Positions 1 to 64,000 of a DNA stretch of 64,000 bases are shown piece after piece (within the stretch, counting starts at the first letter, position 1; each line of letters begins with the position of its first letter). A program made the position numbers and the translations under genes. Source of the stretch: a bacterium. GTDB lineage: Bacteria > Oederibacteriota > CAKKQC01. Location: positions 40,296 through 104,295 of the forward strand of contig CAKKQC010000002.1 of the NCBI GenBank assembly GCA_919901855.1, read 5' to 3'. The notes below the pieces were generated by a model. It worked only from the letters and a program-made list of their open reading frames with translations. It did not search any database and had not been told where the DNA came from.

Positions 1-1551
1 CCCCCGCCGACTCCGACGGGGCCGACGGACGGCGTGGCGGGGGCAACCTACACCTACACGACGACCGGATCGACGACCAGCCTGGGGCACACCGTCGAGT
101 ACAAGTTCGACTGGGGGGACGGGACCTACTCGAGCTGGTCCACGAGCATGGACGCGTCGCACTCGTGGAGTGCGGCCTCCACCTACGTGGTGAAGGTTCA
201 GGCGCGGTGCCAGTCGGACACGGGGGTCTTGTCGTCATGGTCCGGAGGGGTGACGATGGTTCTCGAGACCGTGAGCATCCCGACCCCGCCGACGGGCACG
301 GCGAGCGGGAGTTACGGAACGAGCTACGGCTACACCACAGGCGGTTCGACGAGCAACCTGGGCCACACGGTCGAATACCGGTTCGACTGGGGGACCGGCA
401 CGAATTCGACGTGGTCGACGTCCACGACCGTGTCCTATACCTTTACCGCCGCGGGCAGCTACACGGTGAAAGCGCAGGCGCGGTGCCAGGCAGACACGAC
501 CGTGGTGTCGTCCTGGTCCGGCGGGATGGGCGTGGTCATGGGCGTACCCAGCGGGACGATCACGACGATCGCGGGGGACGGATCGCCGGGAACCGGGTGC
601 GAGAGTTGCGCGGCCGAGACCGCCCAGTTCAACGGTCCGTGCGGGGTGGCCGTGGACACGGCGGGCAACATCTACGTCGCGGACACCAACAACCACCGCA
701 TTCGGAAGATCACGTCGGGCGGCGTCGTGACCACCATTGCCGGAGTCAGCGGCTCCTCCGGGTTCGGCGGGGACAGCGGAGCCGGGACCTCGGCGTACCT
801 GAACCAGCCCTGGGCGGTCACGTGGAACTCGTCCGCCAATGTTCTCTATATCGCCGACACGGGGAACCACCGGATCCGGATGCTCAACCTGGGCAACGGG
901 ATCATCAATACGGTCGTGAACGGCACTCCCGGCACCGCGGGCTATAACGGGGACGGCGGCAACGCCTACTCGGCACAGCTGTTCCAGCCGATGGGTGTGT
1001 GGTACGACGCAGGCGCCAGCAACCTCTACATCGGGGACACCATGAACTCCCGGCTCCGCATGGTGAACAACTCGAACATCATCAGTACGGTGGGGGGGAA
1101 CGGTACGTATGGTTGCAGCACCTCTGCCCTGGGAGGGCCCGCAGGCGTGACTCTCAAGTCCGGCAACCTGTACGTCGCCGACGAGGCCTACAACGTCGTG
1201 CGGCTCGTGTCGGGGGGGACGGGCAATCTGTTCGCGGGCAGTTGCGTCAGTGCCGGGTACAACGGCGACGGTATCGCGGCCACCTCGGCGTGGCTGAACA
1301 TGCCCATCGGCGTGGCGGTCAACGGCTCCGGTGCCGTGTTCATCGGGGACATGCTCAACCATCGTGTCCGCAAAGTGGCGGGCGGCACCATCACCACCGT
1401 TGCCGGGACGGGTACGGCGGGGTACAACGGTGACAACCAACTCGGAACGGCGGCTCAAGTGTACGATCCCGCGGGAGTGGCCGTCGCCACGGACGGAACG
1501 CTCTACATCGCGGACCGGTACAACCACCGGATCCGGAAGGTGACGCCGTAG
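1..1551 (+). CDS. Secreted PKD-like/NHL-repeat protein, 5'-partial (paralog of next gene)
   Basis: Frame is open from nt 1 (upstream residues PPPTPTGPTDGVAGATYTYTT continue the repeat). Two ~95-aa repeats with GHTVEY(K/R)FDWGDGTYSSWS...ARCQ (PKD-like WxFGDG-type motif), followed by about six NHL repeats (NHRIRKIT, YIADTGNHRIRM etc.). Stop at 1549-1551. Confidence 0.85.
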   Translation, partial: PPPTPTGPTDGVAGATYTYTTTGSTTSLGHTVEYKFDWGDGTYSSWSTSMDASHSWSAASTYVVKVQARCQSDTGVLSSWSGGVTMVLETVSIPTPPTGTASGSYGTSYGYTTGGSTSNLGHTVEYRFDWGTGTNSTWSTSTTVSYTFTAAGSYTVKAQARCQADTTVVSSWSGGMGVVMGVPSGTITTIAGDGSPGTGCESCAAETAQFNGPCGVAVDTAGNIYVADTNNHRIRKITSGGVVTTIAGVSGSSGFGGDSGAGTSAYLNQPWAVTWNSSANVLYIADTGNHRIRMLNLGNGIINTVVNGTPGTAGYNGDGGNAYSAQLFQPMGVWYDAGASNLYIGDTMNSRLRMVNNSNIISTVGGNGTYGCSTSALGGPAGVTLKSGNLYVADEAYNVVRLVSGGTGNLFAGSCVSAGYNGDGIAATSAWLNMPIGVAVNGSGAVFIGDMLNHRVRKVAGGTITTVAGTGTAGYNGDNQLGTAAQVYDPAGVAVATDGTLYIADRYNHRIRKVTP

Positions 1552-1558
1552 GCCGGTC

Positions 1559-4114
1559 ATGATGCGGCCCGGCCTGACGAAGTGGGCAGTCTGTGCCGCA
1601 GCCGGCGGTCTGCTCGCTGCCAGCGCGGTCTGGTCCGCCGGGTTCAGTATCGGCATGACCGGGGCCGTGCGGCCGAAGCCGAAGGGGGCCGGCAACGGCG
1701 CGGAGACGGTCAGCACGCCGGGCAGGCCCAGCGGGACGGCGAGCGGTCTGTCGGGACACGACTACGGCTACAGCACCGGCGGATCCGCGAGCAGCAAGGG
1801 GCACCCGGTCGAATACCGGTTCAACTGGGGCGACGGCGTGTACTCATCCTGGTCGGTCTCGACGGGCGCGTCGCACACGTGGGCGGCGGACGGGGCATAC
1901 GCGGTGACGGTCGAGGCCCGGTGCCAGGCCCACCCCGATGTCACGGCGGCGCCGTCGGACAGCCTGGGCGTCACCATGGCCACCGAGACGATCGGCGTGC
2001 CGAACATGCCGGCCGGGGCGACGACCGGGGGAGCGAACAGCAACTATTCCTATAACGTGGGCGGTGCTATCAGCAACCTGGGGCATCCGTTGGACTACCG
2101 GTTGAGCTGGGGAGATGGGACGTATTCCTCCTGGACGGGAGCCGGCAGCGCCTCGCACTCCTGGACCTCCACGGGTTCCTACGCGGTGACGGCGGAGGCC
2201 CGGTGCCGGACGGATACATGGGTCGCGTCGGCGGCATCCGGCGCCCTCGCCGTGTCGATCATCGACGAGACCGTGAGCGTGCCGAACAACCCGACCGGGC
2301 CGGCGTCGGGCGTGCCCGGGACCAGCTACTCCTACAACACTGGGGGGGCAACCAGCAACCTGGGTCACACGGTCCAGTACCGGTTCAACTGGGCGGACGG
2401 CAGCTACTCGACCTGGTCCACGGGCACGAGCGCGGCTCACACGTGGAGTTCGGGGGGGAGCTACGCGGTGACGGCGGAGGCCCGGTGCCAGACGCACACG
2501 AGTGTGGCGTCGGTGTCCGGGGGATCGCTGGCTGTGACCGTGGAGACCGTGAGCACGCCGGACACGCCCACGGGGACGACGGGAGGGGTGGCCGGGACGA
2601 GCTACACCTACAACACGGGTGGTTCGACCAGTACCATCGGGCACAGTGTGGAGTACCGGTTCGATTGGGGGGACGGGACCTATTCGAGCTGGTCCACGGG
2701 AACCAGCGCGTCGCACTCCTGGAGCCCGGCTTCAACGTACACGGTGAAGGCGCAGGCGAGGTGCCAGGCGGACACGGGGGTGGTGTCGTCCTGGTCAACC
2801 GGGCTGACCGTTGTCCTCGAAATCGTGGGGACGCCCGGCACGCCGACGGGAACCACGAGCGGGAACGGCGGGACCAGCTACGCTTACAACACGAGCGGTT
2901 CGACCAGCAATCTGGGCCACACGCTCGAGTACCGGTTCGACTGGGGGGATGGTGCCTACACGGGCTGGTCCACGGGAGCCACCGCCTCGCACTCGTGGAT
3001 CTCCGCATCGACGTTCACGGTGATGGTGCAGGCGCGGTGCCAGGCGGATACGGCGGTGGTGTCGTCCTGGTCGGGCGGGCTGGGCGTGGTCATCACGATC
3101 CCGAGCGGGACAAACGTGCCGGTCGCCGGGGATGGGACGTCCGGCAGCGGCGGGGATGGGGGCGCGGCGACGGCCGCGCAGCTCAACCATCCGCGCGGCG
3201 TCGCCGTGGATTCCTCCGGCAACGTCTACATCGCGGATACGGACAACAACCGCATCCGGAAGGTGACACCCGGCGGGATCATCAGCACCGTTGCCGGGAC
3301 GGGGGCGGCCGGTGGTACCGGGGACGGGGGCCTTGCCACGCTGGCGACGCTGAGCGGGCCGTGGGGAGTGTCGTGGAACGCGACGGGACCGGTCCTCTAC
3401 GTCGCGGACACGGGCAACAACAGGGTGCGGAAGATCGACCTCTCGTCGGGCTACATCTACGCCTTCGCGGGAACCGGGACGGCCGGCGGCGGCGGGGACG
3501 GGGGTTCGGCCACCACTGCGCAATTGAACAGCCCCATGGCTGTCCTCTGGGAGGCGGGAGGCAGCAATCTCTATATCGCGGACATCAACAACTTCCGTGT
3601 TCGCAAAGTGAACAACTCGAACGTCATCAGCACGGTGGCTGGCAGCGGGACCATCGGCGATACCGGGGACGGCGGTTCGGCGATCGTGGCGCAGTTGATG
3701 GGCCCGGCTGGGCTGGCTTGGTCGGGGACCAGCCTCTACGTCGTCGACGCGGCGAACCGGGTGCGGAGAGTGTCCGGTGGGAACATCTATGCCGTTGCGG
3801 GAGTCAGTGTCACGAACGGGTACAACGGCGATGGGATCACGGCGACGACGGCTTGGCTCAACTCGCCGGTCGGGGTGGCGGTCGACGGCTCGGGCGTCGT
3901 CTACATAGGGGACCAGATCAACCACCGGGTCCGTAAGGTGGATGCGGGGACCATCTACACGCGGGCCGGCACGGGGACGTCCGGGTACAACGGCGATTTC
4001 CTGGCGGCGACATCCACGAACCTCTACAATCCGTCCGGCCTTGCCCTGGACGGCGCGGGGAATCTGTACATCGCGGACACGAACAACAACCGTATCAGGA
4101 AGGTCACGCCGTGA
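1559..4114 (+). CDS. Secreted giant repeat protein: six PKD-like ~95-aa repeats plus about six NHL repeats
   Basis: ATG 1559 follows the previous stop by 7 nt. N-terminal signal-like hydrophobic segment (WAVCAAAGGLLAASAVWSAG). Six repeats of GxSYxYNTGGxTSNLGHxVEYRFxWGDGxYSxWSTGxSAxHxW...Y.V.A.ARCQ, then NHL repeats (NNRIRKVTP, GNNRVRKID, NNFRVRKVN, NHRVRKVD). 851 aa. Confidence 0.9.
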   Translation: MMRPGLTKWAVCAAAGGLLAASAVWSAGFSIGMTGAVRPKPKGAGNGAETVSTPGRPSGTASGLSGHDYGYSTGGSASSKGHPVEYRFNWGDGVYSSWSVSTGASHTWAADGAYAVTVEARCQAHPDVTAAPSDSLGVTMATETIGVPNMPAGATTGGANSNYSYNVGGAISNLGHPLDYRLSWGDGTYSSWTGAGSASHSWTSTGSYAVTAEARCRTDTWVASAASGALAVSIIDETVSVPNNPTGPASGVPGTSYSYNTGGATSNLGHTVQYRFNWADGSYSTWSTGTSAAHTWSSGGSYAVTAEARCQTHTSVASVSGGSLAVTVETVSTPDTPTGTTGGVAGTSYTYNTGGSTSTIGHSVEYRFDWGDGTYSSWSTGTSASHSWSPASTYTVKAQARCQADTGVVSSWSTGLTVVLEIVGTPGTPTGTTSGNGGTSYAYNTSGSTSNLGHTLEYRFDWGDGAYTGWSTGATASHSWISASTFTVMVQARCQADTAVVSSWSGGLGVVITIPSGTNVPVAGDGTSGSGGDGGAATAAQLNHPRGVAVDSSGNVYIADTDNNRIRKVTPGGIISTVAGTGAAGGTGDGGLATLATLSGPWGVSWNATGPVLYVADTGNNRVRKIDLSSGYIYAFAGTGTAGGGGDGGSATTAQLNSPMAVLWEAGGSNLYIADINNFRVRKVNNSNVISTVAGSGTIGDTGDGGSAIVAQLMGPAGLAWSGTSLYVVDAANRVRRVSGGNIYAVAGVSVTNGYNGDGITATTAWLNSPVGVAVDGSGVVYIGDQINHRVRKVDAGTIYTRAGTGTSGYNGDFLAATSTNLYNPSGLALDGAGNLYIADTNNNRIRKVTP

Positions 4115-4163
4115 TGCTCGCGGTCGCGGAAGTGGTGGACCGGACCGGGGAACCGAAAGGAGA

Positions 4164-4559
4164 ATGAAGGTGAGGAGAATGCACATTCCGCTATTGGCCG
4201 GGGTGGTTGTTCTGTCCGGGTGCGGGTCGACGATGGACTACATGCTCATGCGGCCCAGCGCGGAGCTTCCGGGCCCGATGCAGACGACGGTCCAACTGAC
4301 GACTTCGGGGAAGGCGGACTTGCAGTACGAGGTCCTGGGAATGGGAACGGGGAGCTCGTCGGGGTTCGTCTTCCTGATGGGGATAATCGGTAACGATGCC
4401 GATGTCAGCAAGGCCTACGACGACGCGGTGCGGAGCCTCAACGGGGACTTCCTGATCAACGCCAACAAGCAGGTCAAGAAGTCGGGATTCTTCGCCCCTC
4501 TCCTGTTCGGCTCCTACACCGTGAAGGTCACGGGATTGGTGGCGAAGATCAGGAGGTAG
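4164..4559 (+). CDS. Small lipoprotein (hypothetical)
   Basis: ATG 4164 is preceded by RBS-like aaaggagaa. N-terminus MKVRRMHIPLLAGVVVLSGCGST is a signal peptide with lipobox LSGC. The longer upstream reading frame from 3942 is Arg/Thr-rich junk. Confidence 0.6.
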   Translation: MKVRRMHIPLLAGVVVLSGCGSTMDYMLMRPSAELPGPMQTTVQLTTSGKADLQYEVLGMGTGSSSGFVFLMGIIGNDADVSKAYDDAVRSLNGDFLINANKQVKKSGFFAPLLFGSYTVKVTGLVAKIRR

Positions 4560-4630
4560 GCTGGATGCGCAAAGGAAGCAGCCGAGACGTCGATGAACGG
4601 CGGTTGAGCAGTCGGCAAGCTCGGGGTTCC

Positions 4631-4993
4631 TCAGGCGGCCATCAGGGCGACCTTGGGGGAGAGCTTGAGCCGGCGGCGCTTGAGGTCCACCGACGCCCCC
4701 AGGAGCTCCAGGGTTGCGGCTCCGAGGAGGATGTCGCCTCCCGGCGCAATCAGCACCGTGCTGGGCGTCTCGCGTCCATCGAGCCGGATGAAGGCGGTGG
4801 ATACCGGCATCCGGGTCGTGCGGCCGCCGGCGAGGCGGACCGGCACCGTCCTGCCGGGCGTGATCCCGACGTGGCGCGCAAGGTCGCGCGGGATGACCGT
4901 GAGCGACGCCCCGGTATCCACCCGCGCGTTCCGCTTCTCCACCCGGCGCCCGCGGCTTGAGCGGATGGCGACCATGACTCGAATCAAGCCCAT
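4631..4993 (-). CDS. Retropepsin-like (clan AA) aspartyl protease, ~120 aa
   Basis: Minus-strand ORF. The C-terminal 120 aa contain VDTGASLTVIP (D-T/S-G-A active-site motif) and ILLGAATLELLGASVDL. ATG on minus at 4991-4993. The upstream 128 aa of the 248-aa ORF look like spurious high-GC extension. Confidence 0.6.
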   Translation of the reverse strand: MGLIRVMVAIRSSRGRRVEKRNARVDTGASLTVIPRDLARHVGITPGRTVPVRLAGGRTTRMPVSTAFIRLDGRETPSTVLIAPGGDILLGAATLELLGASVDLKRRRLKLSPKVALMAA

Positions 4994-5062
4994 GACGAGT
5001 TCAGTATAGCGGTCCCGGCGGGGTTGACGGCCGCGGGGTCCGGGGCGTAGCCTCAAAGCTCG

Positions 5063-6940
5063 ATGACACCACAACACTGGAGCATCAAGAAGACCCGGGG
5101 CGTCCACTGGCTGGTCTCGCCGGAAGGCCGCCGCATGATCTACACCTCGGTCCAGTGCGTGGGGCCGAAGCACGGGAGCAAGGTCGCGGGCGCGCCCGCG
5201 TACGACGGGATCGCCTCTGCGGGCGGCACGCTCCTCGGCTGGGTCGAGAAGACCGAATCCCGGCTCAAGGCGTGGGGCCTCAAGGGCCTCGGCGCGTGGA
5301 ACCACCGACTCTGGCGCTACCGCGACGTCCCCTACACCGAGTGCCTCAATATCTGGAAGTCGCTCAACGACTCGCACGGGCTCAAGGGCATCTTCGACGC
5401 CGACTGGGCGACCCAGGCCGAGAATCTCATCCGGCCGCAGATCGAGGAGCTCCGCGACGCGCCGTCGCTCGTGGGCTGGTTCCTCGACAACGAGATCCCG
5501 TGGGGGCTCTGGTGGTTCGACGCGTACTTCAACGACCGCAAGCCCGGGGACCTAAACCGCCGCGCCGTCCTCGCGTTCCTGCATCGCCGGTACCGGACGA
5601 TCGGGCGGCTCAACGCCGCGTGGGGGACGTCGATCCGGAGCTGGGCCGATCTCGCGTCCCGGCGCAAGCTCCCGGCGCCGCAGGACGAGGCGCGCCGCGA
5701 CCGCGTCGCCTTCCTCTCGATCGTCGCCCGGAAGTTCTTCTCGACCACGTGCCGGATCGTGCGATCGTGCGACGCCCACCGGCCGATCCTCGGGGTCCGG
5801 TACGCCGGGTTCCCGCTTCCCGTCGTCGTGGCGGCCCAGAAGGGACACACGGACGTGGTCTCGGTCAACCTCTACATCGCCGAAGGCGTCTTCCCGGTGG
5901 AGGAGGCGACCCGCGCCCACCGGCTCTCGGGCGGCCAGCCCGTCTGGGTGACCGAGTTCTCGTGGCACGCCCCGTGGGACAACCGGAGCGGCGACCGGAA
6001 CACGATCGGGTTCGGCTCCCGCGTCCGCCTCCAGTCGTCGCGCGGCCGCGCCTACGAGCGGTTCGTGACCGGCGGAGCGTCGCTCCCGTTCGTGATCGGG
6101 TTCGACTGGTTCCAGTGGTGCGACGAGTCGCCCAAGGGGCGCGGCGGGGACGGCGAGGACGTGAACTTCGGTCTCGTGGACATCCACGACCGCCCCTACG
6201 AGGGCCTGGTGGCCCGGATCGCCAGGGCGAACCGGGCCCTCGAGCGCGTGCACGCGCGGTCGGGGAGCTGGAAGCTCCGGGTTCCGAAGACGGACCCGCT
6301 CCCGTTCTTCGCGGCTCCGCCGCTACACGCACTTCCGGCGTCCGCCGGAAGGGCGGCGGTCCCTCTGGGGACCGGGGGGGCCGAGCTGCGGGGCCTCCGG
6401 TTCCGGCCGAGCCCGGATCCCGCGCCGAAGACGATCCCGGTCCGGGCTTCCGTGGGCTGGTCGCCGCGCGAGCTCCGGGTCGTCGTCGATGTCCGGGACG
6501 CGGTCCGGACGGTCGAGACCGCGAAGCCCAGGCGCTCGATCGAGTGGTTCTGGATGACGGATGCCGTCGAGCTCCTCCTGCGCACGGGGACCGAGGACGC
6601 CGAGGCCCTCGACGCGAAGTCGGTCAAGATCTGGGCCGTGCCCGACGGCGAAGGCCGAGGCCGGCCGTACGTGGGCGCGATCCGGAACCACGTCCGGGTG
6701 GCCGGGGCGGCGTCGGGCGCGCGCGTCCGGCAGTCGCGGATTCCGGGCGGGTACCGGATGGAGTTCCGGGTGGCCGCGGCGACGCTCCAGCCGGGGCCGT
6801 TCCGGCCGTTCCAGGTCCTGCGGTTCAACCTCCTCGTCGAGGACTGCGAGAAGGTGCTCGAGGTCTGCTGGAGCTCGCACCAGGGCGAGTGGACGACCGA
6901 GAAGCCGAAGACGTGGGGACGGCTCGCGCTCGTCCCTTGA
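5063..6940 (+). CDS. Putative glycoside hydrolase (TIM-barrel-like) with C-terminal CBM9/DOMON-like sugar-binding domain
   Basis: 625 aa. W/Y-rich N-terminal catalytic region with GWFLDNEIPWGLWW (NE acid/base-like motif) and VWVTEFSW. The C-terminal ~230 aa (EWFWMTDAVELLL...RFNLLVEDCE...GEWTTEKPKTWGRLAL) resemble CBM9-like modules. Family assignment is tentative. Confidence 0.55.
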   Translation: MTPQHWSIKKTRGVHWLVSPEGRRMIYTSVQCVGPKHGSKVAGAPAYDGIASAGGTLLGWVEKTESRLKAWGLKGLGAWNHRLWRYRDVPYTECLNIWKSLNDSHGLKGIFDADWATQAENLIRPQIEELRDAPSLVGWFLDNEIPWGLWWFDAYFNDRKPGDLNRRAVLAFLHRRYRTIGRLNAAWGTSIRSWADLASRRKLPAPQDEARRDRVAFLSIVARKFFSTTCRIVRSCDAHRPILGVRYAGFPLPVVVAAQKGHTDVVSVNLYIAEGVFPVEEATRAHRLSGGQPVWVTEFSWHAPWDNRSGDRNTIGFGSRVRLQSSRGRAYERFVTGGASLPFVIGFDWFQWCDESPKGRGGDGEDVNFGLVDIHDRPYEGLVARIARANRALERVHARSGSWKLRVPKTDPLPFFAAPPLHALPASAGRAAVPLGTGGAELRGLRFRPSPDPAPKTIPVRASVGWSPRELRVVVDVRDAVRTVETAKPRRSIEWFWMTDAVELLLRTGTEDAEALDAKSVKIWAVPDGEGRGRPYVGAIRNHVRVAGAASGARVRQSRIPGGYRMEFRVAAATLQPGPFRPFQVLRFNLLVEDCEKVLEVCWSSHQGEWTTEKPKTWGRLALVP

Positions 6941-6956
6941 GCCTCCGGTCCACCGC

Positions 6957-7985
6957 ATGAACTTCATCGCCGCCAGCATGGGCAGCTATCCCCGCATCGG
7001 GGACGCGCCCGGGCAGCAGAGGCTGCTGGAGGTAGCCGCCTCTCCCGGGCGGCTCGAGCTGGAGGCGGGCCGGCTCGACGAGATCCAGCAGGAGGTCATC
7101 CGCGACGTCCTGGCCGAACAGGCGAAGGCCGGGCTCGACGCGTTGTCGGACGGCCAGGTCCGGTGGGCCGATCCGGTTTCGCACCTGATGGGAAAACTCG
7201 CCAACGTGACGCCCGGGGCCCTGCTCCGGTACTTCGACACCCCCCTCCACTTCCGCCGGCCGGTCGTGTCGGGGCCGATCGCGATGCGCGATTCTTCGCT
7301 GGCCGCCGACGAGGTCAAGTGGACCGTGGCCGTGAGCGCTCGTCCGGTCGCGGTCACGCTCCCCGGGCCCCTGACGCTCTCGCGCCTCGCGATCCTGCGG
7401 GGCCCTTCGTACGCGTCGCCGGACGCGCTCATGGACGCGCTCGTGCCGCTCCTGGCCGACGAGGTCGCGCGGCTCGCAGCCGCCGGGGCGTGGGCCATCG
7501 TGATCGAGGAGCCGTGGCTGCTCCGCGAGCCCGACGCATTCCCGCGGCTCAACGACGCGCTCGAGGTGATCGCGGCCCGCCGGGGCGCCTCCCGCCTCTG
7601 GGTGTTCCCATCGTTCGGCGACGCCGGGGCGCTGTACGACCGGCTGCAGGCCCTGCCCGTGGACGGTATCGTGCTCGACCTGACCCGGGGGACCGGCGCG
7701 GCGGAGGCGGTGACGTCCGCCGGCAGCCGGCTCGCGATCCTGCTCGGGATCGCGGATGTCCGGACGACGGAACTCGAGACGCCGGGCCAACTGGCGAAGA
7801 CGGCCGCCGCCCTGCTGCGGAACGTCCGGGCGCCGCTGGCCGGCCTCGTGCCCTCGGGCGGGCTCGAGGCCCTGCCCCGCGACCGGGCCTTCGCCAAGTG
7901 CCGGGTGCTCGCGAAAGCCCGGGATCTCCTTTCCGGGAAGGGCCGGGGCCGCAAGCGGCCGGGGCCGCGCGGGGCGGGGCGGTAG
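6957..7985 (+). CDS. Cobalamin-independent methionine synthase (MetE) N-terminal-domain-like protein (split MetE, part 1)
   Basis: ATG 6957 lies 17 nt after the previous stop. MGSYPRIGD...W..Q..AGLDALSDGQVRW.DPV parallels the MetE Meth_synt_1 start (GFPRIG...AGID.IP.DFS.YD). No His/Cys zinc ligands. 342 aa. Confidence 0.7.
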   Translation: MNFIAASMGSYPRIGDAPGQQRLLEVAASPGRLELEAGRLDEIQQEVIRDVLAEQAKAGLDALSDGQVRWADPVSHLMGKLANVTPGALLRYFDTPLHFRRPVVSGPIAMRDSSLAADEVKWTVAVSARPVAVTLPGPLTLSRLAILRGPSYASPDALMDALVPLLADEVARLAAAGAWAIVIEEPWLLREPDAFPRLNDALEVIAARRGASRLWVFPSFGDAGALYDRLQALPVDGIVLDLTRGTGAAEAVTSAGSRLAILLGIADVRTTELETPGQLAKTAAALLRNVRAPLAGLVPSGGLEALPRDRAFAKCRVLAKARDLLSGKGRGRKRPGPRGAGR

Positions 7986-7990
7986 GCGCC

Positions 7991-8995
7991 GTGTCGCGCC
8001 CGAAGCTCCAGCAACTCGGGGTCGACGTGCCCATCCTGCCGGCCACGACGGTCGGGAGCGCGCCGGAGACGCCCGAGCTCGCCGCCACGAGAACGGCCGC
8101 CGCGCGCGGAGAGCTTGACGCCGGGCAGTTGGCCGCGAAGCGGCAGGAGGCGGTCGCCGGCTGGATCGCGACGCAGGAATCACTTGGCCTCGACATCCTC
8201 ACCGACGGCGAGCCGGGCCGCGGCGACGGCGTCGGCTGGTTCACCGCGCACCTGAAGGGGTTCAAGCCCGGCGGCCTCGTCCGCACGCGGGGGAACCGGT
8301 TCGTCCTGCGGCCCGTGCTCGCGGGCGAGGTGCGGTGGACGGCGCCGGTCACGGTGGCGCTGTGGTCCCACGCGCAGGGCCTGACGCAGAAGCCGGTCAA
8401 GGCCACGCTCCCGGGGCCGTACTCGCTCCTGGCGGCGTCCTGCAACGAGCGGTACCCGACGCGGCAGGTCGCGTGCCGGGCGCTGGCGCGCGAGATCCGC
8501 CGGGAGGCCGACGCGCTCGTCAAGGCCGGGTGTCGCATCCTCCAGCTCGACGAGCCCGCGCTCGGGAGCCGTGCCGATGAGCTCGAGCTCGCGAGCGACG
8601 CGATCCGGATCGTGACGCGGGATCTCGCGGCCTACGTCGTCGTGCACGTCTGCTACGCCGACCTCGGGACCCTGTGGCCCGCCCTGCTCGACCTGCCCGC
8701 GGACAACCTGGACCTCGAGATGGTGAACGGCGACTTCGCCGTGCCCCGATCTCCGGCGAAAGCCGCGTGCCCGAAGGATGTCTCGATCGGCGTCATCGAC
8801 GTCCTCAGTGCGAAGGCGGACACACCCGAGACCATGCTGCGGCGGGTGAAGAAGGCGCTTGCGGTGCTCAAGCCCGAGCAAGTCTGGATCGATCCCGACT
8901 GCGGGCTTAGGAGCCGGACCCCGGACGAAGCAGTCACCCAGCTCACGGCGATGGTGGCCGCCGCCCGGGAAGCGAGGAGAGGGCGCGGTGGCTGA
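7991..8995 (+). CDS. metE: MetE C-terminal catalytic-domain protein (split MetE, part 2; URO-D-like methyltransferase)
   Basis: GTG 7991 lies 6 nt after the part-1 stop. PATTVGSAPETPEL...LGLDILTDGEPGRGDGVGWF matches the Meth_synt_2 start. Zinc ligands are conserved: HVCYAD (His-x-Cys) and DPDCGL (Cys). 334 aa. Confidence 0.75.
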   Translation: MSRPKLQQLGVDVPILPATTVGSAPETPELAATRTAAARGELDAGQLAAKRQEAVAGWIATQESLGLDILTDGEPGRGDGVGWFTAHLKGFKPGGLVRTRGNRFVLRPVLAGEVRWTAPVTVALWSHAQGLTQKPVKATLPGPYSLLAASCNERYPTRQVACRALAREIRREADALVKAGCRILQLDEPALGSRADELELASDAIRIVTRDLAAYVVVHVCYADLGTLWPALLDLPADNLDLEMVNGDFAVPRSPAKAACPKDVSIGVIDVLSAKADTPETMLRRVKKALAVLKPEQVWIDPDCGLRSRTPDEAVTQLTAMVAAAREARRGRGG

Positions 8996-9269
8996 CGGGG
9001 CCTGTCCCGGGTGCTCGGCGCCCTGGACGAAGGGGAAACCCGAGTTCCGGACGACCTGCCCGGCCTGCGGGGCCTGGATGCACGTGTGCATAAACTGCAG
9101 GCACTACGATCCGCATATTCATCACGAATGCCGGGCCGCGGCGACCGCGGAATACGTGGCCGACAAGGAGAAGTTCAACTACTGCGAGGAGTTCGTGCTG
9201 GCCGCGCGGCCGGCGACCAAGGGGGGCTCGACCAGCCGGGCGGACGCCGAGAAGAAGCTCTTCGGGTAG
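8988..9269 (+). CDS. Small Cys-rich zinc-ribbon protein, translationally coupled to MetE-C
   Basis: GTG 8988 overlaps the MetE-C stop (gcGGTGGCTGAcgg). 93 aa with CPGC...CPAC...CINC...HHEC...YCEEF. Followed by the hairpin atcgaagg-ccc-ccttcgat at 9276-9295. Start codon uncertain. Confidence 0.4.
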   Translation: MADGACPGCSAPWTKGKPEFRTTCPACGAWMHVCINCRHYDPHIHHECRAAATAEYVADKEKFNYCEEFVLAARPATKGGSTSRADAEKKLFG

Positions 9270-9372
9270 GGGCCGCATCGAAGGCCCCCTTCGATAACGC
9301 TCGTCTTCGAGCCCCACGGCGAACCTCCATATACCCGCCCCGTTCGGCGACGGTCCCGTCTGCGGGACCGCC

Positions 9373-9402
9373 TTGACGTCGCGCTGGCTATGGTGCTAAA
9401 CT
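9373..9402 (+). promoter_or_regulatory. Candidate sigma70-type promoter for ptsN
   Basis: TTGACG (9373-9378), 18-nt spacer, TG-n-TAAACT extended -10 (9394-9402), 17 nt upstream of the ptsN ATG. Preceded by the hairpin gtcccg-tctg-cgggac. Confidence 0.3.
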
Positions 9403-9418
9403 CCTGCAACCTCAAACG

Positions 9419-9886
9419 ATGCGTATCCGCGACATCCTAAAGGATTCGGCCGTCATCGTCGGGCTCAAAGCCGACACGAAGAAGGCTGTGCTCGAGGAGA
9501 TGGTCTCCAGCCTGTTCGAGCAAGGCGTCATTGCGGACAAGCAGAAAATGCTCGAAGTCCTGCTCGCCCGCGAAAGCCTGGGGTCCACGGGGATCGGCCA
9601 GGGCATCGCGATTCCCCACGGCAAGTCCTCGGTGGCCAAGGAGTTGTCGGCCGCCTGCGGAATCTCGCGGGGCGGCGTCGACTTCGACGCCCTCGACGAC
9701 GAGAAGGTCTTCGTGATATTCCTCCTGGTCGCCCCCGAGGACCAGGCCTCCCAGCACCTGAAAGCCCTCGCCAGGGTCTCCGCCCTCCTCAAGGACAAGT
9801 ACTTCCGCAAGGCCCTGATCGCGTCCGAAAAGTCCGAGGACGTCACCCGCGTCCTGGATCAGGAAGAGCAGGCCCGGAAGGCGTAA
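9419..9886 (+). CDS. ptsN: PTS EIIA-Ntr (nitrogen regulatory protein PtsN)
   Basis: 155 aa. PTS_EIIA_2 fold: MRIRDILK...GQGIAIPHGKS (phospho-His region)...VFVIFLLVAPED. Confidence 0.85.
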   Translation: MRIRDILKDSAVIVGLKADTKKAVLEEMVSSLFEQGVIADKQKMLEVLLARESLGSTGIGQGIAIPHGKSSVAKELSAACGISRGGVDFDALDDEKVFVIFLLVAPEDQASQHLKALARVSALLKDKYFRKALIASEKSEDVTRVLDQEEQARKA

Positions 9887-9913
9887 CCCAAGCCGTACGG
9901 CCGGAACGGCGGG

Positions 9914-9926
9914 CGGCGGTACAATA
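9914..9926 (+). promoter_or_regulatory. Candidate promoter -10 (GCGGCGGTACAAT) for hprK, implying a near-leaderless transcript
   Basis: TACAAT at 9921-9926 is only 10 nt before the hprK ATG (9937). The identical 13-mer GCGGCGGTACAAT recurs at 15844-15856 just before the NHL gene start. Confidence 0.35.
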
Positions 9927-9936
9927 GGATTTCGAC

Positions 9937-10926
9937 ATGCCCCTGACCCTCGGCACGCTCCTGGAGGATCTCGAAGAGCCGCTCTCGCTGCGCCTCGTCA
10001 GCGGCGGTGCCGGCCTGGAGCGGGTCATCAAGACCCCGGACCTCAACCGGCCCGGCCTCGCCTTCTCGGGGTTCCTCGACTGGTTCCCCCCGGACCGCCT
10101 CCAGGTCGTGGGGAAGACCGAGGTGACGTTCTGGAAGACGCTTCCCGCCAAGGTGCGCCAGGCGCGGATCCAGGAGGTCCTCAAGCTCAAGCCGGTGGGG
10201 TTCATCGTCTGCCACGACCAGGAGCCGCCCCGGGACATCTGTGCCGCGGCCGACGCGGCCGGGATATCCGTGCTCGCGAGCCCGGTGCCCACGATGAAGT
10301 GCATGAGCGAGCTCATGCTGCACCTCGAGGAGAAGCTCGCGCCGAGCATGACCGTGCACGGAAGCCTCATGGACACTTACGGCGTCGGGGTCCTCATCCT
10401 CGGCGACTCGGGGATCGGGAAGAGCGAGTGCGCGCTCGCGCTCCTGAACGTGGGCCACCGGCTGGTGGCGGACGACGTCGTCGAGATCCGGCGGACGCCG
10501 GAGAAGACCCTGCTCGGCGCCGGGATCAAGGCCCTGCGCTACCACATGGAAATCCGCGGGCTGGGCATCGTGGACATCCAGCGGCTGTTCGGGGCGCGGG
10601 CCGTCCGCGAGCACAAGCTGGTCGACCTCGTCGTCCAGCTCGTGCCGTGGGAGCCGGGCAAGCTCTACGACCGCACGGGACTCGAGCAGCAGACGCACAC
10701 GATCCTGGACGTGGCGCTCCCCATCCACGTGGTGCCCGTCAAGACGGGGCGGAACCTGGCCGTGCTCGTCGAGGTCGCGGCCATGAACTTCCGGCTGAAG
10801 CAGATGGGCGTGAACCCCGCCGAGAGCCTCGACGAGGCCGTGCTGCGGGAGGTCGCCCGGGACAACGCGCCGCCGCCGCGGCCGGCGGCCGGGCCGTCGC
10901 GCCACAAGCGGCACGAAGAGCGGTAG
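9937..10926 (+). CDS. hprK: HPr kinase/phosphorylase
   Basis: 329 aa. Walker A GDSGIGKSE. HprK C-terminal kinase-domain motifs (LVADD, EIRGLGI). Confidence 0.9.
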   Translation: MPLTLGTLLEDLEEPLSLRLVSGGAGLERVIKTPDLNRPGLAFSGFLDWFPPDRLQVVGKTEVTFWKTLPAKVRQARIQEVLKLKPVGFIVCHDQEPPRDICAAADAAGISVLASPVPTMKCMSELMLHLEEKLAPSMTVHGSLMDTYGVGVLILGDSGIGKSECALALLNVGHRLVADDVVEIRRTPEKTLLGAGIKALRYHMEIRGLGIVDIQRLFGARAVREHKLVDLVVQLVPWEPGKLYDRTGLEQQTHTILDVALPIHVVPVKTGRNLAVLVEVAAMNFRLKQMGVNPAESLDEAVLREVARDNAPPPRPAAGPSRHKRHEER

Positions 10927-10940
10927 CCGGAGCTCCCCGC

Positions 10941-12248
10941 ATGAACCTCAAGGATCGCCTGCCGGGGCCCCTGTACCGCTTCCTGTATCCGGGCATCGCG
11001 CTCAAGCGCTGGAGCTTCCTTCTCATCGTGAGTTCCGTCGTCCTGATCGCCGGCGCTACCGGGATCACGGGCGAGGCCCTCACCGGGCGCACGTTCCACG
11101 TCCGCTCGCTCCAGCGGATGGAGCGCAACGTGCGCCGCCACTGGACCGGGCTGCGCGCGCTCGACCGGTGGCTCATCGCGCTGGGGGCGATCGGCATGGT
11201 CTTCGCCGTACGGCGCGGCTACTACGCGATCCTGACCGTCGTCCTGCCGCGCGGCGAGCGGGACCTCGTCCGGCTCGCGTACCAGCGGGCGCGGCGCAAG
11301 CGGGGCCCCAGGATCGTGGCCATCGGCGGCGGGACCGGGCTGCCGAACCTGCTCACCGGGCTGAAGGAGTACACGGACAACCTCACCGCGATCGTGACCG
11401 TGGCCGACGACGGGGGGTCGTCCGGCCGCCTGCGCAAGCAGTTCGGCATCCTGCCGCCCGGCGACCTCCGGAACTGCCTCGTCGCGCTGGCGGACGAGGA
11501 GCCGCTCATGAGCAGGCTATTCCAGCACCGGTTCTCGAAGAAGGGCGACCTCGAGGGGCACACCTTCGGCAACCTCTACCTGACGGCGCTGGCCGAGATC
11601 TCCGGGGACTTCACGACCGCCCTCGCCGAGTCCCACCGTATCCTGGCAGTCCGCGGCCGGGTCGTGCCCGTGACCCCGCACCTGGTCCAGCTCGCGGCGA
11701 AGCTCAGGAACGGCCGCACCGTGCGCGGGGAGAGCCGGATCGCGAAGGCGGGCTCGCCGATCACGGGCGTCCACCTCATCCCGGCCCGGCCGCGCGCAAA
11801 TCCCGAGGCCGTCCGCGCGATCGCGAAGGCGGACATCATCGTGTTCGGCCCCGGGAGCCTGTATACGAGCATCGTGCCCAACCTGCTCGTGCCAGAGATC
11901 CGGGAGGCCATCGTGGATTCCCGGAACCTCAAGCTATACGTCTGCAACATCATGACCGAGCCGGGGGAAACCGACGGGTTCACGGCCGGGGACCACGTCG
12001 AGGTGCTCGTCCGGTACCTCAAGGGCAAAGCCCCCGACGCGGTCGTGGTGAACGTCGAGATGCCCGATGACGGGCTCCTGATCCGGTACCGGACCGAGCA
12101 CGCGGAGCTCGTGCTCAACGACGAGATCCGCATCCGTCAGCTTGGGAGCCGCGTGGTCCGGGGCCGGGTCCTGAGCGAGCGCGCGGACTTCATCCGCCAC
12201 GACTCCGCCAAGCTCTCCCGCGTCATCATGAAGTACGCGGTGATCTGA
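10941..12248 (+). CDS. yvcK: YvcK/CofD-like gluconeogenesis factor family protein (UPF0052) with N-terminal TM segment
   Basis: ATG 10941 lies 15 nt after the hprK stop. IVAIGGGTGLPNLLTGLK...VADDGGSSGRLR...LPPGDLRNC are YvcK/CofD-family motifs. An N-terminal hydrophobic helix precedes. The long 649-aa ORF from 10299 is an out-of-frame overlap with hprK. Confidence 0.85.
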   Translation: MNLKDRLPGPLYRFLYPGIALKRWSFLLIVSSVVLIAGATGITGEALTGRTFHVRSLQRMERNVRRHWTGLRALDRWLIALGAIGMVFAVRRGYYAILTVVLPRGERDLVRLAYQRARRKRGPRIVAIGGGTGLPNLLTGLKEYTDNLTAIVTVADDGGSSGRLRKQFGILPPGDLRNCLVALADEEPLMSRLFQHRFSKKGDLEGHTFGNLYLTALAEISGDFTTALAESHRILAVRGRVVPVTPHLVQLAAKLRNGRTVRGESRIAKAGSPITGVHLIPARPRANPEAVRAIAKADIIVFGPGSLYTSIVPNLLVPEIREAIVDSRNLKLYVCNIMTEPGETDGFTAGDHVEVLVRYLKGKAPDAVVVNVEMPDDGLLIRYRTEHAELVLNDEIRIRQLGSRVVRGRVLSERADFIRHDSAKLSRVIMKYAVI

Positions 12249-12448
12249 GGTCGGCGCTCCCAATCCCCTTCCCCGGCATGATCTATCCGTCCAGCCCCGC
12301 CCGTGGGGTGGGGTATCATGGGGTAGCCATGGGCATGCCCAGTGCCACACGCGAGGTCACACATGCCGTCCCGCATCGCGCCGGCCTATCGTTGGCCCGG
12401 TCCTCTCGCGCGTCGGCTGCAAGAGCTGGGAATCGAGTGAGGCACCCG

Positions 12449-13174
12449 GTGATCGAGAGCATTCTTCTTCTCTCTTGCTTCGTTTCCGTTGCATCAACCG
12501 CTATGCCCGGTGCCGAAGGATTGTCGGTCACCACGGCTGGGAAGGCGGTTTCCCGTGAAGTCTGGAGGTGGGGAATCACCCTCGCACGCCTAGACGAAGC
12601 GGCGATGCTCGATGCTGATGGTAACACGAGGCTCTTCGATGAGCTCGTCGGCAGATGGAACTTCGACGGGACGGACATCGCTCGGCTTGTTGAGCTGGCA
12701 CTACTGCAAAGGCGGATCGAGGGACTCGAGAAGAGCATATCCTACGAGGAGAGCCTCCCGGGCCGCATGGCAGCGTCCGGTTACGCGACTCTCTATACGG
12801 AGGATGTGGCCGCAAGGCGCGAGAGTGGGCTGGGCACCAGTCAGTCTGAGCTCGCCCCGCTGCTGGAAAGGAGGCAATTACTGCTCACAGATCTCCGGAA
12901 GAAGATGGGGGTTCGATACGAGAAAGACTTTCAGGAGTGGATCTGGGAGCAATCGATCATTACGGCCTACTACGATACTTGGCACTACAACCAGTGGAGC
13001 AAAGAGAAGGATCCGTTGCCTCCGATCGAGCATTACAAGATGCTCAAGAAGATCTCCTCTCGGCTGAGTGAGGCTGAACTGGCGTTGAAGCGGCATGAGT
13101 GGCATGGCCGGTTCGAACGGGTCAAGGAGCAGGCCCGCCGGAATGACGAGCTGTGGCGCAAGAAGAAGAGCTAG
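12449..13174 (+). CDS. Hypothetical lipoprotein/secreted protein in low-GC islet
   Basis: GC drops sharply from ~12440. GTG 12449 gives VIESILLLSCFVSVASTAMPGAEG (signal peptide, possible LLSC lipobox). K/E/W-rich ~240-aa body with no recognisable domain. Confidence 0.45.
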   Translation: MIESILLLSCFVSVASTAMPGAEGLSVTTAGKAVSREVWRWGITLARLDEAAMLDADGNTRLFDELVGRWNFDGTDIARLVELALLQRRIEGLEKSISYEESLPGRMAASGYATLYTEDVAARRESGLGTSQSELAPLLERRQLLLTDLRKKMGVRYEKDFQEWIWEQSIITAYYDTWHYNQWSKEKDPLPPIEHYKMLKKISSRLSEAELALKRHEWHGRFERVKEQARRNDELWRKKKS

Positions 13175-13209
13175 GACCGGAGAGGAACGCAGCCTTCGCG
13201 GGACCCTCA

Positions 13210-13350
13210 AGCCAGGATGATCATGCGTCCCCACGAGGAGAAGTGCCGGTCGAAGGCGATGGCGTGCCGGATGCCGAGGCGCTCGGCGATCACGAAACTG
13301 AGGGCGTCACAGAACGAGTAGGACTTGTCCTGCCGCGTCCTCACCCGCGG
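13210..13350 (-). pseudogene. vapC: vapC (PIN-domain toxin) 3' remnant, N-terminal two-thirds missing
   Basis: Minus-strand translation PRVRTRQDKSYSFCDALSFVIAERLGIRHAIAFDRHFSSWGRMIILA* is a PIN-domain C-terminus (D...F motif). No start codon. Frame-shifted relative to the upstream antitoxin ORF. Confidence 0.45.
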
Positions 13351-13568
13351 CCCTTGACGTACCCCAAGTGCTTGTACTTGTCGCTGGACACGTCGGGGAA
13401 GCGGGAGTGCGCAATGCCGGCCAGGGCGATGAAGGACTGAAGGGCCTTCTCCTGGCGGACCTTCTCACCATTCGGTGCCTGCGGGGCGCTTGCGAGCGCC
13501 CGCAATAGCCGCTGGCGGTCGCGGCCCGAGAGCTTGTCGGCCTGTTTGACGAGTTGGGTGACCGTCAT
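13341..13568 (-). CDS. Putative antitoxin of the degraded vapBC module
   Basis: 75-aa ORF directly upstream of, and overlapping, the PIN remnant (MTVTQLVKQADKLSGRDRQRLLRAL...). Conserved 18-bp motif GTTCAGTATAGCAGTCCG sits 13 nt upstream. Confidence 0.4.
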   Translation of the reverse strand: MTVTQLVKQADKLSGRDRQRLLRALASAPQAPNGEKVRQEKALQSFIALAGIAHSRFPDVSSDKYKHLGYVKGRG

Positions 13569-13666
13569 GCGTGTCCTCCGGGTTCAGTATAGCAGTCCGC
13601 GATTCGAGCGCCGGGGAGAGCTGAACATTCGTGAACGGAAGCGCCCTCGCCTGTTAGACTCAATTC

Positions 13667-15820
13667 GTGCCGAACAAGGTCGGGTTCGTCTTCGGGGTCC
13701 ACGACCACCAGCCGGTCGGGAACTTCGACCACGTCGTCGAGGAGGCCTACCAGAAGTCGTACCGGCTCTTCTTCGAGGTGGTGGCCGCTCACCCGAAGGT
13801 CAAGCTCTCGTGCCACATCAGCGGCTGCCTCTGGGACTGGATCCTGGCGCACCATCCCGAGTTCGTGAAGATTCTCAGGCCTCTCGTGGACCGGGGACAG
13901 GTCGAGATGCTCTCGGGCGCGTACCAGGAGCCGATCTTTCCGATCATCCCCGAGGACGACCTCGTGGGCCAGATAGGGAAGCTCAACGAGTTCCTCCACA
14001 AGACCTTCGGGAAGATGCCCGAGGGCGCGTGGCTGACCGAGCGGGTCTGGGAGCCGCATCTCCCCGCGCTCCTCGCGCGGGCGGGGATCAAGTACACGCT
14101 CGTCGACGACTGGCACCTCAAGGGGGCGGGGGTGCCGGAGGCCGACTTGCACGGACCGTTCGTGACCGAGCACCTGGGGTCGTCGGTCAAGATCCTGCCG
14201 ATCGACGAGCGGCTGCGGTACGTGGTGCCGTTCAAGGAGCCGGAGGAGACACTGGCCCATCTCCGACACATCGCCGACGCTGGCGCCCATCAGGGCTGGC
14301 TGCCCGCGGGCATCCTCGTCGACGACGGCGAGAAGTTCGGGGTCTGGCCCGAGACCCACGACTGGGTGTACGTGCGCGGCTGGATGGACCGGTTCCTCGC
14401 CGCGATGGAGGGGGCCGCGGACTGGGTCGAGTTCCTGACGTGCGGCGAGTACCTGGCCCGGGTGCCGGCGCGCGGGCCGTTGGCCATGGGCACCGCGTCC
14501 TACTCCGAGATGATGGAGTGGGCCCTGCCGCCGGAGCCCCAGCGCGTGATCGCCCGGGCGCACGAGGCGCTGAAGGCGGCGGGGCGGCTGGAAGAAGCCG
14601 CCCCGTACCTCAAGGGCGGCACCTGGCGCGGGTTCCAGTGGAAGTACCCGGAGGCGAACTGGCTCCACAAGAAGATGCTCCGGGTGAGCGGAAAAGTTCG
14701 CGCCGCTTCGGCTGCGCATCCCAAGTCCAAGGTGGTCGTGCAGGCCCGGGAGGCCCTCTGGCGGGGGCAGTGCAACTGCCCGTACTGGCACGGCGTCTTC
14801 GGCGGGCTCTACCTCAACTACCTGCGCCACGCGGTCTGGCGGAACCTGATCGAGGCCGAGCGGCTCGCGGACGGCGTCCTCCACGGCAAGACGCCGTGGC
14901 TGGACGTCGTCGAGGGGGACGTGGACGCTGATGGCCATGCCGAAATCATCATGGAACACGAGTCGTTGTCCATCCTCCTGCGGCCGGCCGAGGGCGCGTG
15001 CGCGTCGTCGTGGGAGGTCCGGGCCCGGGGGTGGAACGTCCTCGACACGCTCGCGCGGCGGCCGGAGGCGTACCACGACAAGCTCCGGGCTGCCGTGTCG
15101 TCCGGCACCGCCGCGGACCCCGGGGCGGCCGCCAAGAGCATCCACGACTTGGTCAGGGTCAAGGAGCCGGGGCTGGAGCGGTACCTGACGTACGATCCCG
15201 ACCGGCGGCGCGCGGCGTTCCAGGACCACCTGCTCGTGCCCGGCACGGCGCGCGAGGCCTTTCGCGACGGCACCGCGGCGCGGGCGGCGGACCTCCTGGG
15301 CCTGCGCCATGCGCGGGCGGACGGCGGGGAGAGGGCGGGCCGGGTCGTGCTCCGGGGGACGGCGCAGGCCATGAACGGGGAGCTCGAGATCGAAAAGACC
15401 TTCGAGCTCGCGAAGGGGGCCCCCACCGTGCATGCCGGGTATACGCTCCTGCGAAAGCATGGCGGAGCTTTGCGAGCCATGCTCGCGATCGAGTGGAATC
15501 TCGGGCTGCTGGCCGGTGACGCGCCGGACCGGTTCATCCTGTTCGACGGCCGTAGCCCCAAGGACGCGCGGGCCGCCGCCGACGGCGAGGAGACCGCGGC
15601 CGTCATCGAGGCCGTGGACGGCTGGCAGCGCGTCCGGGTGCGGTTCCGGTTCGCGGAGCCGGTCACCGTGTGGCGGCATCCTGTCTGGACGGTCTCGCTG
15701 TCCGAAGGCGGGTTCGAACGCACCTACCAGTCGACCTCGCTGTTCTTCCTCCGGACGATCGACCTGGCGCCGGGCCGGACCGACCGGTTCGGGTTCGCAG
15801 TCGAGGTTGAGACGGCCTGA
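13667..15820 (+). CDS. Glycoside hydrolase family 57 alpha-glucan enzyme (alpha-amylase / 4-alpha-glucanotransferase type)
   Basis: 717 aa. GH57 conserved regions: VHDHQP (HQP), GQVEMLSGAYQEPIFPII, WLTERVWEP, LVDDGEKFGVWP, GQCNCPYWHGVFGG. Confidence 0.9.
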   Translation: MPNKVGFVFGVHDHQPVGNFDHVVEEAYQKSYRLFFEVVAAHPKVKLSCHISGCLWDWILAHHPEFVKILRPLVDRGQVEMLSGAYQEPIFPIIPEDDLVGQIGKLNEFLHKTFGKMPEGAWLTERVWEPHLPALLARAGIKYTLVDDWHLKGAGVPEADLHGPFVTEHLGSSVKILPIDERLRYVVPFKEPEETLAHLRHIADAGAHQGWLPAGILVDDGEKFGVWPETHDWVYVRGWMDRFLAAMEGAADWVEFLTCGEYLARVPARGPLAMGTASYSEMMEWALPPEPQRVIARAHEALKAAGRLEEAAPYLKGGTWRGFQWKYPEANWLHKKMLRVSGKVRAASAAHPKSKVVVQAREALWRGQCNCPYWHGVFGGLYLNYLRHAVWRNLIEAERLADGVLHGKTPWLDVVEGDVDADGHAEIIMEHESLSILLRPAEGACASSWEVRARGWNVLDTLARRPEAYHDKLRAAVSSGTAADPGAAAKSIHDLVRVKEPGLERYLTYDPDRRRAAFQDHLLVPGTAREAFRDGTAARAADLLGLRHARADGGERAGRVVLRGTAQAMNGELEIEKTFELAKGAPTVHAGYTLLRKHGGALRAMLAIEWNLGLLAGDAPDRFILFDGRSPKDARAAADGEETAAVIEAVDGWQRVRVRFRFAEPVTVWRHPVWTVSLSEGGFERTYQSTSLFFLRTIDLAPGRTDRFGFAVEVETA

Positions 15821-15843
15821 CCTTCGCCTTACCTTGCCGCCGA

Positions 15844-15856
15844 AGCGGCGGTACAA
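15844..15856 (+). promoter_or_regulatory. Candidate -10 (GCGGCGGTACAAT) for the NHL protein gene
   Basis: TACAAT at 15851-15856 abuts ATG 15856/15865. Identical 13-mer to the one before hprK. Confidence 0.3.
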
Positions 15857-16989
15857 TGCGTGACATGAACACACACCTCCGTTGGCTCGGGTTGGTCCTC
15901 ATGCTTTGCTCCGCCGGCGTCTCGACGGCGGGCACGATCCGCACCGTGGCAGGGAACGGCGAAAACTGCGTCACCGGAGACCGGATGCCGCCTCTGACGA
16001 CCATGCTCTGCTTCCCGGCCGGCGTCTGGGTCGACGCGGCCGGCAACATCTACATCGCGGACAACCGGAACAACCGCATCGCGAAGGTACGGCCGAAGGC
16101 CGCGGCGATCACGACCTTCGCGGGGAGCGTAAACGGGAGCTCGGGACTTACCGGGGACGGCGGACCGGCCGCGAAGGCCGCCGTCGACTCGCCCAAGGGC
16201 GTCTGCGTCGACAAGGACGGCAACGTGTACATCGCGGATTCGTCCAACCATCGCGTCCGCAAGGTCGCGGCCAAGACCGGCGTGATGAGCACGGTCGCGG
16301 GGATGACGGGGAACGGCTACAACGGCGACGGGATCGCGGCCACGGCGGCCAAGCTGTACTACCCGTCCGGCGTCTGCGTCGACGCGGCGGGGAACCTCTA
16401 CATCGCCGACAAGGGCAACTACCGCGTCCGTAAGGTCGACGCGGCGACCGGCCTGATCAGCACCGTGGCGGGCGGCCATGCGGGGTACAACGGGGACGGC
16501 ATCGCGGCGGCGAAGGCGAACCTCAACATGCCCCAGGGAGTCGCCGTGGATGCGGCCGGGAACGTGTACATCGCGGACACCAAGAACGCGCGCATCCGGA
16601 GGGTGGATGCGGGGACCGGGCTGATCAGCACCGTGGCCGGGAGTGGGACCGAAGGGTTCAGCGGCGACGGGGCCGCCGCGACGGCCGCGCAGCTCAGCTC
16701 GCCGGCCGGCGTTTTCGTCGATGCGGCGGGCAGCCTCTACGTCGCCGACAGCGGCAACCACCGCGTCCGGAAGGTGGACGCGGGCACCGGCGTGATCAGC
16801 ACCGTGGCCGGGACGGGGGTCGCGGGGTACAACGCGGACGGGATCGATGCCGCGACGGCGCAGCTCAACTCGCCGGCCGGGGTGTTCGTCGACGCCTCCG
16901 GGAACGTGTACATCGCCGACAACTCCAACCATCGCATCCGGAAGATCGAGAACGCGCCGGCCGCCGCGCCGGCCCGCAAGGCGAAGTGA
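15856..16989 (+). CDS. Secreted NHL-repeat beta-propeller protein
   Basis: Signal peptide MNTHLRWLGLVLMLCSAGVSTAGT. Six NHL repeats (NNRIAKVR, SNHRVRKVA, GNYRVRKVD, KNARIRRVD, GNHRVRKVD, SNHRIRKIE). Confidence 0.85.
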   Translation: MRDMNTHLRWLGLVLMLCSAGVSTAGTIRTVAGNGENCVTGDRMPPLTTMLCFPAGVWVDAAGNIYIADNRNNRIAKVRPKAAAITTFAGSVNGSSGLTGDGGPAAKAAVDSPKGVCVDKDGNVYIADSSNHRVRKVAAKTGVMSTVAGMTGNGYNGDGIAATAAKLYYPSGVCVDAAGNLYIADKGNYRVRKVDAATGLISTVAGGHAGYNGDGIAAAKANLNMPQGVAVDAAGNVYIADTKNARIRRVDAGTGLISTVAGSGTEGFSGDGAAATAAQLSSPAGVFVDAAGSLYVADSGNHRVRKVDAGTGVISTVAGTGVAGYNADGIDAATAQLNSPAGVFVDASGNVYIADNSNHRIRKIENAPAAAPARKAK

Positions 16990-17076
16990 TATCCGGGCGG
17001 GGGTGCCCGGGACGCCCCCGCCCGTTTGGGTTCCCCCGGAGGGTGGTGGTAGAGTCGAAGCGGAGGGCCCCTGCGA

Positions 17077-17346
17077 ATGCCGGCACGTGACGTGGAAATC
17101 GTGAACAAGCTCGGCCTGCACCTGCGTGCCGCCGCGGCATTCGTGCAGCTCGCCGAGAAGTACCAGTGCCGGATCACGGTAGCCAAGGACAACCACCGGG
17201 CGAACGGCAAGTCCATCCTGTCGGTGCTGGCGTTGGGCACGCCCAAGGGCGAGAAGGTGCGGATCGAGACCGACGGCAAGGGCGCCGAGGAGGCGCTGGC
17301 CGCGCTGGTGGCCTTCGTGGAGGGACGGTTCGGCGAGCCCGAATAA
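17077..17346 (+). CDS. ptsH: Phosphocarrier protein HPr
   Basis: 89 aa. GLHLRAA (His15 region) and KSILSVLALG (Ser46 region). Confidence 0.85.
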   Translation: MPARDVEIVNKLGLHLRAAAAFVQLAEKYQCRITVAKDNHRANGKSILSVLALGTPKGEKVRIETDGKGAEEALAALVAFVEGRFGEPE

Positions 17347-17362
17347 CCTACAATAGCCCTTG

Positions 17363-19105
17363 ATGCAGATCCTCAAGGGCATCCCCGTCGCGGCCGGCAT
17401 CGCCATCGCGCGCCCGTTCCTGCTCGAGCGCGAGGGCCTCTACTGCCCCCTGCGCCGTTCCCTGTCCGACGCCGAGGTCGAGCGCGACGTCACGGCCTTC
17501 AAGGAGGCCATCGCGAAGACCGCGGCGGGCATCCGGCGCACGAAGGAGAAGCTCGAGCGGCGGGTGGGCAAGGGCCACGGGGCCATCCTCGACGCGCACC
17601 TCATGATCCTCAAGGACCCGCTGTTCGTGGGCGAGACCATCGCGCAGTCCCGGCGGGAGCACGTGAACGTGGGCTGGGCGTTCTACCAGACCATGCAGAA
17701 GTTCGCCCAGCTCGTGGCCTCCGTGGGTGACGCGTACCTCCGGGAGCGCACGAACGACGTCGAGGACGTGGGCTGGCAGGTGCTCAAGAACCTGACCGGG
17801 AGCGACAAGCGGACGCTGGACAACCTCAAGGAGCCCGTCGTCGTCATCGCCGACGACCTGACGCCGTCCGAGACCTCGGACATCCCGCGCGACCGGGTGG
17901 TCGGGTTCGCGACGCTGACCGGGTCCCGGACCTCGCACACGGCCATCATCGCGCAGGCCCTGGAGATTCCCGCGCTCGTGGGCGTGGCCGCGCTCCGGGA
18001 TGTCGCCGTGGGCGAGGGGCTCGTGATCCTCGACGGCACCGGGGGCGTCCTGATCCTGGATCCCGACGAGGCCACGCTCGAGGAGTACCGCCGCCGCCAG
18101 CGGATGTCGGTCCAGCGGCGGAAGGACCTGCGCAAGCTCGCGGTCCTCAAGACCGAGACGTCGGACGGCCACGTCGTCTCCCTCTTTGCCAACCTCGAGC
18201 TGCCCATCGAGGTGCCCGCCGCCCTCAAGGGCGGAGCCGAGGGGATCGGGCTCTTCCGCACCGAGTTCCTCTTCCTCAACCGCGACACGATTCCCGACGA
18301 GGACGAGCAGTACCAGTGGTACCGGAAGGTGGTGGAGCAGATGGCGCCGCGGCCCGTCGTGATCCGGACGCTCGACGTCGGGGGCGACAAGTTCCTGAAG
18401 TCGGCGGGGGAGGCGCGCGAGATGAACCCGTTCCTGGGTCTGCGGGGCATCCGCCTGTCGCTGGCGCACCGCGACCTGTTCCGGGCGCAGCTCCGCGCCA
18501 TCCTGCGGGCGAGCGTGTACGGCAAGGTCGAGGTCATGTTCCCGCTGATCTCCTCGGTCGAGGAGTTCCGGCAGGCCCGGGGGGCGTTCGAGGACGCCAT
18601 GGTCGAGCTCCGGAGCGAGCGGGCGAAGTTCGACGAGACGATCCCCGTGGGGGCCATGATCGAGACCCCCTCCGCGGCCATCGTCGCGGACCTCCTGGCG
18701 AAGGAGGCGAAGTTCTTCTCGATCGGGTCGAACGACCTCATCCAGTACGCGATCGCGGTCGACCGGGGAAACCAGGGCGCGAGCTACCTGTACCAGCCGC
18801 TCCATCCGGCCATCCTCCGGCTGATGCGGATGGTGATCGACATGGCGCACGCGGCGGGCATCGAGGTCACGGTGTGCGGCGAGATCGCGGCCGACCCGCT
18901 GGCCGGCGCGCTGCTGCTCGGGCTCGGCGTGGACGCGCTGTCGGTGAGCCCCGTCTCCCTGATCGAGGCCAAGCGACTGATCCGGTCCACCTCGTACGTC
19001 GAGGCCCGGACGGTCGCTCAGGAGGCGCTCACCCTCCCCACGGCCCAGACGGTGCGCGAAGTCGTGCTCAGCCGGCTGGGCTCCCGGGTCGCCGCCGCCT
19101 CCTGA
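17363..19105 (+). CDS. ptsI: PTS Enzyme I (phosphoenolpyruvate-protein phosphotransferase)
   Basis: GSRTSHTAIIAQALEIPALVG (phospho-His loop) and C-terminal PEP-utilising TIM-barrel motifs (CGEIAADPL). ATG 17363 (TTG 17360 also in frame). Confidence 0.92.
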   Translation: MQILKGIPVAAGIAIARPFLLEREGLYCPLRRSLSDAEVERDVTAFKEAIAKTAAGIRRTKEKLERRVGKGHGAILDAHLMILKDPLFVGETIAQSRREHVNVGWAFYQTMQKFAQLVASVGDAYLRERTNDVEDVGWQVLKNLTGSDKRTLDNLKEPVVVIADDLTPSETSDIPRDRVVGFATLTGSRTSHTAIIAQALEIPALVGVAALRDVAVGEGLVILDGTGGVLILDPDEATLEEYRRRQRMSVQRRKDLRKLAVLKTETSDGHVVSLFANLELPIEVPAALKGGAEGIGLFRTEFLFLNRDTIPDEDEQYQWYRKVVEQMAPRPVVIRTLDVGGDKFLKSAGEAREMNPFLGLRGIRLSLAHRDLFRAQLRAILRASVYGKVEVMFPLISSVEEFRQARGAFEDAMVELRSERAKFDETIPVGAMIETPSAAIVADLLAKEAKFFSIGSNDLIQYAIAVDRGNQGASYLYQPLHPAILRLMRMVIDMAHAAGIEVTVCGEIAADPLAGALLLGLGVDALSVSPVSLIEAKRLIRSTSYVEARTVAQEALTLPTAQTVREVVLSRLGSRVAAAS

Positions 19106-19106
19106 C

Positions 19107-19595
19107 ATGGGAGACCGCGGCCGAAGCCGGCCGCGGAGTTTCGACGGACGTCGAAGCTCCTCTCCCTCAAGAAGGCCGCCCCGGTCGGCCTCGTCCCTGG
19201 TCACGCGATCCGTCCGCGGGACCGAGGCGGCCGGGGCCCGCCTGGCGCGCACGCTGGTCGCCGGCGACTGCGTCTGCCTGATCGGCCCATTGGGTGCGGG
19301 GAAGACGGCGTTTGTCCGGGGGGCGCTCCGCGCCCTGGGAGTCCGCCGCCCGGCGGCCTCCCCGACCTTCGTCCTGGCGCGGGAAGGTTCCGGCCGCGTA
19401 CCGGTCGCCCACCTCGACTTCTACCGCCTGCGGGTCCGGGCCGAGGAGCGCGGCCTGCTCGACTACCTCGACGGGCGTCACGTCGTCTTCGTGGAATGGG
19501 CGGACCGGGATCCGTCCTTCTGGCCCGGGAACGCGATCGTGGTCGTGATCGAGCCGGTCGGCCCGGCGCGGCGGCGCCTCCGGATCTGGTCATGA
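19107..19595 (+). CDS. tsaE: tRNA t6A biosynthesis ATPase TsaE (YjeE) with Arg/Ser/Pro-rich N-terminal extension
   Basis: LIGPLGAGKTAF (P-loop)...SPTF.L..EY...VAHLDFYRL...VEW. ATG immediately follows the ptsI stop. The first ~35 aa are low-complexity (RSRPRSFDGRRSSSPSRRPPRS). Confidence 0.8.
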   Translation: MGDRGRSRPRSFDGRRSSSPSRRPPRSASSLVTRSVRGTEAAGARLARTLVAGDCVCLIGPLGAGKTAFVRGALRALGVRRPAASPTFVLAREGSGRVPVAHLDFYRLRVRAEERGLLDYLDGRHVVFVEWADRDPSFWPGNAIVVVIEPVGPARRRLRIWS

Positions 19596-20311
19596 CGCGG
19601 CGGATCCTCGGACTCGAAACCTCGAGCCCCGACTGCCGGGTGGCGGTGCTGACCGTCACCGGCCGTCCCCGTTCGCTGGCCGAGGCGTTGCGGTCGGGGT
19701 CCGTCGTGGAACGGTCGGGCGCGAGCGAGTTCGCGCGCCACTCCGACGTCGTATACGGCCTGCTCGAGGGCGCGTTGCGCGGCGCCCGGATCAGGCTGGC
19801 GGACCTCGACGGAATCGCGGTATCGATCGGGCCGGGATCGTTCACCGGGCTGCGCGTCGGGCTCACGGTCGCCAAGGTGCTGGCCCGGTTCGGCGGGATC
19901 GGGCTCGCGGCGGTGCCCACCCTCGAGGCGATGGCGGCCGAGGGAATGGCCGGGTCGACGGAGACGGTGTGCGTGCCGTCCGTCGACGCGCGGCGGGGCG
20001 AGGTCTACGCGGCGGTCTACCGCCGCGCCGGGACGCGGGTCCGGAAGACCGGGGGCCCCTGGGTGGCCGGGCCCGGGCGGCTCGCGGCGCTCGCGCCCGC
20101 CGGGGCCCGCTCCGTGACCGGGGCTCCGCGCGCGGCGACGGTGGCCGCGCTGGGACTGCTCCGGCTGCAGGCGGGCCGCGGGGTCGATGCCGCGCGGCTG
20201 GTGCCCCTGTACCTGCGGCGCCCCCAGGCGGTGGAGCAACGCCTCGCGGGCCGGCGCACGTCGATCCGTCGGGATCGACGAGGGTCGGACCGTCCGGGCC
20301 GACCCGGATGA
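19592..20311 (+). CDS. tsaB: tRNA t6A biosynthesis protein TsaB (YeaZ)
   Basis: ATGA overlap with the tsaE stop. ILGLETSSPDCRVAV and GPGSFTGLRVG motifs. Confidence 0.85.
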   Translation: MTRRILGLETSSPDCRVAVLTVTGRPRSLAEALRSGSVVERSGASEFARHSDVVYGLLEGALRGARIRLADLDGIAVSIGPGSFTGLRVGLTVAKVLARFGGIGLAAVPTLEAMAAEGMAGSTETVCVPSVDARRGEVYAAVYRRAGTRVRKTGGPWVAGPGRLAALAPAGARSVTGAPRAATVAALGLLRLQAGRGVDAARLVPLYLRRPQAVEQRLAGRRTSIRRDRRGSDRPGRPG

Positions 20312-20772
20312 TGGAATTCGTTCCCTTCGGGCCTCAGCACCTCGACGCCGTGACCGCGCTCGAGGCCGAGGTGTTCCAGGGCCGGGAACCGTGGAGCCGG
20401 CAGGCGTTCGAAGGCGAGCTGATCAATTCCCAGGCGGTCTGGATCGTGGCCCGGGCCGGGACCGCCGTGATCGGGTACGCGGGCGGCTGGGCGGGCGGCG
20501 CGGAGTTCCACCTCCTGAACCTCGGGGTCGCGGTCCCGTTCCGGCGGCGGGGGGCCGGCCGCGGGCTCGTCCGGGCCGTGCTGGGCGCGGCTGCCGCGCG
20601 CGGGTGCCGCCGGGCGACGCTCGAGGTGCGGAGTTCGAACGAGGGGGCCCGGGCTCTCTACGAATCGTTCGGGTTCCGCTCCGCGGGCGTGCGCCCGCGG
20701 CACTACGGGAACGGCGAGGACGCCGTGATCTACTGGCTCGACGCCGTAGAGGCGGTCAAGATGGCCCTGTAG
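20308..20772 (+). CDS. rimI: Ribosomal-protein-alanine N-acetyltransferase RimI (GNAT)
   Basis: ATG overlaps the tsaB stop. GNAT motif RRRGAGRGLV and conserved YESFGF. Classic tsaE-tsaB-rimI order. Confidence 0.85.
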   Translation: MMEFVPFGPQHLDAVTALEAEVFQGREPWSRQAFEGELINSQAVWIVARAGTAVIGYAGGWAGGAEFHLLNLGVAVPFRRRGAGRGLVRAVLGAAAARGCRRATLEVRSSNEGARALYESFGFRSAGVRPRHYGNGEDAVIYWLDAVEAVKMAL

Positions 20773-20816
20773 TAGTTTCGGCGTCCGCCGAAACTACGCG
20801 GGACGTTCCGTCCCGC
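20772..20816 (+). terminator. Tandem stem-loops after rimI (palindromic-element copy plus 8-bp hairpin)
   Basis: GTAGTTTCGGCG-tc-CGCCGAAACTAC (20772-20797, perfect 12-bp arms) is immediately followed by GCGGGACG-ttc-CGTCCCGC (20798-20816). No U-run. Confidence 0.45.
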
Positions 20817-20894
20817 GAGGTCCGCTTAGAAGCCCTCACCAAACCATGGATTCATCCGCTGCTTCCAGAGGCCGTTGGGGCTTCGCAACGGCCT

Positions 20895-22004
20895 CTACGG
20901 ACCTGCAATAACCTGGAGGCCGACTAGGCCGCAGGCCCGCTCGCCGAACGTCCCCGGATCGGGCGCTGCCGGCCTCCTCGGCGTCGCGGCATCCCAGGAC
21001 GCCGCGCTCAGGTACACGCGCACGACCTCGCCCACGGCGTCGAGCTCGGCCACGCGGCAGTCGGCGGGGTAGGCGTCGAGCACGAGCAGGTGGTCGCCGG
21101 GCAGGATCGCGGCCGCCCGGGTGTAGGTCGCGCACCGCTGCGCGCCGTACTCCTCGACCCGGATGGCGCGGGTCGATCCCCAGGACCACAGGAAACGCCC
21201 CTGCGCGTCGGTGTCGACGACTTCCATGGTCTTTCGGGGCATGAGCGTTCCCGGCGACGCCTGTTCCGGGACGCAGAAACAGCCGTAGAACCGCCAGCGA
21301 TCGGGCGTGACTTCCTCGGCCCGGGAAGCCTCCCAGAGGTGGCAGAGCGCGTCGAGCGGGACGCCCGTCAGCGAGCGCGTGGCCGGGTCGTAGACGGCGA
21401 ACCGCTCGGGATCGCGGAACGCGGCCAGCCAGCGGCCGTCCGCCAGCGGGGCGGCGGAGCGCAGAGACCGGTGCAGCATCTCGCGCTCGACGCGCCACCG
21501 GCGGGAGAGGCAGGCGGCCCACCCCGCGGTCGAGACGAAGACGCCGCCGCCGGCCAGGCCGCGCAGTCCCGTCGGCTGCGGGGGCGAGGCGGCATCGGCG
21601 ACGGCGAGCTGGGCCGCGCTGCGGATCTCGCCCGCGGGGTCCACGACGAGCAGGCGGCTGAACCGGCCGGGCGACCACTGGGCCACCAGCGTCGTGCCGT
21701 CGGCCGCGCGCGAGAACCCGGCGAGCGTGCCGCCGGGGCGCAGCCGGCATTCCCATACCGTGGCGCCCGCGGCGGTCAGCTCGACCAGCCCGTCGTCACC
21801 CCGTTCGTCCGAGGACCATCCGATGAGCAGGTTGCCCGCGGCGTTGAACGCCCCGGGGCGCACCTGCACCGCGGCGCAGGTGCGCGAGGGGACCTTCGCC
21901 GGCCGTACGACTACGGCGGCGGCCTCCGCGGGGTCCTGGGCCACGAGGAGCGAGGCGGCCGCGAGGCCGGGCACGAACAGCCGCCGGAAGCTCATGGCTT
22001 CCAT
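20895..22004 (-). CDS. Hypothetical secreted protein (369 aa)
   Basis: The C-terminal 369 aa of the 707-aa minus ORF start MEAMSFRRLFVPGLAAASLLVAQDPAEA (signal peptide) and have W/Y/C-containing normal composition. The upstream 338 aa are an out-of-frame overlap of the GspE gene. Co-directional and 44 nt downstream of gspE. Confidence 0.5.
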   Translation of the reverse strand: MEAMSFRRLFVPGLAAASLLVAQDPAEAAAVVVRPAKVPSRTCAAVQVRPGAFNAAGNLLIGWSSDERGDDGLVELTAAGATVWECRLRPGGTLAGFSRAADGTTLVAQWSPGRFSRLLVVDPAGEIRSAAQLAVADAASPPQPTGLRGLAGGGVFVSTAGWAACLSRRWRVEREMLHRSLRSAAPLADGRWLAAFRDPERFAVYDPATRSLTGVPLDALCHLWEASRAEEVTPDRWRFYGCFCVPEQASPGTLMPRKTMEVVDTDAQGRFLWSWGSTRAIRVEEYGAQRCATYTRAAAILPGDHLLVLDAYPADCRVAELDAVGEVVRVYLSAASWDAATPRRPAAPDPGTFGERACGLVGLQVIAGP

Positions 22005-22048
22005 GTTAGCGCGTCGGCCTTGCGCCGGTCCGCGCGGCTTGCCGCCCG

Positions 22049-23743
22049 TCAGATGTCGGCGTGCTGAAGGATCTCCTCGAGGGTGGTGGCTCCCGCGAGG
22101 AGCTTCTCGAGGCCGTCCTCGTAGATCGACTGCATGCCCGCCTTCAGCGCGGCCGCCCGGATCACGGGGGCGGGCCGGCGCTGGGTGATCAGCTCCCGGA
22201 TGTCGTCGTTGATCTCGCAGACCTCGGCGATGACGCTCCGGCCGCGGTAGCCCGTGTTGTTGCAGTACCGGCACCCGGCACCCTGCGCGCCCTTGACGGT
22301 CTTGCCCTGGAGTTCCGGCGGCAGGCCCGGCACGTCCGTCAGGGGCACCGGGACCTCGCGTTTGCAGCGGGTGCAGACGGTGCGCACGAGCCGCTGGGCG
22401 ACCACGCACCGCAGCGAGCTGGCGATGAGCGCCGGGTCCGCGCCGAGGTCTAGGAGGCGCGAGACGGCCGAGGGCGCGTCGTTCGTGTGCAGGGTCGAGA
22501 ACACGAGGTGGCCGGTGAGCGAGGCGCGGATCGCGATCTGGGCCGTCTCGAGGTCCCGGATCTCGCCCACCATGATGATGTCGGGGTCCTGGCGCATGAT
22601 GGAGCGCAGGACCGCGGCGAACGTCAGCTCGATGTCGGGGTTCACCTGGTGCTGGGTGATGCCGTCGATCTGGTACTCGATCGGGTCCTCGACGGTGACG
22701 ATGTTCTTCTCGGCGAAGTTGAGCGACGCCACGACGCTGTAGAGCGTCGTGCTCTTTCCTGATCCCGTGGGGCCCGTGAGGATGACGATGCCGTGGGGGC
22801 GCGTGATGTGCCGGCGCAGGGTCGTGAGGTCCCGCTGGGAAAACCCGAGCTGGTTGAGGTCGAGCACGACCGCGCTCTTGTCCAGGATCCGCATGACGAT
22901 CTTCTCGCCGAAGTAGGCGGGGTTCACGCCGACGCGAAAGTCGATCTCGCGTCCCTCGACGAAGATGTGGAACGCGCCGTCCTGCGGCAGGCGGTGCTCG
23001 GTGATGTCCAGCTTGCACATGATCTTCACCCGCGAGATCACGGCGGGCGCGAGGCTCTGCGGGATCCGCTGATACTCCTTGAGGACGCCGTCCACGCGGT
23101 ACCGGACGGTCATCTGGGTCTTGGTCATTTCCATGTGGATGTCGGATGCCCGGCGCTGGAGCGCCTGGAGGATGATCCCGTTGATGGCCTTGACCGCGGG
23201 CGCCTGCTCGAGCAGGTCCTCGATGCTTTCGATGTCGAGCCCGAGCTTGCGCGTGAGCTGGACGCCCTGGTCCGTGACGCCCTCGAGAAGCCGCTGGATC
23301 ATCTGCTCGCGCCAGTATTCGTGGTACTCGGCGAGCGTCTTCCGGATCGCTCCGCGGGCGGCGAGCACGGGGATGATGGGCATTTTGACCGCCCGCTGGA
23401 TCTCCTCCAGGAGGAGGAAGTCCTCGGGGGTCGCCATGGCCACGGTCATCTTGCCGTCGGCGACTGAGACCGGCATGACGGCCCGCTGCTGCGCGAGGTC
23501 CTCGGGCAGCATCGTGACGAGCCGGGGCTCCGGGAGGATCTGGTCGGCGTGCATGAACGAGACGTTCAGGTGCTCGGCGCGGACCTTGAGGGCGTCCTCC
23601 TCTTTGAGGTAGCCGAGGTCGACGAGGATCTCGTCGACGAGGGCGGACCGGTGCTCCTGCTCGCGCTTGGCGATCACGAGTTGTTCCTCGGTCACCAGGT
23701 TGCGCGCCCGGAGCGTCTTCTCGATATCGGCCTGCAGGGGCAT
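22049..23743 (-). CDS. Type II secretion / type IV pilus assembly ATPase (GspE/PilB family)
   Basis: 564 aa. N-terminal GSPII_E_N-like domain. Walker A GPTGSGKSTT. Tetracysteine motif CxxC...CxxC (CTRCKREV...CRYCNNTG). Confidence 0.9.
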   Translation of the reverse strand: MPLQADIEKTLRARNLVTEEQLVIAKREQEHRSALVDEILVDLGYLKEEDALKVRAEHLNVSFMHADQILPEPRLVTMLPEDLAQQRAVMPVSVADGKMTVAMATPEDFLLLEEIQRAVKMPIIPVLAARGAIRKTLAEYHEYWREQMIQRLLEGVTDQGVQLTRKLGLDIESIEDLLEQAPAVKAINGIILQALQRRASDIHMEMTKTQMTVRYRVDGVLKEYQRIPQSLAPAVISRVKIMCKLDITEHRLPQDGAFHIFVEGREIDFRVGVNPAYFGEKIVMRILDKSAVVLDLNQLGFSQRDLTTLRRHITRPHGIVILTGPTGSGKSTTLYSVVASLNFAEKNIVTVEDPIEYQIDGITQHQVNPDIELTFAAVLRSIMRQDPDIIMVGEIRDLETAQIAIRASLTGHLVFSTLHTNDAPSAVSRLLDLGADPALIASSLRCVVAQRLVRTVCTRCKREVPVPLTDVPGLPPELQGKTVKGAQGAGCRYCNNTGYRGRSVIAEVCEINDDIRELITQRRPAPVIRAAALKAGMQSIYEDGLEKLLAGATTLEEILQHADI

Positions 23744-23777
23744 CGTGGACCTCTAGAGCATCATAGTACGGGCAGGC

Positions 23778-24542
23778 TCACATCGCGAGGATGAGCCGGC
23801 CGGCGTAGACGAGGTCGCGCCCGCCCTGGAGGCTGCCGGGCACGGTCCAGCCGGGGGTGTTGGCGACGAAGACGTCGAACGCCTGTTCGCCGGCGGGCAG
23901 GCGGAGTCCCGCGGCCCAGGGCGTCTTCCACTTCCGCGGATTGGCGAGAAAGACGCCGACCTCGGCCAGGATCGAGGCCCGGTTCCACGCCGGGGATTCC
24001 AGCCCGAAGACGGTCGCGTGGACGGAAGTCCGCGTCCCGGTGTCGCGCACGTAGCGCTCCGCGACCGTGCCCCGGCCGCCGGCCAGGCGTCCCGCTCCGG
24101 CCGCGAACTCGCCCCAGACCGCCCTATCCCGCGCGAAGGCGTAGCGCCCGTCGTCGAGCCGTACCCTGGCGTAGCCGCGCGTGAGTCCGGCGGAGAGCGT
24201 TACTCCGCCCGAGACCGATCCGCCCGGGACGGGCGCGCCCCAGCGCAGGGCGGCCTGGAAGTCGTCGGCGTCGTACCGTCCGCCGGCCCCCGGCCAGTCG
24301 ACGCGGGCGTGCGCGAAGCGTCCGGCGCCCGCGACCTCGAGGCCGCCGGGCATGCCTTCGGCGAAGGCCGCACCGAGCGCGGGGTAGTTGCCGCGGAACG
24401 ACGCCCCGAGGGCGAGGGCCTGCACGCCCGGGCCCAGGGGCGAGGGGGCGGACAGGTTGAGCCCCGGCCGGGGAGCGGCCCCGCCGCCGGGCCCCGCCGC
24501 CCGCGCGGCCGCGGCGACGCACAGGAGGGCGAGGAGCGTCAC
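23778..24542 (-). CDS. Hypothetical secreted protein (254 aa)
   Basis: GTG start at 24542 overlaps the upstream gene stop (GTGA). Signal peptide VTLLALLCVAAAARA. Gly/Ala-rich. The upstream 400 aa of the 654-aa ORF are spurious antisense of the HAD gene. Confidence 0.4.
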   Translation of the reverse strand: MTLLALLCVAAAARAAGPGGGAAPRPGLNLSAPSPLGPGVQALALGASFRGNYPALGAAFAEGMPGGLEVAGAGRFAHARVDWPGAGGRYDADDFQAALRWGAPVPGGSVSGGVTLSAGLTRGYARVRLDDGRYAFARDRAVWGEFAAGAGRLAGGRGTVAERYVRDTGTRTSVHATVFGLESPAWNRASILAEVGVFLANPRKWKTPWAAGLRLPAGEQAFDVFVANTPGWTVPGSLQGGRDLVYAGRLILAM

Positions 24543-25351
24543 CGGCGTGATGGCGCCAGGCGCCCGCGCACCAAGCGCGTTGGCGCAGCGAGCCCGAGGG
24601 CGACCATGAGGGCCAGCATCGGTCCGGCCGCGAGGAGGGGGCTGGCATACAGGCCCCAGACGAGCCAGCCGGCAATGGCGGCCAGCCCGACGCGGGCCGC
24701 GGGGTCCGCCCGTCGACCGAAGGCCGGCGGCAGGAGGGTGACGAAGGCGGCCGCCACGAGGAGGACGAGCGCCGCCGCCACTACGAGGCCGCCGTCCGTG
24801 AGGTGATGCCGGTAGAGGTCCGGCGGGTCGAGGGTGACGCTCCCGCGGGCCGTCACGGCCCCCGGGATCTCCGCGGACGCCGACACTCCTCGTGCGGCGG
24901 GAAGCCACCGGCTCGTGAACCGGCCGAATTGGCCCGGGCCCCAGCCGAAGACCGGATGCTGGGTGAACGCGAGCCGGGCCGCGGCGGCTAGATCGCTCCG
25001 GGGGATCCGGATCGCGGGCGGGACGGCGAGGACGACGGCCAGCGCCCCGGCGACGAGCGCGGCGGCGGCGAGCCGGGCCCGGAGCCGGTCCGCGCCGTCT
25101 CGCGGCGGGAAGGCGGCGCGGAGACAGATGCAGAGTAGCGGCCCGCCGACGAGGGGAATCGCCGCGCGCAGAGCCGCAGGGAAGTCCCAGGGCGCGGCGA
25201 GGCCGGCGACCTGCCATGCGGCGGCGTACGCGAGCAGGGCCCAATCGAGGACGTCGAACGGCGCGTTGCGCTTCCACGCGAAGCAGCCGGTGATAATGAG
25301 CGCGGCGGCCAGGGCAGGCAACATCGGGTTCAGGATACCATGGGACATCAT
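24539..25351 (-). CDS. Hypothetical polytopic membrane protein
   Basis: Minus ORF with about 8 hydrophobic helices (LPALAAALIITGCFAW, LLAYAAAWQVAGLAAPW, VVAAALVLLVAAAFVTLL...). Start taken at MMSHG (25351). Start and real-gene status uncertain. Confidence 0.4.
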   Translation of the reverse strand: MMSHGILNPMLPALAAALIITGCFAWKRNAPFDVLDWALLAYAAAWQVAGLAAPWDFPAALRAAIPLVGGPLLCICLRAAFPPRDGADRLRARLAAAALVAGALAVVLAVPPAIRIPRSDLAAAARLAFTQHPVFGWGPGQFGRFTSRWLPAARGVSASAEIPGAVTARGSVTLDPPDLYRHHLTDGGLVVAAALVLLVAAAFVTLLPPAFGRRADPAARVGLAAIAGWLVWGLYASPLLAAGPMLALMVALGLAAPTRLVRGRLAPSRR

Positions 25352-26015
25352 GGCGGGAAACCTGCAGGCGGTCTGCTTCGATCTCGACGGACTCCTCGCG
25401 GACACGGAGCCCTTCTACTTCGAGGCGCACCGGCAGGTCTTCGCGAAGTACGGAGTCGCCCTCACGATGGAGGAATACGCGCGCCGGTGGATCATCCTCG
25501 GCCAGCGCACGTCCGGGGCGGCCCCCGCCATGGGGATCACGGAGGACCCCGCGGTCCTGACGTTGGAGGCGAAGGCCCTGTACCGCGAGATGGTGCGTGC
25601 GGGGGTCACGGCGATGCCGCATGCGGTCGAGACGATGCGGGCGGTCTCGGCCAGGTTCCCGACGATCCTGGTAACGAACACGCCGGAAGCCGAGACCCGC
25701 CTCATCCTCGAGAAGACCGGCCTCGCGCCGTACCTGCACCACCTGGCGCCGCGCGAGTCGTACGAGAATCCCAAGCCCGCGCCCGACTCCTACCTGGCGG
25801 CGGCGCGGATCCTGGGCCGGGCCCCGGGCGGGTGCCTGGCCATCGAGGACTCGCCGCGCGGGGTGCGCGCCGCGCTCGCGGCCGGCATGCGGTGCGTGTG
25901 GATCCCCAACGAGTACACGCGCGTCGCCGAGCCTCCGCGGGGCATCCTGGCAACGCTCGGTAGCCTCGCGGAACTGGACGTGGACTCTATCGCCGCGAGG
26001 TGGACCTCGCTCTAA
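25350..26015 (+). CDS. HAD-superfamily hydrolase (beta-phosphoglucomutase-like subfamily IA)
   Basis: Motif I CFDLDGLLADTEP, motif II VTNT, C-terminal IEDSPRGVRAALAAGM. ATG 25350. Confidence 0.8.
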   Translation: MAGNLQAVCFDLDGLLADTEPFYFEAHRQVFAKYGVALTMEEYARRWIILGQRTSGAAPAMGITEDPAVLTLEAKALYREMVRAGVTAMPHAVETMRAVSARFPTILVTNTPEAETRLILEKTGLAPYLHHLAPRESYENPKPAPDSYLAAARILGRAPGGCLAIEDSPRGVRAALAAGMRCVWIPNEYTRVAEPPRGILATLGSLAELDVDSIAARWTSL

Positions 26016-26101
26016 GGTCGCGGACGACCTTTCGTCGAAGGTGGCGGGAATATCCGGATTCGACGCGCGAGCTGGGCCGGACTCTAGGGTCGGGGACGAC
26101 C

Positions 26102-28555
26102 TCAGAGCCCGGCGAGGAACTCCGCGAGCCGGATCGTGTCGTCCCGGAGCATGACGGCGGGCACTTCGACCTCGGCGATCGCGGCAGGAGCTAGCCCCTT
26201 GAGGTGCGCCTTCTCGCGCTTGACCGCGAGGTTAACGATTTCGCCCGTGGACAGCGTGATCGGGATGCGGCGGACGGGGATGTCGTGCTCGATGAGCTGG
26301 GCGGCAAAGGCCACGGTCTCGATGCCGCGGAGCTGGAGGTACTCGGCGGGCGTCCGGCCCTCGAGCGGCGTGGGATAGTGGAGGTTCGCCTCCGACTTGT
26401 GGCAAAAGACCTCGAAGGCCACCGCCTGTCCCGCCTGCCAGTACCGTTCGAACTTCGGTCCGGCCCCCACAGTCTGCAGCAACTCGGCGAACACCGCCGA
26501 CTCCATCCGCTCGACGAAGTACGAGACGGAGCCGGCGACGTGGCCCTCCATCATCACCGGGAACTTCCAGAGGAAGGGGACGCCCGGCGGAGCCGAGTCG
26601 AGCGAGCCACCTCCCAGCTCGCGCAGGGCCTTCTCGTCGATGGCGATGCCCGCATTGTAGAGCCGGCCCCACTTCACGTGTACGCGGTGGGGGTGCTTGG
26701 CGTACCGCGCCCTCATGTAATCCGCGATCGCGTCGTCGCGGGCGTTAAGCCGCGCAGCCCGGTTCGTGACCTCGTTCAGGAAGTCGCCCGTCGTGACGTC
26801 CCGGTAGATTTCGCCGACCGAGAGCCCGATGCCGATCCCGAGGCCGACCTTCTGGTGGGCGGCGCCCTGGACCGACAGAATCGCGCGCTTGAAGGCATCC
26901 ATGGCGGGATGACAGTAGATTCGGCCGTCGCCGACCTCCTTGCGCCACAGCGGCTCGATGCCGGTCTCGTTCGCGACCTTGAGCATCCGTCCGTAGATTT
27001 CGAGGGCGTTCGACAGCGTCTGCTGGGTTGACATCTCGGTGGAGCCGACGACGTCGATGAAGTAGACGGCGGCGCGGTTGGCCGTGCCGAGGATGAGGGA
27101 GGGGTAGACGTCGTCGTAGCAGACCGCGGCGTTCTGGCCCCACTTGTCCCGGAGTTCCCACTCGGCGTACATCTCCGAGTTGTCCAGCGGCGGCAGGGGC
27201 AGGTGCGCGAGCGTGTGGTAGTCGAGGCAGTCGGACTTGAACTTCCGGTAGGTCTCGAGGAGTTTCGGGACGCCCGGACGCCAGGCCCGTCCCGGCAGGT
27301 GGCGGGCCACCTCCCGGCGCTTCTTGAGGGCGCGGGAGGTGCGCCGCCAGCGGCGGCAGACGGCGGACATGAGGCGCCGCCAGTACATCCAGCCCGCACC
27401 GAGAAGGCCGACGGTGGTCGCGGCCGCTCCGCCGATGCCGATGGCGAGAAAGGCGCGGGCGAGGAAATCGGGATCGGCGAGCTTGTGCCGGATCTCGGGC
27501 CAGGCGGCCGGGCTGAGCAGCCAGGGGAGGATGCTGCCGACGGCCACCAGCACGAACAGCCCGCTCAGGATCAGGAACGCCTTCCGCCGTGCCGCGGCTT
27601 CGAGCTCATCGTAGATCGCGCGGTCGTGCCAGACGCCGAGCACGTCGTTCACGCGGTCGTGCAGGCCTTCCGCCGTCTCGGGCTCCTCGAGGAGCCCCGC
27701 GAGCTGGCCGGCGAAGTGTTCGTCGAGGTCGCGAACGAGAGCGGGGGTCAGCCGATAGGGGTTGGAGGTTTCCAGGACTTGCTGGACCAGGTCGCCGACA
27801 TCGGGGGGCGGCGAGGCGCGCCGGAGCGCGAACGGGGCCAACGGGTTCGCGAGGAGGCGGAGGGCCGTCCGGTTGCGGCGAACGCCGGACAGCAGGCGGG
27901 CGGTCCACGTGACGAGCTGGTCGTTCAGGTCGTCGAACGCTTCCCGGATCTTGGCCGGCGCGACCATGCGCCGGTAGATCTCGTCCGCGAGCACCCGCAT
28001 CGCCTGGAGCAGGGTGGCGAGGAAGAACGGATGCGTCGTGTCGCTCGTGCGTTCCTCGACCTGGGCCCGGCCGAGCAGGCCAAGTTTGGCCATGGGGCCG
28101 CCGTCCCCCGTGCCGACCATGTACCCCTTGAGCACGCCGAAGCCTCCCTTCGTGAACAGCTCCTTCGTGACCGAGACGTAGAAGGCGGACGGGAAGACGA
28201 ACCGCATGCTACGGAGGGCGGGCGGCAGGTCGAACGAGTCCTCGTCCCCGGCTGGCGCGGCCTCCAGGGCCTTCCCCGTATCCGGGGCGGCGGCGCGCCG
28301 TTCCATGGGCAGTTTCTCGTCGCTCTTCCGGACGGCGTCGATCACGTCGCCGAGGTTGATCCGCGAGGCGAGGTCCTCGATCGTGTGCACGTCGCCGGGG
28401 AGCACGAGGGAAACGAAGACAGCGCGGTCGAGGACGGCGTCCTCCCAGGCGAGCAGTTTGACCCGTTCGGTCACCTTGAGGGTGCCTGTGACCGCGTCCA
28501 TTAATCTACATTCTAGGTCCGATGCGTTCACGCCTGCCACGGCTTTCCCATCCAT
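26102..28555 (-). CDS. Membrane-anchored class III adenylate/guanylate cyclase domain protein with unknown N- and C-terminal domains
   Basis: 817 aa from ATG 28555 (low-GC leader upstream). About 340-aa N-domain, two TM helices (FLILSGLFVLVAVGSILPWLL; FLAIGIGGAAATTVGLLGAGWMYW), then a cyclase core: VYFIDVVGSTE (metal Asp), KEVGDGRIY, GLGIGIGLSVGEI, GDFLNEVTNRAARLNA. About 190-aa unknown C-terminal domain. Confidence 0.7.
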   Translation of the reverse strand: MDGKAVAGVNASDLECRLMDAVTGTLKVTERVKLLAWEDAVLDRAVFVSLVLPGDVHTIEDLASRINLGDVIDAVRKSDEKLPMERRAAAPDTGKALEAAPAGDEDSFDLPPALRSMRFVFPSAFYVSVTKELFTKGGFGVLKGYMVGTGDGGPMAKLGLLGRAQVEERTSDTTHPFFLATLLQAMRVLADEIYRRMVAPAKIREAFDDLNDQLVTWTARLLSGVRRNRTALRLLANPLAPFALRRASPPPDVGDLVQQVLETSNPYRLTPALVRDLDEHFAGQLAGLLEEPETAEGLHDRVNDVLGVWHDRAIYDELEAAARRKAFLILSGLFVLVAVGSILPWLLSPAAWPEIRHKLADPDFLARAFLAIGIGGAAATTVGLLGAGWMYWRRLMSAVCRRWRRTSRALKKRREVARHLPGRAWRPGVPKLLETYRKFKSDCLDYHTLAHLPLPPLDNSEMYAEWELRDKWGQNAAVCYDDVYPSLILGTANRAAVYFIDVVGSTEMSTQQTLSNALEIYGRMLKVANETGIEPLWRKEVGDGRIYCHPAMDAFKRAILSVQGAAHQKVGLGIGIGLSVGEIYRDVTTGDFLNEVTNRAARLNARDDAIADYMRARYAKHPHRVHVKWGRLYNAGIAIDEKALRELGGGSLDSAPPGVPFLWKFPVMMEGHVAGSVSYFVERMESAVFAELLQTVGAGPKFERYWQAGQAVAFEVFCHKSEANLHYPTPLEGRTPAEYLQLRGIETVAFAAQLIEHDIPVRRIPITLSTGEIVNLAVKREKAHLKGLAPAAIAEVEVPAVMLRDDTIRLAEFLAGL

Positions 28556-28577
28556 GGCGGGATGGTCAGGTCCCCCG

Positions 28578-29741
28578 TCAGGGCATCCGGACCAGGTGGA
28601 ACCGCCCGTCCGCGCTGGATTCGCGCGCCTTGAGGCACGTGAGCGCGCTTTCGAGGCCGGCGGCGATAGGCGTGCGTGGGGCGCAGCGCCCTTCCAGGAC
28701 ATCGACGAAGTTGCGGCACAGGACGGCGTCGCCGCCGAAGTGGGCGTCCTGGCCCGGCAGCGGTACCCGCTCGGTTTTCGCACGGTGGTGCCAGTGGATG
28801 AACAGGGTCCCGGCGTACCAGTCGAACTCGAGCGTGCCCCGGTAGCCGTACAGCCTGGCGCCGCGGCGCGCGGCGTTGCGGCGCGCGAAAAAGTTCTGGT
28901 GGTAGACGGTCTGGGCGCCGTTCTCGTACTCGATAAGGCAGGCGCCCATATCCTCGTTCCGGATGCCCTTCGCGTAGACGCACAGCCGCCAGTCCCGCCA
29001 GCCCGGCCGGGCGCCGGGAGCGATCATGGACCGCGAATTGAAAGGGCTCTCGGGGCAGGTCTTCCGCTTGCGGCAGTCCCGGCACCGGAGCCCGAAGGGC
29101 ATCGTCCCGCCCCATACGCGCTGCGCGTTCATGGCCGCGACCCGTTTCGGCTTCGACCCCGCCAGGTACGCGAGGTAGTCGAGGTCGTGCGTGGCCTTCT
29201 GGAGCCACAGCCCGCCGACCTCGTCCCAGTTCCGGTACCAGCCGCCGAAGTAGACGTCACCATATGGAACGTCGTTGAATGCCACCAACTGCTCGATCGT
29301 GCCCAGCCGCCCAGAGTCCACGATCACCTTCGCCTTCTCGACCAGGGGGGAGACGCGCAGCGGAAAGGACACGACGACCGGCGGAGCGCCACGGCGCCGG
29401 AACGCGTTTCGAAGCGCGCGGAGCTGAGGCATCGAGATCGCGACCGGCTTCTCGAGGAAGAGCGGGAGGCCGCGCTTCGCCGCCTTGACCGCCATCGGCG
29501 CGTGCAGGAGGCACCGGGTTCCGATCATGATCCCGTCGAGATCCTTCCGCGCGAGCAGGCCGTCCTCCCCGGCGTGGAAGACGGCGTCCTTAAGCAGCTC
29601 CGGATGCTTCGCCCGCAGCGCCTCGCCCTGCGGGTCCGCGACCGCGACGACCCGGAACCCGCGATCCATCCGCGCGCACTCGCGGGCCACGCCCGAGATC
29701 CGGTTCCCGCACCCGATGATCCCGATGTTGATGGTGGTCAC
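28578..29741 (-). CDS. Gfo/Idh/MocA family NAD(P)-dependent oxidoreductase
   Basis: GTG 29741 (VTTINIGIIGCGNRISG Rossmann motif). EKP motif (LFLEKPVA). GTGA overlap with the upstream gene stop. Confidence 0.8.
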   Translation of the reverse strand: MTTINIGIIGCGNRISGVARECARMDRGFRVVAVADPQGEALRAKHPELLKDAVFHAGEDGLLARKDLDGIMIGTRCLLHAPMAVKAAKRGLPLFLEKPVAISMPQLRALRNAFRRRGAPPVVVSFPLRVSPLVEKAKVIVDSGRLGTIEQLVAFNDVPYGDVYFGGWYRNWDEVGGLWLQKATHDLDYLAYLAGSKPKRVAAMNAQRVWGGTMPFGLRCRDCRKRKTCPESPFNSRSMIAPGARPGWRDWRLCVYAKGIRNEDMGACLIEYENGAQTVYHQNFFARRNAARRGARLYGYRGTLEFDWYAGTLFIHWHHRAKTERVPLPGQDAHFGGDAVLCRNFVDVLEGRCAPRTPIAAGLESALTCLKARESSADGRFHLVRMP

Positions 29742-30835
29742 GGTCCCGTCGACTCGCAGAGGTGCATGACCCAGCGGACGCGCTCGAGCATGACCTCGGA
29801 CGCGCCCTGCGGGAACTCGTCCGAGATCCCGAGGACGAGCCGCGGGTGGAAGAGCTTGATCACCTGCCTCACGCACGCCTCGAACTCCTCCTCGGAGTGG
29901 TACGGCATGAAGAGGAGGGCCGGGATGCCGTCGAGCAGGACCTTGTCCCCGATCGCGGCCTTCATCTCCTCGAGCGTGACGTCGCCCTGCGGCGTCGGCG
30001 TGAGCGCCTCGAGGCCGTCGAAGGGCAGGTCCTTGAGGTACGGGAGGAGGGGCTTGAAGTAGCCGTCGATGTGGACGTGAGTGTAGATCCCGTCGCGCCG
30101 CAAGCCTCCCGAGCGCTTCTCGTAGTAGGGGAGGTAGTATTTCTCGAAGTACTTCGGCGACAGCAGGGCCGAGTGCACGTTCTCGCCGAAGTTCACGATG
30201 TGGACGACGTCCGCGTTCGCCCTGAGCTCGTCGTACAGCGGGTCGTAGGAGGCGTCGACGGCCTTCATCGCGTCCTCAACGACGTTGGGAATCTCGTGAA
30301 GCGCGACGACGAGGTCGTCGAGCGTGGACCAGCTCTGCGCGAGCGCCTGGTAGGGCATCTTGGGGACCCAGAACTGCGGCTCGCCGCGGTCCCCGAGGTT
30401 CGCGGCGCCCTTGAGGAAGGCCTCGCGGTTGAAGTGGTGGGTCGTGCGGGCGCACAGCCACCCGAGCGCTTTGAGGTCGGCTTCGGTCGCGACCGGGAAC
30501 CTGACCGTCCGCCACGCCTTGTCCGAGGTGAGCTGGCTTTCCTCGACCAGGTTCCCGAACGGCGTCTCGACGACCTTGCACGCGTGCTCGCCGTCGCCCG
30601 TGTACCGGATCTTGACCTCCGGCGCGTGCCGGGTCTCGATGGGGTAGGGCATACCCGTGTAGTAGTGCGTGTATCGCATCGAGACCCGGAGGTCGTCGTA
30701 GAACTCGAGCAGGGACATGCCCCGGAGCCGCGGCGAGATGTCGCCCAGCCGCTGGTGCATGTCGTACCAGGGCTCGATGCGGGGCTGGAAGAAGACGCGC
30801 GGGTTCGGGCGCCCAGCAAAGATATTCAGGTTCAT
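29738..30835 (-). CDS. Uroporphyrinogen decarboxylase (URO-D)-like family protein
   Basis: About 365 aa from ATG 30835 (MNLNIF...). URO-D/MtaA-like C-terminal features (LVLGISDEFPQGA). Low-confidence family call. Confidence 0.5.
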   Translation of the reverse strand: MNLNIFAGRPNPRVFFQPRIEPWYDMHQRLGDISPRLRGMSLLEFYDDLRVSMRYTHYYTGMPYPIETRHAPEVKIRYTGDGEHACKVVETPFGNLVEESQLTSDKAWRTVRFPVATEADLKALGWLCARTTHHFNREAFLKGAANLGDRGEPQFWVPKMPYQALAQSWSTLDDLVVALHEIPNVVEDAMKAVDASYDPLYDELRANADVVHIVNFGENVHSALLSPKYFEKYYLPYYEKRSGGLRRDGIYTHVHIDGYFKPLLPYLKDLPFDGLEALTPTPQGDVTLEEMKAAIGDKVLLDGIPALLFMPYHSEEEFEACVRQVIKLFHPRLVLGISDEFPQGASEVMLERVRWVMHLCESTGP

Positions 30836-30962
30836 CTCACGCTTGGTCAATCCCTCAACCTCCGCTCCGTTTGTGGCTCCCAGCCATCTCCGCTATGATA
30901 GCGCCGGTTTGACTCGGATGACGTCCTGGACAGGCAATCACAGGTAAGGCAAGGAGCGCCCC

Positions 30963-33038
30963 ATGGAACACGTAGGCCCTTCCCTCTTCATGCTCGGCGG
31001 GTTCGGCACGATCCTCGTGGCCCTCGCCGTGCTCATCTTCCTCTACAACTCCATCGCCATCGTGGGCGGCGACCAGATCGCCGTCCTCGAGCGCCGGTGG
31101 CTGGGCCGGGGCATGCCCGAGGGGCGCGTGGTGGCCATGCGCAACGAGGTCGGCGTCCAGGGCCGGATCCTGGGCCCGGGCCTCCACCTCCTGATCCCGT
31201 TTCTCTACACGGTCGAGAAGGTGCCCATGATCAAGATCGGCGAGGACGAGGTGGGGCTCGTGGACGCCATCGACGGCAAGCCGATCCCGCCGGGCCGGAT
31301 CTTTGCCAAGGTCGTGCAGGGCCACAACCTCTATCAGGACGGCGAGGCGTTCCTGACCAACGGCGGCGAGAAGGGGCCCCAGCTCCAGATCCTGCCCCCG
31401 GGGCTCTACCGCGTGAATCCGTACCTCTTCAAGATGACGAAGGTCTCGTCGATCGAGATTCCGAGCTCGCGCATCGGGCTCGTGATGGCGCGCGACGGGG
31501 AGCCGATGCCGTCGGGCCGCCTCCTCGCGCGGCGCGCCGAGGGCCACGACAATTACCAGAACGGCCAGGGATTTCTCGAGAAGGGCGGGCAGAAGGGCCC
31601 CCAGATCGACATCCTCCTGCCGGGCACCTACCGGATCAACACCCGGCTCTTCCAGATCGAAATCCGGGACGCCACCGTGATCCCGACGAAGAAGGTCGGT
31701 CTCGTCACGGCGCGGGACGGCGAGCCGCTCCCGACCAACGAGTACGTGGCCAAGATCGTGGTCGGGCATCGGGAGTTCCAGGACGCGGCCGGGTTCCTCG
31801 CGGCCGGCGGCCAGCGAGGGCCGCAGCTCGGGTTCCTGCGTCCGGGCACCTACTACATCAACCCGCTCATGTTCGACGTGGCGCCCGACTCGGTGGCCGA
31901 CGTCGAGCGCGGGTTCGTGGCCGTCATCGTCTCCAACGTCGGGCTCGATCCCGCGGAGTCGCCGAAGGTCAAGGCGGCCGCCGTCGCCGGGACGGACCCG
32001 CTGCGGGCCGGCGTCGAACGGTACGTCGTGGACGCCGGGTACCGGGGCATCCAGCGCGAGGTGGCCGGGCCCGGCACCTACTACCTCAACAAGCTTGCGT
32101 ACATTCCGCACATCATCCCGACTACGAACATCACGATCGACTGGGCGGACGAGGCGAGCAGCGGCGGACGGGGCCCGAGGATCTTCAACCCGCTCGCGAT
32201 CGTGTCCAAGGACGGGTTCGAGATGACGATCTCGGTCAAGGTCATCATCCGCGTCCTCCCCGAGCAGGCGCCGCTGATGGTCGCCCGCATCGGGACTATC
32301 GAGAACCTGATCGAGCACGTCATCCACCCGCTCATCGACTCCTCGTTCCGCAACCAGGCCTCCTCGTCGGAAGCCATGAAGTTCATGCAGGACCGGCACG
32401 AGGAGCAGCGGAAGGCCGAGACGCACATCCGCGAGGAGCTCGAGCGGTACCATGTCCAGTGCGTGAGCGTGCTCATCTGCCAGATCGGGCTTCCCGAGCG
32501 GCTCATGGAGACGCTGACAAACAAGGTCGTGGCCGCCCAGCAGATGTCCATGTTCGACTCCCAGAAGCAGGCCGAGGACCGGCGCCGCGACATGGAGAAC
32601 ACGAAGGCGCAGGCGAACCTCCAGCCCTCGCTGGTGAAGGCCGAGATCGACGTCGCGATCGCGAACCAGAAGAAGCAGGAGGCGGTCATCCTCGCCGAGG
32701 GCCGGGGCACCTCGACCCGGCTCGAGCAGGAGGGAATCGCGGCCGGTATCTCCGCCGTCGGCAAGGCCGAAGGCGAGAAGATCCGGGCGATCGGGCAGGC
32801 CACGGCCGAGGCCTACGCCAAGCAGGCGGCCGCGGTCGGCCAGACCCCGCTGGCGCTCATCGAGATCATGAAGCGGGTCTCGGAGGGCAACGTCAAGATC
32901 ACGCCGGACATCATGGTGTCCGGCGGCGACGGCAGCGGGGGCGGGGCGTCGTCGAACATGCTCGCGGCGTTCATGGGGTCGATGATGGCGGGGACGCTGA
33001 AACCGCCCGCCGTGGTGGAGCCTCCCAAGAAGGTCTGA
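30963..33038 (+). CDS. SPFH/band-7 (flotillin-like) membrane protein with three internal ~75-aa repeats
   Basis: RBS aaggagcg. N-terminal TM (LFMLGGFGTILVALAVLIFLY). Three repeats of G.V.ARDGEP.P......A...GH..YQ....FL..GG.KGPQ...L.PGTYRINP.LF. C-terminal SPFH core plus coiled-coil/flotillin tail (EQRKAETHIREELER...). Confidence 0.85.
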   Translation: MEHVGPSLFMLGGFGTILVALAVLIFLYNSIAIVGGDQIAVLERRWLGRGMPEGRVVAMRNEVGVQGRILGPGLHLLIPFLYTVEKVPMIKIGEDEVGLVDAIDGKPIPPGRIFAKVVQGHNLYQDGEAFLTNGGEKGPQLQILPPGLYRVNPYLFKMTKVSSIEIPSSRIGLVMARDGEPMPSGRLLARRAEGHDNYQNGQGFLEKGGQKGPQIDILLPGTYRINTRLFQIEIRDATVIPTKKVGLVTARDGEPLPTNEYVAKIVVGHREFQDAAGFLAAGGQRGPQLGFLRPGTYYINPLMFDVAPDSVADVERGFVAVIVSNVGLDPAESPKVKAAAVAGTDPLRAGVERYVVDAGYRGIQREVAGPGTYYLNKLAYIPHIIPTTNITIDWADEASSGGRGPRIFNPLAIVSKDGFEMTISVKVIIRVLPEQAPLMVARIGTIENLIEHVIHPLIDSSFRNQASSSEAMKFMQDRHEEQRKAETHIREELERYHVQCVSVLICQIGLPERLMETLTNKVVAAQQMSMFDSQKQAEDRRRDMENTKAQANLQPSLVKAEIDVAIANQKKQEAVILAEGRGTSTRLEQEGIAAGISAVGKAEGEKIRAIGQATAEAYAKQAAAVGQTPLALIEIMKRVSEGNVKITPDIMVSGGDGSGGGASSNMLAAFMGSMMAGTLKPPAVVEPPKKV

Positions 33039-33039
33039 C

Positions 33040-33561
33040 ATGATCCGCTGGGTCTGGGCCGCCCTCGCCGTGCTCGCGGCGGGCGTGGGGGCGGCCTGGT
33101 ACCTCTCCTCCCGGCCGGTCATGGAGGAGGATTGGCGGATGGACGACTCCGCCGGGGCGCCGGCCGGGATGTGCGCCTCGCCGGCCGAGGTGGCGGCGCT
33201 CGTGGACCGGATCGCGGGGACGGACGCCATGGACGCGTCGAAGGCCTGGCTCGAGCTGGGCGCCCGGTATCGTGATTCCCGGAGCTACATCGGCGGCGTG
33301 TGCGCCGGGTTCTGGGACACGCGCCCGGTCGCGTTCGAGATCGTGAAGGAGCGGATGTCGGGCGGGGGCGCCACCTTCATCTACTACACGGTGAAGACGC
33401 CGGGGACGAAGGGCGTTCCGGCGTTCGTCCACACCGTAGGCCAGGCGCTGGCGTATCACCTCTGGCAGTACGAGGACGCCTCCAACAGCGGGTTCAAGGG
33501 GACGTTCCGGGCGTGGTGGTCCGGGTACGCGGGGCCGCACGGTCTCCCGGGACCCAGATGA
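33040..33561 (+). CDS. Membrane-anchored hypothetical protein co-transcribed with the flotillin-like gene
   Basis: ATG overlaps the flotillin stop (tgacATG). N-terminal TM MIRWVWAALAVLAAGVGAAWYL. W/Y-rich 173 aa. Not NfeD-like. Confidence 0.5.
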   Translation: MIRWVWAALAVLAAGVGAAWYLSSRPVMEEDWRMDDSAGAPAGMCASPAEVAALVDRIAGTDAMDASKAWLELGARYRDSRSYIGGVCAGFWDTRPVAFEIVKERMSGGGATFIYYTVKTPGTKGVPAFVHTVGQALAYHLWQYEDASNSGFKGTFRAWWSGYAGPHGLPGPR

Positions 33562-33588
33562 TGTCTGGGTCGGGGGCGAGAACCTCAA

Positions 33589-33993
33589 TCAGTCCGTGAT
33601 CGCAACCACCCGGATTCCTTGCGGACGGTGGATGGGCTTCGAGGGTTTCTCGAGGGTCACGAGCTCTTCGGCCCCCACCATGAGCGCGGCAGCCACGTGG
33701 AGCGCGTCGCTGGCCCCGAGTCCGTACCGGTTTGCCTCCTCCAACGCCCGTCGGACAAGCTTCCCGTCGACTTCCGCCCACCTGGAAACTGCCCCGAAGA
33801 ACGCGTTGTAGAACTGAACCTCGGGTTCCTTGCGATGGTACGTGGCCTTGGGCAGGACTTCGAGCTTCACGATGTCGCTGGACGCGAAAGTCCGTGCCGG
33901 GTCATCCAGAATCTGGATCGCCCGCCGTTGGAGTGGATGACTGCCTCTGGCGGCCGCGATCAGCACGCCCGAATCAAGGAACGTGAGCTTCAC
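33589..33993 (-). CDS. vapC: PIN-domain toxin VapC
   Basis: MKLTFLDSGVLIAAARG (PIN N-terminal Asp), DALHVAAALMVGAEELVTLE. 134 aa. Confidence 0.85.
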   Translation of the reverse strand: MKLTFLDSGVLIAAARGSHPLQRRAIQILDDPARTFASSDIVKLEVLPKATYHRKEPEVQFYNAFFGAVSRWAEVDGKLVRRALEEANRYGLGASDALHVAAALMVGAEELVTLEKPSKPIHRPQGIRVVAITD

Positions 33994-34000
33994 CGGTCTG

Positions 34001-34216
34001 TCAGCTACCCCAACGCGTAGAGATTTCGCGCCGGATCGCCGCGGCGCTCAGGAGCGGTTCGCCCGAACGCACGATCCGCCCGCGCAACCGGAGCAGTTTC
34101 CTGCCCAGGGGCGTCCGCGCATCGGTAGCGCCGCCGTTGGAGGAACCGTTGCGGTGGCGTCCGCTGGAAGGACGCACTGCTGTCTTGACCGTTGCCTTGT
34201 CAATCACTTTGGGCAT
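34001..34216 (-). CDS. vapB: Putative VapB-type antitoxin
   Basis: 71-aa ORF ending 7 nt before vapC. MPKVIDKATVKT... Weak similarity. Assignment by position. Confidence 0.45.
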   Translation of the reverse strand: MPKVIDKATVKTAVRPSSGRHRNGSSNGGATDARTPLGRKLLRLRGRIVRSGEPLLSAAAIRREISTRWGS

Positions 34217-34440
34217 TGCTTCTTCCCAATCGACATCATACAGCTTCCGTTGGGGATAGGAATGCCGGTCAGCAGCACAGCCACATCTCCATGAGGGCGA
34301 CTGGTCCGTAGCGTCCTATCAGGAGACCAGCCAAACCAGCCAATACCACGCGAGCTACAAAGCTCCAGATCCCGGATGATGAAGGACCTCGAGAACGCAT
34401 GGACATGTGGTCATTGTATAGGGTGGATCCCGAACTTGGC

Positions 34441-34451
34441 GGGGGGGGGGG
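34441..34451. repeat. G11 homopolymeric tract
   Basis: ggcGGGGGGGGGGGgtag, about 200 nt upstream of the 34646 gene within low-GC islet DNA. Potential slipped-strand mispairing site. Confidence 0.9.
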
Positions 34452-34645
34452 TAGTTGGCGCCGCCTGGCGCCAAGACGCCATTACTGGCTGCTTGCGGGT
34501 GGTGGTACAGTGGGGGTGAGGCACGCGAAGGGTGCCGCCCGTCCGCGGGAAGGGCTTAGCCTACCTTCATGGTCGGTACAACCGAGGAGAAACTCCTTTT
34601 CCGCCCTGGATCGCGGACAGACGGGCACACCGAAGAGGAGGAGCC

Positions 34646-36001
34646 ATGTCGACGCCACTGCCTGCCCGCCCGAATCTCGAACACCTTCGCAACGAAGCCC
34701 ACGCGATGCTCAAAGCCCACACGTCCGGCGACCGGTCGGTCTGCGCCGTCCTCAAGGGCCTGCGCCGGTTCTCGGGGGAAACTGACGACGCGATCATGCG
34801 CGCCGAGGTGGGCCTACAGGAGGTCCAGCTTGCCCTCGCAATCAAGTACGGGTTCAAGGATTGGGCCGAGCTCAAGGCTCGGGTGGAAGGGACCGTCCCG
34901 CCCAGTGGAATTCCGCCCCGGTTCGGGGATGTCGAGGAACTGGCCGGCCTGGGGAACTCGCCCCTGCAGAGGTTGTTCATGGATCTCGACGACCTGGACC
35001 AGGCACTGGTCGCCTCGACGGGGTCGTCGCATCTTCGCCAGCGCCTGTTCGACAACATGACGGTGCGGCACCGCGAACGGCTGGAACGGCTTCCCGAAGT
35101 CCGGACGGCCGGCGCCGCGAGGATCGCGGAAGCCCGGAGCCGGGCGCTCTGGGTCGCGAACAAGCTCTCGGAACTGGGTCTGGTGCCCCTGGAGCCGCCG
35201 GCCGCCGGCGATGCCGCGGTGTCGGCGCGGACCTCCGACGCGCTCAGGAAGCTGGAGGAGTGTCTGAGGTCCGGACCGTCGTCCCGCTGGTCCGCGGCGC
35301 AGCTGGCCGGGTTTTTCGGGGCCGCCGCGGGGGCCTGGATGGAGCCGATGACGCTCGCGCCCCTGGTGCCGCGGCTCGATGATCCGTTCCTGCGCGACGG
35401 CATCGAGCTCTTCGTCGACGGTTGGGCCCCCGACTACGTCCGGTCGGTCATGACCGAGCGCAAGCGAACCCTGCTGGCCGAACACGAGCGCCGGTGCGAT
35501 ATCGGCACCACGGCCCTTGTCTCCATCGGCTGGGCGGAGCATCCCAAGGTGCTCGAGGAGCGGTGCCGGGCCCTGCTCGGACCGGACGCGGCCCCGGGCC
35601 ATCCGGTGGCCGGAGAGGGGAAGAGCCGGATCGAGGAACTCGAGGTCCTGCTGGCCGCGAAGCCGGCGAGCGCCTGGACACCGCTCGAGCTGATCGAGGT
35701 CATGAAGACCGCGCTCGGCGTGGCCCGGGCCGGGGGCCTGTTGGCCCTCGACGGCATCCCGGACCGGCTGGACGACCCGTTCCTGAAGGCGCCCATGCAG
35801 CTGCTCGTGGACGGCTGTGACGTCGAGCTCGTCCGGTCGATTCTCCTCGATCGCAAGCGCACGCTGCTCGGCGATCAGGAGCGACGGCTCGACATGGTGG
35901 TCACGGCGCTCTGCGGGATGGCGGCGGGGGACAGCCCGCGCGTGATCGAGGCGAAGTGCCGGGCGTTCCTCCCGGCCGAGTCGGGTCCAGGCTCCGTCTG
36001 A
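34646..36001 (+). CDS. Hypothetical protein: conserved helical N-terminal module plus two ~75-aa C-terminal repeats
   Basis: ATG 34646 with strong RBS gaggaggag. N-terminal PNLEHLRNEAHAMLKA...ALAIKYGFKDWAELKARVE module. Tandem repeats LDDPFL..G.EL.VDG.....VRS.....KRTLL...ERR.D...TAL at about aa 250-320 and 370-440. Confidence 0.6.
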   Translation: MSTPLPARPNLEHLRNEAHAMLKAHTSGDRSVCAVLKGLRRFSGETDDAIMRAEVGLQEVQLALAIKYGFKDWAELKARVEGTVPPSGIPPRFGDVEELAGLGNSPLQRLFMDLDDLDQALVASTGSSHLRQRLFDNMTVRHRERLERLPEVRTAGAARIAEARSRALWVANKLSELGLVPLEPPAAGDAAVSARTSDALRKLEECLRSGPSSRWSAAQLAGFFGAAAGAWMEPMTLAPLVPRLDDPFLRDGIELFVDGWAPDYVRSVMTERKRTLLAEHERRCDIGTTALVSIGWAEHPKVLEERCRALLGPDAAPGHPVAGEGKSRIEELEVLLAAKPASAWTPLELIEVMKTALGVARAGGLLALDGIPDRLDDPFLKAPMQLLVDGCDVELVRSILLDRKRTLLGDQERRLDMVVTALCGMAAGDSPRVIEAKCRAFLPAESGPGSV

Positions 36002-36017
36002 CGCCGGCGATCCGCCG

Positions 36018-36242
36018 TCAGAGGAGTTGGCGGAACTCCTCAATACTCAGCCCGGCATCCTTGATGATCCTGCGCAGGGTGCCGGGCTTGAGGTCACGAC
36101 GGTGCGTCGGGACCGAGACCGGATTCGGATGACCGGACCGATAGAGGATCGCATGGCTTCCGGTGTGATGATCAACATCGAAGCCGGCTCGCCTGAGCGC
36201 CGCGATTGCCTCGTGAGGCCGGCAAACCGGAAGTTTCGGCAC
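36018..36242 (-). CDS. hicA: HicA toxin (mRNA interferase, YcfA-like)
   Basis: 74 aa. LRRAGF...GSHAILYRSGHP...RDLKPGTLRRIIKDAGLS (HicA fold). Confidence 0.85.
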   Translation of the reverse strand: MPKLPVCRPHEAIAALRRAGFDVDHHTGSHAILYRSGHPNPVSVPTHRRDLKPGTLRRIIKDAGLSIEEFRQLL

Positions 36243-36245
36243 GGT

Positions 36246-36458
36246 TCAGACGCGGAGGGCCAGGGCTTTCCCGTGCTTCTTGCGGGCGATGTCGAGTGAA
36301 TGCTTGTTGGCGACCAGCAGGTAGCCCTCAAGGGCGTCGAGGATGTTCCGCTTCGCCTCATCCAAGGTATCGCCTTCGGAGATGCAGCCGGGCAGTGCCG
36401 GAATGTAGGCGGTATACCCGCCGTCCGCCTGGGGCTCGAAGACGGCGTTGATCTTCAT
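36246..36458 (-). CDS. hicB: HicB antitoxin (UPF0150)
   Basis: 70 aa. EPQADGGYTAYIPALPGCISEGDTLDEAKRNILDALEGYL. Four nt upstream of hicA. Confidence 0.85.
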   Translation of the reverse strand: MKINAVFEPQADGGYTAYIPALPGCISEGDTLDEAKRNILDALEGYLLVANKHSLDIARKKHGKALALRV

Positions 36459-36478
36459 GCTTCTAGGATACCATCCGG

Positions 36479-37018
36479 TCAGTACCCGCTGAGTTTGACC
36501 GGAACCAGCTTGCCGCCCTTGCGGGCGAGCTCGCCGAGGTTGCTCTCGATCCAGGTGGCGACCGCGACCTCGATCGCGCGGTCGGGGCCGTCGCGGACCA
36601 CGACGCGCTCGATCCCGGCGTTAATGATCATGCGCTTGCACAGCCGGCAGCACATGGCGCCGTCGATCGGCTCCTTCGTCTTCGCGTCGATGCCGGCGAC
36701 GTAGATCGTGCCGCCCATCATGTCGAACCGGGCGGCGTGGATGATCGCGTTCTGCTCGGCGTGGACGCCGCGGCAGAGCTCGTAGCGCTCGCCGCGCGGG
36801 ATCCCCATCGCCTCGCGGTAGCAGACGCCGAGGTCGAGGCAGTTCACGGTGCCGCGCGGCGCCCCGTTGTACCCGGTGGCGATGATCTGGTCGTTGTTGA
36901 CGATGACGGCCCCGAAGTTGCGTCGCAGGCACGTGCTCCGCGCCGCGACCTCGCGGGCGAGGTTGAGGTAGTAGTCGGTCTTGGAAACTCTGCGGCTGGG
37001 GGCTTTGGACTTCTTCAT
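36479..37018 (-). CDS. dCMP/cytidine deaminase family protein (ComEB-like)
   Basis: HAEQNAI zinc-binding motif plus CCRLCKRMI (PCxxC equivalent). 179 aa. Confidence 0.85.
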   Translation of the reverse strand: MKKSKAPSRRVSKTDYYLNLAREVAARSTCLRRNFGAVIVNNDQIIATGYNGAPRGTVNCLDLGVCYREAMGIPRGERYELCRGVHAEQNAIIHAARFDMMGGTIYVAGIDAKTKEPIDGAMCCRLCKRMIINAGIERVVVRDGPDRAIEVAVATWIESNLGELARKGGKLVPVKLSGY

Positions 37019-37545
37019 CCGTGCCTATTGAACCACGCGCGGTGGCCGAAAGGTTTCTTCTCCGGCCGGCGCACCTTCTCCGCGGGGACGCCGATGGGAA
37101 GCATGACCCGCACTGTCCGGTTCCGGGGCACGCGGAGCAGCCGGTTGAGCCTCGAAGCCCGGCCGCGCTCGCGCAGGTATCCGTCGATCCAGACCGAGCC
37201 GTACCCGAGCGCCGTGATCGCCAGGAGCATGTTCTCGATGGCGGCGGCGCAGTCCTCGACCTCGAAGGAGTCCCGGCCATGGAACGTCGGCGGCGCCTTC
37301 TTGTGCACGACGCACGCGATTATCGCGTGGGCCTGCCGGATCGCGGTCATGGGGTGGAGGGTCCGGATGACGGCCATCTTCCGGGGGTCGTCCACGATGA
37401 CGAAGGTCGTGGTCTGGGCGTTGCACCCGGACGGGGCCTTGAGCCCCGCCGCGACGATCCGGCGGAGGGCCGAACGGGGGACCCGGGCCTTGGTGTAGGC
37501 GCCACGGTAGCTATGACGCTTCTCGATCGCGGTAAAGAGGTTCAT
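37015..37545 (-). CDS. Nitroreductase family protein
   Basis: ATG 37545 (MNLFTAIEKRHSYRGAY), PSGCNAQ motif. ATGA overlap with the deaminase start. Confidence 0.8.
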   Translation of the reverse strand: MNLFTAIEKRHSYRGAYTKARVPRSALRRIVAAGLKAPSGCNAQTTTFVIVDDPRKMAVIRTLHPMTAIRQAHAIIACVVHKKAPPTFHGRDSFEVEDCAAAIENMLLAITALGYGSVWIDGYLRERGRASRLNRLLRVPRNRTVRVMLPIGVPAEKVRRPEKKPFGHRAWFNRHG

Positions 37546-37600
37546 GGTGCCCCATAGGTTGCCGGTTTTCGTTGCCCTTTGCAAGGGGCCACGGGAAGGT

Positions 37601-37629
37601 TTGACTCACGCACTCCCGGGGCGATACAA
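37601..37629 (+). promoter_or_regulatory. Candidate sigma70-type promoter for the GH4 gene
   Basis: TTGACT (37601-06), 17-nt spacer, ATACAA (37624-29). Lies in a divergent intergenic region with the nitroreductase. RBS aaaggacgg before ATG 37665. Confidence 0.3.
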
Positions 37630-37664
37630 CAACGTGACTCCACTTTCGAAAGGACGGTACCTCC

Positions 37665-38993
37665 ATGGCGCGGATCACGTTCATCGGTGCAGGCAGTCTC
37701 GGGTTCACGCGGGGCCTCGTGCGCGACATCCTCACCTTCCCGTCCCTCCGGGACGCGACGCTCGTCCTCATGGACGTGAACGCCGAGCGGCTGGGCTGGG
37801 TCGAGAAGGCCGTCCGCCGCATCGTGGCCGAGGGCCGGTACCCGGCCACGGTCGAGGTGACGACCGATCGCAAGAAGGCGCTCAAGGGCGCGGACGCGGT
37901 GCTGTGCACCATCCTGGCCGGCAACGTCGACATCTGGAAGTGGGACGTCCTGATCCCGAACAAGTACGGGGTCTCGACGAACGTGGGAGACACCCGCGGT
38001 CCTTCGGGCATCTTCCGCGCCCTGCGGACGATCCCGGTCATGGTCTCCATCTGCCGGGACATGGAGAAGCTCTGCCCGAACGCGATCCTGCTCAACTACA
38101 CGAATCCGATGGCCATGCTCTGCCGCGCCATGCAGAAGACCTCGCCGATCCAGGTCTCGGGGCTCTGCCACTCGGTGCAGGGTACGGCCATGATGCTCGC
38201 GCACTGGGCCCGCGTGCCGTACGAGGAGGTCCACTACGTCTCCGCCGGCATCAACCACATGTCCTGGTACGTCAAGTTCGAGCACCGGGGCCGCGACCTC
38301 TACCCGGACCTCCGCAAGCGCGTGCTCACCGACAGACAAGTCCGCAACGAGGAGCAGGTCCGCAACGAGATGTTCCTCCAGCTCGGGTACTACGTCACCG
38401 AGTCGAGCGGCCACAACTCCGAGTACAACCCCTGGTTCCGGAAGCGGAAGGACCTGATCAAGAAGTACTGCACGACCGGAACCGGCTGGAACCCCGGCCA
38501 CGAGAGCTACATCCTCCAGGAATACGAGCGGGCGAAGCGGCACTGGCGCAAGTGGATCAAGGCGTCGCTTGCGGACCCCAAGCCCCTGGACCTCAAGCGC
38601 GGCCACGAGTACGCGGCGTCGATCATCAACGCGCGGTTGGGTGGCGACATGTTCGAGTTCAACGGCAACGTGCCGAACAAGCATTACATCGACAACCTGC
38701 CGTACGACGCCTGCGTCGAGATCCCGGTCATCGCCAGCACCAAGGGCTTCAACGCGGTCCGGGTCGGGAGCCTCCCGCCCCAGTGCGCGGCGCTGAACAA
38801 CCTCACGATCGCGGTCGAGGAGATGGCCGTCGAGGGCGCGCTCACGGGGAACGCGGAGATGGTGTACCACGCCTGCGCGTACGACCCCCTGTCGTCCGCC
38901 GTGCTCTCGCTCGCCGAGATCCGGTCGATGGTGAAGGAGATGTTCGCCAAGAGCCGGGCGTACCTCCCGCAGTTCAGGCGGACGTCGTTGTAG
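37665..38993 (+). CDS. Glycoside hydrolase family 4 (NAD+/Mn2+-dependent alpha-glucosidase/galactosidase-type)
   Basis: ITFIGAGS (NAD-binding) start, [15 protein letters not shown] (GH4 Cys-His motif). 442 aa. Confidence 0.9.
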
Positions 38994-39015
38994 GTGGGGC
39001 TTCGCCGGCCGTCCC

Positions 39016-39043
39016 CGGGGTTTCGGCGGACGCCGAAACCCCG
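39016..39043. repeat. Palindromic repeat element copy (CGGGGTTTCGGCG-ga-CGCCGAAACCCCG)
   Basis: Perfect 13-bp inverted arms with 2-nt spacer. Intergenic, between GH4 and the amidohydrolase. Member of a 4-copy family (20772, 54566, 54743). Confidence 0.85.
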
Positions 39044-39100
39044 CACGTCAGGCTGTAGCGGATCCGGGTCGATCGTGAGGACGGCCGCGGGAGGCGCGTC

Positions 39101-39859
39101 GTGATCATCGACGCGCACGCGCACCTGGGGCTCGACGAGGTATTCGACGAGGACTTCACCGAGGCCGACCTGCTCGAATCGCAGGCGCGCAACGGGATCG
39201 ACCTCACGCTCGTCCAGCCCGCGATCACGCACGAGCTCGGGACCGTGCGGCGGTACCACGACGCGATCGCGGACCTGGCGGCGCGCCACCCGGGCCGGTT
39301 CCGCGGGATCGCGAACCCGAACCCGCACCTGGGCGGCGGTGCTTGGGAGGCCGAGGTCCGGCGGTGCCTGACCGAGCTGGGGTTCGTGGGGGTGAAGCTC
39401 CACCCCGCCGCGCACGCGGTGAACCCGGCCGGCCGCGCGGGGCGGAGGGTCTTCGACCTGTGCGCGGCCCTCCAGGTGCCCGTCATCGTCCACACCGGCA
39501 CGGGCATTCCATGGTCGGCGCCCTCGCTCCTGGCGCCGGCGGCGAAGGCGAATCCGGGCCTCCCGATCGTGGTGGCGCATGCGGGGATGATGGTGCTCGC
39601 GGGCGAGGCCGCCCGGCTGGCGTCCGATTTCCCGAATGTCTACCTCGAGGTGAGCTGGACCGGCGGTTTCGCGGTGCGGAGGTGGGCGCGCAAGCACGGC
39701 GCCCGGCGGCTCCTGTTCGGGTCCGACTACCCGGACAACGCGGCGACCGAGCTGGCCAAGGTCCGGACGGCGGGACTGACGGACGAGGAGATTGAATGGA
39801 TCCTGGGCGGGACCGCGGCTTCCGTGTTCGGGGTCGGGCCGGGGAGAGGCAGTCCATGA
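39101..39859 (+). CDS. Amidohydrolase-2 family metal-dependent hydrolase
   Basis: GTG 39101. VIIDAHAHLG, HPA...VHTGTG, HAG (metal-binding His pattern of amidohydrolase_2). Confidence 0.75.
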   Translation: MIIDAHAHLGLDEVFDEDFTEADLLESQARNGIDLTLVQPAITHELGTVRRYHDAIADLAARHPGRFRGIANPNPHLGGGAWEAEVRRCLTELGFVGVKLHPAAHAVNPAGRAGRRVFDLCAALQVPVIVHTGTGIPWSAPSLLAPAAKANPGLPIVVAHAGMMVLAGEAARLASDFPNVYLEVSWTGGFAVRRWARKHGARRLLFGSDYPDNAATELAKVRTAGLTDEEIEWILGGTAASVFGVGPGRGSP

Positions 39860-39882
39860 CGGAGTGTCATGGCGGGGAAGTA

Positions 39883-41448
39883 ATGGATTGGTGGAGGGTA
39901 GCGGGCCGGGCGGCGGCCCTGATCGCGGTGGGATTCGTGATGGCGGGAGGAGGCATGAGCATGACGACCTGGCACGTGGACGCGGTCAAGGGGAACGACA
40001 CGAACGACGGACGGACGCCCGCGACGGCATGGAAGACCACCGGCCGGGCGGCGAAGGGTCCGTTCGCGGCGGGTGACCGGCTGGTCTTCGCCGGCGGCCA
40101 GGTCTTTGCGGGCACCCTCACGCTCAAGGGAAGCGCCGGCGGCGCCCCCGACCGGCTCACGATCTCCTCATATGGAGAGGGGCGCGCGACGATCGACGGC
40201 GGCACGGGTGACGGCCTCGTCGCCGAGGGGCTCCAGGGGCTTCACGTCGAGCGGCTGATCGTCGTCGGCGCCGGCCGGCTGGCGGGCAACCGGGGCGGCC
40301 GCGGCGTCGCGCTGGTCAAGTGCCGGGACGCCGTCGTGGACGAGGTCGAGGCTTGTCGGTTCCAGAAGGCCGGGATCGTGACCTGGGACAGCGCGAACGT
40401 CCGGATCACCCGGTGCCACGCCCACGACAACGGGTTCGTCGGGATCTGGATGTGGGGGACGGCCAAGGGCTACGTCGGGCATTGCCGCTCGATCAACAAT
40501 CCCGGGGACCCCACGATCCGGGACAACCATAGCGGCAACGGGATCCTGCTGAGTGGGTGCACGGACGCCACGGTCGAGCGGTGCGAGTCCGCGGGCAACG
40601 GCTGGGACCAGCCCCGGGGCGGTCAGGGGAACGGCCCGGTCGGGATCTGGTGCCACGACTCGGAGCGGGTCACGATTCAGTATTGCATCGCCCACCACAA
40701 CAAGAGCACGTCCGGCGACGGCGGGGGATTCGACTTCGACGGCGGCACCCGCGACTCCGTGCTCCAGTACAACTACTCGTACGAGAACCACTCCAGCGGG
40801 TTTCTGATCTGGGAGTACGGGTCGAAGTACCCGATCAGGCACAACACGATCCGGCACAACGTCTCGGTCAACGACCGCGAGGGCGGCATCCGGATGGGCA
40901 AGAGCGGCGGCGCGGACATCACCGGGCTCTTCATCCATCACAACACGGTCATCAACGCCCACGACCCGTGCGTCGCGCTCCAGGGCGCGTACATCGACGG
41001 CAAATGGCTCGCGGACGGCGGCCTCGACGGCGTCTTCATCCGGAACAACATCCTCATCGGCCCCAAGAGCGGCGAGATCGTGAAGGGCCAGGGGGGCGCC
41101 CGGTTCGAGGGCAACCTGTACTGGTCCCAGGGCGGCACGTTCAAGATCGCGGGCCATTCAAGCCTCGAGGCCTGGGCCCAGGCGACCGGGCAGGAGACCG
41201 TGGGCGGCAAGGTCGCCGGGCTCTTCGCCGACCCGAAGCTGGCCGACTTCCGGCTCGTCCCCCAGCTCACCGATCCCGACCGGCTGGGCGACCTTATCGC
41301 GTTCATGCTGACCGCGGACTCCCCGGCGATCGACCGCGGGCTCGATCTCAAGAAGCTCTTCGGCCTCGACGCGGGCGGCAAGGATTTCTTCGGCCATCCC
41401 GCGCCGCGCGGCGCCGCGCCGGACCTCGGGGCTCACGAGTTGCGCTAG
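39883..41448 (+). CDS. Secreted right-handed parallel beta-helix (pectate-lyase-fold) protein
   Basis: Signal-anchor MDWWRVAGRAAALIAVGFVMAGGG. Repeated G..N-type beta-helix rungs (NHSGNGILLSGCTDATVERC, NNILIGP). 521 aa. Confidence 0.7.
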   Translation: MDWWRVAGRAAALIAVGFVMAGGGMSMTTWHVDAVKGNDTNDGRTPATAWKTTGRAAKGPFAAGDRLVFAGGQVFAGTLTLKGSAGGAPDRLTISSYGEGRATIDGGTGDGLVAEGLQGLHVERLIVVGAGRLAGNRGGRGVALVKCRDAVVDEVEACRFQKAGIVTWDSANVRITRCHAHDNGFVGIWMWGTAKGYVGHCRSINNPGDPTIRDNHSGNGILLSGCTDATVERCESAGNGWDQPRGGQGNGPVGIWCHDSERVTIQYCIAHHNKSTSGDGGGFDFDGGTRDSVLQYNYSYENHSSGFLIWEYGSKYPIRHNTIRHNVSVNDREGGIRMGKSGGADITGLFIHHNTVINAHDPCVALQGAYIDGKWLADGGLDGVFIRNNILIGPKSGEIVKGQGGARFEGNLYWSQGGTFKIAGHSSLEAWAQATGQETVGGKVAGLFADPKLADFRLVPQLTDPDRLGDLIAFMLTADSPAIDRGLDLKKLFGLDAGGKDFFGHPAPRGAAPDLGAHELR

Positions 41449-41509
41449 GCCCGCACGCCCGCCCCGAACCCGGTATATTGCAGGGCAGCACACGGCGGGG
41501 AGGGACGAC

Positions 41510-42082
41510 ATGGCGACGGAACGCGAGAAGCTCGGCTCGTATGGCAAGTCGCTGGAGGATGCCTTCTTCCTCCAGCAGGATTCGGCCCTGATCCAGCGGC
41601 ATCGGGAGGACCTTCGCAGGCAGCGATCGGCGAAGGAGCTGTCGGACGCGTCGGGGATCACGAACGCGGCCGTGCTGGCGAAGCTGGTGGAGATGGGCAT
41701 CACGGCCGAGCTGGCCACGTCGCTCTCGATCATCCCGCTGGTGGAGGTCGCGTGGGCCGACGGGAACGTGGACGAGAAGGAGAAGGCGGCCGTGCTCGCC
41801 GGGGCGGCCAAGTGCGGGCTGGCCAAGGGGCGCCTGGACTACGAGATGCTGGAGTCGTGGCTTTCCCGCCGGCCCCCGGCCGCCCTGCTGGAAGCGTGGG
41901 CCCACTACGTCAAAGGACTGTGTGAGCTGTTGGGCGACGGCGAACGCGCCGGCCTGAGGAAGGACCTCCTGCAACGGGCGAGGACGGTCGCGGAGGCGAG
42001 CGGCGGATTCCTGGGCCTCACGTCGGGCATCTCGGAGTCCGAGAAGAAGGTCCTGGCGTCCCTGGAGTCGTCCTTCTGCTGA
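41510..42082 (+). CDS. Hypothetical protein (TerB/DjlA-N-like helical domain)
   Basis: 190 aa. Acidic, helical. AWADGNVDEKEKAAV pattern resembles TerB-like tellurite-resistance/co-chaperone N-domains. Weak. Confidence 0.45.
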   Translation: MATEREKLGSYGKSLEDAFFLQQDSALIQRHREDLRRQRSAKELSDASGITNAAVLAKLVEMGITAELATSLSIIPLVEVAWADGNVDEKEKAAVLAGAAKCGLAKGRLDYEMLESWLSRRPPAALLEAWAHYVKGLCELLGDGERAGLRKDLLQRARTVAEASGGFLGLTSGISESEKKVLASLESSFC

Positions 42083-42108
42083 TCCCGGCGTCCCGGTAGA
42101 GACCGACC

Positions 42109-43023
42109 ATGATGCCCCGGCTCGCGGTCTTCCCGAAGGGGTTCTTCACGGATCTCGTCGAGCACCGGATGACCCTGACCCGGTGGCTGGACATCGCCGC
42201 CGGGCTGGGCGTGGACGGGGTCGAGATGTACCCGAAGTTCCTATTCTCGCTCAATGGCGGGCCGCTGCGAGCCGTCCGCGGCGAAGCAGCGGCACGGGGG
42301 CTCGCGATTCCGATGATGTGCCACTCGCCGGACTTCACGATTCCCGACGCTGCGGGCCGCGCGGCCGAGGTGGCGCGGACGGAGGAGGTCATCGCCGCGA
42401 CCGCGGACCTCGGCGGCACGTTCTGCCGCGTGCTCTCGGGCCAGAACCGGCCCAGGCTCGATGCCGTCAAGGCGCTGGGCTGGGTCATGGCCTCGATCGA
42501 GGCCCTCCTCCCGGTGGCCGCCCGGCACGGGGTCACCCTCGTGATCGAGAACCACTACAAGGACGGGCTCTGGGAGTACCCGGAGTTCGCCCAGAGCCGG
42601 GACCGGTTCCTGGCCATCCTCAAGGCGGTGCCCGAGCTCAAGGTCCAGTACGATCCCTCGAACGCCGTGGTCGCGGGCGAGGACCCGTATGCCCTCCTGG
42701 ATGAGGTCCTGCCGCGCGTCGCGACCATGCACGCGTCCGACCGGTACCTGGAGGGCGGGACCGTCGCCGATCTTCGTGCCCAGGCCGCGGACCCCGTCCA
42801 CGGGTACGCTAGAATCCTCAAGCACGGCGTGATCGGCCGCGGGTTCAACGACTACGACCGGATCTTCCAGGCGCTGGCCGGGGCCGGATTCGCGGGCTGG
42901 GTCTCGATCGAGGACGGGGAAGCCCCGACGGAGGAGGAAGGCGTGGCGAATCTCAAGACGAGTGCGGTGTTCCTGCGCGCCAGGCTCGCGGCGCACTTCG
43001 GCGCGTCCGGGGGGGCGGCATGA
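42109..43023 (+). CDS. Sugar phosphate isomerase/epimerase (xylose-isomerase-like TIM barrel; UlaE-like)
   Basis: GVDGVEM...TLVIENHY...GWVSIE are typical AP_endonuc_2 TIM-barrel motifs. Confidence 0.8.
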   Translation: MMPRLAVFPKGFFTDLVEHRMTLTRWLDIAAGLGVDGVEMYPKFLFSLNGGPLRAVRGEAAARGLAIPMMCHSPDFTIPDAAGRAAEVARTEEVIAATADLGGTFCRVLSGQNRPRLDAVKALGWVMASIEALLPVAARHGVTLVIENHYKDGLWEYPEFAQSRDRFLAILKAVPELKVQYDPSNAVVAGEDPYALLDEVLPRVATMHASDRYLEGGTVADLRAQAADPVHGYARILKHGVIGRGFNDYDRIFQALAGAGFAGWVSIEDGEAPTEEEGVANLKTSAVFLRARLAAHFGASGGAA

Positions 43024-43814
43024 GCGCCAAGGGCCGGCTCGCGGGCAAGCGGGCGCTGGTCACGGGCTCCACGCAGGGGCTCGGCGCCGGGATTGCGCGA
43101 CGGTTCGTAGCCGAGGGCGCGCGGGTCGTCGTCACGGGCCGGAACCGGGATCGCGGGAAGGCGATGGCCAAGCGCATCGGCCGCGGGACGGTCTTCATCC
43201 CGGCCGACCTCGTGAATCCCGAAGAAGTGCGGCGGCTCGCCACGGAGGCGCTGAAGGCGCTCGGCGGGCTGGACATCCTCGTGAACAGCGCGGCCATGCC
43301 CGAGCGGTCGAATCTCGACACGTTCACGGCCGACCAGTTCGACCGGCTCTTCCACTGCGACGTCCTCGCGCCCCTGCTCCTGGCGCAGGCGGCCCGGAAG
43401 GCGCTGGCCGCGCGGACGGGGACGATCATCAACATCGGGAGCGTGAACGCCTACGTGGGCGACGGCAACCTCCTCGTCTACTCCGCCACCAAGGGCGCGC
43501 TCATGACCGCGACCCGGAACCTGGCGGCCCAGCTCCAGTACGACCGGATCCGGGTGCACGTCCTCAACTGCGGGTGGATGGACACCGAGGGCGAGCGCGC
43601 GATCATGTCCGGCGAGGGGCACCCTATCAACTTCCTCGACGAGGCCGGCAAGTTCCGGCCCATGGGCCGGCTCATCACGCCCGCCGACGTCGGGGCCGCC
43701 TGCGTCTGGCTGGCGTCCGACGAGGCGGCCGTGTTTTCGGGAACCGTGATCGACCTCGAACAGCACCCGGTCGGCGGCTGGGGCCGGCGGCGCAGGAAAG
43801 AGGAGAAGAAGTGA
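43020..43814 (+). CDS. SDR-family short-chain dehydrogenase/reductase
   Basis: ALVTGSTQGLGAGIA (TGxxxGxG) and YSATKGAL (YxxxK). ATGA overlap with the previous gene. Confidence 0.85.
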   Translation: MSAKGRLAGKRALVTGSTQGLGAGIARRFVAEGARVVVTGRNRDRGKAMAKRIGRGTVFIPADLVNPEEVRRLATEALKALGGLDILVNSAAMPERSNLDTFTADQFDRLFHCDVLAPLLLAQAARKALAARTGTIINIGSVNAYVGDGNLLVYSATKGALMTATRNLAAQLQYDRIRVHVLNCGWMDTEGERAIMSGEGHPINFLDEAGKFRPMGRLITPADVGAACVWLASDEAAVFSGTVIDLEQHPVGGWGRRRRKEEKK

Positions 43815-44503
43815 ACCTGCTCGACGGCCGCCCGAAGGTCCAGGTCTCGCTCGACCTCACGAATCTCGACGAGGCGCTGGCGACGGCCCGGATCGCGGTT
43901 CGGGCGGGCGTGGACTGGCTCGAGGCCGGGACGCCCCTGATCCTGGCCGAGGGGCTCCACGCGGTGAAGGCGCTCCGGAAGGAGTTCCCGGACCACCCCG
44001 TGGTCGCCGACCTCAAGACCATGGACGCCGGTTTCCTCGAGGCCGAGATGATGTTCAAGGCGGGCGCCGCGTTCGTGGTCGTCATGGCCGTCGCGCACGA
44101 GCGCACGGTCCGCGAGGCCGTGCGGGCGGGCAAGCAGTACTCGGGGCTCGTGATGGCCGATGTCATGCTGCACGCGGACAAGCCGGGCATCGCGAAGAAG
44201 CTGGAGTCGTGGGGCGTAGACGCGATCATCGTCCACACCGGGTACGACGAGCGGCACCACACCCCGGGGCTCTCGCCTCTCGACGACCTGGTCGCGGTGC
44301 GCGCCGCGGTCAAGATCCCGCTCCAGGCCGTGGGCGGGCTCTCGATCGAGCAGGCGGCCGGGATGCCCGGCAGGGGCGCGCCACTGGTCGTCATCGGCGC
44401 CCCGCTCGCGATCGCGGACGCGGAGCTCAAGCCCGGCGCCGACGAGGCCAAGCTCGAGGCCGTGATCCGCGAGTTCGTGACCCGGGTCAAGGCGGGTGGC
44501 TGA
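43811..44503 (+). CDS. 3-hexulose-6-phosphate synthase / 3-keto-L-gulonate-6-phosphate decarboxylase family (OMPDC-like)
   Basis: GTG overlaps the SDR stop. KVQVSLDLTNLDEAL...VADLKTMDAG...DAIIVHTGYDE are KGPDC/HPS signatures. Confidence 0.8.
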   Translation: MNLLDGRPKVQVSLDLTNLDEALATARIAVRAGVDWLEAGTPLILAEGLHAVKALRKEFPDHPVVADLKTMDAGFLEAEMMFKAGAAFVVVMAVAHERTVREAVRAGKQYSGLVMADVMLHADKPGIAKKLESWGVDAIIVHTGYDERHHTPGLSPLDDLVAVRAAVKIPLQAVGGLSIEQAAGMPGRGAPLVVIGAPLAIADAELKPGADEAKLEAVIREFVTRVKAGG

Positions 44504-44504
44504 A

Positions 44505-45551
44505 ATGGCCGCCACGATGCGGGCGGTGGTCCAGTTCGATCTCAAGCCGAAGTCCGTCGAGCTCCGCGACGTTCCGGTGCCGGAGCCGGGGGAGGGCGAG
44601 GCCCTCTTGCAGGTCAGCGCCGTCGCCATCTGCGGGAGCGACGTGCACCAGTATCACGCCACCCAGTCGTGGAAGGTGGCGGTGCCCGTGATCCTGGGCC
44701 ACGAGTTCTGCGGGAGGGTGGCCCGGATCGGCCGCAACGCCGCCGGATTCGCCGAGGGCGACCGGGTCGTGAGCGAGACCGCGGCCGTGATCGACGAGAC
44801 CTCGCCGCTCACACGGCAGGGGAAGTACAACCTCGATCCGGCGCGCAAAGGCTTCGGGTACGGCGTGGACGGCGCGATGGCGTCGTTCGTGAAGGTGCCC
44901 GTCCGGTGCCTGCACCGTATACCCGGGAACGTGCCCGACGAGATCGCGGCTATGGCCGAGCCGTGCTGTGTCGCCTACCAGGCTACGGTCGTGAACTCGC
45001 CCATCAAGCCCGGCGACGTCGTCGCCGTGCTCGGTCCCGGGCCGATCGGCCTGCTCTGTGCCGCCATAGCGCGCCTGCGTGGGGCCGGCGTCGTCCTGCT
45101 CGCGGGCGTGACCAAGGACCGGGCCCGGCTCGCCGCGGGCCTCACGCTCGGCGCGACGCACACGGTGGACGTCCAGACCGAGGACGGCAAGGAGCGTCTG
45201 GCGACACTGGGCGACGGGCTGGGTGCCGACGTCGTCATCGACGCCGCCGGCGTCTCGGCCGCGCTCCGGACCGCGCTCGACTGGGTCCGCCCCGGCGGCC
45301 ACATCACCAAGGTCGGCTGGGGCCGCGAGCCCCTCGCCTGCTCGCTCGATCCGCTGGTCCAGAAGGCGGTGACGCTCCAGGGCTCGTTCAGCCACACGTG
45401 GCCGGTCTGGGAATCCGTCCTCCGCCTGCTCTCGTCCGGCCAGCTCAACCCCAAGCCGCTCCTCGGTCGCGTCGCCCCTCTTGCCGATTGGCAGTCCTGC
45501 TTCGACGGCATGTCCGACGGCGCCCTCATCAAGGCGGTCCTGAAGCCGTAG
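44505..45551 (+). CDS. Zinc-dependent medium-chain alcohol/polyol dehydrogenase
   Basis: CGSDVH...GHEFCG (catalytic Zn) and GPGPIGL (NAD-binding). GTG 44496 is also in frame. Confidence 0.85.
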   Translation: MAATMRAVVQFDLKPKSVELRDVPVPEPGEGEALLQVSAVAICGSDVHQYHATQSWKVAVPVILGHEFCGRVARIGRNAAGFAEGDRVVSETAAVIDETSPLTRQGKYNLDPARKGFGYGVDGAMASFVKVPVRCLHRIPGNVPDEIAAMAEPCCVAYQATVVNSPIKPGDVVAVLGPGPIGLLCAAIARLRGAGVVLLAGVTKDRARLAAGLTLGATHTVDVQTEDGKERLATLGDGLGADVVIDAAGVSAALRTALDWVRPGGHITKVGWGREPLACSLDPLVQKAVTLQGSFSHTWPVWESVLRLLSSGQLNPKPLLGRVAPLADWQSCFDGMSDGALIKAVLKP

Positions 45552-45562
45552 CTCCGAAAGCA

Positions 45563-45585
45563 GGAGGGGCCCTTTCGGGCCCCCA
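45563..45585 (+). terminator. Stem-loop after the dehydrogenase gene
   Basis: GGGGCCC-tttc-GGGCCCC, 12 nt after the stop. No U-tract. Confidence 0.4.
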
Positions 45586-45657
45586 ATGGCGTTCGCCATC
45601 CGCCAGGAGATCGATAGCCAGGCTTAACGGTCATTTCAGCCTAACAGCGGGGAAATA

Positions 45658-45693
45658 CCTGAACGATATCTCCAGAAGCTGACGCGAAGTCCT
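45658..45693. repeat. Left ~35-bp imperfect direct repeat flanking the R-M cassette
   Basis: cctgaacgatatctccagaagctgacgcgaagtcct. Compare the right copy cccgaacgagctgt-cagaaactgacgcgaatccct at 48806-48840. Confidence 0.6.
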
Positions 45694-45794
45694 GGTAGGC
45701 ACGGGGTTAGCCTCCGGATTCCCGGGATCCCGACTCCAGCGGCCGAAGAGCGCCAGCACGAATCCGAAGATACGGAGGATGCCCCCACTTCCTG

Positions 45795-45800
45795 TACAAT
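45795..45800 (+). promoter_or_regulatory. Candidate -10 (TACAAT) for the R-M cassette operon
   Basis: cctgTACAATcatg, in an AT-richer stretch about 100 nt upstream of the small ORF and the MTase. Confidence 0.25.
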
Positions 45801-45896
45801 CATGTTGTCAATACTGGAGACGATGCGCCACGGTTGGCGTCGGGGCGATTGATCGTGGGGAAGTTGACCGGAGACAGGGGTCTCCAAGATAAGACT

Positions 45897-46052
45897 ATGC
45901 GGCTGGCGGGTAGCGATATTAGAGTCGAGACTCTTGATGACGTGTTGGTGAAGGCCGAGCGAATCTACGGCGAGGTTGAGAAGACGCTGAAGAAAGTGGC
46001 ACCCGAGTACTCGAGGCAGGCCCGCCGAGGGCGAAAGAAGGAGAAGAAATAG
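45897..46052 (+). CDS. Small Lys-rich ORF preceding the methyltransferase (possible regulatory/leader peptide)
   Basis: 51 aa from ATG 45897 (MRLAGSDIRVETLDDVLVKAERIYGEVEKTLKKVAPEYSRQARRGRKKEKK). Its 3' end contains the MTase RBS aaggagaag. Stop TAG overlaps the MTase GTG. Confidence 0.3.
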   Translation: MRLAGSDIRVETLDDVLVKAERIYGEVEKTLKKVAPEYSRQARRGRKKEKK

Positions 46053-47275
46053 TGTCCTTCTCCGTCTCTTCACCCGCGACCGTGATCGACCTCTTCTGTG
46101 GGGCGGGAGGGCTTTCGCTAGGACTGCGACATGCCGGTTGGAGAATTGTCCAGGCGATCGACAGCGATCGCTCTGCCGTTGAAACCTACCGGAACAACCT
46201 TGGTGATGACGTTGTCCAAGCGGAGATTAGCGCTAAAACCGTGCTGTGCGATTCCCTCCTGATTGCTGGTGGACCGCCGTGTCAGGGCTTTTCATCTGCG
46301 GGCCTGCGGAAGAACGGTGACGGCAGAAACAGCCTGGTCAAGGTATTCGCCACTCTGATCGCTCGATATCAACCGAGGGCGTTTCTGTTCGAGAACGTGG
46401 AGGGGTTCTTGACCGCCGAGGGAGGGGCGCGCATCGTTGATCTACTTGGAACGCTCTTGTCCGCTGGCTACAACATACATCTCCGGAAGATTAATGCGGC
46501 CAATTACGGAGTTCCCCAACATAGAAAGCGTGTGATTGCAATCGGTGGCCTCGGCTGGCAGCCGACATTTCCGGAACCGATCTGCCACGCTCGGGGCATG
46601 CCTGGGGCGTCGCGATCGTTCCGCCACCTCCCCCCGGGCCCGTCATTGGCCGAGGCGCTCAGGGGGTTACCAAAGCCAAGCAAAGAACCCCCAGGCGTAC
46701 CACAAGGCCATTTCGAAACTCCGCTGAGTAGCGTTGACGCCGACAGGATTTCACGCCTAGAGATTGGCCAGACAATGCGCGACTTGCCGGGCGCGCTACG
46801 ACATAAGAGCTACCAAAGGCGGGCGTACCGACGCGTCATGGACGGGACGCCGACGGACAAGCGCGGCGGTGCTCCGGCTGGACTTCGAAGGCTCCGTCCC
46901 GATGAACCGTGCAAAGCCATCACGGGAGCCGCCCGGAACGAATTCGTGCATCCTTTGAAAGACCGCTTCCTCACAATCCGCGAGTGTGCGCGGCTGCAAA
47001 CCTTCCCAGACGATTTTGAGTTCTTCGGCTCATCAACCGAGCAATCCACTCTGATCGGGAATGCCGTTCCTTCATTGTTGGCCGAGGTTGTTGGCGCTCA
47101 TCTACTGAAGGAATTGTTGGCGGAACCAGCAAGAGCCGACGGGGGAAAGCTCCTGAGTTTCATTCCAACAATGGCTGAAGGCATGAGTCCCATTCTGGCC
47201 AGGGTAACGCAGCAGGTTCATACCCTCTTTGGAGGCGCGTCCCCGAGTGACGTGCAGCTACCCCTGTGGGTCTGA
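46052..47275 (+). CDS. DNA (cytosine-5)-methyltransferase (Type II R-M modification subunit)
   Basis: Motif I DLFCGAGG, motif IV GGPPCQGFS, motif VI ENV, motif VIII QHRKR, C-terminal RECARLQTFPDDFEF...GNAVP. Confidence 0.9.
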   Translation: MSFSVSSPATVIDLFCGAGGLSLGLRHAGWRIVQAIDSDRSAVETYRNNLGDDVVQAEISAKTVLCDSLLIAGGPPCQGFSSAGLRKNGDGRNSLVKVFATLIARYQPRAFLFENVEGFLTAEGGARIVDLLGTLLSAGYNIHLRKINAANYGVPQHRKRVIAIGGLGWQPTFPEPICHARGMPGASRSFRHLPPGPSLAEALRGLPKPSKEPPGVPQGHFETPLSSVDADRISRLEIGQTMRDLPGALRHKSYQRRAYRRVMDGTPTDKRGGAPAGLRRLRPDEPCKAITGAARNEFVHPLKDRFLTIRECARLQTFPDDFEFFGSSTEQSTLIGNAVPSLLAEVVGAHLLKELLAEPARADGGKLLSFIPTMAEGMSPILARVTQQVHTLFGGASPSDVQLPLWV

Positions 47276-48324
47276 CGCTAACGGAACGGTCGGTGGTTGA
47301 GAAGGCCCGTTCTGGGGGTGGGGCTGACTTGGCCACCACGCTCGATGACGAGGTCTGTGCCTATCTGGTGTCCGTGATTGTCCATGACCTTGGTCTTGCC
47401 GCCAGGATTCCGGAGATGCGGGCCAAGCCAGGGCCCTTCTTCGCCTCGGATTCACCCGAGAAGCTACGACTAAAGGGAGTGGAGTTCTGGGCTGTTCTGG
47501 AACGGCTTGTTGCGGCCAAACGTGACGCGGTCACGTACTTCTCTTGCTTGGCAGCGCTCCATAAGAGCCGTCTGAAGTACGCCAGGATATTGCGGAGCCA
47601 GCCCATACCAACTATGGATCAAGTCGGCCCGAGGGGGCTTCTCCAATACGGCTCGATGAGCCCGCAGGCCTTGACAGGATTGCTGCTGTGGAGGAAGTGG
47701 TTGTACGACATCGACAACCGGGCTGCACAGGAAACCGGCTATCTTTTCGAACCGATCATCGCGCATTCAATAGGCGGTGCCCCGTTCAGTTCGAGTCAGA
47801 GTCCGATAAGGCGGCATGACGATCGCGGGAAGAGAAGGCAAGTGGACTGTGTCAGGGATAAGAGAGCCTATGAATTCAAGATGCGCGTAACGATCGCGGC
47901 ATCAGGACAAGGACGTTGGCGTGAGGAGATGGACTTTCCACTTGACTGCCGCAAGAGCGGCTTCAAACCCGTTCTGCTCGTTTTCGATGGAACGCGCAAT
48001 CCCAAGCTCACCGAGCTCACGAAAGCCTTCCTCAAGTGCGGGGGCGAAACACACGTGGGCGACCATGCATGGCAACACCTGGAGGATGAGGCGGGGGATG
48101 TGATGGCCAGGTTCCTCGACATCTATGTTCGAGGACCGATCCAAGCCCTCCTGAAGGAGGTGCCCGGAGATGTTCTTCCCGAACTTCGGTTGAAGATGAA
48201 CAAACACCGTCTTGTCGTTGCTGTTGGCGGTGAGAGTATGCAGGTCAAGAGGGCCTCGAGGAGATCAGTTGACACGGAGGACCCGATGCCCGTTGACGTT
48301 GGCGACGAATCCCCGGGAGTCTGA
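47266..48324 (+). CDS. Putative Type II restriction endonuclease (PD-(D/E)xK-like) cognate to the m5C MTase
   Basis: GTG 47266 overlaps the MTase stop by 10 nt. 352 aa with no recognisable family. Candidate PD...(D/E)xK: VDCVRD...EFK. Position and overlap are typical of R genes. Confidence 0.55.
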   Translation: MGLTLTERSVVEKARSGGGADLATTLDDEVCAYLVSVIVHDLGLAARIPEMRAKPGPFFASDSPEKLRLKGVEFWAVLERLVAAKRDAVTYFSCLAALHKSRLKYARILRSQPIPTMDQVGPRGLLQYGSMSPQALTGLLLWRKWLYDIDNRAAQETGYLFEPIIAHSIGGAPFSSSQSPIRRHDDRGKRRQVDCVRDKRAYEFKMRVTIAASGQGRWREEMDFPLDCRKSGFKPVLLVFDGTRNPKLTELTKAFLKCGGETHVGDHAWQHLEDEAGDVMARFLDIYVRGPIQALLKEVPGDVLPELRLKMNKHRLVVAVGGESMQVKRASRRSVDTEDPMPVDVGDESPGV

Positions 48325-48371
48325 GGAAGTCCTGTCCTGCGGAAGTCTGATTGATACCATTGGGGTGAACC

Positions 48372-48842
48372 ATGAAGAAGCCGAAAACTCTGGAGCCGAT
48401 CCATCCCGGGGAGATACTCCTGGAGGAGTTCATGAAGCCGATGGGGATCAGCATCAACCGGCTGGCCCGTGACCTTGCCGTCCCGCCGAACCGGGTGAGC
48501 GGTATCGTCAACGGGGCCCGGGCGATCACGGCGGACACCGCCCTGCGGCTCGGTAAGTACTTCGGAGTGTCGCCGGAGATGTGGCTCAGGCTTCAGGCGC
48601 AATATGAACTGCGAGTTGCGCGGCACACACACCCTCGGTTCAAAGAAGCCCATCGAGCTGCTTCGCGAGATGGGAGGGATCCTCAGGTCTTCGGGCATCA
48701 CGAAGCGGGCGGCGCTCAAGATGCTCGAAGCGGCCCGCGCCGACGTCTATCGGTAGGGTTGTCCTCGACGCGGTTGTTCTTGTCTCCGTTGCTTTCGGCG
48801 GCATTCCCGAACGAGCTGTCAGAAACTGACGCGAATCCCTAA
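48372..48842 (+). CDS. higA: HigA-like HTH (XRE-family) antitoxin/controller with C-terminal read-through extension
   Basis: IHPGEILLEEFMKPMGISINRLARDLAVPPNRVSGIVNGARAITADTALRLGKYFGVSPEMWLRLQAQYEL is the canonical HigA core (~90 aa). The ORF then runs 60 more aa through the cassette boundary into the porin remnant before the first stop. Confidence 0.65.
   Translation: MKKPKTLEPIHPGEILLEEFMKPMGISINRLARDLAVPPNRVSGIVNGARAITADTALRLGKYFGVSPEMWLRLQAQYELRVARHTHPRFKEAHRAASRDGRDPQVFGHHEAGGAQDARSGPRRRLSVGLSSTRLFLSPLLSAAFPNELSETDANP
48806..48840. repeat. Right ~35-bp imperfect direct repeat flanking the R-M cassette
   Basis: cccgaacgagctgtcagaaactgacgcgaatccct. It overlaps the stop-codon region of the porin-paralog remnant. 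Confidence 0.6.
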
Positions 48843-49020
48843 CCCGGCGTCGGCGACGGGGGCGGGGATATCCAGGGCCGGGATGGGGATGCCGTTGATC
48901 GTCCGGGGGCCGGACTTCAGCCCGAACCGGAACTCGCCGCCGGGGGCGCCGTAGCGGCCCGAGGATCATCCCGCCACTGAGCAGTTCGAACCGGGCGCGT
49001 GCCATCGCCATGCCGCCGGT
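48821..49020 (-). pseudogene. Decayed 3' fragment of an outer-membrane beta-barrel gene (paralog of the 53324 gene)
   Basis: Minus-strand translation ...YGAPGGEFRFGLKSGPRTINGIPIPALDIPAPVADAGLGIRVSF* is near-identical to the C-terminus of the 53324..54856 protein. About 118 bp are ~90% identical at DNA level to 53340-53460, then homology continues with deletions. No 5' part. Confidence 0.6.
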
Positions 49021-49082
49021 TGACTCGTGCAGGCGCCGCCGTTAGAATCCCCGATCATGAACGGGGGGCGCGAGGGGCTTTT

Positions 49083-51131
49083 GTGAGGGTGATTTCCGTG
49101 TGCTGCGTGGCCATCGTGGCCGTCACGGCGGGCGCCAAGGCGGCCCAGCCGGACGCCGCCGCCGGGAATCCGTGTGCGTCTTTCTCCCGCCGGTGCGCGG
49201 AAGCCGGGGAGCTGGTGCGACGGGGCAGGCGGGAGGAGGCCAGGCAGGCCTACCGCGAGGCGATGGCACAGGCGCGGGAGCACGCCTGTCCTCCGGGAGA
49301 GGGGGGATTCGACGGCATGGCGGTGGTGACCCTCTTCGCGGGCCCCGCCGATCCGCGTTCCGCCGCCGCCGCGTGCGACTTCGTGCTGCAAGCCCATCCC
49401 ACCGGCCAGATCCGGCTGGAGGCCCTCCTGACCAAGGCCGGGGCGCACCTGGCGCTCGGCGAGCGGGCGACCGCGGACGGGATATGCCGGGGTATCATCC
49501 GGGACCTCCCGGACGACGCGACCGCCGGACCGGTGTTGTGCCGCATCGGCACGGTGGTCGGTTTCAAGGAGGAGATCGCGAGCAAGTGCGAAGCGATCAT
49601 CGGGGAGTCCACCGACCACGTCGCCACGTATCGCGAACGCAACATGGTCGAGCTGATCCGGCGGTACGGCGACGGGGGGCGTGCGCCCATCAACCTCTAC
49701 ATTCCGACGGAATGGAGATCCATGACCCCGGCGGCCAGGCTGGCCGTCTACAACCGGATTCTGGCGCGTTATCCGGCCTGCCGGCTCGCGCCCTACATCC
49801 GGTTCCTGCGGGCGAGCCTGTACCACGCGAGCGCGAACGCCGTGAGCCCGGGTACGCAAGCCGGCGGAGCCGTCCGACGCGCGGCCCGTATGCGCCAGGC
49901 GGCGGTCAGGGACTACGAATGGCTGATGGGCGGGGGGGGGAGCGGGGCGAGGTTCCCGGCTTCCTGGCCGGGGGAGGATGGCCTGGTCGGTTACCGGATC
50001 GGCGGGTCGATCCAGGCGGTTGCCGTCTGCCGGATGGGCCAGCTTCACGCCGCCGTGGATCCCCTCAGGGCCCAGTCATACTTCGGGTGGGCCATGACGA
50101 AGGCCGTCGAGGGGGTCGACTGCCACGGGGATCCTTACGGCCTGCTGGCCAGGCTGGACTGTCTCGCGATGTGGCTTGGCGGCCCCGTGTCCCTGCTGCC
50201 TCCGCGGGCGGTCGAAACCATCGCGGTCGAAGTGCTCGAATGGAAGGGCTCCGGCGGCCGGTGGGAGGGCAAGACCCGGGCGATCGGGCTCAGGCGGCTG
50301 GCGGAGTTCCACTCCCGGACCGGCGAACGGCAGAGGGCGATGGACGAGTGGCGCGGCTTCTTCGGGCAGCCCGGGACGGGAACGCCGGACACGGTCAGGG
50401 AGTTCCTGGGCGACGCCGTGGGCGCGCGCGCGGCATGGGGGGAAAGCGCGAAGCTGACGGGGAAGACGTTCCCGGTGGAAACCCGGATGGCGGCTCACGC
50501 GGTGCGGTCGGACTACCTGATCGCCTCCGGGGCGGGCGTCAAGGCGGCCCTGCTGGAACTGAGGAGGATGGAGGCGATCGGCGGGGACGGCGGGCAGGCG
50601 CCAAAGGGGGGAGACGGGGCGTTCGTGGCGCGGGCCCGCCGACGGGCGCTCGTACTGGCTGCCTACCTGAGGCTGATCGGGGACCGGCCGGACCGGGGGC
50701 GGATCCAGCAGGCGTGTGCCGGGGGCAGGAACACCGCTCTCCTGGGCGTCCTGTTCGAACAGGCCAGGTGGTGCAGGTCCAACCTCGACTGGTGGAAGCG
50801 GAGCCTGGCCCGGGGCGGTCCTTTGCGCAAGCCGGGCGGTCCGGGACTGGTGACCCTGGTCGCGTGGCACTATCTGTCCGGCGGCGACTGCGACGACTTC
50901 CTGCTATTCCTGCTCGAGGCCTACCCGCAGCAGGTCGCGCCCGAGGTGGTGCGCCTTGTCCGTGCGGCGCGCGGCGACGCCGGGGTGCTGGCGGGCCGGC
51001 AGCTCGGACGGATGCTCCGGCACCGGCATCCCGATCTGCTGGACGAGCTGTTGGCGGGCGAACCGGGCGGCGGCAAGAGGCCCGGTCGCAAGGAGCCCGG
51101 GACCCGAATCCGGGCAGCGAAGAAGGGATGA
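49083..51131 (+). CDS. Hypothetical secreted protein (682 aa)
   Basis: GTG 49083 gives VRVISVCCVAIVAVTAGAKAAQPDAAAGNP (signal peptide). High-GC native composition with W/Y/C present. No domain recognised. The overlapping +2-frame 683-aa ORF (49100) is Arg-rich junk. Confidence 0.45.
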   Translation: MRVISVCCVAIVAVTAGAKAAQPDAAAGNPCASFSRRCAEAGELVRRGRREEARQAYREAMAQAREHACPPGEGGFDGMAVVTLFAGPADPRSAAAACDFVLQAHPTGQIRLEALLTKAGAHLALGERATADGICRGIIRDLPDDATAGPVLCRIGTVVGFKEEIASKCEAIIGESTDHVATYRERNMVELIRRYGDGGRAPINLYIPTEWRSMTPAARLAVYNRILARYPACRLAPYIRFLRASLYHASANAVSPGTQAGGAVRRAARMRQAAVRDYEWLMGGGGSGARFPASWPGEDGLVGYRIGGSIQAVAVCRMGQLHAAVDPLRAQSYFGWAMTKAVEGVDCHGDPYGLLARLDCLAMWLGGPVSLLPPRAVETIAVEVLEWKGSGGRWEGKTRAIGLRRLAEFHSRTGERQRAMDEWRGFFGQPGTGTPDTVREFLGDAVGARAAWGESAKLTGKTFPVETRMAAHAVRSDYLIASGAGVKAALLELRRMEAIGGDGGQAPKGGDGAFVARARRRALVLAAYLRLIGDRPDRGRIQQACAGGRNTALLGVLFEQARWCRSNLDWWKRSLARGGPLRKPGGPGLVTLVAWHYLSGGDCDDFLLFLLEAYPQQVAPEVVRLVRAARGDAGVLAGRQLGRMLRHRHPDLLDELLAGEPGGGKRPGRKEPGTRIRAAKKG

Positions 51132-51149
51132 AGGGGAAACGCCTGAAGT

Positions 51150-51660
51150 AATCGACGTCGGGGCTCGACAACGGGAAGGCCCAGGAACCCCTGGACACCA
51201 CGCCTTGCGCCCTTTCCACGAAGCGGACCCGGGAGAGGAGGCGCCGGTCGAAGTATCTGCCTCCCGCCTCCGGATAGAAGCGCAGGATGGCACCGTCGTC
51301 GGTCTTGAGGAGAAAGCCTTCGGGAATCGCCTCAATCGCCAGCGTCTGCGGGTATGGCGGGGGGTTGTTCTCGAAACGGTAGTTCCCGACGGCTGTCGTG
51401 ATCTCGTCCGTGTTGAGCGGCCCGTCAATGCAAACGATGCCGTCTTCGGCGAGGCTCGAGAGCAGAAGGCGGGTGAAGGCCTTGGTCACCGACCCGATCT
51501 CGAAGATCGGTCTTTCCCCAAGGGGAACCGGCGCCGATCCATACGTCCGGAAGAGTGTCGTGTCCCGCTGCTGAACCGCCACCACCAGCGCCGGGCACCA
51601 ACCGTCCCGAACGTACGGTTGCGCGATCGAGTCGAGTTCCGCGGCAGTCAGTTGGGCCAT
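51150..51660 (-). pseudogene. Serine-hydrolase (beta-lactamase family) remnant, internally deleted and running antisense into the neighbouring gene
   Basis: ATG 51660. ERPIFEIGSVTKAFT (S-x-x-K active-site motif), then immediately C-terminal-domain-like sequence (YRFENN...FYPEAGGRYFDRR). After about 170 aa the frame becomes Arg/Pro junk, antisense to the 49083 gene. Confidence 0.35.
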
Positions 51661-51736
51661 CCTGCCTCCTCCGCGGAACGCTTCCGATTGGGACGCATCA
51701 TATTCCTACGGTCCGGTGTCGAGGCCGCGGCGGGAA

Positions 51737-52645
51737 TCATCGCCAGGGACCTCCTGCGGGCCAGGTGACATCGAAGGCGTTCCGGCTCGAGGCAGCCTCA
51801 AGCACGGGAGGGAGGAAGAGCCGGAGGCTCTTGCCGACGGAAGCGAAGTCGGTCGGCACATCCGTGAGATCGCCCTTGGTGAGGTATGCCTTCCACTGCT
51901 GGACCTTCCCGGGCTCCTCATAGAACGCCGGGGTCAGCGAGTCCGGCACGGCGGAGGGGATCTGCGTCTGCCGGCTCTTGAACGTTGCGGCGACTGCCAG
52001 GACCAGACGTTGGCCCTCGAAGGAGAAGCTTCTTGACAGCGTCAGGAGATCGTAGAAGTCCTTCATGCGGCTGTTCGCCAGCCCCAGCGACACCATGGCA
52101 TGAAACTTCTCCGCCACGACGGACTCCCGTGAGTAAGCCAGGATTCGCGGCTCCGGACCGTCCAGCAGGACCGGGAACACGATCTCGGCGGCGGGAGGCA
52201 CGAGTGAGTCCCCGAATCCCACGTCCACTTGAAGCGTAACGCGGGCGGTTCCGAGCCGCGCGACGAGGAGCAACCGCACCCCGCCTTCATCGGTGGCGCC
52301 ACGGATGCTGTTCACCCGGATCGTATCCGGCTGAAACTCGAGGCCGTCGTCCGGAACCTGCACCGCGCAGATCTCGCGCACGACTCCGGCCACGTCAGCA
52401 GGATTGCCGGATCCCTGTCCGAGAAGGTCCAAGTCCCGGGTCGCCCGATAGGCCTGCCCGCTCCAGAACGCGAACAGCATCGCCCCCTTGAGGGTGAAGG
52501 CGTTCCTGAACCGGGATTCCCCGAGACGATACAGGAAGCGCTCGGCGGCGTACCGCTGGAGGAGCAGATTGAAGTCCATGTCCCGGTCGCGGGACAGTTG
52601 CAGGAGCCGGTCGTGAACGGAAGCGGGCAGATTGCGGGGGGTCAT
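51737..52645 (-). CDS. abiEii: AbiEii/AbiGii nucleotidyltransferase toxin (Type IV TA, DUF1814)
   Basis: 302 aa. RDLDLLG...VDVGFGD are AbiEii NTase-fold motifs. ATGA overlap with the abiEi stop. Confidence 0.85.
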   Translation of the reverse strand: MTPRNLPASVHDRLLQLSRDRDMDFNLLLQRYAAERFLYRLGESRFRNAFTLKGAMLFAFWSGQAYRATRDLDLLGQGSGNPADVAGVVREICAVQVPDDGLEFQPDTIRVNSIRGATDEGGVRLLLVARLGTARVTLQVDVGFGDSLVPPAAEIVFPVLLDGPEPRILAYSRESVVAEKFHAMVSLGLANSRMKDFYDLLTLSRSFSFEGQRLVLAVAATFKSRQTQIPSAVPDSLTPAFYEEPGKVQQWKAYLTKGDLTDVPTDFASVGKSLRLFLPPVLEAASSRNAFDVTWPAGGPWR

Positions 52646-53250
52646 GCGACCAGCGATTGCAGGTACGGCATGACGACGGTTCTCGCCCGGCAGACGCCGG
52701 CGATCCGCGTGATCTCATCCACCGTCGCTTGCCGTGAGCGGATCGAGTCGCGCAGCGCCTCCAGCGCGACGTCGAGACCTATCTTCCGCCGATAGCGGAA
52801 GCAGTCCACGACCGTCCTGGCTGGCGAGGTGATTAGGATGGTGACGCCGAGCACCTCCTGCGTAACGACGGCGTGAGTGAGCATTCGGCCGGAGAACCGG
52901 ACGATCCGGACGGGCAGACCGGACAGCCGCGGCTTGCGAGCCTTGCGGTCCAGCGCGATCCAAACTGCCTTCGGTGCCTGAGTCCCGATGCCGTGCATGT
53001 GGAGGGCGGTGAGGAGGCATACGACGGCGTGGGGGACGCGCTTGCTGACCATGACTATTGTCACATGCTCGTTCTGGGCTGCTGATGTGAGGCGGTACAG
53101 TCCTCGAGCGACCCGGCTCGCTTCGCCCCGGCGGAGCATGGATTGGATGCGATGGCGGGTACTTCCCGGTTTCTCCAGGTCGGAGGGACGGAATATCCCC
53201 GGGAGGGTCGCGCCCTTGGACGACAGATGAGCACGTCGGTCAGTTCCCAT
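52642..53250 (-). CDS. abiEi: AbiEi antitoxin / transcriptional regulator (Type IV TA)
   Basis: LPGIFRPSDL...SRVARGLYRL (N-terminal wHTH) and conserved C-terminal domain. AT-rich promoter region 53251-53320. Confidence 0.8.
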   Translation of the reverse strand: MGTDRRAHLSSKGATLPGIFRPSDLEKPGSTRHRIQSMLRRGEASRVARGLYRLTSAAQNEHVTIVMVSKRVPHAVVCLLTALHMHGIGTQAPKAVWIALDRKARKPRLSGLPVRIVRFSGRMLTHAVVTQEVLGVTILITSPARTVVDCFRYRRKIGLDVALEALRDSIRSRQATVDEITRIAGVCRARTVVMPYLQSLVA

Positions 53251-53323
53251 GCTTGTACTATGCCGCATATGGTCGGCACCTGCAAGTATGTGCCTACACT
53301 ATGATGTATGCCTTCAGGGAGTG

Positions 53324-54856
53324 CTAGAAACTCACCCGGAGGCCCAGGCCGGCGTCGGCGACGGGGGCGGGGATGTCGAGGGCCGGGATCGGGATGCCAT
53401 TGATCGTCCGGGGGCCGGACTTCAGCCCGAACCGGAACTCGCCGCCGGGGGCGCCGTACCGGCCCGCCACGTACGCCTCGATGCGCAGATGCGTGAGCAG
53501 GACCGCGCCCCAGTCGAGCCGGGCGATGGCCGTGTGGTCCGAGAGGTTGGCGATGTTGGAGAGCGACAAGGACTGGTTCCCGTTCGTGCCGGGAATCGGG
53601 GAGAACGCGTACACGGCGGCGTAATCGCGGGCGAGGTAGAAGGGGGAGAAGCCGCCCTGGAAGATGAGCCAGGGGTATATGACCTTCTTCGTGTACCCGG
53701 CGGATTGGTAGAAGTACTCGGCGCCGATCGTCATCGCTTCCTTGTCCGTGATGTTGAACGACCAGTTGAGCCCGCCCGAGACCGCGGGCGTGAGCTTGTC
53801 GGGGATGTAGGATTCGAGCAACATGCCGCCGCCAGGGATCGGGTTCGCGATCTCGCGCCAGCGCGGATGATCGGTTCCCTTCATGATCACGCCTTCGGCA
53901 TAGACATCGATGGGACCCACGCCGGCGGAGAGGTCGGCGCCCGCCCGCGGGCGGTATCCGCGCTGGGCGATGGCGTCGATCCCGAACTCGCCGGTGCCGA
54001 AGACGGCCTCGGCGCGGGCGGCTCCGCCGATGCGCCCTATGGTGCCGGCGTGGTCGAGGCTCTCGAAGAGCTCCATGGCGTACAGGTTCCAGCCGCGCTT
54101 CTCCCACGGGATATGGACCTTGAGCATGGTTTGGCCGACCCGGGCGTCGAACTGGGCCAGCACGTCGCGGCGGGCGGAGTGGAGCAGGTCGTTGGGGTTC
54201 CAGAACCGGGCCGAGCCCCAGGTCACGTGCTGGCGGCCCGCCGTGACGAATACCGATCTTCCAAGGTCGAAGTTCACCCAGGCCTGGTCGAGCGCGACCG
54301 TGGGGCCGCCGCCGGGCGAGGCGCCGAGGAAGGAGGTCGTGGAGGTGACCGTAGGGTCAAATGACATGCGCGCGCGGAGCATGCCGCGGACGCGGTCGTT
54401 GGGCCGGGCGTCGAACCAGCCGTCGGCCAGGATCGGAACCGAGTTCGTCCAGGCGTCGGGCGGCTGGTGGGTGCCGGCGGTGACTGATTGACGGAGGTAG
54501 AACTGGCCACCGATGGAGAGCGGATTCTCGGGGGCTAACTCCTGGACACCCGAAGCGGGCGTCCGCGGAGTTTCGGCGGACGCCGAAACTCCGAGCGCGG
54601 TGGCGCTTTCGGCGGGGGAGCCGAACATGTCGGCTTCGGCGGCGCGGTTGTCGCCAGGTTCAGCCGCATGGACCGAACCAGAGAAGAGGATGAGCAGGGC
54701 AAAGAGGGCGCGGGTCCTGGTACGTCCGAGGACGGACGACCTGGAGTTTCCGCGGACGCGGAAACTCCTCGTGGGGACCTCGTCGGCGTGGGCCGTACGG
54801 ATTCGGGCTTCGGCGGACCGCTCGGCGGTCTGGCCAAAGCTCGCCTCGCTGCGCAC
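53324..54856 (-). CDS. Outer-membrane beta-barrel (porin-like) protein; start codon unresolved
   Basis: Signal peptide RTRTRALFALLILFSGSVHA-AEP. Amphipathic beta-strand pattern. C-terminal ...GLRVSF* (terminal Phe typical of OM beta-barrels). No ATG/GTG/TTG within 40 codons upstream of the signal peptide. Nearest in-frame GTG at 54856. Two palindromic elements lie in the 5' region. The 338 aa further upstream in the ORF are spurious. Confidence 0.5.
   Translation of the reverse strand: MRSEASFGQTAERSAEARIRTAHADEVPTRSFRVRGNSRSSVLGRTRTRALFALLILFSGSVHAAEPGDNRAAEADMFGSPAESATALGVSASAETPRTPASGVQELAPENPLSIGGQFYLRQSVTAGTHQPPDAWTNSVPILADGWFDARPNDRVRGMLRARMSFDPTVTSTTSFLGASPGGGPTVALDQAWVNFDLGRSVFVTAGRQHVTWGSARFWNPNDLLHSARRDVLAQFDARVGQTMLKVHIPWEKRGWNLYAMELFESLDHAGTIGRIGGAARAEAVFGTGEFGIDAIAQRGYRPRAGADLSAGVGPIDVYAEGVIMKGTDHPRWREIANPIPGGGMLLESYIPDKLTPAVSGGLNWSFNITDKEAMTIGAEYFYQSAGYTKKVIYPWLIFQGGFSPFYLARDYAAVYAFSPIPGTNGNQSLSLSNIANLSDHTAIARLDWGAVLLTHLRIEAYVAGRYGAPGGEFRFGLKSGPRTINGIPIPALDIPAPVADAGLGLRVSF
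54566..54593. repeat. Palindromic repeat element copy (CGGAGTTTCGGCG-ga-CGCCGAAACTCCG)
   Basis: Perfect 13-bp arms. Lies inside the predicted mature N-terminus of the porin-like ORF (encodes GVSASAETP). Confidence 0.85.
54743..54768. repeat. Palindromic repeat element copy (GGAGTTTCCGCG-ga-CGCGGAAACTCC)
   Basis: Perfect 12-bp arms, immediately 5' of the porin signal-peptide codons, where a start codon would be expected. Confidence 0.85.
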
Positions 54857-55026
54857 CGACCTCGCCCAGCGGGGCGTCCTCCATCGCTCGTGCGCCCCGA
54901 AGAACGCCGCCTCCGGTGTAGCCGCGTCGGCTCCGCCGCCGCTATACACCTCCGGCGGCCGGTCCGCACGGCGATGTCGGATCGGTCGGTGAGCTCCACC
55001 GAAGCCCGAATCCGTCCGGCCTGAGA

Positions 55027-55803
55027 TCACCGGCTCTTGGACTCGAGCCAGGCCTTGGTGAAGATGTTGGCCTCGAGGGGCTTGAGGTCGACGGCTTTCA
55101 TGAGCAGGATGGTGGAGTTGGCCTTGTCGACCTCGTCGTAGAAGCGCATCTCCATCGGGTACCAGACGTCGGACCCCTTGGATTCGGAGAAGATCTTCTG
55201 CCATTTGGGGTAGTAGGCGGTGCGCATGAGGCGGCCCGAGAGGGCGAAGTCCTGGCGCTTGAGCGTGTTGCCGGAGGCGACGTCGATCCAGAGCTCGATC
55301 ACGGGGTAGGCGACGTCGATGCCGGGTTTCGCGGTGAGGGCGAGGTGCCGGACGGTGAAGACGCCGAGCTTTTCCTCGCCCTTGTCGGCGGGCTCGTACT
55401 CGACGGCGAGCCGGGACTCGTCGAGGTCCTCGCGGCGCGAGTCGGTGCCGCCGATGCGCTCCCGCTCGGTCCGCCGCTCCCACTTGCCCACGGTGGGGTC
55501 GTACATCCACAGGTTCTTGTCCATGCGGAGGTACCCCTTGCCCGACTCGGCCTTGGGTTTCGTGAACAGGATCATGAACTTCTCGTCCTTATCACGCCGG
55601 AAGACCAGGCACTCGTAGGCGACGTCGGCCTTGTCGCGTTCCTTCTGCTCCATATAGATGAGCGCCTTCCAGTCGCCCTGGTTGCGCTGGCGCTCGTCGA
55701 GCGTCTTGAGCATCGCCACCATGGCTTCCTTCGTGATTGGCGCGCCAGCCGGGATGGCCGGCGTGGCGGCCAGGCAGGCGAGCAGAGCGGCGACGAGCCT
55801 CAT
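55027..55803 (-). CDS. LolA-like outer-membrane lipoprotein-sorting/carrier family protein
   Basis: ATG 55803 (ATGA overlap with the permease stop). Signal peptide MRLVAALLACLAATPAIPAGA. About 258 aa with LolA/DUF1571-like beta-sheet-rich composition. The upstream 118 aa of the ORF are spurious. Confidence 0.65.
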   Translation of the reverse strand: MRLVAALLACLAATPAIPAGAPITKEAMVAMLKTLDERQRNQGDWKALIYMEQKERDKADVAYECLVFRRDKDEKFMILFTKPKAESGKGYLRMDKNLWMYDPTVGKWERRTERERIGGTDSRREDLDESRLAVEYEPADKGEEKLGVFTVRHLALTAKPGIDVAYPVIELWIDVASGNTLKRQDFALSGRLMRTAYYPKWQKIFSESKGSDVWYPMEMRFYDEVDKANSTILLMKAVDLKPLEANIFTKAWLESKSR

Positions 55804-57113
55804 CCGGCGTGGCCCATGGCGGTCACGGGCTTGAGCTTCGCGGCCCGGAGCGCGGGATACAGGGCGGCCACTCCGGTCACGGCCGTGATGCCGAGGACGG
55901 CGAGGAGGAACGTCCCCGGCTTCACGATCAGGATGAGGTGGTCGGAGAGCAGGAAGAGCTGGACGACGAGGGGGACCGGGATCCGGACCGCGGTGACGAC
56001 GACGGCGAGGAGCGTGGCGGCGACGCCGCCCGCGAGCGCTCCCGCGAACCCGAGGAGGATCGACTCGATCATGAACATGCGCAGGATCTGGCGCCGCTGG
56101 ACGCCCAGGGCACGAAGCGTGCCTATCTCGCGGGTGCGTTCCCGGATCGCGATCCACATGACGTTCATGATACCCGCCACCGCGATGCCGAGGAGGACGA
56201 CGACGAGGATGAGCGTGATGGCGTCGAGCGCGGTGAAGACCCAGCTCATGAACGTGAGCTCGTCCTTCCAGGTCGTGAGGTCCAGTTTCTGGCCGGTCCA
56301 GGCTTCGCGGTTCACCTTGTCGAATTTCATGAAGAACGGGTTGGGGTCGGGGTCCATGAGCTTCCAGCCCCCCTTCAGGAAGGCGGCGCGCAGGCGCTCG
56401 ATCACGGCCGGGGCCTTCCCGATGTCCTTGAGGTAGACGAGGATGACGCCCGTCGAGTCGTCCGTCATCCGGTACATGCGGGTCAGGGCCGGCATGGACA
56501 CGAAGGAGGAGAACGCGCTCATGAGGCCGAGGTCGTGCGCGATCGCGACGACGGTCAGGTCGATGACGTTGTTGATCCCCCCCGCGGTCGGAGCGGAGAG
56601 GGTCACGGTGTCGCCGACCTTGACGCCCAGCTTCTCCGCCTGGGTGTGGAACAGGAGCAGGGCGTCGGGCTTGGCCATCCCGTCGAGCGATCCCGACTCG
56701 ATGCGCACGGCGGCGCGGAACCCGGGCTCCTTCGTCACGTCGAGGCTGGTCACAGGAGACCAGACGGAGCCGCCGGGGCCGATCATCTTGGCGAAGCCCC
56801 GGCCGCGGGGCACGGCGTACGCGAGCTCCGGGACCTCGCGGCGAATGACCTCCAGGACCGCCGGGTATTTCGTCACGAGCGGTGCCGCCTGGCCCGACGT
56901 GATCTTGAAGAACCCGCCGACGTTCACGTGGCCGCAGTCGAGCGCGGTCGAGTTGCGGACCATGGTGTCGCGCACGCCCGCGGTCAGCGCCGAGAGCAGG
57001 ACGAAGAGCCCGGTGACGGCGGCCAGCGCGCCCCCGAGGAGCAGGCTGCGCCGCCGGTGCTGGGCCAGGTTCAGCGCCGCGATCCGGAGGTCGACGCCGA
57101 AGGCGCCGGGCAC
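55800..57113 (-). CDS. ABC transporter permease (FtsX/MacB/LolE-type)
   Basis: 437 aa. N-terminal TM, about 220-aa periplasmic domain, C-terminal three TM with the FtsX signature region (IRERTREIGTLRALG). Confidence 0.85.
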   Translation of the reverse strand: MPGAFGVDLRIAALNLAQHRRRSLLLGGALAAVTGLFVLLSALTAGVRDTMVRNSTALDCGHVNVGGFFKITSGQAAPLVTKYPAVLEVIRREVPELAYAVPRGRGFAKMIGPGGSVWSPVTSLDVTKEPGFRAAVRIESGSLDGMAKPDALLLFHTQAEKLGVKVGDTVTLSAPTAGGINNVIDLTVVAIAHDLGLMSAFSSFVSMPALTRMYRMTDDSTGVILVYLKDIGKAPAVIERLRAAFLKGGWKLMDPDPNPFFMKFDKVNREAWTGQKLDLTTWKDELTFMSWVFTALDAITLILVVVLLGIAVAGIMNVMWIAIRERTREIGTLRALGVQRRQILRMFMIESILLGFAGALAGGVAATLLAVVVTAVRIPVPLVVQLFLLSDHLILIVKPGTFLLAVLGITAVTGVAALYPALRAAKLKPVTAMGHAG

Positions 57114-57115
57114 GG

Positions 57116-59209
57116 CTATTCGTCCGTCGCCATGGCCTGCCGCGGCGTGATGCGGGCGGCGAGCCAGGCGGGGTAGCCGGCCGAGAGGGCGTTCACGATG
57201 AGGACGAGGATGGCCGCGATCACGACGCTCGAGATCCGCAGGAAGGGTTTGAGCCGCGGGCCCGAGAAGAAGAAGAACATGACATCGGACTTGGCGGGAA
57301 TGCCGATCCAGCCGATCAGCTCGACCACGGCGCCTCCGGCCACCGCGCCGGCCCCGCCGAAGATGATCCCGACCACGGCGGCCTCGACCACGATCATGGC
57401 GAAGATGAACCCGCGGCGCGCGCCGACGGCGCGCAGGGTGCCGATGTCACGGACCCGCTCCAGCGTCGCCATGACGAAGGCGTTGGAGAGGACGACGAGG
57501 GCGACGAGGAAGATGATGCCGACGGCGACGAACAGGACCAGGCGCATGAGGAGGACAAGCTGGCCCAGGAGCCCCGCGGCCGTCTGCCAGGAGATGACCT
57601 TGAGCCCGAGCCCCTCCTTCTTCGACAGCGCCTCGATTTCGCGCATCGTCCGCGACATCCGGCGGGGGTCCTTGAGGATGACGGCGGCATTCAGCACCGA
57701 CGCCCGGTCGAGGTCGGCGGGGGTGAACGCCGATCCGGCCCGCCGGGAGGACGCACCGGAGAGGCGGTCGGGGATCCTCACGTCCCCGGTATGGCCCGTC
57801 TGGACGGTGGTGGTCCCGCCGCCGAAGAGGTCCGCTTCCGCCGTCTCGCGGCTGACGGCCTTCGCCCCGGCGGCCTTGCGCATCCCCGCGATCTCGGCCG
57901 TGCTCTCGGTGGTGGGGAAGCCCGAGAGCTCGTTGAACGAGACCAGGTCGATCAGGCACATGGACCCCGCGAGCGCGGACTTCTCCAGGCCCCGGAACTG
58001 GAAGGCGCCGTACACCTTCACGACCACGGACTGCGGGTAGCCGCTCCGGGTCACGGCCTTGATCGTGAGGTCGTCGCCGATCCGGACCTTGTAGAGGTCG
58101 ATCGAGGGGGCCACGTCGGCGTAGAAGAGGCGGTAGCGCTCGGCGAAGTTCGTGTCGTTGATGTCCAGCAGCTTCGCGAGGAGCGCGTCGAGCTTGAGGC
58201 CCGGCAGTTTGAGGTCGCGCTGGAGCGCGCGTTCGACCGCCTCGGCGCCGAGCTGGTCGAGCTGGTACAGGATCTCGTGCGTCTGCGCGACGTTCTCGCC
58301 CGCCCACCGCTTGAGCTCGGGGTCGCGCGCGATCGTCCGGCCGCCGATCTCCTTCGCCTCCTTGATCCGGTCGAGCCGGCGCGCGATCTTGACCTTGAAC
58401 ATCTCCTCGTAGTTGAACTTGGCGAAGAGGAACCCGCGCTTCCCCGGGGGCACGAAGGTTCCGTCCGTGATCTCGAGGCGGTCGAAGGACTTCCGGAACG
58501 CGTCGAGGTCGGTCCCGATGTAGCTCACGAAGAGCATGTCGGCCTCCGCCGCGGCCGGGGCCACCTTGTTCTCGAGGTACTCGAGCGACGCCAGGGGATC
58601 GTCGTCGAATCGCGCCCAGTACGCGGGCTGGGCCGCCCGGTGCACGTTCGCGATCGTGACCGCGTTCTCGGCCTTCTCGCTCGAGATCGAGGCGGCGCTC
58701 AGGAGGTCCTGCTCGAGGAGCTCGACCATGCGGCGGACCAGCGCTTTACGCGCTCCGATCTCGGCGCGCAGGGCCTTCGTGGGCCGCTTCCCCGCCCGCC
58801 GGACCGAGTCCCGGAGCTTTTCGAGGGCGTTGTCGACCACGTTGCCCGAGGTCGCGACCGCGCCGTTGATGCCCATGGGCACGACGGCCTTCACGTTGGG
58901 GAGGGTCAGGAGCCGGTCGCGAACCAGCGGGAACCGGGGGATGGGCGCCAGGTCGGGGAATCCCCCCATGCCGCCGAAGATCTCGAGCTTGTCCTTCGAG
59001 GCGGCGGCGTGGACCTGGATGTGGCCGGCCAGGCTGTCCACGATGGACCGGCTCATGCCGTCGTTCACGCTCTCGAGGAGCGAGAGGCCGAGCACGACGA
59101 GGAAGGCGCCGGCGAAGACGATCGATCCCACGATCAGGGTCTTGAGCCGCGCCGCGAAGAGGTTGCGGAAGGCCATCCGGACGAGGAGGACGAACGTGTC
59201 GGGGTTCAC
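57116..59209 (-). CDS. ABC transporter permease (FtsX-type, large periplasmic domain)
   Basis: 697 aa. Same topology. RVRDIGTLRAVGARRGFIF signature. Long periplasmic insert. Confidence 0.85.
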   Translation of the reverse strand: MNPDTFVLLVRMAFRNLFAARLKTLIVGSIVFAGAFLVVLGLSLLESVNDGMSRSIVDSLAGHIQVHAAASKDKLEIFGGMGGFPDLAPIPRFPLVRDRLLTLPNVKAVVPMGINGAVATSGNVVDNALEKLRDSVRRAGKRPTKALRAEIGARKALVRRMVELLEQDLLSAASISSEKAENAVTIANVHRAAQPAYWARFDDDPLASLEYLENKVAPAAAEADMLFVSYIGTDLDAFRKSFDRLEITDGTFVPPGKRGFLFAKFNYEEMFKVKIARRLDRIKEAKEIGGRTIARDPELKRWAGENVAQTHEILYQLDQLGAEAVERALQRDLKLPGLKLDALLAKLLDINDTNFAERYRLFYADVAPSIDLYKVRIGDDLTIKAVTRSGYPQSVVVKVYGAFQFRGLEKSALAGSMCLIDLVSFNELSGFPTTESTAEIAGMRKAAGAKAVSRETAEADLFGGGTTTVQTGHTGDVRIPDRLSGASSRRAGSAFTPADLDRASVLNAAVILKDPRRMSRTMREIEALSKKEGLGLKVISWQTAAGLLGQLVLLMRLVLFVAVGIIFLVALVVLSNAFVMATLERVRDIGTLRAVGARRGFIFAMIVVEAAVVGIIFGGAGAVAGGAVVELIGWIGIPAKSDVMFFFFSGPRLKPFLRISSVVIAAILVLIVNALSAGYPAWLAARITPRQAMATDE

Positions 59210-59218
59210 GGTCTCCCG

Positions 59219-59935
59219 CTAACGGGCCGGCGCGATCCCGGCCTCCGCGGGCGAGACGCGGTCGACGACCGCGCCGTCCGCGAGCCGGATGATGGCCTCG
59301 GCGTTCGCCATCACGCGCGCGTCGTGGGTGGAGAACAGGAACGTCGTCCCCTTCTCCCTGTTCAGGTGCTTCATGAGGTCCAGGATCATCTGCCCGTTGA
59401 CCGAATCGAGGTTCGCGGTCGGCTCGTCCGCGAGCACGAGCTTGGGGCCGGTCACGAGCGCGCGCGCGATCGCGACCCGCTGGCGCTGCCCGCCCGAGAG
59501 CTCGTTGGGCCGCTGGTCCGCGTACGGAGCGATCCCGACCCGCTCCAGGAGGTCGAGGACCCGGCGGCGGCGCTCGGCCGCGGGTCCCACGCGCTGGAGC
59601 AGGAGCGGGAGCTCGACGTTCTGGAAGACCGTGAGCACCGTGATCAGGTTGAAGCTCTGGAAGATGAACCCGATCTTGTGAAGGCGGAGGTCCGTGAGCG
59701 CGCGCTCGGGGAGCAGCGTGGTCTGCTCGCCGTCCACCTCGACGGTCCCGCCGGTCGGCGTGTCCACGCATCCGATCATGTTCAGGAGCGTCGTCTTGCC
59801 CGAGCCCGATGGGCCGGCGACGGCGAGGAACTCGCCGACGCCGAAGTCGAGCGAAACCCGTTTGAGGGCCGGCACGATCACGTTCCCGAGCCGGTACTCC
59901 TTCGTCAGGTCGCGGACGGAGACGATGGAAGCCAT
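59219..59935 (-). CDS. ABC transporter ATP-binding protein (LolD/MacB-type)
   Basis: ATG 59935. Walker A GPSGSGKTT, signature LSGGQRQRVAIARAL, Walker B LVLADEPT. The upstream 186 aa of the 424-aa ORF are an out-of-frame overlap. Confidence 0.9.
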   Translation of the reverse strand: MASIVSVRDLTKEYRLGNVIVPALKRVSLDFGVGEFLAVAGPSGSGKTTLLNMIGCVDTPTGGTVEVDGEQTTLLPERALTDLRLHKIGFIFQSFNLITVLTVFQNVELPLLLQRVGPAAERRRRVLDLLERVGIAPYADQRPNELSGGQRQRVAIARALVTGPKLVLADEPTANLDSVNGQMILDLMKHLNREKGTTFLFSTHDARVMANAEAIIRLADGAVVDRVSPAEAGIAPAR

Positions 59936-59958
59936 GGAACCCGCCGTACTATACGGAG

Positions 59959-60417
59959 CTACTTGCCGAAATTCTGGAGCAGTTCCAACGCGACGGCGAG
60001 CTGGGGCTCGGACTCGAAGTACGCGTACCGGCCGCCGGTGTAGTCGCCTTTCTGGACGAGCTTGATCCCGTGCTCGCCGAGCGTCTTCTCCTCGACCTCG
60101 GTGTCGGGGACGACGAACGCGATGTGGTGGACGCCTTCGCCCTTCTTGTCGAGGAACTCGCGCCACGTGGATGGCCCGCCGACGGGCTCGATGAGCTCGA
60201 GCTGGAGCGATTCCATGTTGAGGAACGCGAGCTTGGCCTGCGCCGTCGTGGGGCCTCCCCGGTACTGGATGTGGGACTTGTCGGCGGCGTCGGTCAGGCT
60301 GACCTTCGGCACCGGCAGGCCGAAGATGGCCGCGTACTTCTTCGCGGATTCCTCCGCATTGCGGACGATGATGCCGACCTGGACCATGCGATGCGAGCTC
60401 AGCACGGGCTTGTTCAT
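59959..60417 (-). CDS. VOC/glyoxalase-family protein (methylmalonyl-CoA epimerase-like)
   Basis: 152 aa. Paired beta-alpha-beta-beta-beta modules with HIAFVV and LELIEP metal-ligand motifs. Confidence 0.75.
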   Translation of the reverse strand: MNKPVLSSHRMVQVGIIVRNAEESAKKYAAIFGLPVPKVSLTDAADKSHIQYRGGPTTAQAKLAFLNMESLQLELIEPVGGPSTWREFLDKKGEGVHHIAFVVPDTEVEEKTLGEHGIKLVQKGDYTGGRYAYFESEPQLAVALELLQNFGK

Positions 60418-60513
60418 GGCGCCTCCTCGAATATGGTGAGCAGGATTTTACCCTGTTCGGGGAGTCGAGGAGTATGATGGGGGACCTGATCAAACTCCAA
60501 GGAGGGCCTGAAG

Positions 60514-61257
60514 ATGGCCACGAAGCCGGTCCGGGTCACGGTCTGGAACGAGTTCCGCCACGAGAAGTCGCACGACTACGTCCGCAAGGTCTACCCGAAG
60601 GGGATCCACGAGGCCATCGCCGAGGGGTTGCGCCAGGCCGGCGGGTTCAAGGTGCGCACGGCGACCCTGGACGAGCCGGAGCACGGGCTGACCGACGCCG
60701 TCCTCAAGGACACGGACGTCATCACGTGGTGGGGTCATATGGCGCACGGCGACGTGCGCGACGAGATCGTGGCCAAGGTCGCGCGCCGGGTGCGCGAGGG
60801 GATGGGGCTCATCGTCCTGCACTCGGGCCACTACTCCAAGATCTTCCGCACGCTGATGGGGACCACGTGCTCGCTCAAGTGGCGCGAGGCCGACGAGCGC
60901 GAGCTCGTGTGGAACGTCGCGCCCGGCCATCCGATCACGGAGGGCGTGGGCGAGTGCATCGACCTCGAGAAGCAGGAGATGTACGGCGAGCCGTTCAGGA
61001 TTCCGGAGCCCGACCAGCAGATCTTCATCTCCTGGTTCGAGGGAGGGAACGTGTTCCGCAGCGGCTGCTGCTACAACCGCGGCGCGGGACGCGTCTTCTA
61101 CTTCTCCCCGGGCCACGAGTCGTACCCGATCTTCAAGAACCTCCAGATCCGCCGCGTGATCGCGAACGCGTGCCGCTGGGCGGGGACCGGGGTGAACGTG
61201 CCCGACGAGTGCCCGAACGAGGTGAAGCCCCGGGCGGTCGTCAAGCCGAAGAAGTGA
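60514..61257 (+). CDS. ThuA-like (trehalose-utilisation / class-I glutamine-amidotransferase-like) protein
   Basis: RBS aaggaggg. [10 protein letters not shown]...[10 protein letters not shown]...IVLHSGHYS are ThuA family motifs. Confidence 0.8.
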
Positions 61258-61259
61258 TC

Positions 61260-62864
61260 GTGACAGCCGGGAAACGGACCGCCGCCCCGGCGGTCCTCGT
61301 CGCTTGCGCGGTGGCGGTCGTCTGCGCGGCCGGCCGCGCGGCGGCCGCCGACGCCGCGCCGGTCCTCAAGGTCGTCCGCACGATCGCCCTCAAGGGAGAC
61401 GTGCCGCGGGACCTCGCGCTCAGCCGCGACGGCGCGACCCTGCTTGTCGGGTGCTCGGCGGAGGGCGGGACCGGGGGCAAGGTGAAGCTCCTCGTTGCCG
61501 CCACGGGCAAGGCGCTGTGCAAGGACATCGCGGTCGGCGGTTCTCCCGTCGCCGTTGCGCTGTCGCCGGCCGGCAAGTACGCGTACGTCACCGGGGGCGG
61601 CGACGGGACAATGCTGACGCGGATCAATCTCGGCAAGTGCGAGTCGACGGGTGAGACCTCCATCACGCCGGGCGCGGGCGCGCTCGTGTTTTCCGAGGAC
61701 GGCAAGTTCGTCTACGTGGGCGGCGAGTCGGCGCCCCGCATCGACATCGTGGACATCCAGTGGAACCAGGTGGACGGCACCGTGTCGGGCCTGCCCCGGG
61801 GGCCGCGCCGGGCGGTACTGGTCCCCGGCGGCCGGTTCCTGTACGCGACAGTGGCTGGCGGGAAACTGCTCAAGATCGACCTGGTGTCGTCGGCGGTGGC
61901 GAAGACAATACCCCTGGACGGCACCGAGCTCGCGGTCTCGGCCGATGGGTCGCAGGTGTACGTGAGCGCGGGCGAATGGGACGCGGACGTGAAGGTGGTG
62001 TCGACATCGTCGGATACCGTGATCCGCACGATCGACGTCGAGCTCGTTCCCGGCGCGCTGGCCGCCGACCCGCTGGGCCGGTGGCTCTGGGTGGCTCTGC
62101 CCCGCAACGGCAAGGTCGCGGTAGTCGATCTCGAGACCGGCCGGGTCGCGGCCACGGTCAAGGCGGGCCGGCGGCCCGCCCGGCTCGCGGCTGCGCCGGA
62201 CGGCCGCACGGCCTACTGTGCCGACGCCGGCGACGCGGCGATCACGGTCATTGACGCCGCGCCCCCCGAGCCGGCGACCCCCTCCCCTGAGACCCCGGTC
62301 GTGGCGGCCGCCCCGGCGCCCGCGGCAGTTCCGGTGCTTCCGCCGGTCCAGGGCCGGTCAGAACCTGCCGTCACGGCGGCAGTTCAAGTGCTGCCGCCGG
62401 CCCCAGGCCGGTCGGAACCTGCCGTCTCCGTTGCCCCGGTCCAGATCGCGACGCCGTCCGCGACCGCGCTGGCCGTCGCGGTCACGGACTTCGAGTCCCA
62501 GGGCGTGGCCGGGAGCGTGGCGTCCATCGTCACCGAGTGGCTGCGGGACGAGGTGCTCAAGGGCGGCGCCTACCGGATGCTCGAGCGGCGGCGCATGGAC
62601 GCCGTCCTCGCCGAGCAGAGCCTCCAGCAGACGGGGTGCACGGACCAGGATTGCGCGGTCAAGCTGGGCAAGCTCCTGAACGTGAGGCGCATGATCGTCG
62701 GGAGCCTGGGCAAGTTCGAGACTTCCTACGTCATCGTCATGCGGATGGTCGACGTCGAGAACGGCCAGGTCGTCTGGAGCGGTACCGCGAAGGGGACGTC
62801 CGGCGACGAGGTGGAGTCGGCCGTGCGCCGGCTCGCCCGGGAGCTGTCCGTGTCGGGGAAGTAG
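61260..62864 (+). CDS. Secreted YVTN-type beta-propeller protein fused to a C-terminal LpoB/CsgG-like domain
   Basis: GTG 61260. Signal peptide (AAPAVLVACAVAVVCAAGRAAAA). Repeated ...DG..L.V... blades. Pro/Ala-rich linker with duplicated 17-mer (VLPPVQGRSEPAVTAAV / VLPPAPGRSEPAVSVAP). C-terminal DFESQG...ERRRMDAVLAEQ...GCTDQDCAVKLGKLLNV...DVENGQVVW. Confidence 0.65.
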   Translation: MTAGKRTAAPAVLVACAVAVVCAAGRAAAADAAPVLKVVRTIALKGDVPRDLALSRDGATLLVGCSAEGGTGGKVKLLVAATGKALCKDIAVGGSPVAVALSPAGKYAYVTGGGDGTMLTRINLGKCESTGETSITPGAGALVFSEDGKFVYVGGESAPRIDIVDIQWNQVDGTVSGLPRGPRRAVLVPGGRFLYATVAGGKLLKIDLVSSAVAKTIPLDGTELAVSADGSQVYVSAGEWDADVKVVSTSSDTVIRTIDVELVPGALAADPLGRWLWVALPRNGKVAVVDLETGRVAATVKAGRRPARLAAAPDGRTAYCADAGDAAITVIDAAPPEPATPSPETPVVAAAPAPAAVPVLPPVQGRSEPAVTAAVQVLPPAPGRSEPAVSVAPVQIATPSATALAVAVTDFESQGVAGSVASIVTEWLRDEVLKGGAYRMLERRRMDAVLAEQSLQQTGCTDQDCAVKLGKLLNVRRMIVGSLGKFETSYVIVMRMVDVENGQVVWSGTAKGTSGDEVESAVRRLARELSVSGK

Positions 62865-63036
62865 CAGGGGGCCGCGGGGCCGGGGGGCGGGAACTTCCGC
62901 CGAATCCCCGGCGGTTATTCATTCATGCCACTGGCCAAGGGCGGTTCGTGGCCGAGAGGTTGCAGGAAAGGCGGACCTTCCCTACAATACTCCACTGACG
63001 CGGAATTCCAACGCCGGGACCGCAGTCGCGACACCG

Positions 63037-64000
63037 ATGTTAATTAACGTGCACCGACCGTCGCCGGTCCCGGATCTCGACTTCAAAGTCCCCTCCGGGT
63101 GCGGCCTCACTGGCCTCATCAGCCAGAAGGGCGAACTGTTGCCCGGAGACGCCATCTACCGCTCCCTGTGCAGCATGGAGGAGCGCGGGAACGGGCTCGG
63201 CGCGGGTTACGCGGCCTACGGTATCTACCCGGACTTCGCGGCAAACCGGGCCTTTCATCTCATGTGCGACACCGAGGACGCGCGCCGCGCGGCCGAGGCG
63301 GTCCTGCGGCGCGACTGCACGATCCGGCACGACGAGCCGATTCCGACCTCGCCCGTCAAGGCGCTCAAGAACATCCCCGTGCTCTGGCGCTACTTCCTCG
63401 ACATCAAGCCCGAGGCGGTCGAGCGGGTCGGGGGCGGGGCGACCGAGCCGGACGCGGTCGTGCGGCTCGTGATGGAGATCAACCGGAAGGTTGACGGGGC
63501 TTTCGTCTTCTCCTCGGGCCGGAACATGGGCATCTTCAAGGGCGTCGGCAATCCGGAGGAGATCGGGGAGTTCTTCAGGATTCCGGCGTACCGGGCCAAC
63601 GTCTGGATCGGGCACAACCGGTTCCCGACCAACTCCGTGAGCTGGTGGGGCGGCGCGCACCCGTTCGGGCTCCTGGACTGGTCCCTCGTCCACAACGGCG
63701 AGATCTCGTCATACGGCACCAACCGCCGGTACCTCGAGTCCTACGGCTACTGGTGCACGCTCCAGACGGACACCGAGGTGATGGCGTACCTCTTCGACCT
63801 CCTCGTGCGCCGGCACGGGCTGGACTTCGACCTGGCCGCGCAGGTCATGGCCGCCCCGTTCTGGACCCGGATCGAGCGGGAGGAGGACCCCGAGGCGCGG
63901 CGGCTCTCGTCCGCCCTGCGCGCCGTCTACGGCGGCGCCCTCGTCTCGGGCCCGTTCGCCGTCCTCGTGTCCGACGGGAAGTCGCTCGTCGGGCTCAACG
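63037..64000 (+). CDS. Class-II (Ntn) glutamine amidotransferase domain protein (glutamate-synthase-like), 3'-partial
   Basis: Not in the ORF track (runs off the window). ATG 63037. VPSGCGLTG (N-terminal nucleophile Cys region), GHNRFPTNS, LVHNGEISSYGTNRRYLE are GATase-2 signatures. Confidence 0.7.
   Translation, partial: MLINVHRPSPVPDLDFKVPSGCGLTGLISQKGELLPGDAIYRSLCSMEERGNGLGAGYAAYGIYPDFAANRAFHLMCDTEDARRAAEAVLRRDCTIRHDEPIPTSPVKALKNIPVLWRYFLDIKPEAVERVGGGATEPDAVVRLVMEINRKVDGAFVFSSGRNMGIFKGVGNPEEIGEFFRIPAYRANVWIGHNRFPTNSVSWWGGAHPFGLLDWSLVHNGEISSYGTNRRYLESYGYWCTLQTDTEVMAYLFDLLVRRHGLDFDLAAQVMAAPFWTRIEREEDPEARRLSSALRAVYGGALVSGPFAVLVSDGKSLVGLN

Follow-up and report, generated by a model that had tools for sequence, protein, structure and literature searches.

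A candidate membrane-anchored, highly divergent class III nucleotidyl cyclase of Coatesbacteria-like bacteria, with two flanking domains of no known family

Introduction

In bacteria, cAMP and cGMP are made mainly by class III cyclases, which are usually catalogued with the Pfam model PF00211. The catalytic positions of these enzymes have been assigned roles in metal binding, substrate recognition and stabilization of the transition state (PMC4886424). In Mycobacterium tuberculosis Rv1625c, D256 and D300 are the metal-binding residues and K296 binds the substrate, while class IIIb cyclases carry a threonine at the position of the substrate-binding aspartate (PMC2613629). Divergent relatives exist: DUF2652 (PF10851) is a class III cyclase-like family that is recognized only by profile methods (PMC4886424).

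Here we describe a cyclase-like gene from a 64 kb stretch of bacterial DNA, referred to as the window. The encoded protein (P0001) is 100 % identical to NCBI entry MEK7474299.1, which is annotated as 'hypothetical protein' in a Candidatus Coatesbacteria metagenome-assembled genome (MAG). With a probability of about 0.62, we read the protein as a class III nucleotidyl cyclase that is anchored in the membrane and is highly divergent; as an adenylyl cyclase, it would most likely convert ATP to cAMP.

Results

The gene occupies positions 26102..28501 on the minus strand (coordinates verified) and encodes 799 aa plus a stop codon when read from the start shared by its homologues. This codon, ATG 28501, is where the homologue N-termini align in the family alignment, and is also the NCBI-annotated start. 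A preliminary description of the locus gave the protein 817 aa and placed it 22 nt downstream of an oxidoreductase gene. Both figures hold for an ORF that does exist, from ATG 28555, but the conserved gene begins at ATG 28501, 76 nt from the oxidoreductase stop, and in the closest relative the counterpart of ATG 28555 is out of frame. The three genes reported as co-directional do all lie on the minus strand within 26102-30835 in the ORF list, and the quoted motifs translate exactly on that strand: FIDVVGST at 27038-27061, KEVGDG at 26924-26941 and GDFLNEVTNRAARLNA at 26741-26788. Rfam and tRNA scans of the whole window were both empty.

The cyclase-like core spans residues ~470-630 (26612..27094, minus strand). 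Searches of Pfam, NCBIfam, PADLOC and PDB sequences with the single protein found nothing (0 Pfam matches at E <= 1), and the core is therefore not canonical. PF00211 gave no match at E <= 10 in any of 12 family members, in which other Pfam models produced noise only, and the family profile found no cyclase among PDB sequences, its only matches being spurious ones to OspA and Tom20 (E >= 0.06). More sensitive comparisons gave a consistent signal. Searched against 1.84 billion representative proteins, the family HMMER profile matched one protein outside the family, P0019, with an E-value of 6.4e-4 over the core (profile positions 475-591), and P0019 is itself a PF00211 member (Pfam E 1.3e-14). 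The hhalign probability was 93-94 % for the family against P0019, 81 % (E 1.2e-5) against an alignment of 40 PF00211 proteins, and 93.5 % (E 2.4e-7) for the core alone. A core HMM scored 19-40.5 bits on 121 of 121 PF00211 proteins, whereas none of 1210 shuffled controls exceeded 6.0 bits. Foldseek comparison of the predicted structure with PDB and BFVD gave no significant match; the top-ranking, non-significant ones were adenylyl cyclases and other palm-fold enzymes. This profile, profile-profile and weak structural evidence shows a remote but consistent homology between the core of ~160 aa and the class III cyclase-homology domain. No other segment of the protein is as well conserved: the mean frequency of the top residue is 0.80 in the core, versus 0.43-0.67 elsewhere.

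The earlier wording of a 'canonical cyclase core' was thus right about class III homology, as revealed by the family profiles, but overstated for a protein that PF00211 does not match. The same description took failure of profile searches as grounds for giving up the cyclase fold; Pfam searches did fail in the literal sense, but the more sensitive profile methods did not. For the end of the domain, two alternative mappings were considered, neither of which is supported by hhalign. One placed the extreme C-terminus (HLKGL...AEVEVP) on the final 'l-K-G-k...v-x-v-y' strands, and was rejected when residues 596-799 and 740-799 gave no signal against PF00211 proteins.

In all alignments, FIDVVGST falls on F-x-D-x-x-G-x-T, KEVGDG (KE(V/I/M/A)GDG across the family) on K-x-x-G-D, and GDFLNEVTNRAARL on D-x6-N-x3-R. 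The six residues at catalytic positions are invariant in 15 of 15 sequences, although overall identity within the family is only 41-75 %. D483 and D525 fall on the canonical positions of the metal-binding aspartates, and N580 and R584, within NRAARL, on those of the transition-state residues. The substrate pair, K521 and D573, is of the Lys/Asp, adenylyl cyclase type, with Asp in place of the class IIIb Thr. Alignment had been proposed as the way to read the substrate-specifying residues, and the pair it reveals points to ATP. Canonical spacing is kept from Lys to metal Asp (+4), from substrate Asp to Asn (+7) and from Asn to Arg (+4). The segment from the second metal Asp to the substrate Asp numbers 48 residues in this protein, compared with 65 in Rv1625c.

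These features bear on two other readings of the core. In one, the protein has the cyclase fold but another chemistry, using GTP or a pyrimidine NTP, or making a product other than a 3',5'-cNMP. We consider this unlikely, while granting it an appreciable chance: standard models miss the family, residues W519, R520, E522, T570, T571, N576 and R588 are invariant beyond the canonical six, and the non-significant Foldseek neighbours include mCpol, GTP cyclohydrolase III and Cmr2. However, the adenine-specifying Lys/Asp and the Asn/Arg pairs are invariant at canonical spacing, adenylyl and guanylyl cyclases give the best matches in both structure and profile comparisons, and there was no PADLOC match to Pycsar PycC or CBASS. 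The least probable reading of all those we weighed is a catalytically inactive pseudo-cyclase serving as a structural or receptor module. The failure of PF00211 to detect the protein and the shortened region between the active-site halves would fit this reading, but six invariant catalytic residues within the most conserved part of the protein form a pattern typical of active enzymes.

Ahead of the core, hydropathy agrees with the two-helix membrane hairpin noted previously (residues ~306-372; 27386..27586, minus strand). The hydrophobic helices lie at residues ~306-330 and ~346-372 (Kyte-Doolittle peaks 2.41 and 1.74), separated by a loop of ~17 aa. The flanks of the hairpin are rich in Arg and Lys, with 12 such residues among the 33 that follow the second helix, and from the positive-inside pattern we infer that both large domains are cytoplasmic. 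The hairpin leads into a basic helical linker (residues 373-469; 27095..27385, minus strand), with AF2-predicted helices at 344-432. The linker varies in length, with insertions of up to ~60 aa in homologues, and the distance to the GDG motif is 509-580, with a C-terminal part of constant length.

The N-terminal domain (residues 1-300; 27602..28501, minus strand) is predicted to fold into a long beta-hairpin and then a bundle of helices, and its conserved motifs include KLGLLGRAxxEER and ANPLAPFALRR. The C-terminal domain (residues ~640-799; 26105..26584, minus strand) is a predicted alpha/beta domain of ~160 aa, with conserved motifs that include AFEVFCHKS, YPTPLEGR, (K/R)G and AEVEVP. The two domains had been described as ~340 aa and ~190 aa in size and as lacking any recognized motif. 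The absence of a known domain was borne out for both, but the N-terminal domain measures ~300 aa, and the C-terminal domain ~160 aa with the core taken as ~470-630. Searches of the flanking segments with Pfam and NCBIfam found no CHASE, HAMP, GAF, PAS, cNMP-binding or 6TM domain, nor any other match above threshold; a lone DUF2207_C match in the distant member L010 scored 20 bits against a cutoff of 33. The common sensor domains suggested as a check (CHASE, HAMP, GAF) were accordingly not matched. Neither domain has a sequence relative outside the family in the 1.84 billion representative proteins. Structure prediction, the other check suggested, gave confident models of both domains, for which Foldseek found no significant structural neighbour in PDB or BFVD. 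The AlphaFold model built with 5 sequences was unusable (pLDDT 37.7), whereas that built with 15 sequences was good in the flanks and poor in the core.

Upstream of the cyclase-like gene lie a Gfo/Idh/MocA-family oxidoreductase gene (28578..29741, minus strand; 387 aa from GTG 29741; PF01408, PF22725 and PF02894) and a URO-D-superfamily gene (29738..30835, minus strand; 365 aa from ATG 30835; PF01208, E 4.1e-7), so that both earlier assignments agree with Pfam. The best NCBIfam match of the oxidoreductase is inositol 2-dehydrogenase, far under the cutoff, and the URO-D-like gene has weak matches to MtaA/CmuA methyltransferases, also under cutoff. The reported overlap of the oxidoreductase GTG with the URO-D-like TGA, as GTGA, is present, and by this arrangement the two genes are translationally coupled. 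Convergent with the cyclase-like gene is a gene for a HAD-family hydrolase (25350..26015, plus strand; PF13419 and PF00702). It also occurs in loci L001, L002, L007 and L013 at 54-56 % identity, and is the only one of the neighbours described here that recurs in several loci.

The preliminary description joined the cyclase-like, URO-D-like and oxidoreductase genes into one metabolite-sensing unit, in which the unfamiliar domains would sense a metabolite of the two enzymes and the output would be a cNMP or c-di-NMP. We regard this as improbable. The genes are co-directional, two of them share the GTGA overlap, and the same three-gene order is found in L002, a relative with 75 % identity whose oxidoreductase and URO-D-like orthologues are 80 % and 89 % identical, respectively. 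However, the order is confined to the window and L002, and L002 is so close a relative (75-89 % identity) that it is not independent evidence for a unit. It is absent from L001, L003, L005, L007, L008, L010 and L013; upstream genes differ already in relatives at 46-49 % identity, and those of other loci encode ThuA, FtsX/TP_0789-like, RF-1, VIT1 and NHL-repeat proteins. Gfo-family genes do stand near the cyclase-like gene in L003 and L005, but they are on the other strand or 2.6 kb away and, at 23-30 % identity, are not orthologues. Nothing indicates a c-di-NMP output: the Lys/Asp pair, indicative of ATP, and the motif pattern fit a cNMP cyclase, and there was no GGDEF or DAC match. Comparison of the loci thus does not support a conserved operon or a functional partnership, and the oxidoreductase gene appears to be simply a neighbour.

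The 76 nt gap ahead of the cyclase-like gene also speaks against such a unit, since it bears a conserved -10-like hexamer, TAGAAT (28510..28515, minus strand), 8 nt 5' of ATG 28501. Six orthologous loci have a TA(G/A)AAT box 6-14 nt ahead of the start codon. Such boxes are otherwise rare: the two strands of the 64 kb window together contain only 4. A sigma-70 promoter scan of 25900-31100 found no full promoter, and the box is therefore put forward on the basis of conservation only. We infer that it is a candidate promoter for a leaderless or very short-leader mRNA, and its position directly 5' of the start codon suggests that the cyclase-like gene is transcribed on its own. The AT-rich leader of the preliminary description, cctagaatgtagattaATG, is present and contains TAGAAT, but it precedes ATG 28501 rather than ATG 28555, and therefore lies inside the 817-aa ORF proposed there.

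A further reading takes the gene as a single-gene anti-phage or abortive-infection module, with the cyclase fused to a membrane-inserting effector in the manner of a fused Pycsar cyclase and transmembrane effector. The protein does combine a cyclase-like core with a transmembrane hairpin, toxin-antitoxin genes adjoin the family gene in L004 and L008, the window has a PIN gene at a distance of 5 kb, and the helical part weakly resembles alpha-pore-forming toxins (Foldseek E ~0.8). That resemblance is not significant, however, and PADLOC and BFVD gave no match. The neighbourhood (HAD, Wzy_C and MshEN/T2SSE ATPase genes) is kept across lineages that differ by ~50 % in protein identity and therefore points to the behaviour of a core gene rather than of a mobile defence gene, making a defence role very improbable.

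The family is tiny, at ~20 sequences, and is restricted to Coatesbacteria-like MAGs. The profile search of 1.84e9 representative proteins yielded 16 matches, comprising 10 full-length proteins, 5 fragments and the outsider P0019, and all 10 full-length proteins share an identical architecture. Judged by sequence, the family is a new and rare variant of class III nucleotidyl cyclase, and probably an adenylyl cyclase.

Discussion

As a divergent class III adenylyl cyclase, the protein would form a head-to-tail homodimer and have two symmetric active sites, by analogy with those class III enzymes in which one chain holds all six residues. The two-helix hairpin, with its loop of ~17 residues, would anchor the enzyme in the inner membrane and leave both large domains cytoplasmic, so that no periplasmic domain would be available for sensing a ligand outside the cell. 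Control of activity probably falls to the lineage-specific N-terminal helical domain, to the variable, basic helical linker, to the C-terminal alpha/beta domain, or to several of these together. The input could be a signal from within the cell or from the membrane, or a partner protein. With the -10-like box 8 nt before its ATG, the gene probably has its own promoter, and would not be an obligatory part of a URO-D-like/oxidoreductase operon. We also speculate, tentatively, that the protein is a lineage-specific second-messenger synthase in which the flanks, as new folds, link a minimal, re-engineered core to a signal from inside the cell or from the state of the membrane; despite the Lys/Asp pair, the product or nucleotide specificity of this core may differ from that of ordinary cAMP synthesis.

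The family escapes PF00211 completely, yet keeps every catalytic residue, so that counts of cyclases in candidate phyla miss some signalling enzymes. The two flanking domains, predicted with confidence but lacking sequence or structural relatives, are candidates for new regulatory modules. In practical terms the value is modest: the family numbers ~20 sequences from uncultured Coatesbacteria-like bacteria, and its enzymology is probably conventional.

Compared with class III cyclase-homology domain proteins such as M. tuberculosis Rv1625c, Rv1900c and Rv1264 and M. avium Ma1120, which match PF00211, the present family is without a match, separates the second metal Asp from the substrate Asp by fewer residues, and contains an unusual segment of 25-30 residues after the N-x3-R helix. 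Known members carry HAMP, GAF, PAS, CHASE or 6TM domains, whereas the flanking domains here are without known relatives. DUF2652 is similar in being a small bacterial family that is missed by standard cyclase models while keeping metal-binding, substrate and transition-state residues (PMC4886424). However, its proteins are single-domain, soluble, ~250 aa long and without the Asn, whereas those of the present family are ~800 aa long, membrane-anchored and carry all six residues, and the Pfam DUF2652 model found no match among them.

Pycsar PycC and GGDEF diguanylate cyclases share the broad palm/cyclase fold superfamily with the present core. Unlike PycC, the protein has a purine-type Lys/Asp pair; neither PADLOC nor Pfam matched it to PycC, PADLOC matched no CBASS system, and no conserved adjacent effector was seen at the loci examined. 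It differs from GGDEF enzymes in lacking a PF00990 match and a GG(D/E)EF motif, the motif here being K-E-x-G-D-G. By sequence, the closest relatives that could be detected for the core are Bacteroidota cyclases of the P0019 type. These are easily recognized by PF00211 (E 1e-14), whereas the present family is not, and they place the cyclase first, with an N-terminal PF00211 domain, a transmembrane segment and a large C-terminal region, unlike the order found here. Identity with the present core is ~25-35 %, only over 110-120 residues, and the two share an identical short spacing from K-x-x-G-D to G-D-x-x-G-D-x-V-N.

A remote class III cyclase core in a small protein family

Sequence searches of Pfam, NCBIfam, PADLOC and the PDB with the 799-aa cyclase-like protein (MEK7474299.1) gave zero matches. 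Searching 5.8 billion protein clusters by word index returned 5 relatives and a profile search 11. When 1.84 billion representatives were searched exhaustively with an HMMER profile, 16 proteins were recovered: ten full-length proteins of the same architecture (781-859 aa), five fragments and one outsider. Only four family-encoding loci were found among 185,579 species genomes, all from Coatesbacteria or uncultured MAGs.

The sole outsider, P0019, is a Bacteroidota cyclase and a bona fide member of PF00211, the Pfam class III cyclase model (E 1.3e-14); it aligned to core positions 475-591 with an E-value of 6.4e-4 for the whole library. In profile-profile and profile-sequence comparisons, the family matched P0019 with 93-94 % probability and an alignment of 40 PF00211 proteins with 81 % (E 1.2e-5), and the core alone matched the same alignment with 93.5 % (E 2.4e-7). 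An HMM of the core scored all 121 retrieved PF00211 proteins at 19-40.5 bits (median 30), against a top score of 6.0 bits for 1210 shuffled versions. The PF00211 model, however, did not match 12 family members even at E <= 10. The preliminary description had called this a canonical cyclase core; the profiles uphold the class III relationship, but because PF00211 never matches the 12 members, the core is better regarded as a remote, atypical relative.

Translation confirmed the motifs on which that description was based. FIDVVGST aligned on F-x-D-x-x-G-x-T, KEVGDG on K-x-x-G-D and GDFLNEVTNRAARL on D-x6-N-x3-R, in the same register in all alignments. This shared register allowed us to assign D483 and D525 as metal ligands, K521 and D573 as the adenine-specifying pair, and N580 and R584 as the transition-state pair, with roles following published work (PMC4886424, PMC2613629). 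All six residues, including the substrate-specifying pair singled out for checking at the outset, are the same in all 15 sequences compared, which otherwise share 41-75 % identity, and no other segment of the protein is as conserved as the core. Residue-level and remote-homology evidence both point to class III, although the curated model does not recognize the protein, and we put the probability of the core being a class III cyclase homologue at roughly 0.85.

Domain architecture and predicted structure

The protein comprises a long beta-hairpin and then a bundle of helices (residues 1-300), two hydrophobic helices separated by a loop of ~17 residues (~306-372), a basic helical linker that differs in length by up to ~60 residues among homologues (373-469), the cyclase core (~470-630) and an alpha/beta domain (~640-799). 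Behind the second hydrophobic helix comes a segment with a very high Arg and Lys content, from which the positive-inside rule predicts a cytoplasmic location for both large domains; the hairpin would then be an anchor or dimerization element and not a periplasmic sensor.

AlphaFold reached a pLDDT of 37.7 with 5 sequences and a mean of 74 with 15. In the latter model (mc944c295dc9f), residues 1-445, covering the N-terminal region, hairpin and linker helices, were confident apart from a disordered loop (~68-87), as was the C-terminal domain at 640-760. The invariant core (470-640) was poor, with pLDDT 33-63. Confidence was lowest in the most conserved segment and high in the more variable flanking domains, probably because 15 aligned sequences whose core hardly varies hold little covariation signal. 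Foldseek gave no significant match, the best-ranked structures being adenylyl cyclases and other palm-fold enzymes, and nothing specific in the PDB or BFVD matched the N- and C-terminal domains.

Start codon and putative promoter

The longest ORF reading of the cyclase-like gene spans 26102-28783 on the minus strand. An 817-aa protein starting at ATG 28555 had been proposed; that ORF exists and begins 22 nt after the stop of the upstream gene, but homologue N-termini align at ATG 28501 (MDAVTGTLKV...), and the L002 (closest relative) counterpart of the upstream ATG is out of frame. The product from ATG 28501 (26102-28501) is also the NCBI annotation, a hypothetical protein of a Candidatus Coatesbacteria MAG. 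The AT-rich stretch described as a leader, cctagaatgtagattaATG, is present, but it lies immediately 5' of ATG 28501, and so within the proposed 817-aa ORF.

Six orthologous loci carry a -10-like TA(G/A)AAT hexamer 6-14 nt 5' of the start codon (window, 28510-28515, minus strand; L001, 858-863; L002, 1966-1971; also L003, L007 and L012); in three of them the gene starts with GTG. In the whole window, which is 68 % GC, the two strands together contain the hexamer just four times. Its proximity to the starts suggests that transcripts in this lineage have no leader or almost none. Because no complete sigma-70 promoter turned up near the cyclase-like gene in a consensus scan, we put forward only as a hypothesis that the gene is transcribed from a promoter of its own into a leaderless or near-leaderless mRNA. 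The window (28541-28558, minus strand) and L002 (1923-1940) also share a conserved intergenic block, ccATGGATGGG(a/c)AAGCC; its ATG is in frame at only one of the two loci, and the block may be a regulatory site and not coding sequence.

Genomic neighbourhood

As described previously, a Gfo/Idh/MocA oxidoreductase gene lies directly upstream, preceded by a URO-D-superfamily gene to which it is coupled by a GTGA overlap; all three genes are on the minus strand. This order recurs only in L002, where identity to the window is 89 % (URO-D-like), 80 % (oxidoreductase) and 75 % (cyclase-like). Members at 42-49 % identity have different upstream genes: ThuA and, on the opposite strand, a Gfo gene that is not an orthologue (L001, L003), FtsX and TP_0789-like genes (L007, L013), RF-1 (L005) or VIT1 (L008). 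The 37 % identical member in L010 neighbours an NHL-repeat protein, and Gfo genes close to other members share just 23-30 % identity with that of the window. The proposed signalling unit with the oxidoreductase and URO-D-like protein is therefore unsupported.

Only one neighbour recurs, a HAD hydrolase gene that is convergent with the cyclase-like gene and is followed by one for a Wzy_C protein. With identities between these loci of 54-56 % for HAD and 75 % for the T2SSE ATPase, the shared order appears to be synteny that related genomes have inherited. The block of HAD, Wzy_C, unknown and ATPase genes is syntenic across several Coatesbacteria-like contigs; its T2SSE-family ATPase (22049-23743, minus strand; 75 % identical to the L001 counterpart) carries MshEN, a c-di-GMP-binding module.

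Other features were noted in the window and in related loci. Divergent from the URO-D-like gene, a 691-aa SPFH/Band 7 protein (30963-33038, plus strand) has in its N-terminal half, by eye, three tandem repeats of ~65-70 aa (…DG.P.P.GR..A….GH..YQ.G..FL..GG..GPQ...L.PG.Y..N..LF) preceding the SPFH domain, the only part Pfam detects. Toxin-antitoxin genes (PIN, ParE, DUF433/DUF5615) lie a few kb from the cyclase-like gene in three loci (window 33589-33993, minus strand; L004 2337-4511; L008 7255-7847), probably by coincidence. In the locus of family member P0010 (L005, 10485-12898, minus strand), two genes come after the cyclase-like gene: a convergent one for a 625-aa protein that Pfam does not match, and one for a Macro-domain protein. 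Window positions 46001-48000 have a GC content of 0.585, against ~0.68 in the remainder, and may be foreign or otherwise atypical DNA.

Proposed mechanism and relation to known systems

Most likely, the protein would act as a membrane-tethered homodimeric adenylyl cyclase, in which each chain would contribute its metal Asp residues to one site and its Lys, Asp, Asn and Arg to the other. Such two-site sharing between chains is found in other class III enzymes whose single chain has all six residues. The N-terminal domain, variable helical linker and C-terminal domain would be the likely regulatory elements. We lean towards cAMP as the product, with less assurance than for the homology of the core.

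The preliminary description was largely right in what it observed. The cyclase-like protein belongs to none of the Pycsar, CBASS or GGDEF groups and lacks the sensor modules that usually accompany cyclases. We propose that it would work like a class III adenylyl cyclase, and DUF2652 provides a precedent for hidden cyclase families (PMC4886424).

What the first reader, a model, noticed from the sequence alone, without database searches (positions are those of the whole stretch)
45658..48840. Low-GC Type II R-M cassette bounded by ~35-bp imperfect direct repeats, with no recombinase
GC content drops visibly between ~45.69 and ~48.8 kb. The segment carries a small Lys-rich ORF, a textbook m5C methyltransferase (DLFCGAGG, GGPPCQGFS, ENV), a 352-aa ORF overlapping its stop by 10 nt (putative PD-(D/E)xK REase, VDCVRD...EFK) and a HigA-like HTH.

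It is flanked by cctgaacgatatctccagaagctgacgcgaagtcct (45658-45693) and cccgaacgagctgt-cagaaactgacgcgaatccct (48806-48840), about 29/35 identical. No integrase or transposase is present. Insertion of R-M units accompanied by long target duplications has been described for R-M gene mobility.

The right repeat coincides with the stop-codon region of a decayed porin paralog, so the repeats may instead mark a recombination between porin-3'-end-like sequences.
Basis: partly seen in the sequence, partly recalled or inferred. Interest (0 to 1): 0.7.

Follow-up and report, generated by a model that had tools for sequence, protein, structure and literature searches.

The report
Restriction-modification genes in an insertion hotspot
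A foreign but ordinary restriction-modification gene pair sits in a 7.8-kb patchwork of defence and toxin-antitoxin genes inserted between two converging core genes, and the "flanking repeats" are leftover copies of the end of the neighbouring porin-like gene, not the ends of a mobile restriction-modification unit.

Summary
The R-M cassette is real. It has an intact m5C methyltransferase (46052-47275) and an ApaLI-family PD-(D/E)xK endonuclease (47266-48324) that overlap by 10 nt. GC3 is 0.63-0.66 against 0.94 in host genes.

The two ~35-nt repeats exist as written (30 of 38 aligned columns), but statistical support is modest (p about 0.001-0.02).

The repeats are copies of the last ~20 nt, plus 17 nt downstream, of a porin-like outer-membrane gene (OMP, 53324-54730, minus strand). 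The right copy is the tail of a 141-nt duplicate of that gene's 3' end (48821-48961, 91% identical to 53326-53466).

A related metagenomic genome gives the empty site: there the OMP and alcohol-dehydrogenase (ADH) genes converge 9 nt apart. The window carries 7.77 kb between them: the R-M pair, an orphan HigA, possible toxin-antitoxin scraps, the OMP-tail copy, a TPR-like gene, a beta-lactamase fragment and AbiE.

Another relative has an intact higBA at this spot. In the window the R-M pair replaces higB, with its right junction at 48325-48355. The repeats therefore do not bound a self-contained R-M unit.

No recombinase is present. This is a new member of known kinds, at an insertion hotspot. 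Interest is low to moderate.

The parts
44505..45551 (+). Zn-dependent alcohol/polyol dehydrogenase (ADH). Last gene of a core operon and the left core flank of the insert.
   Evidence: PF00107 and PF08240. 100% match to a 348-aa protein named for a Candidatus Coatesbacteria MAG. Homology with L087 ends exactly at its stop, 45551.
45552..45657 (.). 105-nt low-GC spacer (GC 0.59) with a GC-rich hairpin at 45566-45583. Absent from the empty site.
   Evidence: Sequence, composition, no counterpart in L087.
45655..45693 (-). Left repeat (copy L): a short relic resembling the OMP gene tail plus 17 nt downstream. The stop codon is mutated (TGG).
   Evidence: Local alignment to copy A, 30/38. Its last 21 nt are 15-17/21 identical to every OMP tail examined. 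A profile of native OMP tails hits it at the model's very end on the minus strand: E = 0.017 within the 501-nt edge, 2.2 in the whole window. No significant similarity beyond the core.
45834..46052 (+). 72-aa Lys-rich ORF, doubtful gene.
   Evidence: No Pfam, NCBIfam or PADLOC hit. No counterpart upstream of homologous R-M pairs. Called as 65 aa in some assemblies and not called in another.
46052..47275 (+). DNA (cytosine-5) methyltransferase, intact.
   Evidence: PF00145 7.5e-57. TIGR00675 2.1e-49. PADLOC MTase_II 6.7e-82. 60-64% identical to the MTases paired with homologous endonucleases. GC3 0.63, z = -11.6.
47266..48324 (+). Type II restriction endonuclease, distant ApaLI-like PD-(D/E)xK family, intact. 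Overlaps the MTase by 10 nt.
48325..48371 (.). Right junction of the R-M unit (48325-48355) and the region just upstream of higA that still matches L085, including the last ~9 nt of higB (48355-48371).
   Evidence: Homology with the L085 higBA locus ends at window 48355, which corresponds to L085 11709. L085 keeps a 92-codon higB reading frame there, read by eye from the sequence.
48372..48842 (+). Orphan HigA antitoxin. Residues 1-~87 are homologous. After 48633 the native 3' end is replaced and the ORF reads through to 48842 (156 aa).
   Evidence: TIGR02607 3e-33 and PF01381. 87.8% nt identity to L085 HigA over 48355-48624, and to 48633 in the local alignment.
48634..48820 (+). Scrap DNA between HigA and the OMP-tail copy. 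It holds a 50-aa ORF (48604-48756) and a 24-codon frame, RVVLDAVVLVSVAFGGIPERAVRN* (48755-48829), that resembles a PIN-toxin N-terminus.
   Evidence: Translation. No Pfam support. The PIN resemblance is recalled from memory and is a lead only.
48819..48961 (-). Copy A: duplicate of the last 47 codons plus stop of the OMP gene.
   Evidence: 90.8% identity over 141 nt to 53326-53466. nhmmer E = 5.5e-37. Mosaic: 6/117 against 10/27 mismatches, Fisher p = 4e-5. The tail peptide GLGIRVSF* is conserved.
48999..51131 (+). TPR-like 710-aa gene with near-native composition, inside the insert. A promoter-like site lies at 49020-49048, so the true start is probably downstream of 48999.
   Evidence: ORF with GC3 0.87. 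Weak TPR_19 hit. TTGACT-17-TAGAAT.
51132..51660 (-). N-terminal fragment of a serine beta-lactamase-like gene.
   Evidence: PF00144 9.8e-9, covering profile positions 1-79 only.
51737..53268 (-). AbiEii toxin (51737-52645) and AbiEi antitoxin (52642-53268), an intact type IV TA / abortive-infection pair.
   Evidence: PF08843 9.1e-42, PF13338 and PF09407. PADLOC AbiEii 5e-108 and AbiEi 7.3e-66. The same OMP-AbiEi junction is present in L097.
53324..54730 (-). Intact porin-like outer-membrane gene (OMP), the right core flank. Its last 141 nt (copy B, 53326-53466) are the source of the repeats. It is the last gene of an ABC ATPase-FtsX-FtsX-LolA-like-OMP operon.
   Evidence: ORF and translation. 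899 homologues, some named Porin or Alginate export domain. Same operon in L085, L087 and L091. Homology with L087 ends at the stop, 53324.

Best explanation
**What it is.** The low-GC segment carries a horizontally acquired, apparently functional Type II R-M operon. The m5C methyltransferase lies upstream of, and overlaps by 10 nt, an ApaLI-family PD-(D/E)xK endonuclease. The expected function is that the methylase marks host DNA and the nuclease cuts unmarked incoming DNA.

**Where it lies.** It sits inside a 7.77-kb composite insert (45552-53323). This insert fills what is, in a related genome, a 9-nt spacer between two converging core genes: a porin-like OMP gene and an ADH gene.

**What the repeats are.**
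- Copy A is a 141-nt duplicate of the OMP 3' end.
- Copy L is a ~37-nt relic next to ADH.

**Inferred history.** The locus was hit repeatedly. Insertions or recombinations at the OMP 3' end resupplied a working gene tail and stranded the older one. This left tail copies between successive cargo blocks: TA modules first, then the AbiE/TPR block.

**Favoured mechanism (inferred).** The events needed no recombinase. Candidates are one-sided homology-facilitated illegitimate recombination or insertion with long target duplication, using DNA from closely related strains.

**Arrival of the R-M pair.** It was a separate, nested event. It landed in a resident higBA module and replaced higB, leaving an orphan, 3'-clipped higA.

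**Status of each step.**
- Shown: the empty site, the 141-nt duplicate, the higA homology and the foreign composition.
- Inferred: the order of events and the recombination mechanism.
For: - **Empty site.** L087-L090 have the OMP stop, 9 nt, then the ADH stop. They carry the same flanking operons at 81-85% nt identity, and homology breaks exactly at window 45551 and 53324.
- **Variable locus.**
  - L085 has higA-higB after the OMP gene plus a 35-nt ADH remnant.
  - L098 has a DEAD helicase there.
  - L097 has AbiEi there, with the same junction as the window.
- **Copy A.** 141 nt, 90.8% identical to the OMP 3' end.
- **Mosaic structure of copy A.** 6/117 mismatches against 10/27, p = 4e-5. The tail differs at 10 nt but at only 1 aa, so it once served as a real gene end.
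- **Native tail at copy B.** Copy B carries the TAG stop seen in the tails of L085, L087, L097 and L098, followed by CACTCC, which also ends L087's spacer.
- **Copy L.** It matches every OMP tail at 15-17 of 21 nt, on the OMP strand, near the ADH stop.
- **HigA.** 88% nt identity to L085's HigA, while higB is missing and the endonuclease ends 31 nt before the homology resumes.
- **Foreign origin of the R-M genes.** GC3 z is about -11.
- **No recombinase found**.
- **Same R-M family elsewhere.** In L094 a homologous R-M pair lies between 1,252-nt direct repeats that duplicate a gene's 3' end. The family therefore does occur in recombinase-free, duplication-flanked insertions.
Against: - Copy L is short and its significance is modest: E = 0.14 for the core and 2.2 for the profile hit in the whole window. 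There is no similarity beyond ~37 nt.
- Copy L is 105 nt from the ADH stop, not 9 nt as the native tail is in L087.
- The native-like spacer follows copy B, not the distal copies.
- The higBA module in L085 has no flanking tail repeat.
- No intermediate genome was found that would fix the order of events. The closest ADH relative is 85% identical, and the closest OMP relative with any flank is a 1.7-kb contig.
- Homology-facilitated illegitimate recombination is documented from memory for naturally transformable bacteria. Nothing is known about transformation in this uncultured lineage.
Confidence: 0.6

Rival explanations
1. Decayed integrative islands accreted in tandem (CIME-like). Integrase-encoding elements that target the 3' end of the OMP gene integrated one after another. 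Each brought a substitute gene tail in its attP. The integrase and transfer genes were later lost, leaving three att-like tail copies (B, A, L) that delimit two cargo blocks. The R-M pair is cargo of the older block.
For: - Three direct copies of a gene's 3' end delimit cargo made of R-M, TA and Abi genes.
- Copy A's tail is a synonymously diverged but functional-looking mimic.
- This three-step scenario is described for ICE, IME and CIME tandems (PMC5704250, read).
Against: - No integrase or fragment of one was found.
- The copies share no common core. A and B share positions -141 to 0, while A and L share -20 to +17, and the common 20 nt is the least conserved part between A and B.
- The gene-proximal copy B has the native tail and spacer, where an element-borne tail would be expected.
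- L085's higBA has no att-like repeat.
Confidence: 0.2
2. A self-contained R-M unit (small ORF, MTase, endonuclease, HTH) inserted by itself with a ~35-bp long target duplication, as described for R-M gene mobility.
For: - Both R and M genes are present, the insert is under 20 kb and the repeats exceed 30 bp. These meet the criteria in PMC2853133 (read).
- That paper shows 46-bp repeats overlapping the 3' ends of genes in H. influenzae.
- The repeated sequence aligns with the single OMP tail of the empty-site genome.
- L094 shows the same R-M family between long direct repeats.
Against: - The HTH gene is HigA, and it is shared with an R-M-free higBA operon at the same locus in L085. It was therefore resident, not part of the R-M unit.
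- The right repeat is 480 nt from the endonuclease stop and belongs to a 141-nt duplicate whose partner lies 4.4 kb away.
- The left repeat is not at the edge of the inserted DNA.
- Repeat identity is only 30/38.
Confidence: 0.12
3. The left repeat is a chance match. Only the 141-nt A/B duplication is real, and nothing bounds the R-M pair.
For: - The core has E = 0.14, and equally good unrelated hits exist in the window.
- The profile hit has E = 2.2 across the whole window.
- 1.9% of random real pairs of 300-nt stretches score as high.
- There is no extension beyond 37 nt.
Against: - p = 0.001 against shuffles.
- The match falls exactly on the stop-codon end of copy A, on the OMP strand, next to ADH where the ancestral tail lay.
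- 15-17 of 21 nt are identical to seven OMP tails.
Confidence: 0.25

Closest known systems
Type II R-M systems with an m5C methyltransferase and an ApaLI-like (PF09499) endonuclease
   Same: - Two-gene operon with the methylase first.
- All m5C motifs are present.
- The endonuclease has a conserved D...E.K triad and a PD-(D/E)xK-type fold.
- The same gene pair with the same 10-nt overlap occurs in unrelated metagenomic genomes.
   Different: - This protein scores only 16 bits against RE_ApaLI, below the cut-off of 25.
- It is about 350 aa, against a 189-position profile.
- Its nearest non-self relative is 63% identical.
- Its specificity is unknown, and GTGCAC is not avoided in the window.
- It has no Vsr gene and no controller protein.
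R-M insertion with long target duplication (Nobusato et al. 2000, cited from memory; Furuta, Abe and Kobayashi 2010, PMC2853133)
   Same: - Recombinase-free R-M genes near direct repeats derived from the target.
- The repeats overlap the 3' end of a gene.
- The empty site holds one copy.
   Different: - The repeats here bracket more than the R-M unit, including a resident higA.
- The repeats are unequal: 141 nt for one pair and ~37 nt for the other.
- Copy A is a mosaic, not a clean duplicate.
- L094 is the clean example of this pattern for the same R-M family.
Tandem accretion of ICE/IME/CIME elements at the 3' end of a protein-coding gene (PMC5704250; the ICESt1/CIME elements of Streptococcus thermophilus, Pavlovic 2004, are cited there; that they sit at the fda gene and carry an R-M system is from memory)
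   Same: - Three direct copies of a gene tail delimit two cargo blocks that lack integration genes.
- The cargo includes R-M and TA genes.
   Different: - No integrase-bearing relative is known.
- The three copies share no common core.
- The native tail and spacer sit at the gene-proximal copy.
Defence and toxin-antitoxin islands at hotspots between conserved core genes (general knowledge)
   Same: R-M, AbiE, HigA and gene fragments are clustered at one variable locus that holds different cargo in each related lineage.
   Different: It is small (7.8 kb), has no mobility genes and carries relics of a flanking gene's tail at internal boundaries.

Membership tests
Type II restriction-modification system | C5-cytosine methyltransferase with the conserved motifs | tested here: met
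   PF00145 7.5e-57 over profile positions 2-322 of 324. TIGR00675 2.1e-49. Motifs FCGAGG, PPCQGFS, ENV, QHRKR and GNAVP read in the translation.
Type II restriction-modification system | Adjacent endonuclease gene that co-occurs with the methylase in other genomes | tested here: met
   L092 and L094 have an MTase (60-64% identical) and an endonuclease (59-62% identical) in the same order with the same 10-nt overlap.
Type II restriction-modification system | Nuclease fold and catalytic residues | tested here: met
Type II restriction-modification system | Sequence-specific cleavage blocked by the cognate methylation | not testable with these tools
   Needs cloning and a methylome. Site-avoidance statistics on 56 kb were uninformative.
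Pfam RE_ApaLI (PF09499) | Score at or above the curated gathering threshold (25 bits) | tested here: inconclusive
   This protein scores 16.2 bits, E = 0.0088. 15 of 23 close homologues match, best 4.7e-8. The collection's precomputed table lists PF09499.18 for all listed homologues.
R-M insertion with long target duplication (criteria of PMC2853133) | R and M genes in the insert, insert under 20 kb, direct repeats over 30 bp | tested here: met
   Both genes are present, the repeats are 3.15 kb apart and measure 36 and 35 nt at 30/38 identity. The criteria were read.
R-M insertion with long target duplication (criteria of PMC2853133) | Repeats align with a single copy at the empty site of a comparison genome | tested here: inconclusive
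   Copy A aligns with the L087 OMP tail (141 nt, 76.6%). Only 21 nt of copy L align (17/21). The 17 nt downstream of the stop have no counterpart in L087.
R-M insertion with long target duplication (criteria of PMC2853133) | The repeat-bounded insert is the R-M unit itself, with no other element involved | tested here: not met
   The bounded segment includes a higA shared with an R-M-free higBA operon at the same locus in L085. The right repeat belongs to a 141-nt duplicate paired with a copy 4.4 kb away.
CIME-type decayed integrative element in tandem accretion | Direct att repeats that include the 3' end of the target gene and flank each block | tested here: met
   Copies B, A and L are all on the OMP strand.
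CIME-type decayed integrative element in tandem accretion | A common recombination core shared by all att copies | tested here: not met
   A and B share positions -141 to 0. A and L share -20 to +17. The shared 20 nt are about 63% identical between A and B.
CIME-type decayed integrative element in tandem accretion | Related functional element with an integrase of the same site specificity | not tested
   None was seen in the loci fetched.
HigBA toxin-antitoxin module | HigA antitoxin | tested here: met
   TIGR02607 3e-33, above the cut-off of 47.7 bits.
HigBA toxin-antitoxin module | Adjacent HigB toxin gene | tested here: not met
   L085 has higB immediately upstream of higA. In the window the homology stops at 48355 and the endonuclease occupies that space.
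AbiE (type IV TA / abortive infection) | AbiEi plus AbiEii gene pair | tested here: met
   PF08843 9.1e-42, PF13338 and PF09407. PADLOC 5e-108 and 7.3e-66.

The most novel reading that the evidence does not exclude
The 3' end of a porin-like gene in an uncultured lineage (annotated Candidatus Coatesbacteria) acts as a recurrent, recombinase-independent landing pad. Defence and TA cassettes are captured there by events that duplicate the gene's tail and strand the old tail. This R-M family (m5C MTase plus ApaLI-like endonuclease) spreads by such duplication-generating insertions, as its 1,252-nt-repeat-flanked copy in L094 suggests.
Probability: 0.3. Interest if true: 0.45.

Novelty: new member of a known kind. 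Interest (0 to 1): 0.3.

Why it matters
The case shows how a locus between two converging core genes can pile up defence and addiction modules (R-M, AbiE, HigA) without any mobility gene. It also shows that relics of a flanking gene's tail can be mistaken for the ends of a mobile cassette.

The empty site, the higBA-only state and the composite state in related metagenomic genomes give a small natural series for studying recombinase-free gene capture. The L094 locus adds a clean example of long target duplication for the same R-M family.

None of this changes current understanding. It documents known processes in a poorly known phylum.

Tried and rejected
- **Genome-collection scan with the ADH flank.** The best hit was 65% identical, in other phyla.
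- **Exact look-ups of my ORF versions of ADH and the endonuclease.** Both failed because my start codons differ from the gene callers'.
- **Metagenome scan with the OMP protein.** It returned only the two relatives already found.
- **ADH homologue search for a closer empty site.** Nothing lies between 100% and 85% identity. The 73% relative, L107, is not next to an OMP gene.
- **Extending copy L into a longer OMP fragment.** Not significant: p = 0.06 against shuffles and 0.28 against window controls.
- **OMP-tail repeat flanking higBA in L085.** None found.
- **Remnants of higB or its promoter at the left edge.** None found.
- **Recognition-site avoidance.** GTGCAC occurs 14 times against 12.9 expected. 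No 6-nt palindrome is clearly avoided in 56 kb.
- **PIN identity of the 24-codon fragment.** No Pfam hit, so it stays a lead.
- **Profile search of PDB sequences.** No hit.
- **Foldseek against the PDB.** Only a weak hit to EcoO109I.
- **Plasmid and phage collections.** The endonuclease family is essentially absent.
- **tRNA and Rfam scans.** Empty, so there is no tRNA-type integration site.
- **HTH gene as an R-M controller protein.** Rejected, because it is HigA with an orthologue in a higBA operon.

Full report
**1. Is the observation in the sequence?**

Yes, largely. The two strings are at 45658-45693 and 48806-48840. The best local alignment between the two edges is 30 matches in 38 columns with two 1-nt gaps.

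GC is 0.589 for 45552-48820. One-kb windows outside the insert average 0.692 +/- 0.032. The drop begins directly after the stop of the upstream dehydrogenase gene (45551), not at 45.69 kb.

- **Methyltransferase.** ORF 46052-47275 is a C5-cytosine methyltransferase (PF00145 7.5e-57; TIGR00675 2.1e-49). All the quoted motifs are in its translation.
- **Endonuclease candidate.** The 352-aa ORF 47266-48324 overlaps the methylase by 10 nt.
- **HTH protein.** The downstream HTH protein is HigA (TIGR02607 3e-33).
- **Small ORF.** The 72-aa Lys-rich ORF has no family match. It has no counterpart in homologous R-M loci, so I treat it as doubtful.
- **Recombinases.** None was found in the insert or among the ten neighbouring ORFs that were scanned. 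The window has no tRNA gene and no Rfam hit.

Support for the repeat is modest:
- p = 0.001 against shuffles and 0.019 against random pairs of real 300-nt stretches.
- The ungapped 16-nt core has E = 0.14 in the whole window, and unrelated hits score as well.

**2. The R-M pair is real, intact and foreign.**

- The endonuclease has more than 2,800 homologues of about 350 aa, most of which align over 93-100% of its length. This supports the GTG start at 47266. All listed homologues carry a precomputed RE_ApaLI hit.
- The window protein itself scores only 16 bits against that Pfam model, below the cut-off of 25. Fifteen of 23 aligned relatives match it, the best at 4.7e-8.
- D194, E203 and K205 are invariant.
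- In two unrelated metagenomic genomes the same methylase-endonuclease pair occurs with the same 10-nt overlap. One of them (L092) has a Vsr gene behind the pair.
- GC3 is 0.63 for the methylase and 0.66 for the endonuclease. Sixteen host genes average 0.936 +/- 0.026, so z is about -11.
- The nearest non-self homologue is 63% identical.
- The family is essentially absent from the plasmid and phage collections.
- Specificity cannot be inferred. The ApaLI site is not avoided in the window.
- The source is a groundwater MAG annotated as Candidatus Coatesbacteria.

**3. What the repeats are.**

On the minus strand, the right repeat reads ...GLGIRVSF-stop. A self-comparison showed that 48821-48961 is 90.8% identical over 141 nt to 53326-53466.

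The second stretch is the 3' end of an intact, porin-like outer-membrane gene on the minus strand (53324-54730). It is the last gene of an ABC ATPase-FtsX-FtsX-LolA-like-OMP operon. Its homologues are named Porin or Alginate export domain in Myxococcota.

The right repeat is the last 20 nt of copy A plus 17 nt downstream of its stop.

The left repeat (copy L) reads ...GLRVSFW on the same strand:
- Its last 21 nt are 15-17/21 identical to all seven OMP tails examined.
- A profile of native tails hits it at the very end of the model, with E = 0.017 within the 501-nt edge and 2.2 in the whole window.
- Beyond about 37 nt there is no significant similarity.

**4. The empty site and the variable locus.**

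OMP homologues led to related metagenomic genomes:
- **L087-L090** (OMP 77% aa identical). The OMP stop is followed after 9 nt by the stop of the converging ADH gene. Behind it lie the same OMPdecase, SDR and AP-endonuclease-2 genes as on the window's left flank.
- **Break points against L087.** Nucleotide homology stops exactly at 45551 and 53324. All of 45552-53323 (7.77 kb) is therefore an insert relative to that genome.
- **L085** (79%). The OMP gene is followed after 16 nt by higA and a 92-codon higB reading frame (read by eye; the gene caller lists 46 aa). A 35-nt remnant of the ADH 3' end follows.
- **L098** (84%). A DEAD-box helicase gene follows the OMP gene.
- **L097** (91% nt). AbiEi follows the OMP gene with the same junction as in the window.

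The spot downstream of the OMP gene is thus hypervariable in this lineage.

**5. Anatomy of the insert, from ADH to OMP.**

1. 105 nt with a GC-rich hairpin.
2. Copy L.
3. The doubtful small ORF.
4. The methylase.
5. The endonuclease.
6. A 47-nt junction.
7. higA.
8. About 190 nt of scrap.
9. Copy A.
10. A TPR-like 710-aa gene with a good promoter-like site and near-native composition.
11. An N-terminal beta-lactamase fragment.
12. AbiEii and AbiEi.
13. The native OMP tail (copy B).

The window's higA region (48355-48633) is 88% nt identical to L085's. That is as similar as the flanking core genes.
- Homology ends 17 nt upstream of the higA start, and the endonuclease stop lies 31 nt further left. 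The R-M pair therefore occupies the place of higB.
- The last ~45 nt of higA are also replaced, and the ORF reads through to 48842.
- The scrap after higA contains a 24-codon frame that looks to me like a PIN-toxin N-terminus. Pfam does not confirm this.

**6. Copy A is a mosaic.**

- Against copy B it has 6 mismatches in the first 117 nt and 10 in the last 27 (Fisher p = 4e-5).
- The native tails of all relatives are 19-24/27 identical to B (22-24 for the four closer ones), and four of the five end in TAG.
- A's tail is 16-18/27 identical to every native tail examined, B included. It ends in TGA and uses TTA and ATT codons. Yet it changes only one amino acid (GLGIRVSF).
- The tail therefore looks like a gene end that once worked under selection, not a decayed copy of B.
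- Copy B is followed by CACTCC, which also ends L087's 9-nt spacer. B plus spacer look native.

**7. Most likely history (inferred).**

The locus was hit several times.
- A higBA module was resident early, since it is shared with L085.
- At some stage the OMP gene carried the A-type tail, with TA genes behind it and copy L stranded near ADH.
- Later, DNA from a close relative recombined in. That DNA carried a native OMP end followed by AbiE, the beta-lactamase fragment and the TPR gene, as in L097.
- One end would have used OMP homology. The other would have joined illegitimately 141 nt before the old stop.
- This would give the gene a native tail again and leave the old 141 nt as copy A.

This one-sided, homology-facilitated scheme explains three things: the mosaic, the native spacer after B and the absence of a recombinase. 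It is not demonstrated.

The R-M pair has by far the most deviant composition. It would be a separate, nested arrival that replaced higB. A 9-nt exact repeat (GAAGTCCTG, 45686-45694 and 48326-48334) abuts the R-M unit, but chance alone would give such a match about one time in ten.

**8. Rivals.**

- **Integrase-mediated tandem accretion followed by loss of the integrases (CIME-like; PMC5704250).**
  - For: it fits three direct tail copies and the mimic-like tail of A.
  - Against: there is no integrase remnant, the three copies share no common core, and the native tail sits at the gene-proximal copy.
  - For: it meets the formal size criteria.
  - Against: the bounded segment contains a resident higA, and the right repeat belongs to a larger duplicate with another partner.
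- **Copy L as a chance match.** This cannot be excluded. I give it about one in four.

**9. Comparison with what is known, and verdict.**

The R-M pair is a new member of a known family. The setting is a small defence/TA hotspot between core genes. The tail duplications resemble both long-target-duplication insertions and att-site accretion without fully matching either.

A clean example of long target duplication for the same R-M family turned up in passing. In L094 the homologous pair lies in 2,920 nt between 1,252-nt direct repeats (98.8% identical) that duplicate the 3' part of a neighbouring gene.

Novelty is low and interest is low to moderate.

Noticed in passing
L094:2041-7464 (JGI 3300048579, Ga0498946_000126): A homologous m5C MTase plus ApaLI-like endonuclease pair (same 10-nt overlap) lies in a 2,920-nt segment between two 1,252-nt direct repeats that are 98.8% identical. 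The repeats duplicate the 3' part of a Ni_hydr_CYTB/Oxidored_molyb gene. This is a textbook-looking R-M insertion with long target duplication.
   Followed up: partly
window 51737-53268 (-): Intact AbiEi/AbiEii pair directly downstream of the OMP stop, in a second lower-GC stretch (0.645). The same OMP-AbiEi junction is present in a 91%-identical relative, L097.
   Followed up: partly
window 51132-51660 (-): N-terminal fragment of a serine beta-lactamase-like gene (profile positions 1-79 only). The end of the TPR-like gene abuts it, and its open frame runs on into that gene.
   Followed up: no
window 48999-51131 (+), promoter-like site 49020-49048: A 710-aa TPR-like gene with near-native GC lies inside the insert, right next to the OMP-tail copy. 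It has the only strong sigma-70-like site of the region (TTGACT-17-TAGAAT). No family assignment beyond a weak TPR_19 hit.
   Followed up: no
L085:11390-12090: A relative carries an intact higB-higA pair between the OMP gene and a 35-nt remnant of the ADH 3' end. The four-gene ADH operon has been deleted there.
   Followed up: yes
window 42083-42108, compared with L087:12949-14353: The window lacks the DEAD-box helicase gene that lies between the AP_endonuc_2 gene and the 190-aa gene in L087. This is a second indel in the same neighbourhood.
   Followed up: no
window 45686-45694 and 48326-48334: An exact 9-nt direct repeat, GAAGTCCTG, abuts the small ORF-MTase-endonuclease unit on both sides. 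It may be a microhomology or short target duplication of the R-M insertion, but chance probability is about 0.1.
   Followed up: partly
window 48755-48829 (+): A 24-codon frame, RVVLDAVVLVSVAFGGIPERAVRN*, resembles the N-terminus of PIN-domain toxins. It is preceded by a 50-aa ORF that could be an antitoxin C-terminus. Pfam does not confirm either.
   Followed up: partly

What the first reader, a model, noticed from the sequence alone, without database searches (positions are those of the whole stretch)
48821..49020. Pseudogene fragment: duplicated 3' end of the outer-membrane beta-barrel gene, next to the R-M cassette
The minus-strand translation of 48821-48960 (...GAPGGEFRFGLKSGPRTINGIPIPALDIPAPVADAGLGIRVSF*) matches the last about 47 residues of the porin-like protein encoded at 53324-54856, with about 90% DNA identity over ~118 bp. 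Beyond that, homology persists only with multiple deletions.

This indicates that a porin paralog once sat here and was truncated or eroded. This plausibly happened during acquisition of the adjacent cassette, or the fragment may be its recombination substrate.
Basis: seen in the sequence. Interest (0 to 1): 0.55.

Follow-up and report, generated by a model that had tools for sequence, protein, structure and literature searches.

The report
Displaced old tail of a membrane-protein gene
The 141-base fragment is the former last 47 codons of the neighbouring outer-membrane protein gene, pushed 4.5 kb away when a block of accessory genes arrived with its own replacement tail; this is an ordinary scar at a gene-insertion hotspot, not the wreck of a second gene copy.

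Summary
Window 48819-48961 (-) repeats the last 47 codons plus stop of the outer-membrane protein (OMP) gene at 53324-53466 (-): 128/141 nt identical, blastn E 6e-43, 46/47 residues. Three independent assemblies carry it. No homology continues beyond 48961.

It is not a decayed paralog.
- Relatives have one OMP gene. It is followed directly by a DEAD helicase (L096, L097), an ADH cluster (L007) or HigA-HigB (L005). Against L007, window 45552-53323 (7.8 kb) is inserted.
- The HTH gene abutting the fragment is the ortholog of the L005 HigA, which lies just after the intact OMP stop there. The fragment therefore marks where this same gene once ended.
- The two copies differ by 12 synonymous and 1 conservative change (dS 0.39, dN 0.01). 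Nine fragment states recur in functional orthologs, so they are diverged alleles, not a fresh duplicate.
- A third, about 21-46-nt relic of the OMP terminus (45648-45693) lies between the R-M genes and ADH.

Best reading: serial C-terminal displacement. Incoming blocks, first HigA plus R-M and then AbiEi/AbiEii, a truncated beta-lactamase and an orphan gene, each arrived with a replacement tail and shifted the old tail downstream. The insert has no recombinase. One-sided homologous plus illegitimate recombination is favoured; an integrase acting in trans is not excluded. Known kind, low interest.

The parts
48819..48961 (-). Copy B: orphaned former 3' end of the OMP gene, 47 codons plus a TGA stop. 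It is not translatable: an in-frame stop lies at 48966-48968 and there is no start codon.
   Evidence: 141 nt, 91% identity, E 6e-43; independent assemblies
53324..53466 (-). Copy A: the current 3' end (last 47 codons plus TAG) of the intact OMP gene
   Evidence: It is closest to L011 (131/141), which also has AbiEi downstream.
53324..54856 (-). Intact OMP gene, a putative outer-membrane beta-barrel with C-terminal ...RVSF. It is the last gene of an ABC ATPase / 2x FtsX permease / LolA-like operon. The public gene call is 510 aa; the signal peptide suggests a start near 54733.
   Evidence: The operon is conserved in L005 and L007.
45648..45693 (-). Copy C: short relic of an older OMP terminus. 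45672-45693 reads ..GLRVSF followed by TGG in place of the stop. 45648-45671 resembles the 25 nt after copy B's stop (17/25).
   Evidence: The 15-nt terminus pattern matches only A, B and C in 64 kb (expected 0.00 by chance), all on the - strand.
48962..53323 (.). Block 1, between copies A and B: promoter-like site, orphan gene, truncated beta-lactamase, AbiEii and AbiEi. No recombinase.
   Evidence: Absent at this site in L005, L007, L096 and L097.
52642..53268 (-). AbiEi antitoxin; starts 55 nt after the OMP stop
   Evidence: Pfam AbiEi_4 and AbiEi_1; PADLOC AbiEi, 7e-66. Same junction in L004 and L011.
51737..52645 (-). AbiEii nucleotidyltransferase toxin
   Evidence: 9e-42; 5e-108
51150..51660 (-). 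N-terminal fragment (about 170 aa, Pfam model positions 1-79 of 329) of a serine beta-lactamase-family gene. It is cut off where the orphan gene ends.
49083..51131 (+). 682-aa orphan gene with a signal-peptide-like N-terminus and native-like codon use (GC3 0.88). A TTGACT-17-TAGAAT promoter-like site lies at 49020-49048.
   Evidence: (only itself among 5.8 billion proteins)
48372..48842 (+). HigA-like HTH antitoxin gene, convergent with copy B and overlapping its last 24 nt. The conserved part is residues 1-86 (nt 48355-48624 match L005). The C-terminal extension has no coding signature (GC3 0.57). No HigB partner.
45834..48324 (+). Low-GC (57-59%) R-M unit sitting where HigB lies in L005: 72-aa ORF (45834-46052), type II m5C methyltransferase (46052-47275) and a putative ApaLI-like endonuclease (47266-48324).
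44496..45551 (+). Zn-ADH, first gene of the conserved 4-gene cluster. In L007 it lies 9 nt from the OMP stop. It marks the far edge of the 7772-nt insert 45552-53323.

Best explanation
The fragment (copy B) is the former 3' end of the same OMP gene. It was orphaned by a 'C-terminal displacement' event at a hotspot for accessory and defence genes just after that gene.

Shown:
- The basal state in relatives is OMP followed directly by core genes.
- In this genome 7.8 kb lies between the OMP stop and ADH.
- That 7.8 kb is punctuated by two relics of the OMP terminus: B, 141 nt, and C, about 21-46 nt.
- B keeps its old neighbour, an orthologous HigA.
- A and B are diverged functional alleles.

Inferred history:
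1. OMP lay next to ADH. Copy C is that terminus.
2. A HigA(-HigB) unit, later or simultaneously with an R-M pair in HigB's place, entered about 21 nt before the stop. This gave OMP a new tail, copy B.
3. DNA from a related lineage then recombined in. In that lineage OMP is followed by AbiEi-AbiEii, as in L011 and L004. One crossover was homologous, inside or upstream of OMP. The other end joined illegitimately 141 nt before the resident stop, at 48961/48962. This is homology-facilitated illegitimate recombination.

The incoming allele (copy A) now completes the gene. The resident tail B and its downstream genes were shifted 4.5 kb away. B itself has no function.
For: 1. Single-copy ancestry and insertion. 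L007 aligns to the window up to the OMP stop (53324) and resumes at the ADH stop (45551), so 7772 nt replace a 9-nt spacer. L096 and L097 show OMP followed directly by a DEAD helicase. L005 shows OMP followed by HigA-HigB. None has a second OMP piece.

2. B is in its original context. The window HTH is 93% aa and 87.8% nt identical to the L005 HigA. The next best of 409 metagenomic relatives reach at most 82% and 79.5%. In both genomes the gene is convergent with, and immediately after, an OMP terminus.

3. Diverged alleles, not decay. There are 12 synonymous and 1 conservative (I/L) differences, dS 0.39 and dN 0.010. The probability of at least 12 of 13 being synonymous under neutrality is 2.7e-6. 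At 9 of 13 sites B's state is shared with functional orthologs. A is closer to L011 (131/141) than to B (126/141).

4. The A-AbiE linkage pre-exists. L011 (OMP 93% aa) and L004 have the same OMP-AbiEi junction. L011's divergence is uniform, about 9%, across both genes.

5. The joint at 48961/48962 is abrupt and non-homologous.

6. No integrase, transposase, tRNA or Rfam element lies in or beside the insert.

7. The third relic C shares CGC GTC AGY TTC TG with B, whereas A has CGG GTG ... TAG.

8. Precedent: orphaned 3' ends left by sequential displacement, with HFIR proposed as the mechanism (PMC5361080).
Against: - Neither the donor nor the pre-event recipient arrangement has been seen. Microhomology at the joint and the polarity of the event (which side was resident) therefore cannot be checked.
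- Two successive events each leaving a relic of the same gene end would be expected from a site-specific system. Under HFIR that is partly a coincidence, softened by selection to keep OMP intact.
- Copy C is short. Beyond 21 nt it is only 68-72% identical to B, and the search pattern was designed after C had been seen.
- L005 has no C-like relic beyond HigB.
- Four B-specific changes cluster in its last 8 codons. They are mostly GC to AT and may be post-displacement mutations, so part of the divergence is not allelic.
Confidence: 0.55

Rival explanations
1. Site-specific integration with tandem accretion. The OMP tail is an attB. Each block was an integrative element, now integrase-less and mobilised in trans like a CIME or MGI. 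Its attP carried a surrogate OMP tail, so copies A, B and C are attL/attR-type sites.
For: - Three co-oriented copies of the same gene end delimit three different cargo blocks.
- Similarity between A and B ends exactly at the stop codon and includes a 59-nt identical stretch, 48895-48953.
- The site is polymorphic among relatives, with empty states.
- AbiE and HigA occupy the same position in other lineages.
Against: - No recombinase lies in the 7.8 kb, and the flanks are core genes syntenic with L007.
- The two junctions lie at different distances from the stop, 21 and 141 nt.
- L005 has HigBA at the site without a distal relic.
- Block 1 is a patchwork (truncated beta-lactamase, orphan gene with native codon use), not a recognisable element.
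- No match to plasmids or phages apart from AbiE genes themselves.
Confidence: 0.25
2. Insertion with de novo 'long target duplication', as described for R-M units. The recipient's own 141 nt (and earlier about 46 nt) were duplicated on insertion, and the copies have diverged since.
For: - R-M units flanked by direct repeats of more than 30 bp, without mobility genes, are documented (PMC2853133).
- The B-C pair flanks an R-M pair, spans about 46 nt and crosses the stop codon.
Against: - For A/B the insert contains no R-M genes.
- The differences are 12:1 synonymous, and B's states are shared with other functional orthologs. A duplicated, non-coding copy would not evolve this way.
- A groups with L011, not with B.
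- For B/C the identity is only 72%.
Confidence: 0.1
3. One reading: remnant of an OMP paralog that once sat here and was truncated and eroded.
For: A gene fragment with high similarity to a nearby gene.
Against: - No paralog or fragment in any relative.
- No homology upstream of 48961.
- dN/dS is about 0.03 with no indels.
- The HigA synteny places B at the end of the orthologous, single OMP gene.
Confidence: 0.03
4. Metagenome assembly chimera between two co-occurring strains, one with OMP-AbiE and one with OMP-HigA.
For: - Strain variants co-occur.
- L012 has a 100-N gap inside copy A and three A-type bases in copy B.
- L015 ends at the repeat.
Against: - A switch within shared sequence would give a normal single gene, not the junction 48961/48962 between OMP-like and unrelated DNA.
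- That junction is spanned identically by L012, L013 and L014, from three replicate samples.
Confidence: 0.02

Closest known systems
C-terminal (sequential) displacement arrays at rhs / CDI / T6SS effector loci. Kirchberger et al. 2017 (PMC5361080), which cites Jackson et al. 2009 for rhs.
   Same: Incoming DNA shares the conserved 5' part of a gene and brings a new 3' end plus downstream genes. The resident 3' end and its downstream genes are pushed back, giving strings of orphaned 3' ends. An orphan antitoxin is retained here, as orphan immunity genes are retained there. No integrase is present, and HFIR is the proposed mechanism.
   Different: Here the displaced tails encode virtually the same peptide (46/47 residues), so nothing diversifies in the OMP itself. 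The variable cargo is unrelated defence and accessory genes downstream of the stop. The gene is an OMP of an ABC/LolA-like operon in a Myxococcota-like MAG.
Prophage and island integration into the 3' end of a protein gene with a surrogate end, for example e14 or phage 21 in E. coli icd, and ICESt/CIME in fda of Streptococcus thermophilus. Recalled from memory; not checked here.
   Same: A direct repeat of the gene's last about 100-170 nt flanks the insert. The copy completing the gene differs from the orphan copy mainly at synonymous sites. Tandem accretion can give several relics.
   Different: Those elements encode, or are known to borrow, an integrase and have a fixed crossover site. Here no recombinase is present and the two junctions lie at different positions.
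R-M gene insertion with long target duplication (Furuta, Abe and Kobayashi 2010, PMC2853133)
   Same: An R-M pair of foreign GC content, less than 20 kb, without mobility genes, is bracketed by direct repeats longer than 30 bp (copies B and C).
   Different: The B/C repeat is only about 72% identical over 46 nt. The bracket also contains a HigA gene that is orthologous to L005's. The main A/B repeat brackets no R-M genes, and its copies are diverged alleles.
Homology-facilitated illegitimate recombination (described in naturally competent bacteria and in E. coli conjugation; PMC3240628 abstract; references in PMC5361080)
   Same: One homologous anchor plus one illegitimate joint adds foreign DNA next to a conserved gene. 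Part of the recipient sequence beyond the joint survives.
   Different: This is only inferred here. The joint's microhomology and the transfer route are unknown.

Membership tests
   L001, L002, L004, L005, L007, L009 and L011 each have one OMP gene and no extra fragment.
   12 synonymous to 1 non-synonymous difference, dS 0.39, dN 0.010, no indels. No homology beyond 48961.
C-terminal displacement / HFIR scar | An orphaned 3' end of the resident gene lies downstream of a block that follows an intact copy of the same gene | tested here: met
   Copies A and B, same strand, 4505 nt apart. B keeps its ancestral neighbour HigA.
C-terminal displacement / HFIR scar | The two ends are diverged alleles from related lineages, and the incoming block is colinear with the homologous anchor in other strains | tested here: met
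   B's states are shared with functional orthologs at 9 of 13 sites. A is nearest to L011. The OMP-AbiEi junction is shared with L011 and L004.
C-terminal displacement / HFIR scar | Illegitimate joint with short microhomology between the donor end and the recipient | not testable with these tools
   The joint at 48961/48962 is abrupt, but no donor-type sequence extending past 48962 was found. The 682-aa gene has no relatives.
Integrase-mediated island at a gene 3' end (att duplication) | Direct repeats that include the gene end flank the insert, and an empty site exists in relatives | tested here: met
Integrase-mediated island at a gene 3' end (att duplication) | A tyrosine or serine recombinase encoded in or next to the island | tested here: not met
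   Pfam and PADLOC scans of all ORFs in 45552-53323 find none. The flanks are core genes.
Integrase-mediated island at a gene 3' end (att duplication) | The same element with both att sites at the same target in other genomes | tested here: inconclusive
   The L004 and L011 contigs end inside AbiE. L005 has HigBA but no distal relic.
R-M insertion with long target duplication (criteria of PMC2853133) | Both R and M genes in the insert, insert under 20 kb, no mobility genes | tested here: met
   This holds for the B-C interval only. The MTase is strong. The REase hit is weak in my scan (E 0.009) but is listed as RE_ApaLI in the collection's precomputed hits. The A-B interval has no R-M genes.
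R-M insertion with long target duplication (criteria of PMC2853133) | A duplicated target longer than 30 bp, with both copies aligning to one target in an insert-free genome | tested here: inconclusive
   B and C align over 46 nt at 72% identity, score 20 against a shuffle maximum of 19 in 300 shuffles. Only the 15-21-nt OMP terminus is clearly shared. L007 supplies the OMP-ADH target, but its spacer differs.

The most novel reading that the evidence does not exclude
The last codons of this OMP gene could be a dedicated, reusable docking site. Integrase-less defence cassettes (HigBA, R-M, AbiE) would each carry a surrogate OMP tail and be stacked there serially by an unrecognised site-preferring recombination system. 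The three co-oriented terminus relics would be its footprints.
Probability: 0.12. Interest if true: 0.55.

Novelty: new member of a known kind. Interest (0 to 1): 0.27.

Why it matters
The fragment is a small, clean example of how defence and toxin-antitoxin genes pile up after a conserved gene without any visible mobility gene. Each arrival regenerates the host gene's end and leaves the old end behind as a datable relic. For annotation, it means the fragment should not be called a paralog pseudogene. It also explains why short-read assemblies break at this locus. It does not open a new mechanism or resolve an outstanding question.

Tried and rejected
- Homology upstream of 48961: blastn with word size 7 and tblastn with word size 2 against the whole window found nothing above background.
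- A fourth relic at the far end of the ADH cluster, in the window or in L007: none.
- A distal relic beyond HigB in L005: none.
- OMP-tail duplicates in seven related loci: none.
- tRNA, tmRNA or Rfam elements as integration targets: none.
- A vehicle among plasmids and phages: only weak hits from AbiE genes to AbiE genes.
- Context of the 682-aa gene and of the beta-lactamase fragment, to read the donor arrangement: the first has no relatives, and the second has one 150-aa relative on a 769-nt contig.
- Exact look-ups of the ADH and REase proteins: not on record.
- Polarity of the event from divergence to L011 on either side of the repeat: 8.8% against 10% mismatches, so no power.
- HigB remnant in the window: none.

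Full report
**Observation**

Window 48819-48961 on the minus strand repeats the last 47 codons and the stop codon of the gene ending at 53324.
- The repeat finder gives 141 nt at 91% identity, spacing 4505, direct orientation.
- blastn gives E 6e-43 and tblastn gives E 6e-24. These are the only significant OMP matches in the 64-kb window.
- In codon register both copies end in a stop, TGA against TAG. They differ at 13 positions in 46 sense codons.
- Similarity ends abruptly at 48961/48962.
- In its own frame the fragment has a stop at 48966-48968 and no start codon, so it is not translatable.
- Independent assemblies of three replicate Hainich H43 groundwater samples contain the fragment. L012, L013 and L014 span both junctions at 99.9-100% identity. 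L015 stops inside the repeat. The fragment is therefore not an assembly artefact.

**Surroundings**

The genome is about 70% GC. On the minus strand the OMP gene (53324 to about 54733/54856) is the last gene of an operon with an ABC ATPase, two FtsX permeases and a LolA-like protein. Homologs of the OMP occur in Myxococcota genomes and MAGs, and a few are named 'porin' by their sources. I did not test the fold.

Going down from the OMP stop, the order is:
- AbiEi (52642-53268) and AbiEii (51737-52645), a complete type IV toxin-antitoxin/abortive-infection pair;
- the first about 170 codons of a beta-lactamase-family gene (51150-51660);
- a 682-aa gene on the other strand (49083-51131). It has no relative among 5.8 billion proteins, yet shows native-like codon use (GC3 0.88). 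It is preceded by the only sigma-70-like site in the region (49020-49048);
- the fragment;
- an HTH gene (48372-48842) convergent with the fragment;
- a low-GC (57-59%) unit of a putative ApaLI-like endonuclease, an m5C methyltransferase and a 72-aa ORF (45834-48324);
- about 280 nt of non-coding DNA;
- a Zn-ADH gene (44496-45551).

No integrase, transposase, tRNA or Rfam element lies in this stretch.

**Relatives**

| Locus | OMP identity | What follows the OMP stop |
|---|---|---|
| L007 | 77% aa | After 9 nt, a convergent ADH / OMP-decarboxylase-like / SDR / AP-endonuclease cluster, the same four genes as window 42105-45551 |
| L096, L097 | 84%, 76% | Directly a DEAD-box helicase |
| L005/L006 | 79% | A convergent HigA-HigB pair, then the helicase |
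| L011, L004 | 93%, 99.6% | AbiEi, with the same junction sequence as the window |

blastn shows that L007 aligns up to window 53324 and resumes at 45551. Window 45552-53323 (7772 nt) is therefore an insert relative to L007. The flank of this gene is a hotspot with different cargo in different lineages. None of seven related loci carries a second OMP gene or an OMP-tail fragment.

**The fragment is in its original context**

The window HTH gene belongs to a very widespread HigA family. In relatives it is preceded by a 92-aa HigB. The closest relative by a wide margin is the L005 HigA: 93% aa over residues 1-86 and 87.8% nt. The next best of 409 relatives reach at most 82% and 79.5%.

In L005 that gene lies convergent with, and 15 nt after, the stop of the intact OMP gene. 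In the window it is convergent with, and overlapping, the fragment. Fragment plus HigA is therefore a conserved block meaning 'end of OMP, then HigA'. The fragment marks where this same gene used to end.

Homology to L005 stops about 20 nt upstream of the HigA start. There the window has the R-M genes instead of HigB, with no HigB remnant.

**The two copies are diverged alleles**
- Of 13 differences, 12 are synonymous and one is Ile/Leu.
- NG86 gives dS 0.39 and dN 0.010. The chance of at least 12 of 13 being synonymous under neutrality is 2.7e-6.
- At nine of the 13 sites the fragment's base is shared with one or more functional orthologs.
- The gene copy A is closer to L011 (131/141) than to the fragment (126/141).
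- A fresh duplicate that then decayed would not look like this.
- Four fragment-specific changes (48834-48840) are mostly GC to AT and may have arisen after displacement.
- L011 diverges uniformly, by about 9%, from the window across both AbiEi and OMP. The OMP-AbiE linkage therefore predates the event.

**A third relic**

Between the R-M unit and ADH, 45672-45693 (-) reads ...GGA CTT CGC GTC AGC TTC TGG, that is GLRVSF followed by a mutated stop.

A 15-nt pattern for the OMP terminus (CGSGTSAGYTTCTRR) matches only three places in the window, namely A, B and C. All are on the minus strand, and 0.00 matches are expected by chance. I wrote this pattern after seeing C.

The next 25 nt of C match the 25 nt after B's stop at 17 positions. 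The 46-nt local alignment scores 20, against a maximum of 19 in 300 shuffles. B and C share CGC GTC AGY TTC TG, whereas A and its close relatives have CGG GTG AGY TTC TAG.

Read in the direction of the gene, the locus is therefore: OMP[A], AbiE/bla'/ORFan, [B], HigA/R-M, [C], ADH cluster. I found no fourth relic.

**Mechanism**

The shown facts fit serial displacement of the gene's 3' end. Each incoming block arrives joined to a replacement tail, and the resident tail with its downstream genes is shifted back. [quoted passage not shown]

I favour that mechanism for the A/B event for four reasons:
- the OMP-AbiE arrangement exists as such in a sister lineage;
- A and B are alleles of comparable divergence;
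- the distal joint is abrupt;
- there is no recombinase.

The main rival is site-specific integration by an integrase acting in trans, with tandem accretion. That would explain more naturally why two events both left relics of the same gene end. It is weakened by several points:
- no recombinase is present;
- the two junction positions differ (-21 and -141);
- block 1 is a patchwork;
- L005 lacks a distal relic.

De novo 'long target duplication', documented for R-M units (PMC2853133), could apply to the B/C pair. It is contradicted for A/B by the allele pattern. The paralog and assembly-chimera readings are essentially excluded.

**Limits**

I could not find the parental arrangements, so the polarity of the event and the microhomology at the joint are untested. 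Copy C rests on a short sequence. The OMP's fold and function were not examined.

**Verdict**

The fragment is a truncated remnant linked to gene acquisition. It is the displaced former tail of the same gene, not an eroded paralog. The responsible insertion is the AbiE/ORFan block, not the R-M cassette. This is a new instance of a known kind of scar, of modest interest.

Noticed in passing
window 48372-48842 (+) and 45834-48324: The HTH gene is an orphan HigA antitoxin. Its orthologs and relatives are preceded by a 92-aa HigB, but here a low-GC type II R-M pair sits in HigB's place and no HigB remnant exists. The ORF is extended to 156 aa against about 100 aa in L005. The extension has no coding signature (GC3 0.57). 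Its TAA stop (48840-48842) is formed by fragment-specific base changes.
   Followed up: partly
window 51150-51660 (-): Only the N-terminal about 170 residues of a beta-lactamase-family protein are present (SVTK motif, Pfam model positions 1-79 of 329). The fragment is cut off at the 3' end of the 682-aa gene. One 150-aa relative exists in the whole protein collection.
   Followed up: partly
window 49083-51131 (+), promoter-like site 49020-49048: A 682-aa gene with a signal-peptide-like start has no homolog among 5.8 billion proteins, apart from its own cluster (named by NCBI as from a 'Candidatus Coatesbacteria' MAG). It nevertheless has host-like GC3 (0.88) and a near-consensus TTGACT-17-TAGAAT site.
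   Followed up: partly
window 42083-42108, compared with L007 12977-14308 and L005 12152-13426: The DEAD-box helicase gene lies next to this locus in L005, L007, L096 and L097. It is missing in the window between the AP-endonuclease-like gene and the 190-aa gene.
   Followed up: partly
L012 3293, 3296, 3308 (= window 48870, 48873, 48885) and L012 7878-7977: One replicate assembly carries the gene-copy bases at three positions of the fragment and has a 100-N scaffold gap inside copy A. This reflects either gene conversion between the repeats in the population or read mixing at the repeat.
   Followed up: partly
window 53561-53636 (against L004) and 54574-54619 (against L012): Differences between co-occurring strains are clustered: 12 mismatches in 76 nt and 16 in 46 nt inside the OMP gene, while the inserted block is nearly clonal. 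These look like short recombination tracts or strain mixing.
   Followed up: no
window 54566-54593, 54743-54768, 20774-20801, 39010-39039, 19131-19160, 24862-24897: A family of about 26-nt near-perfect palindromes (GGAGTTTCSGCGGACGCSGAAACTCC) is scattered through the window. One copy lies inside the OMP coding region, where it encodes GVSASAETP.
   Followed up: no
window 54668-55026, including inverted repeat 54791-54817 / 54995-55021: The window has about 320 nt more between the LolA-like gene and the OMP gene than L007 has. A 27-nt inverted repeat (93% complementary) lies in this extra stretch.
   Followed up: no
window 45566-45590: A GC-rich hairpin (GGGGCCC-TTTC-GGGCCCC) lies immediately after the ADH stop, between ADH and relic C. 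The L012 and L013 contigs begin just beyond it, at 45578 and 45619.
   Followed up: no
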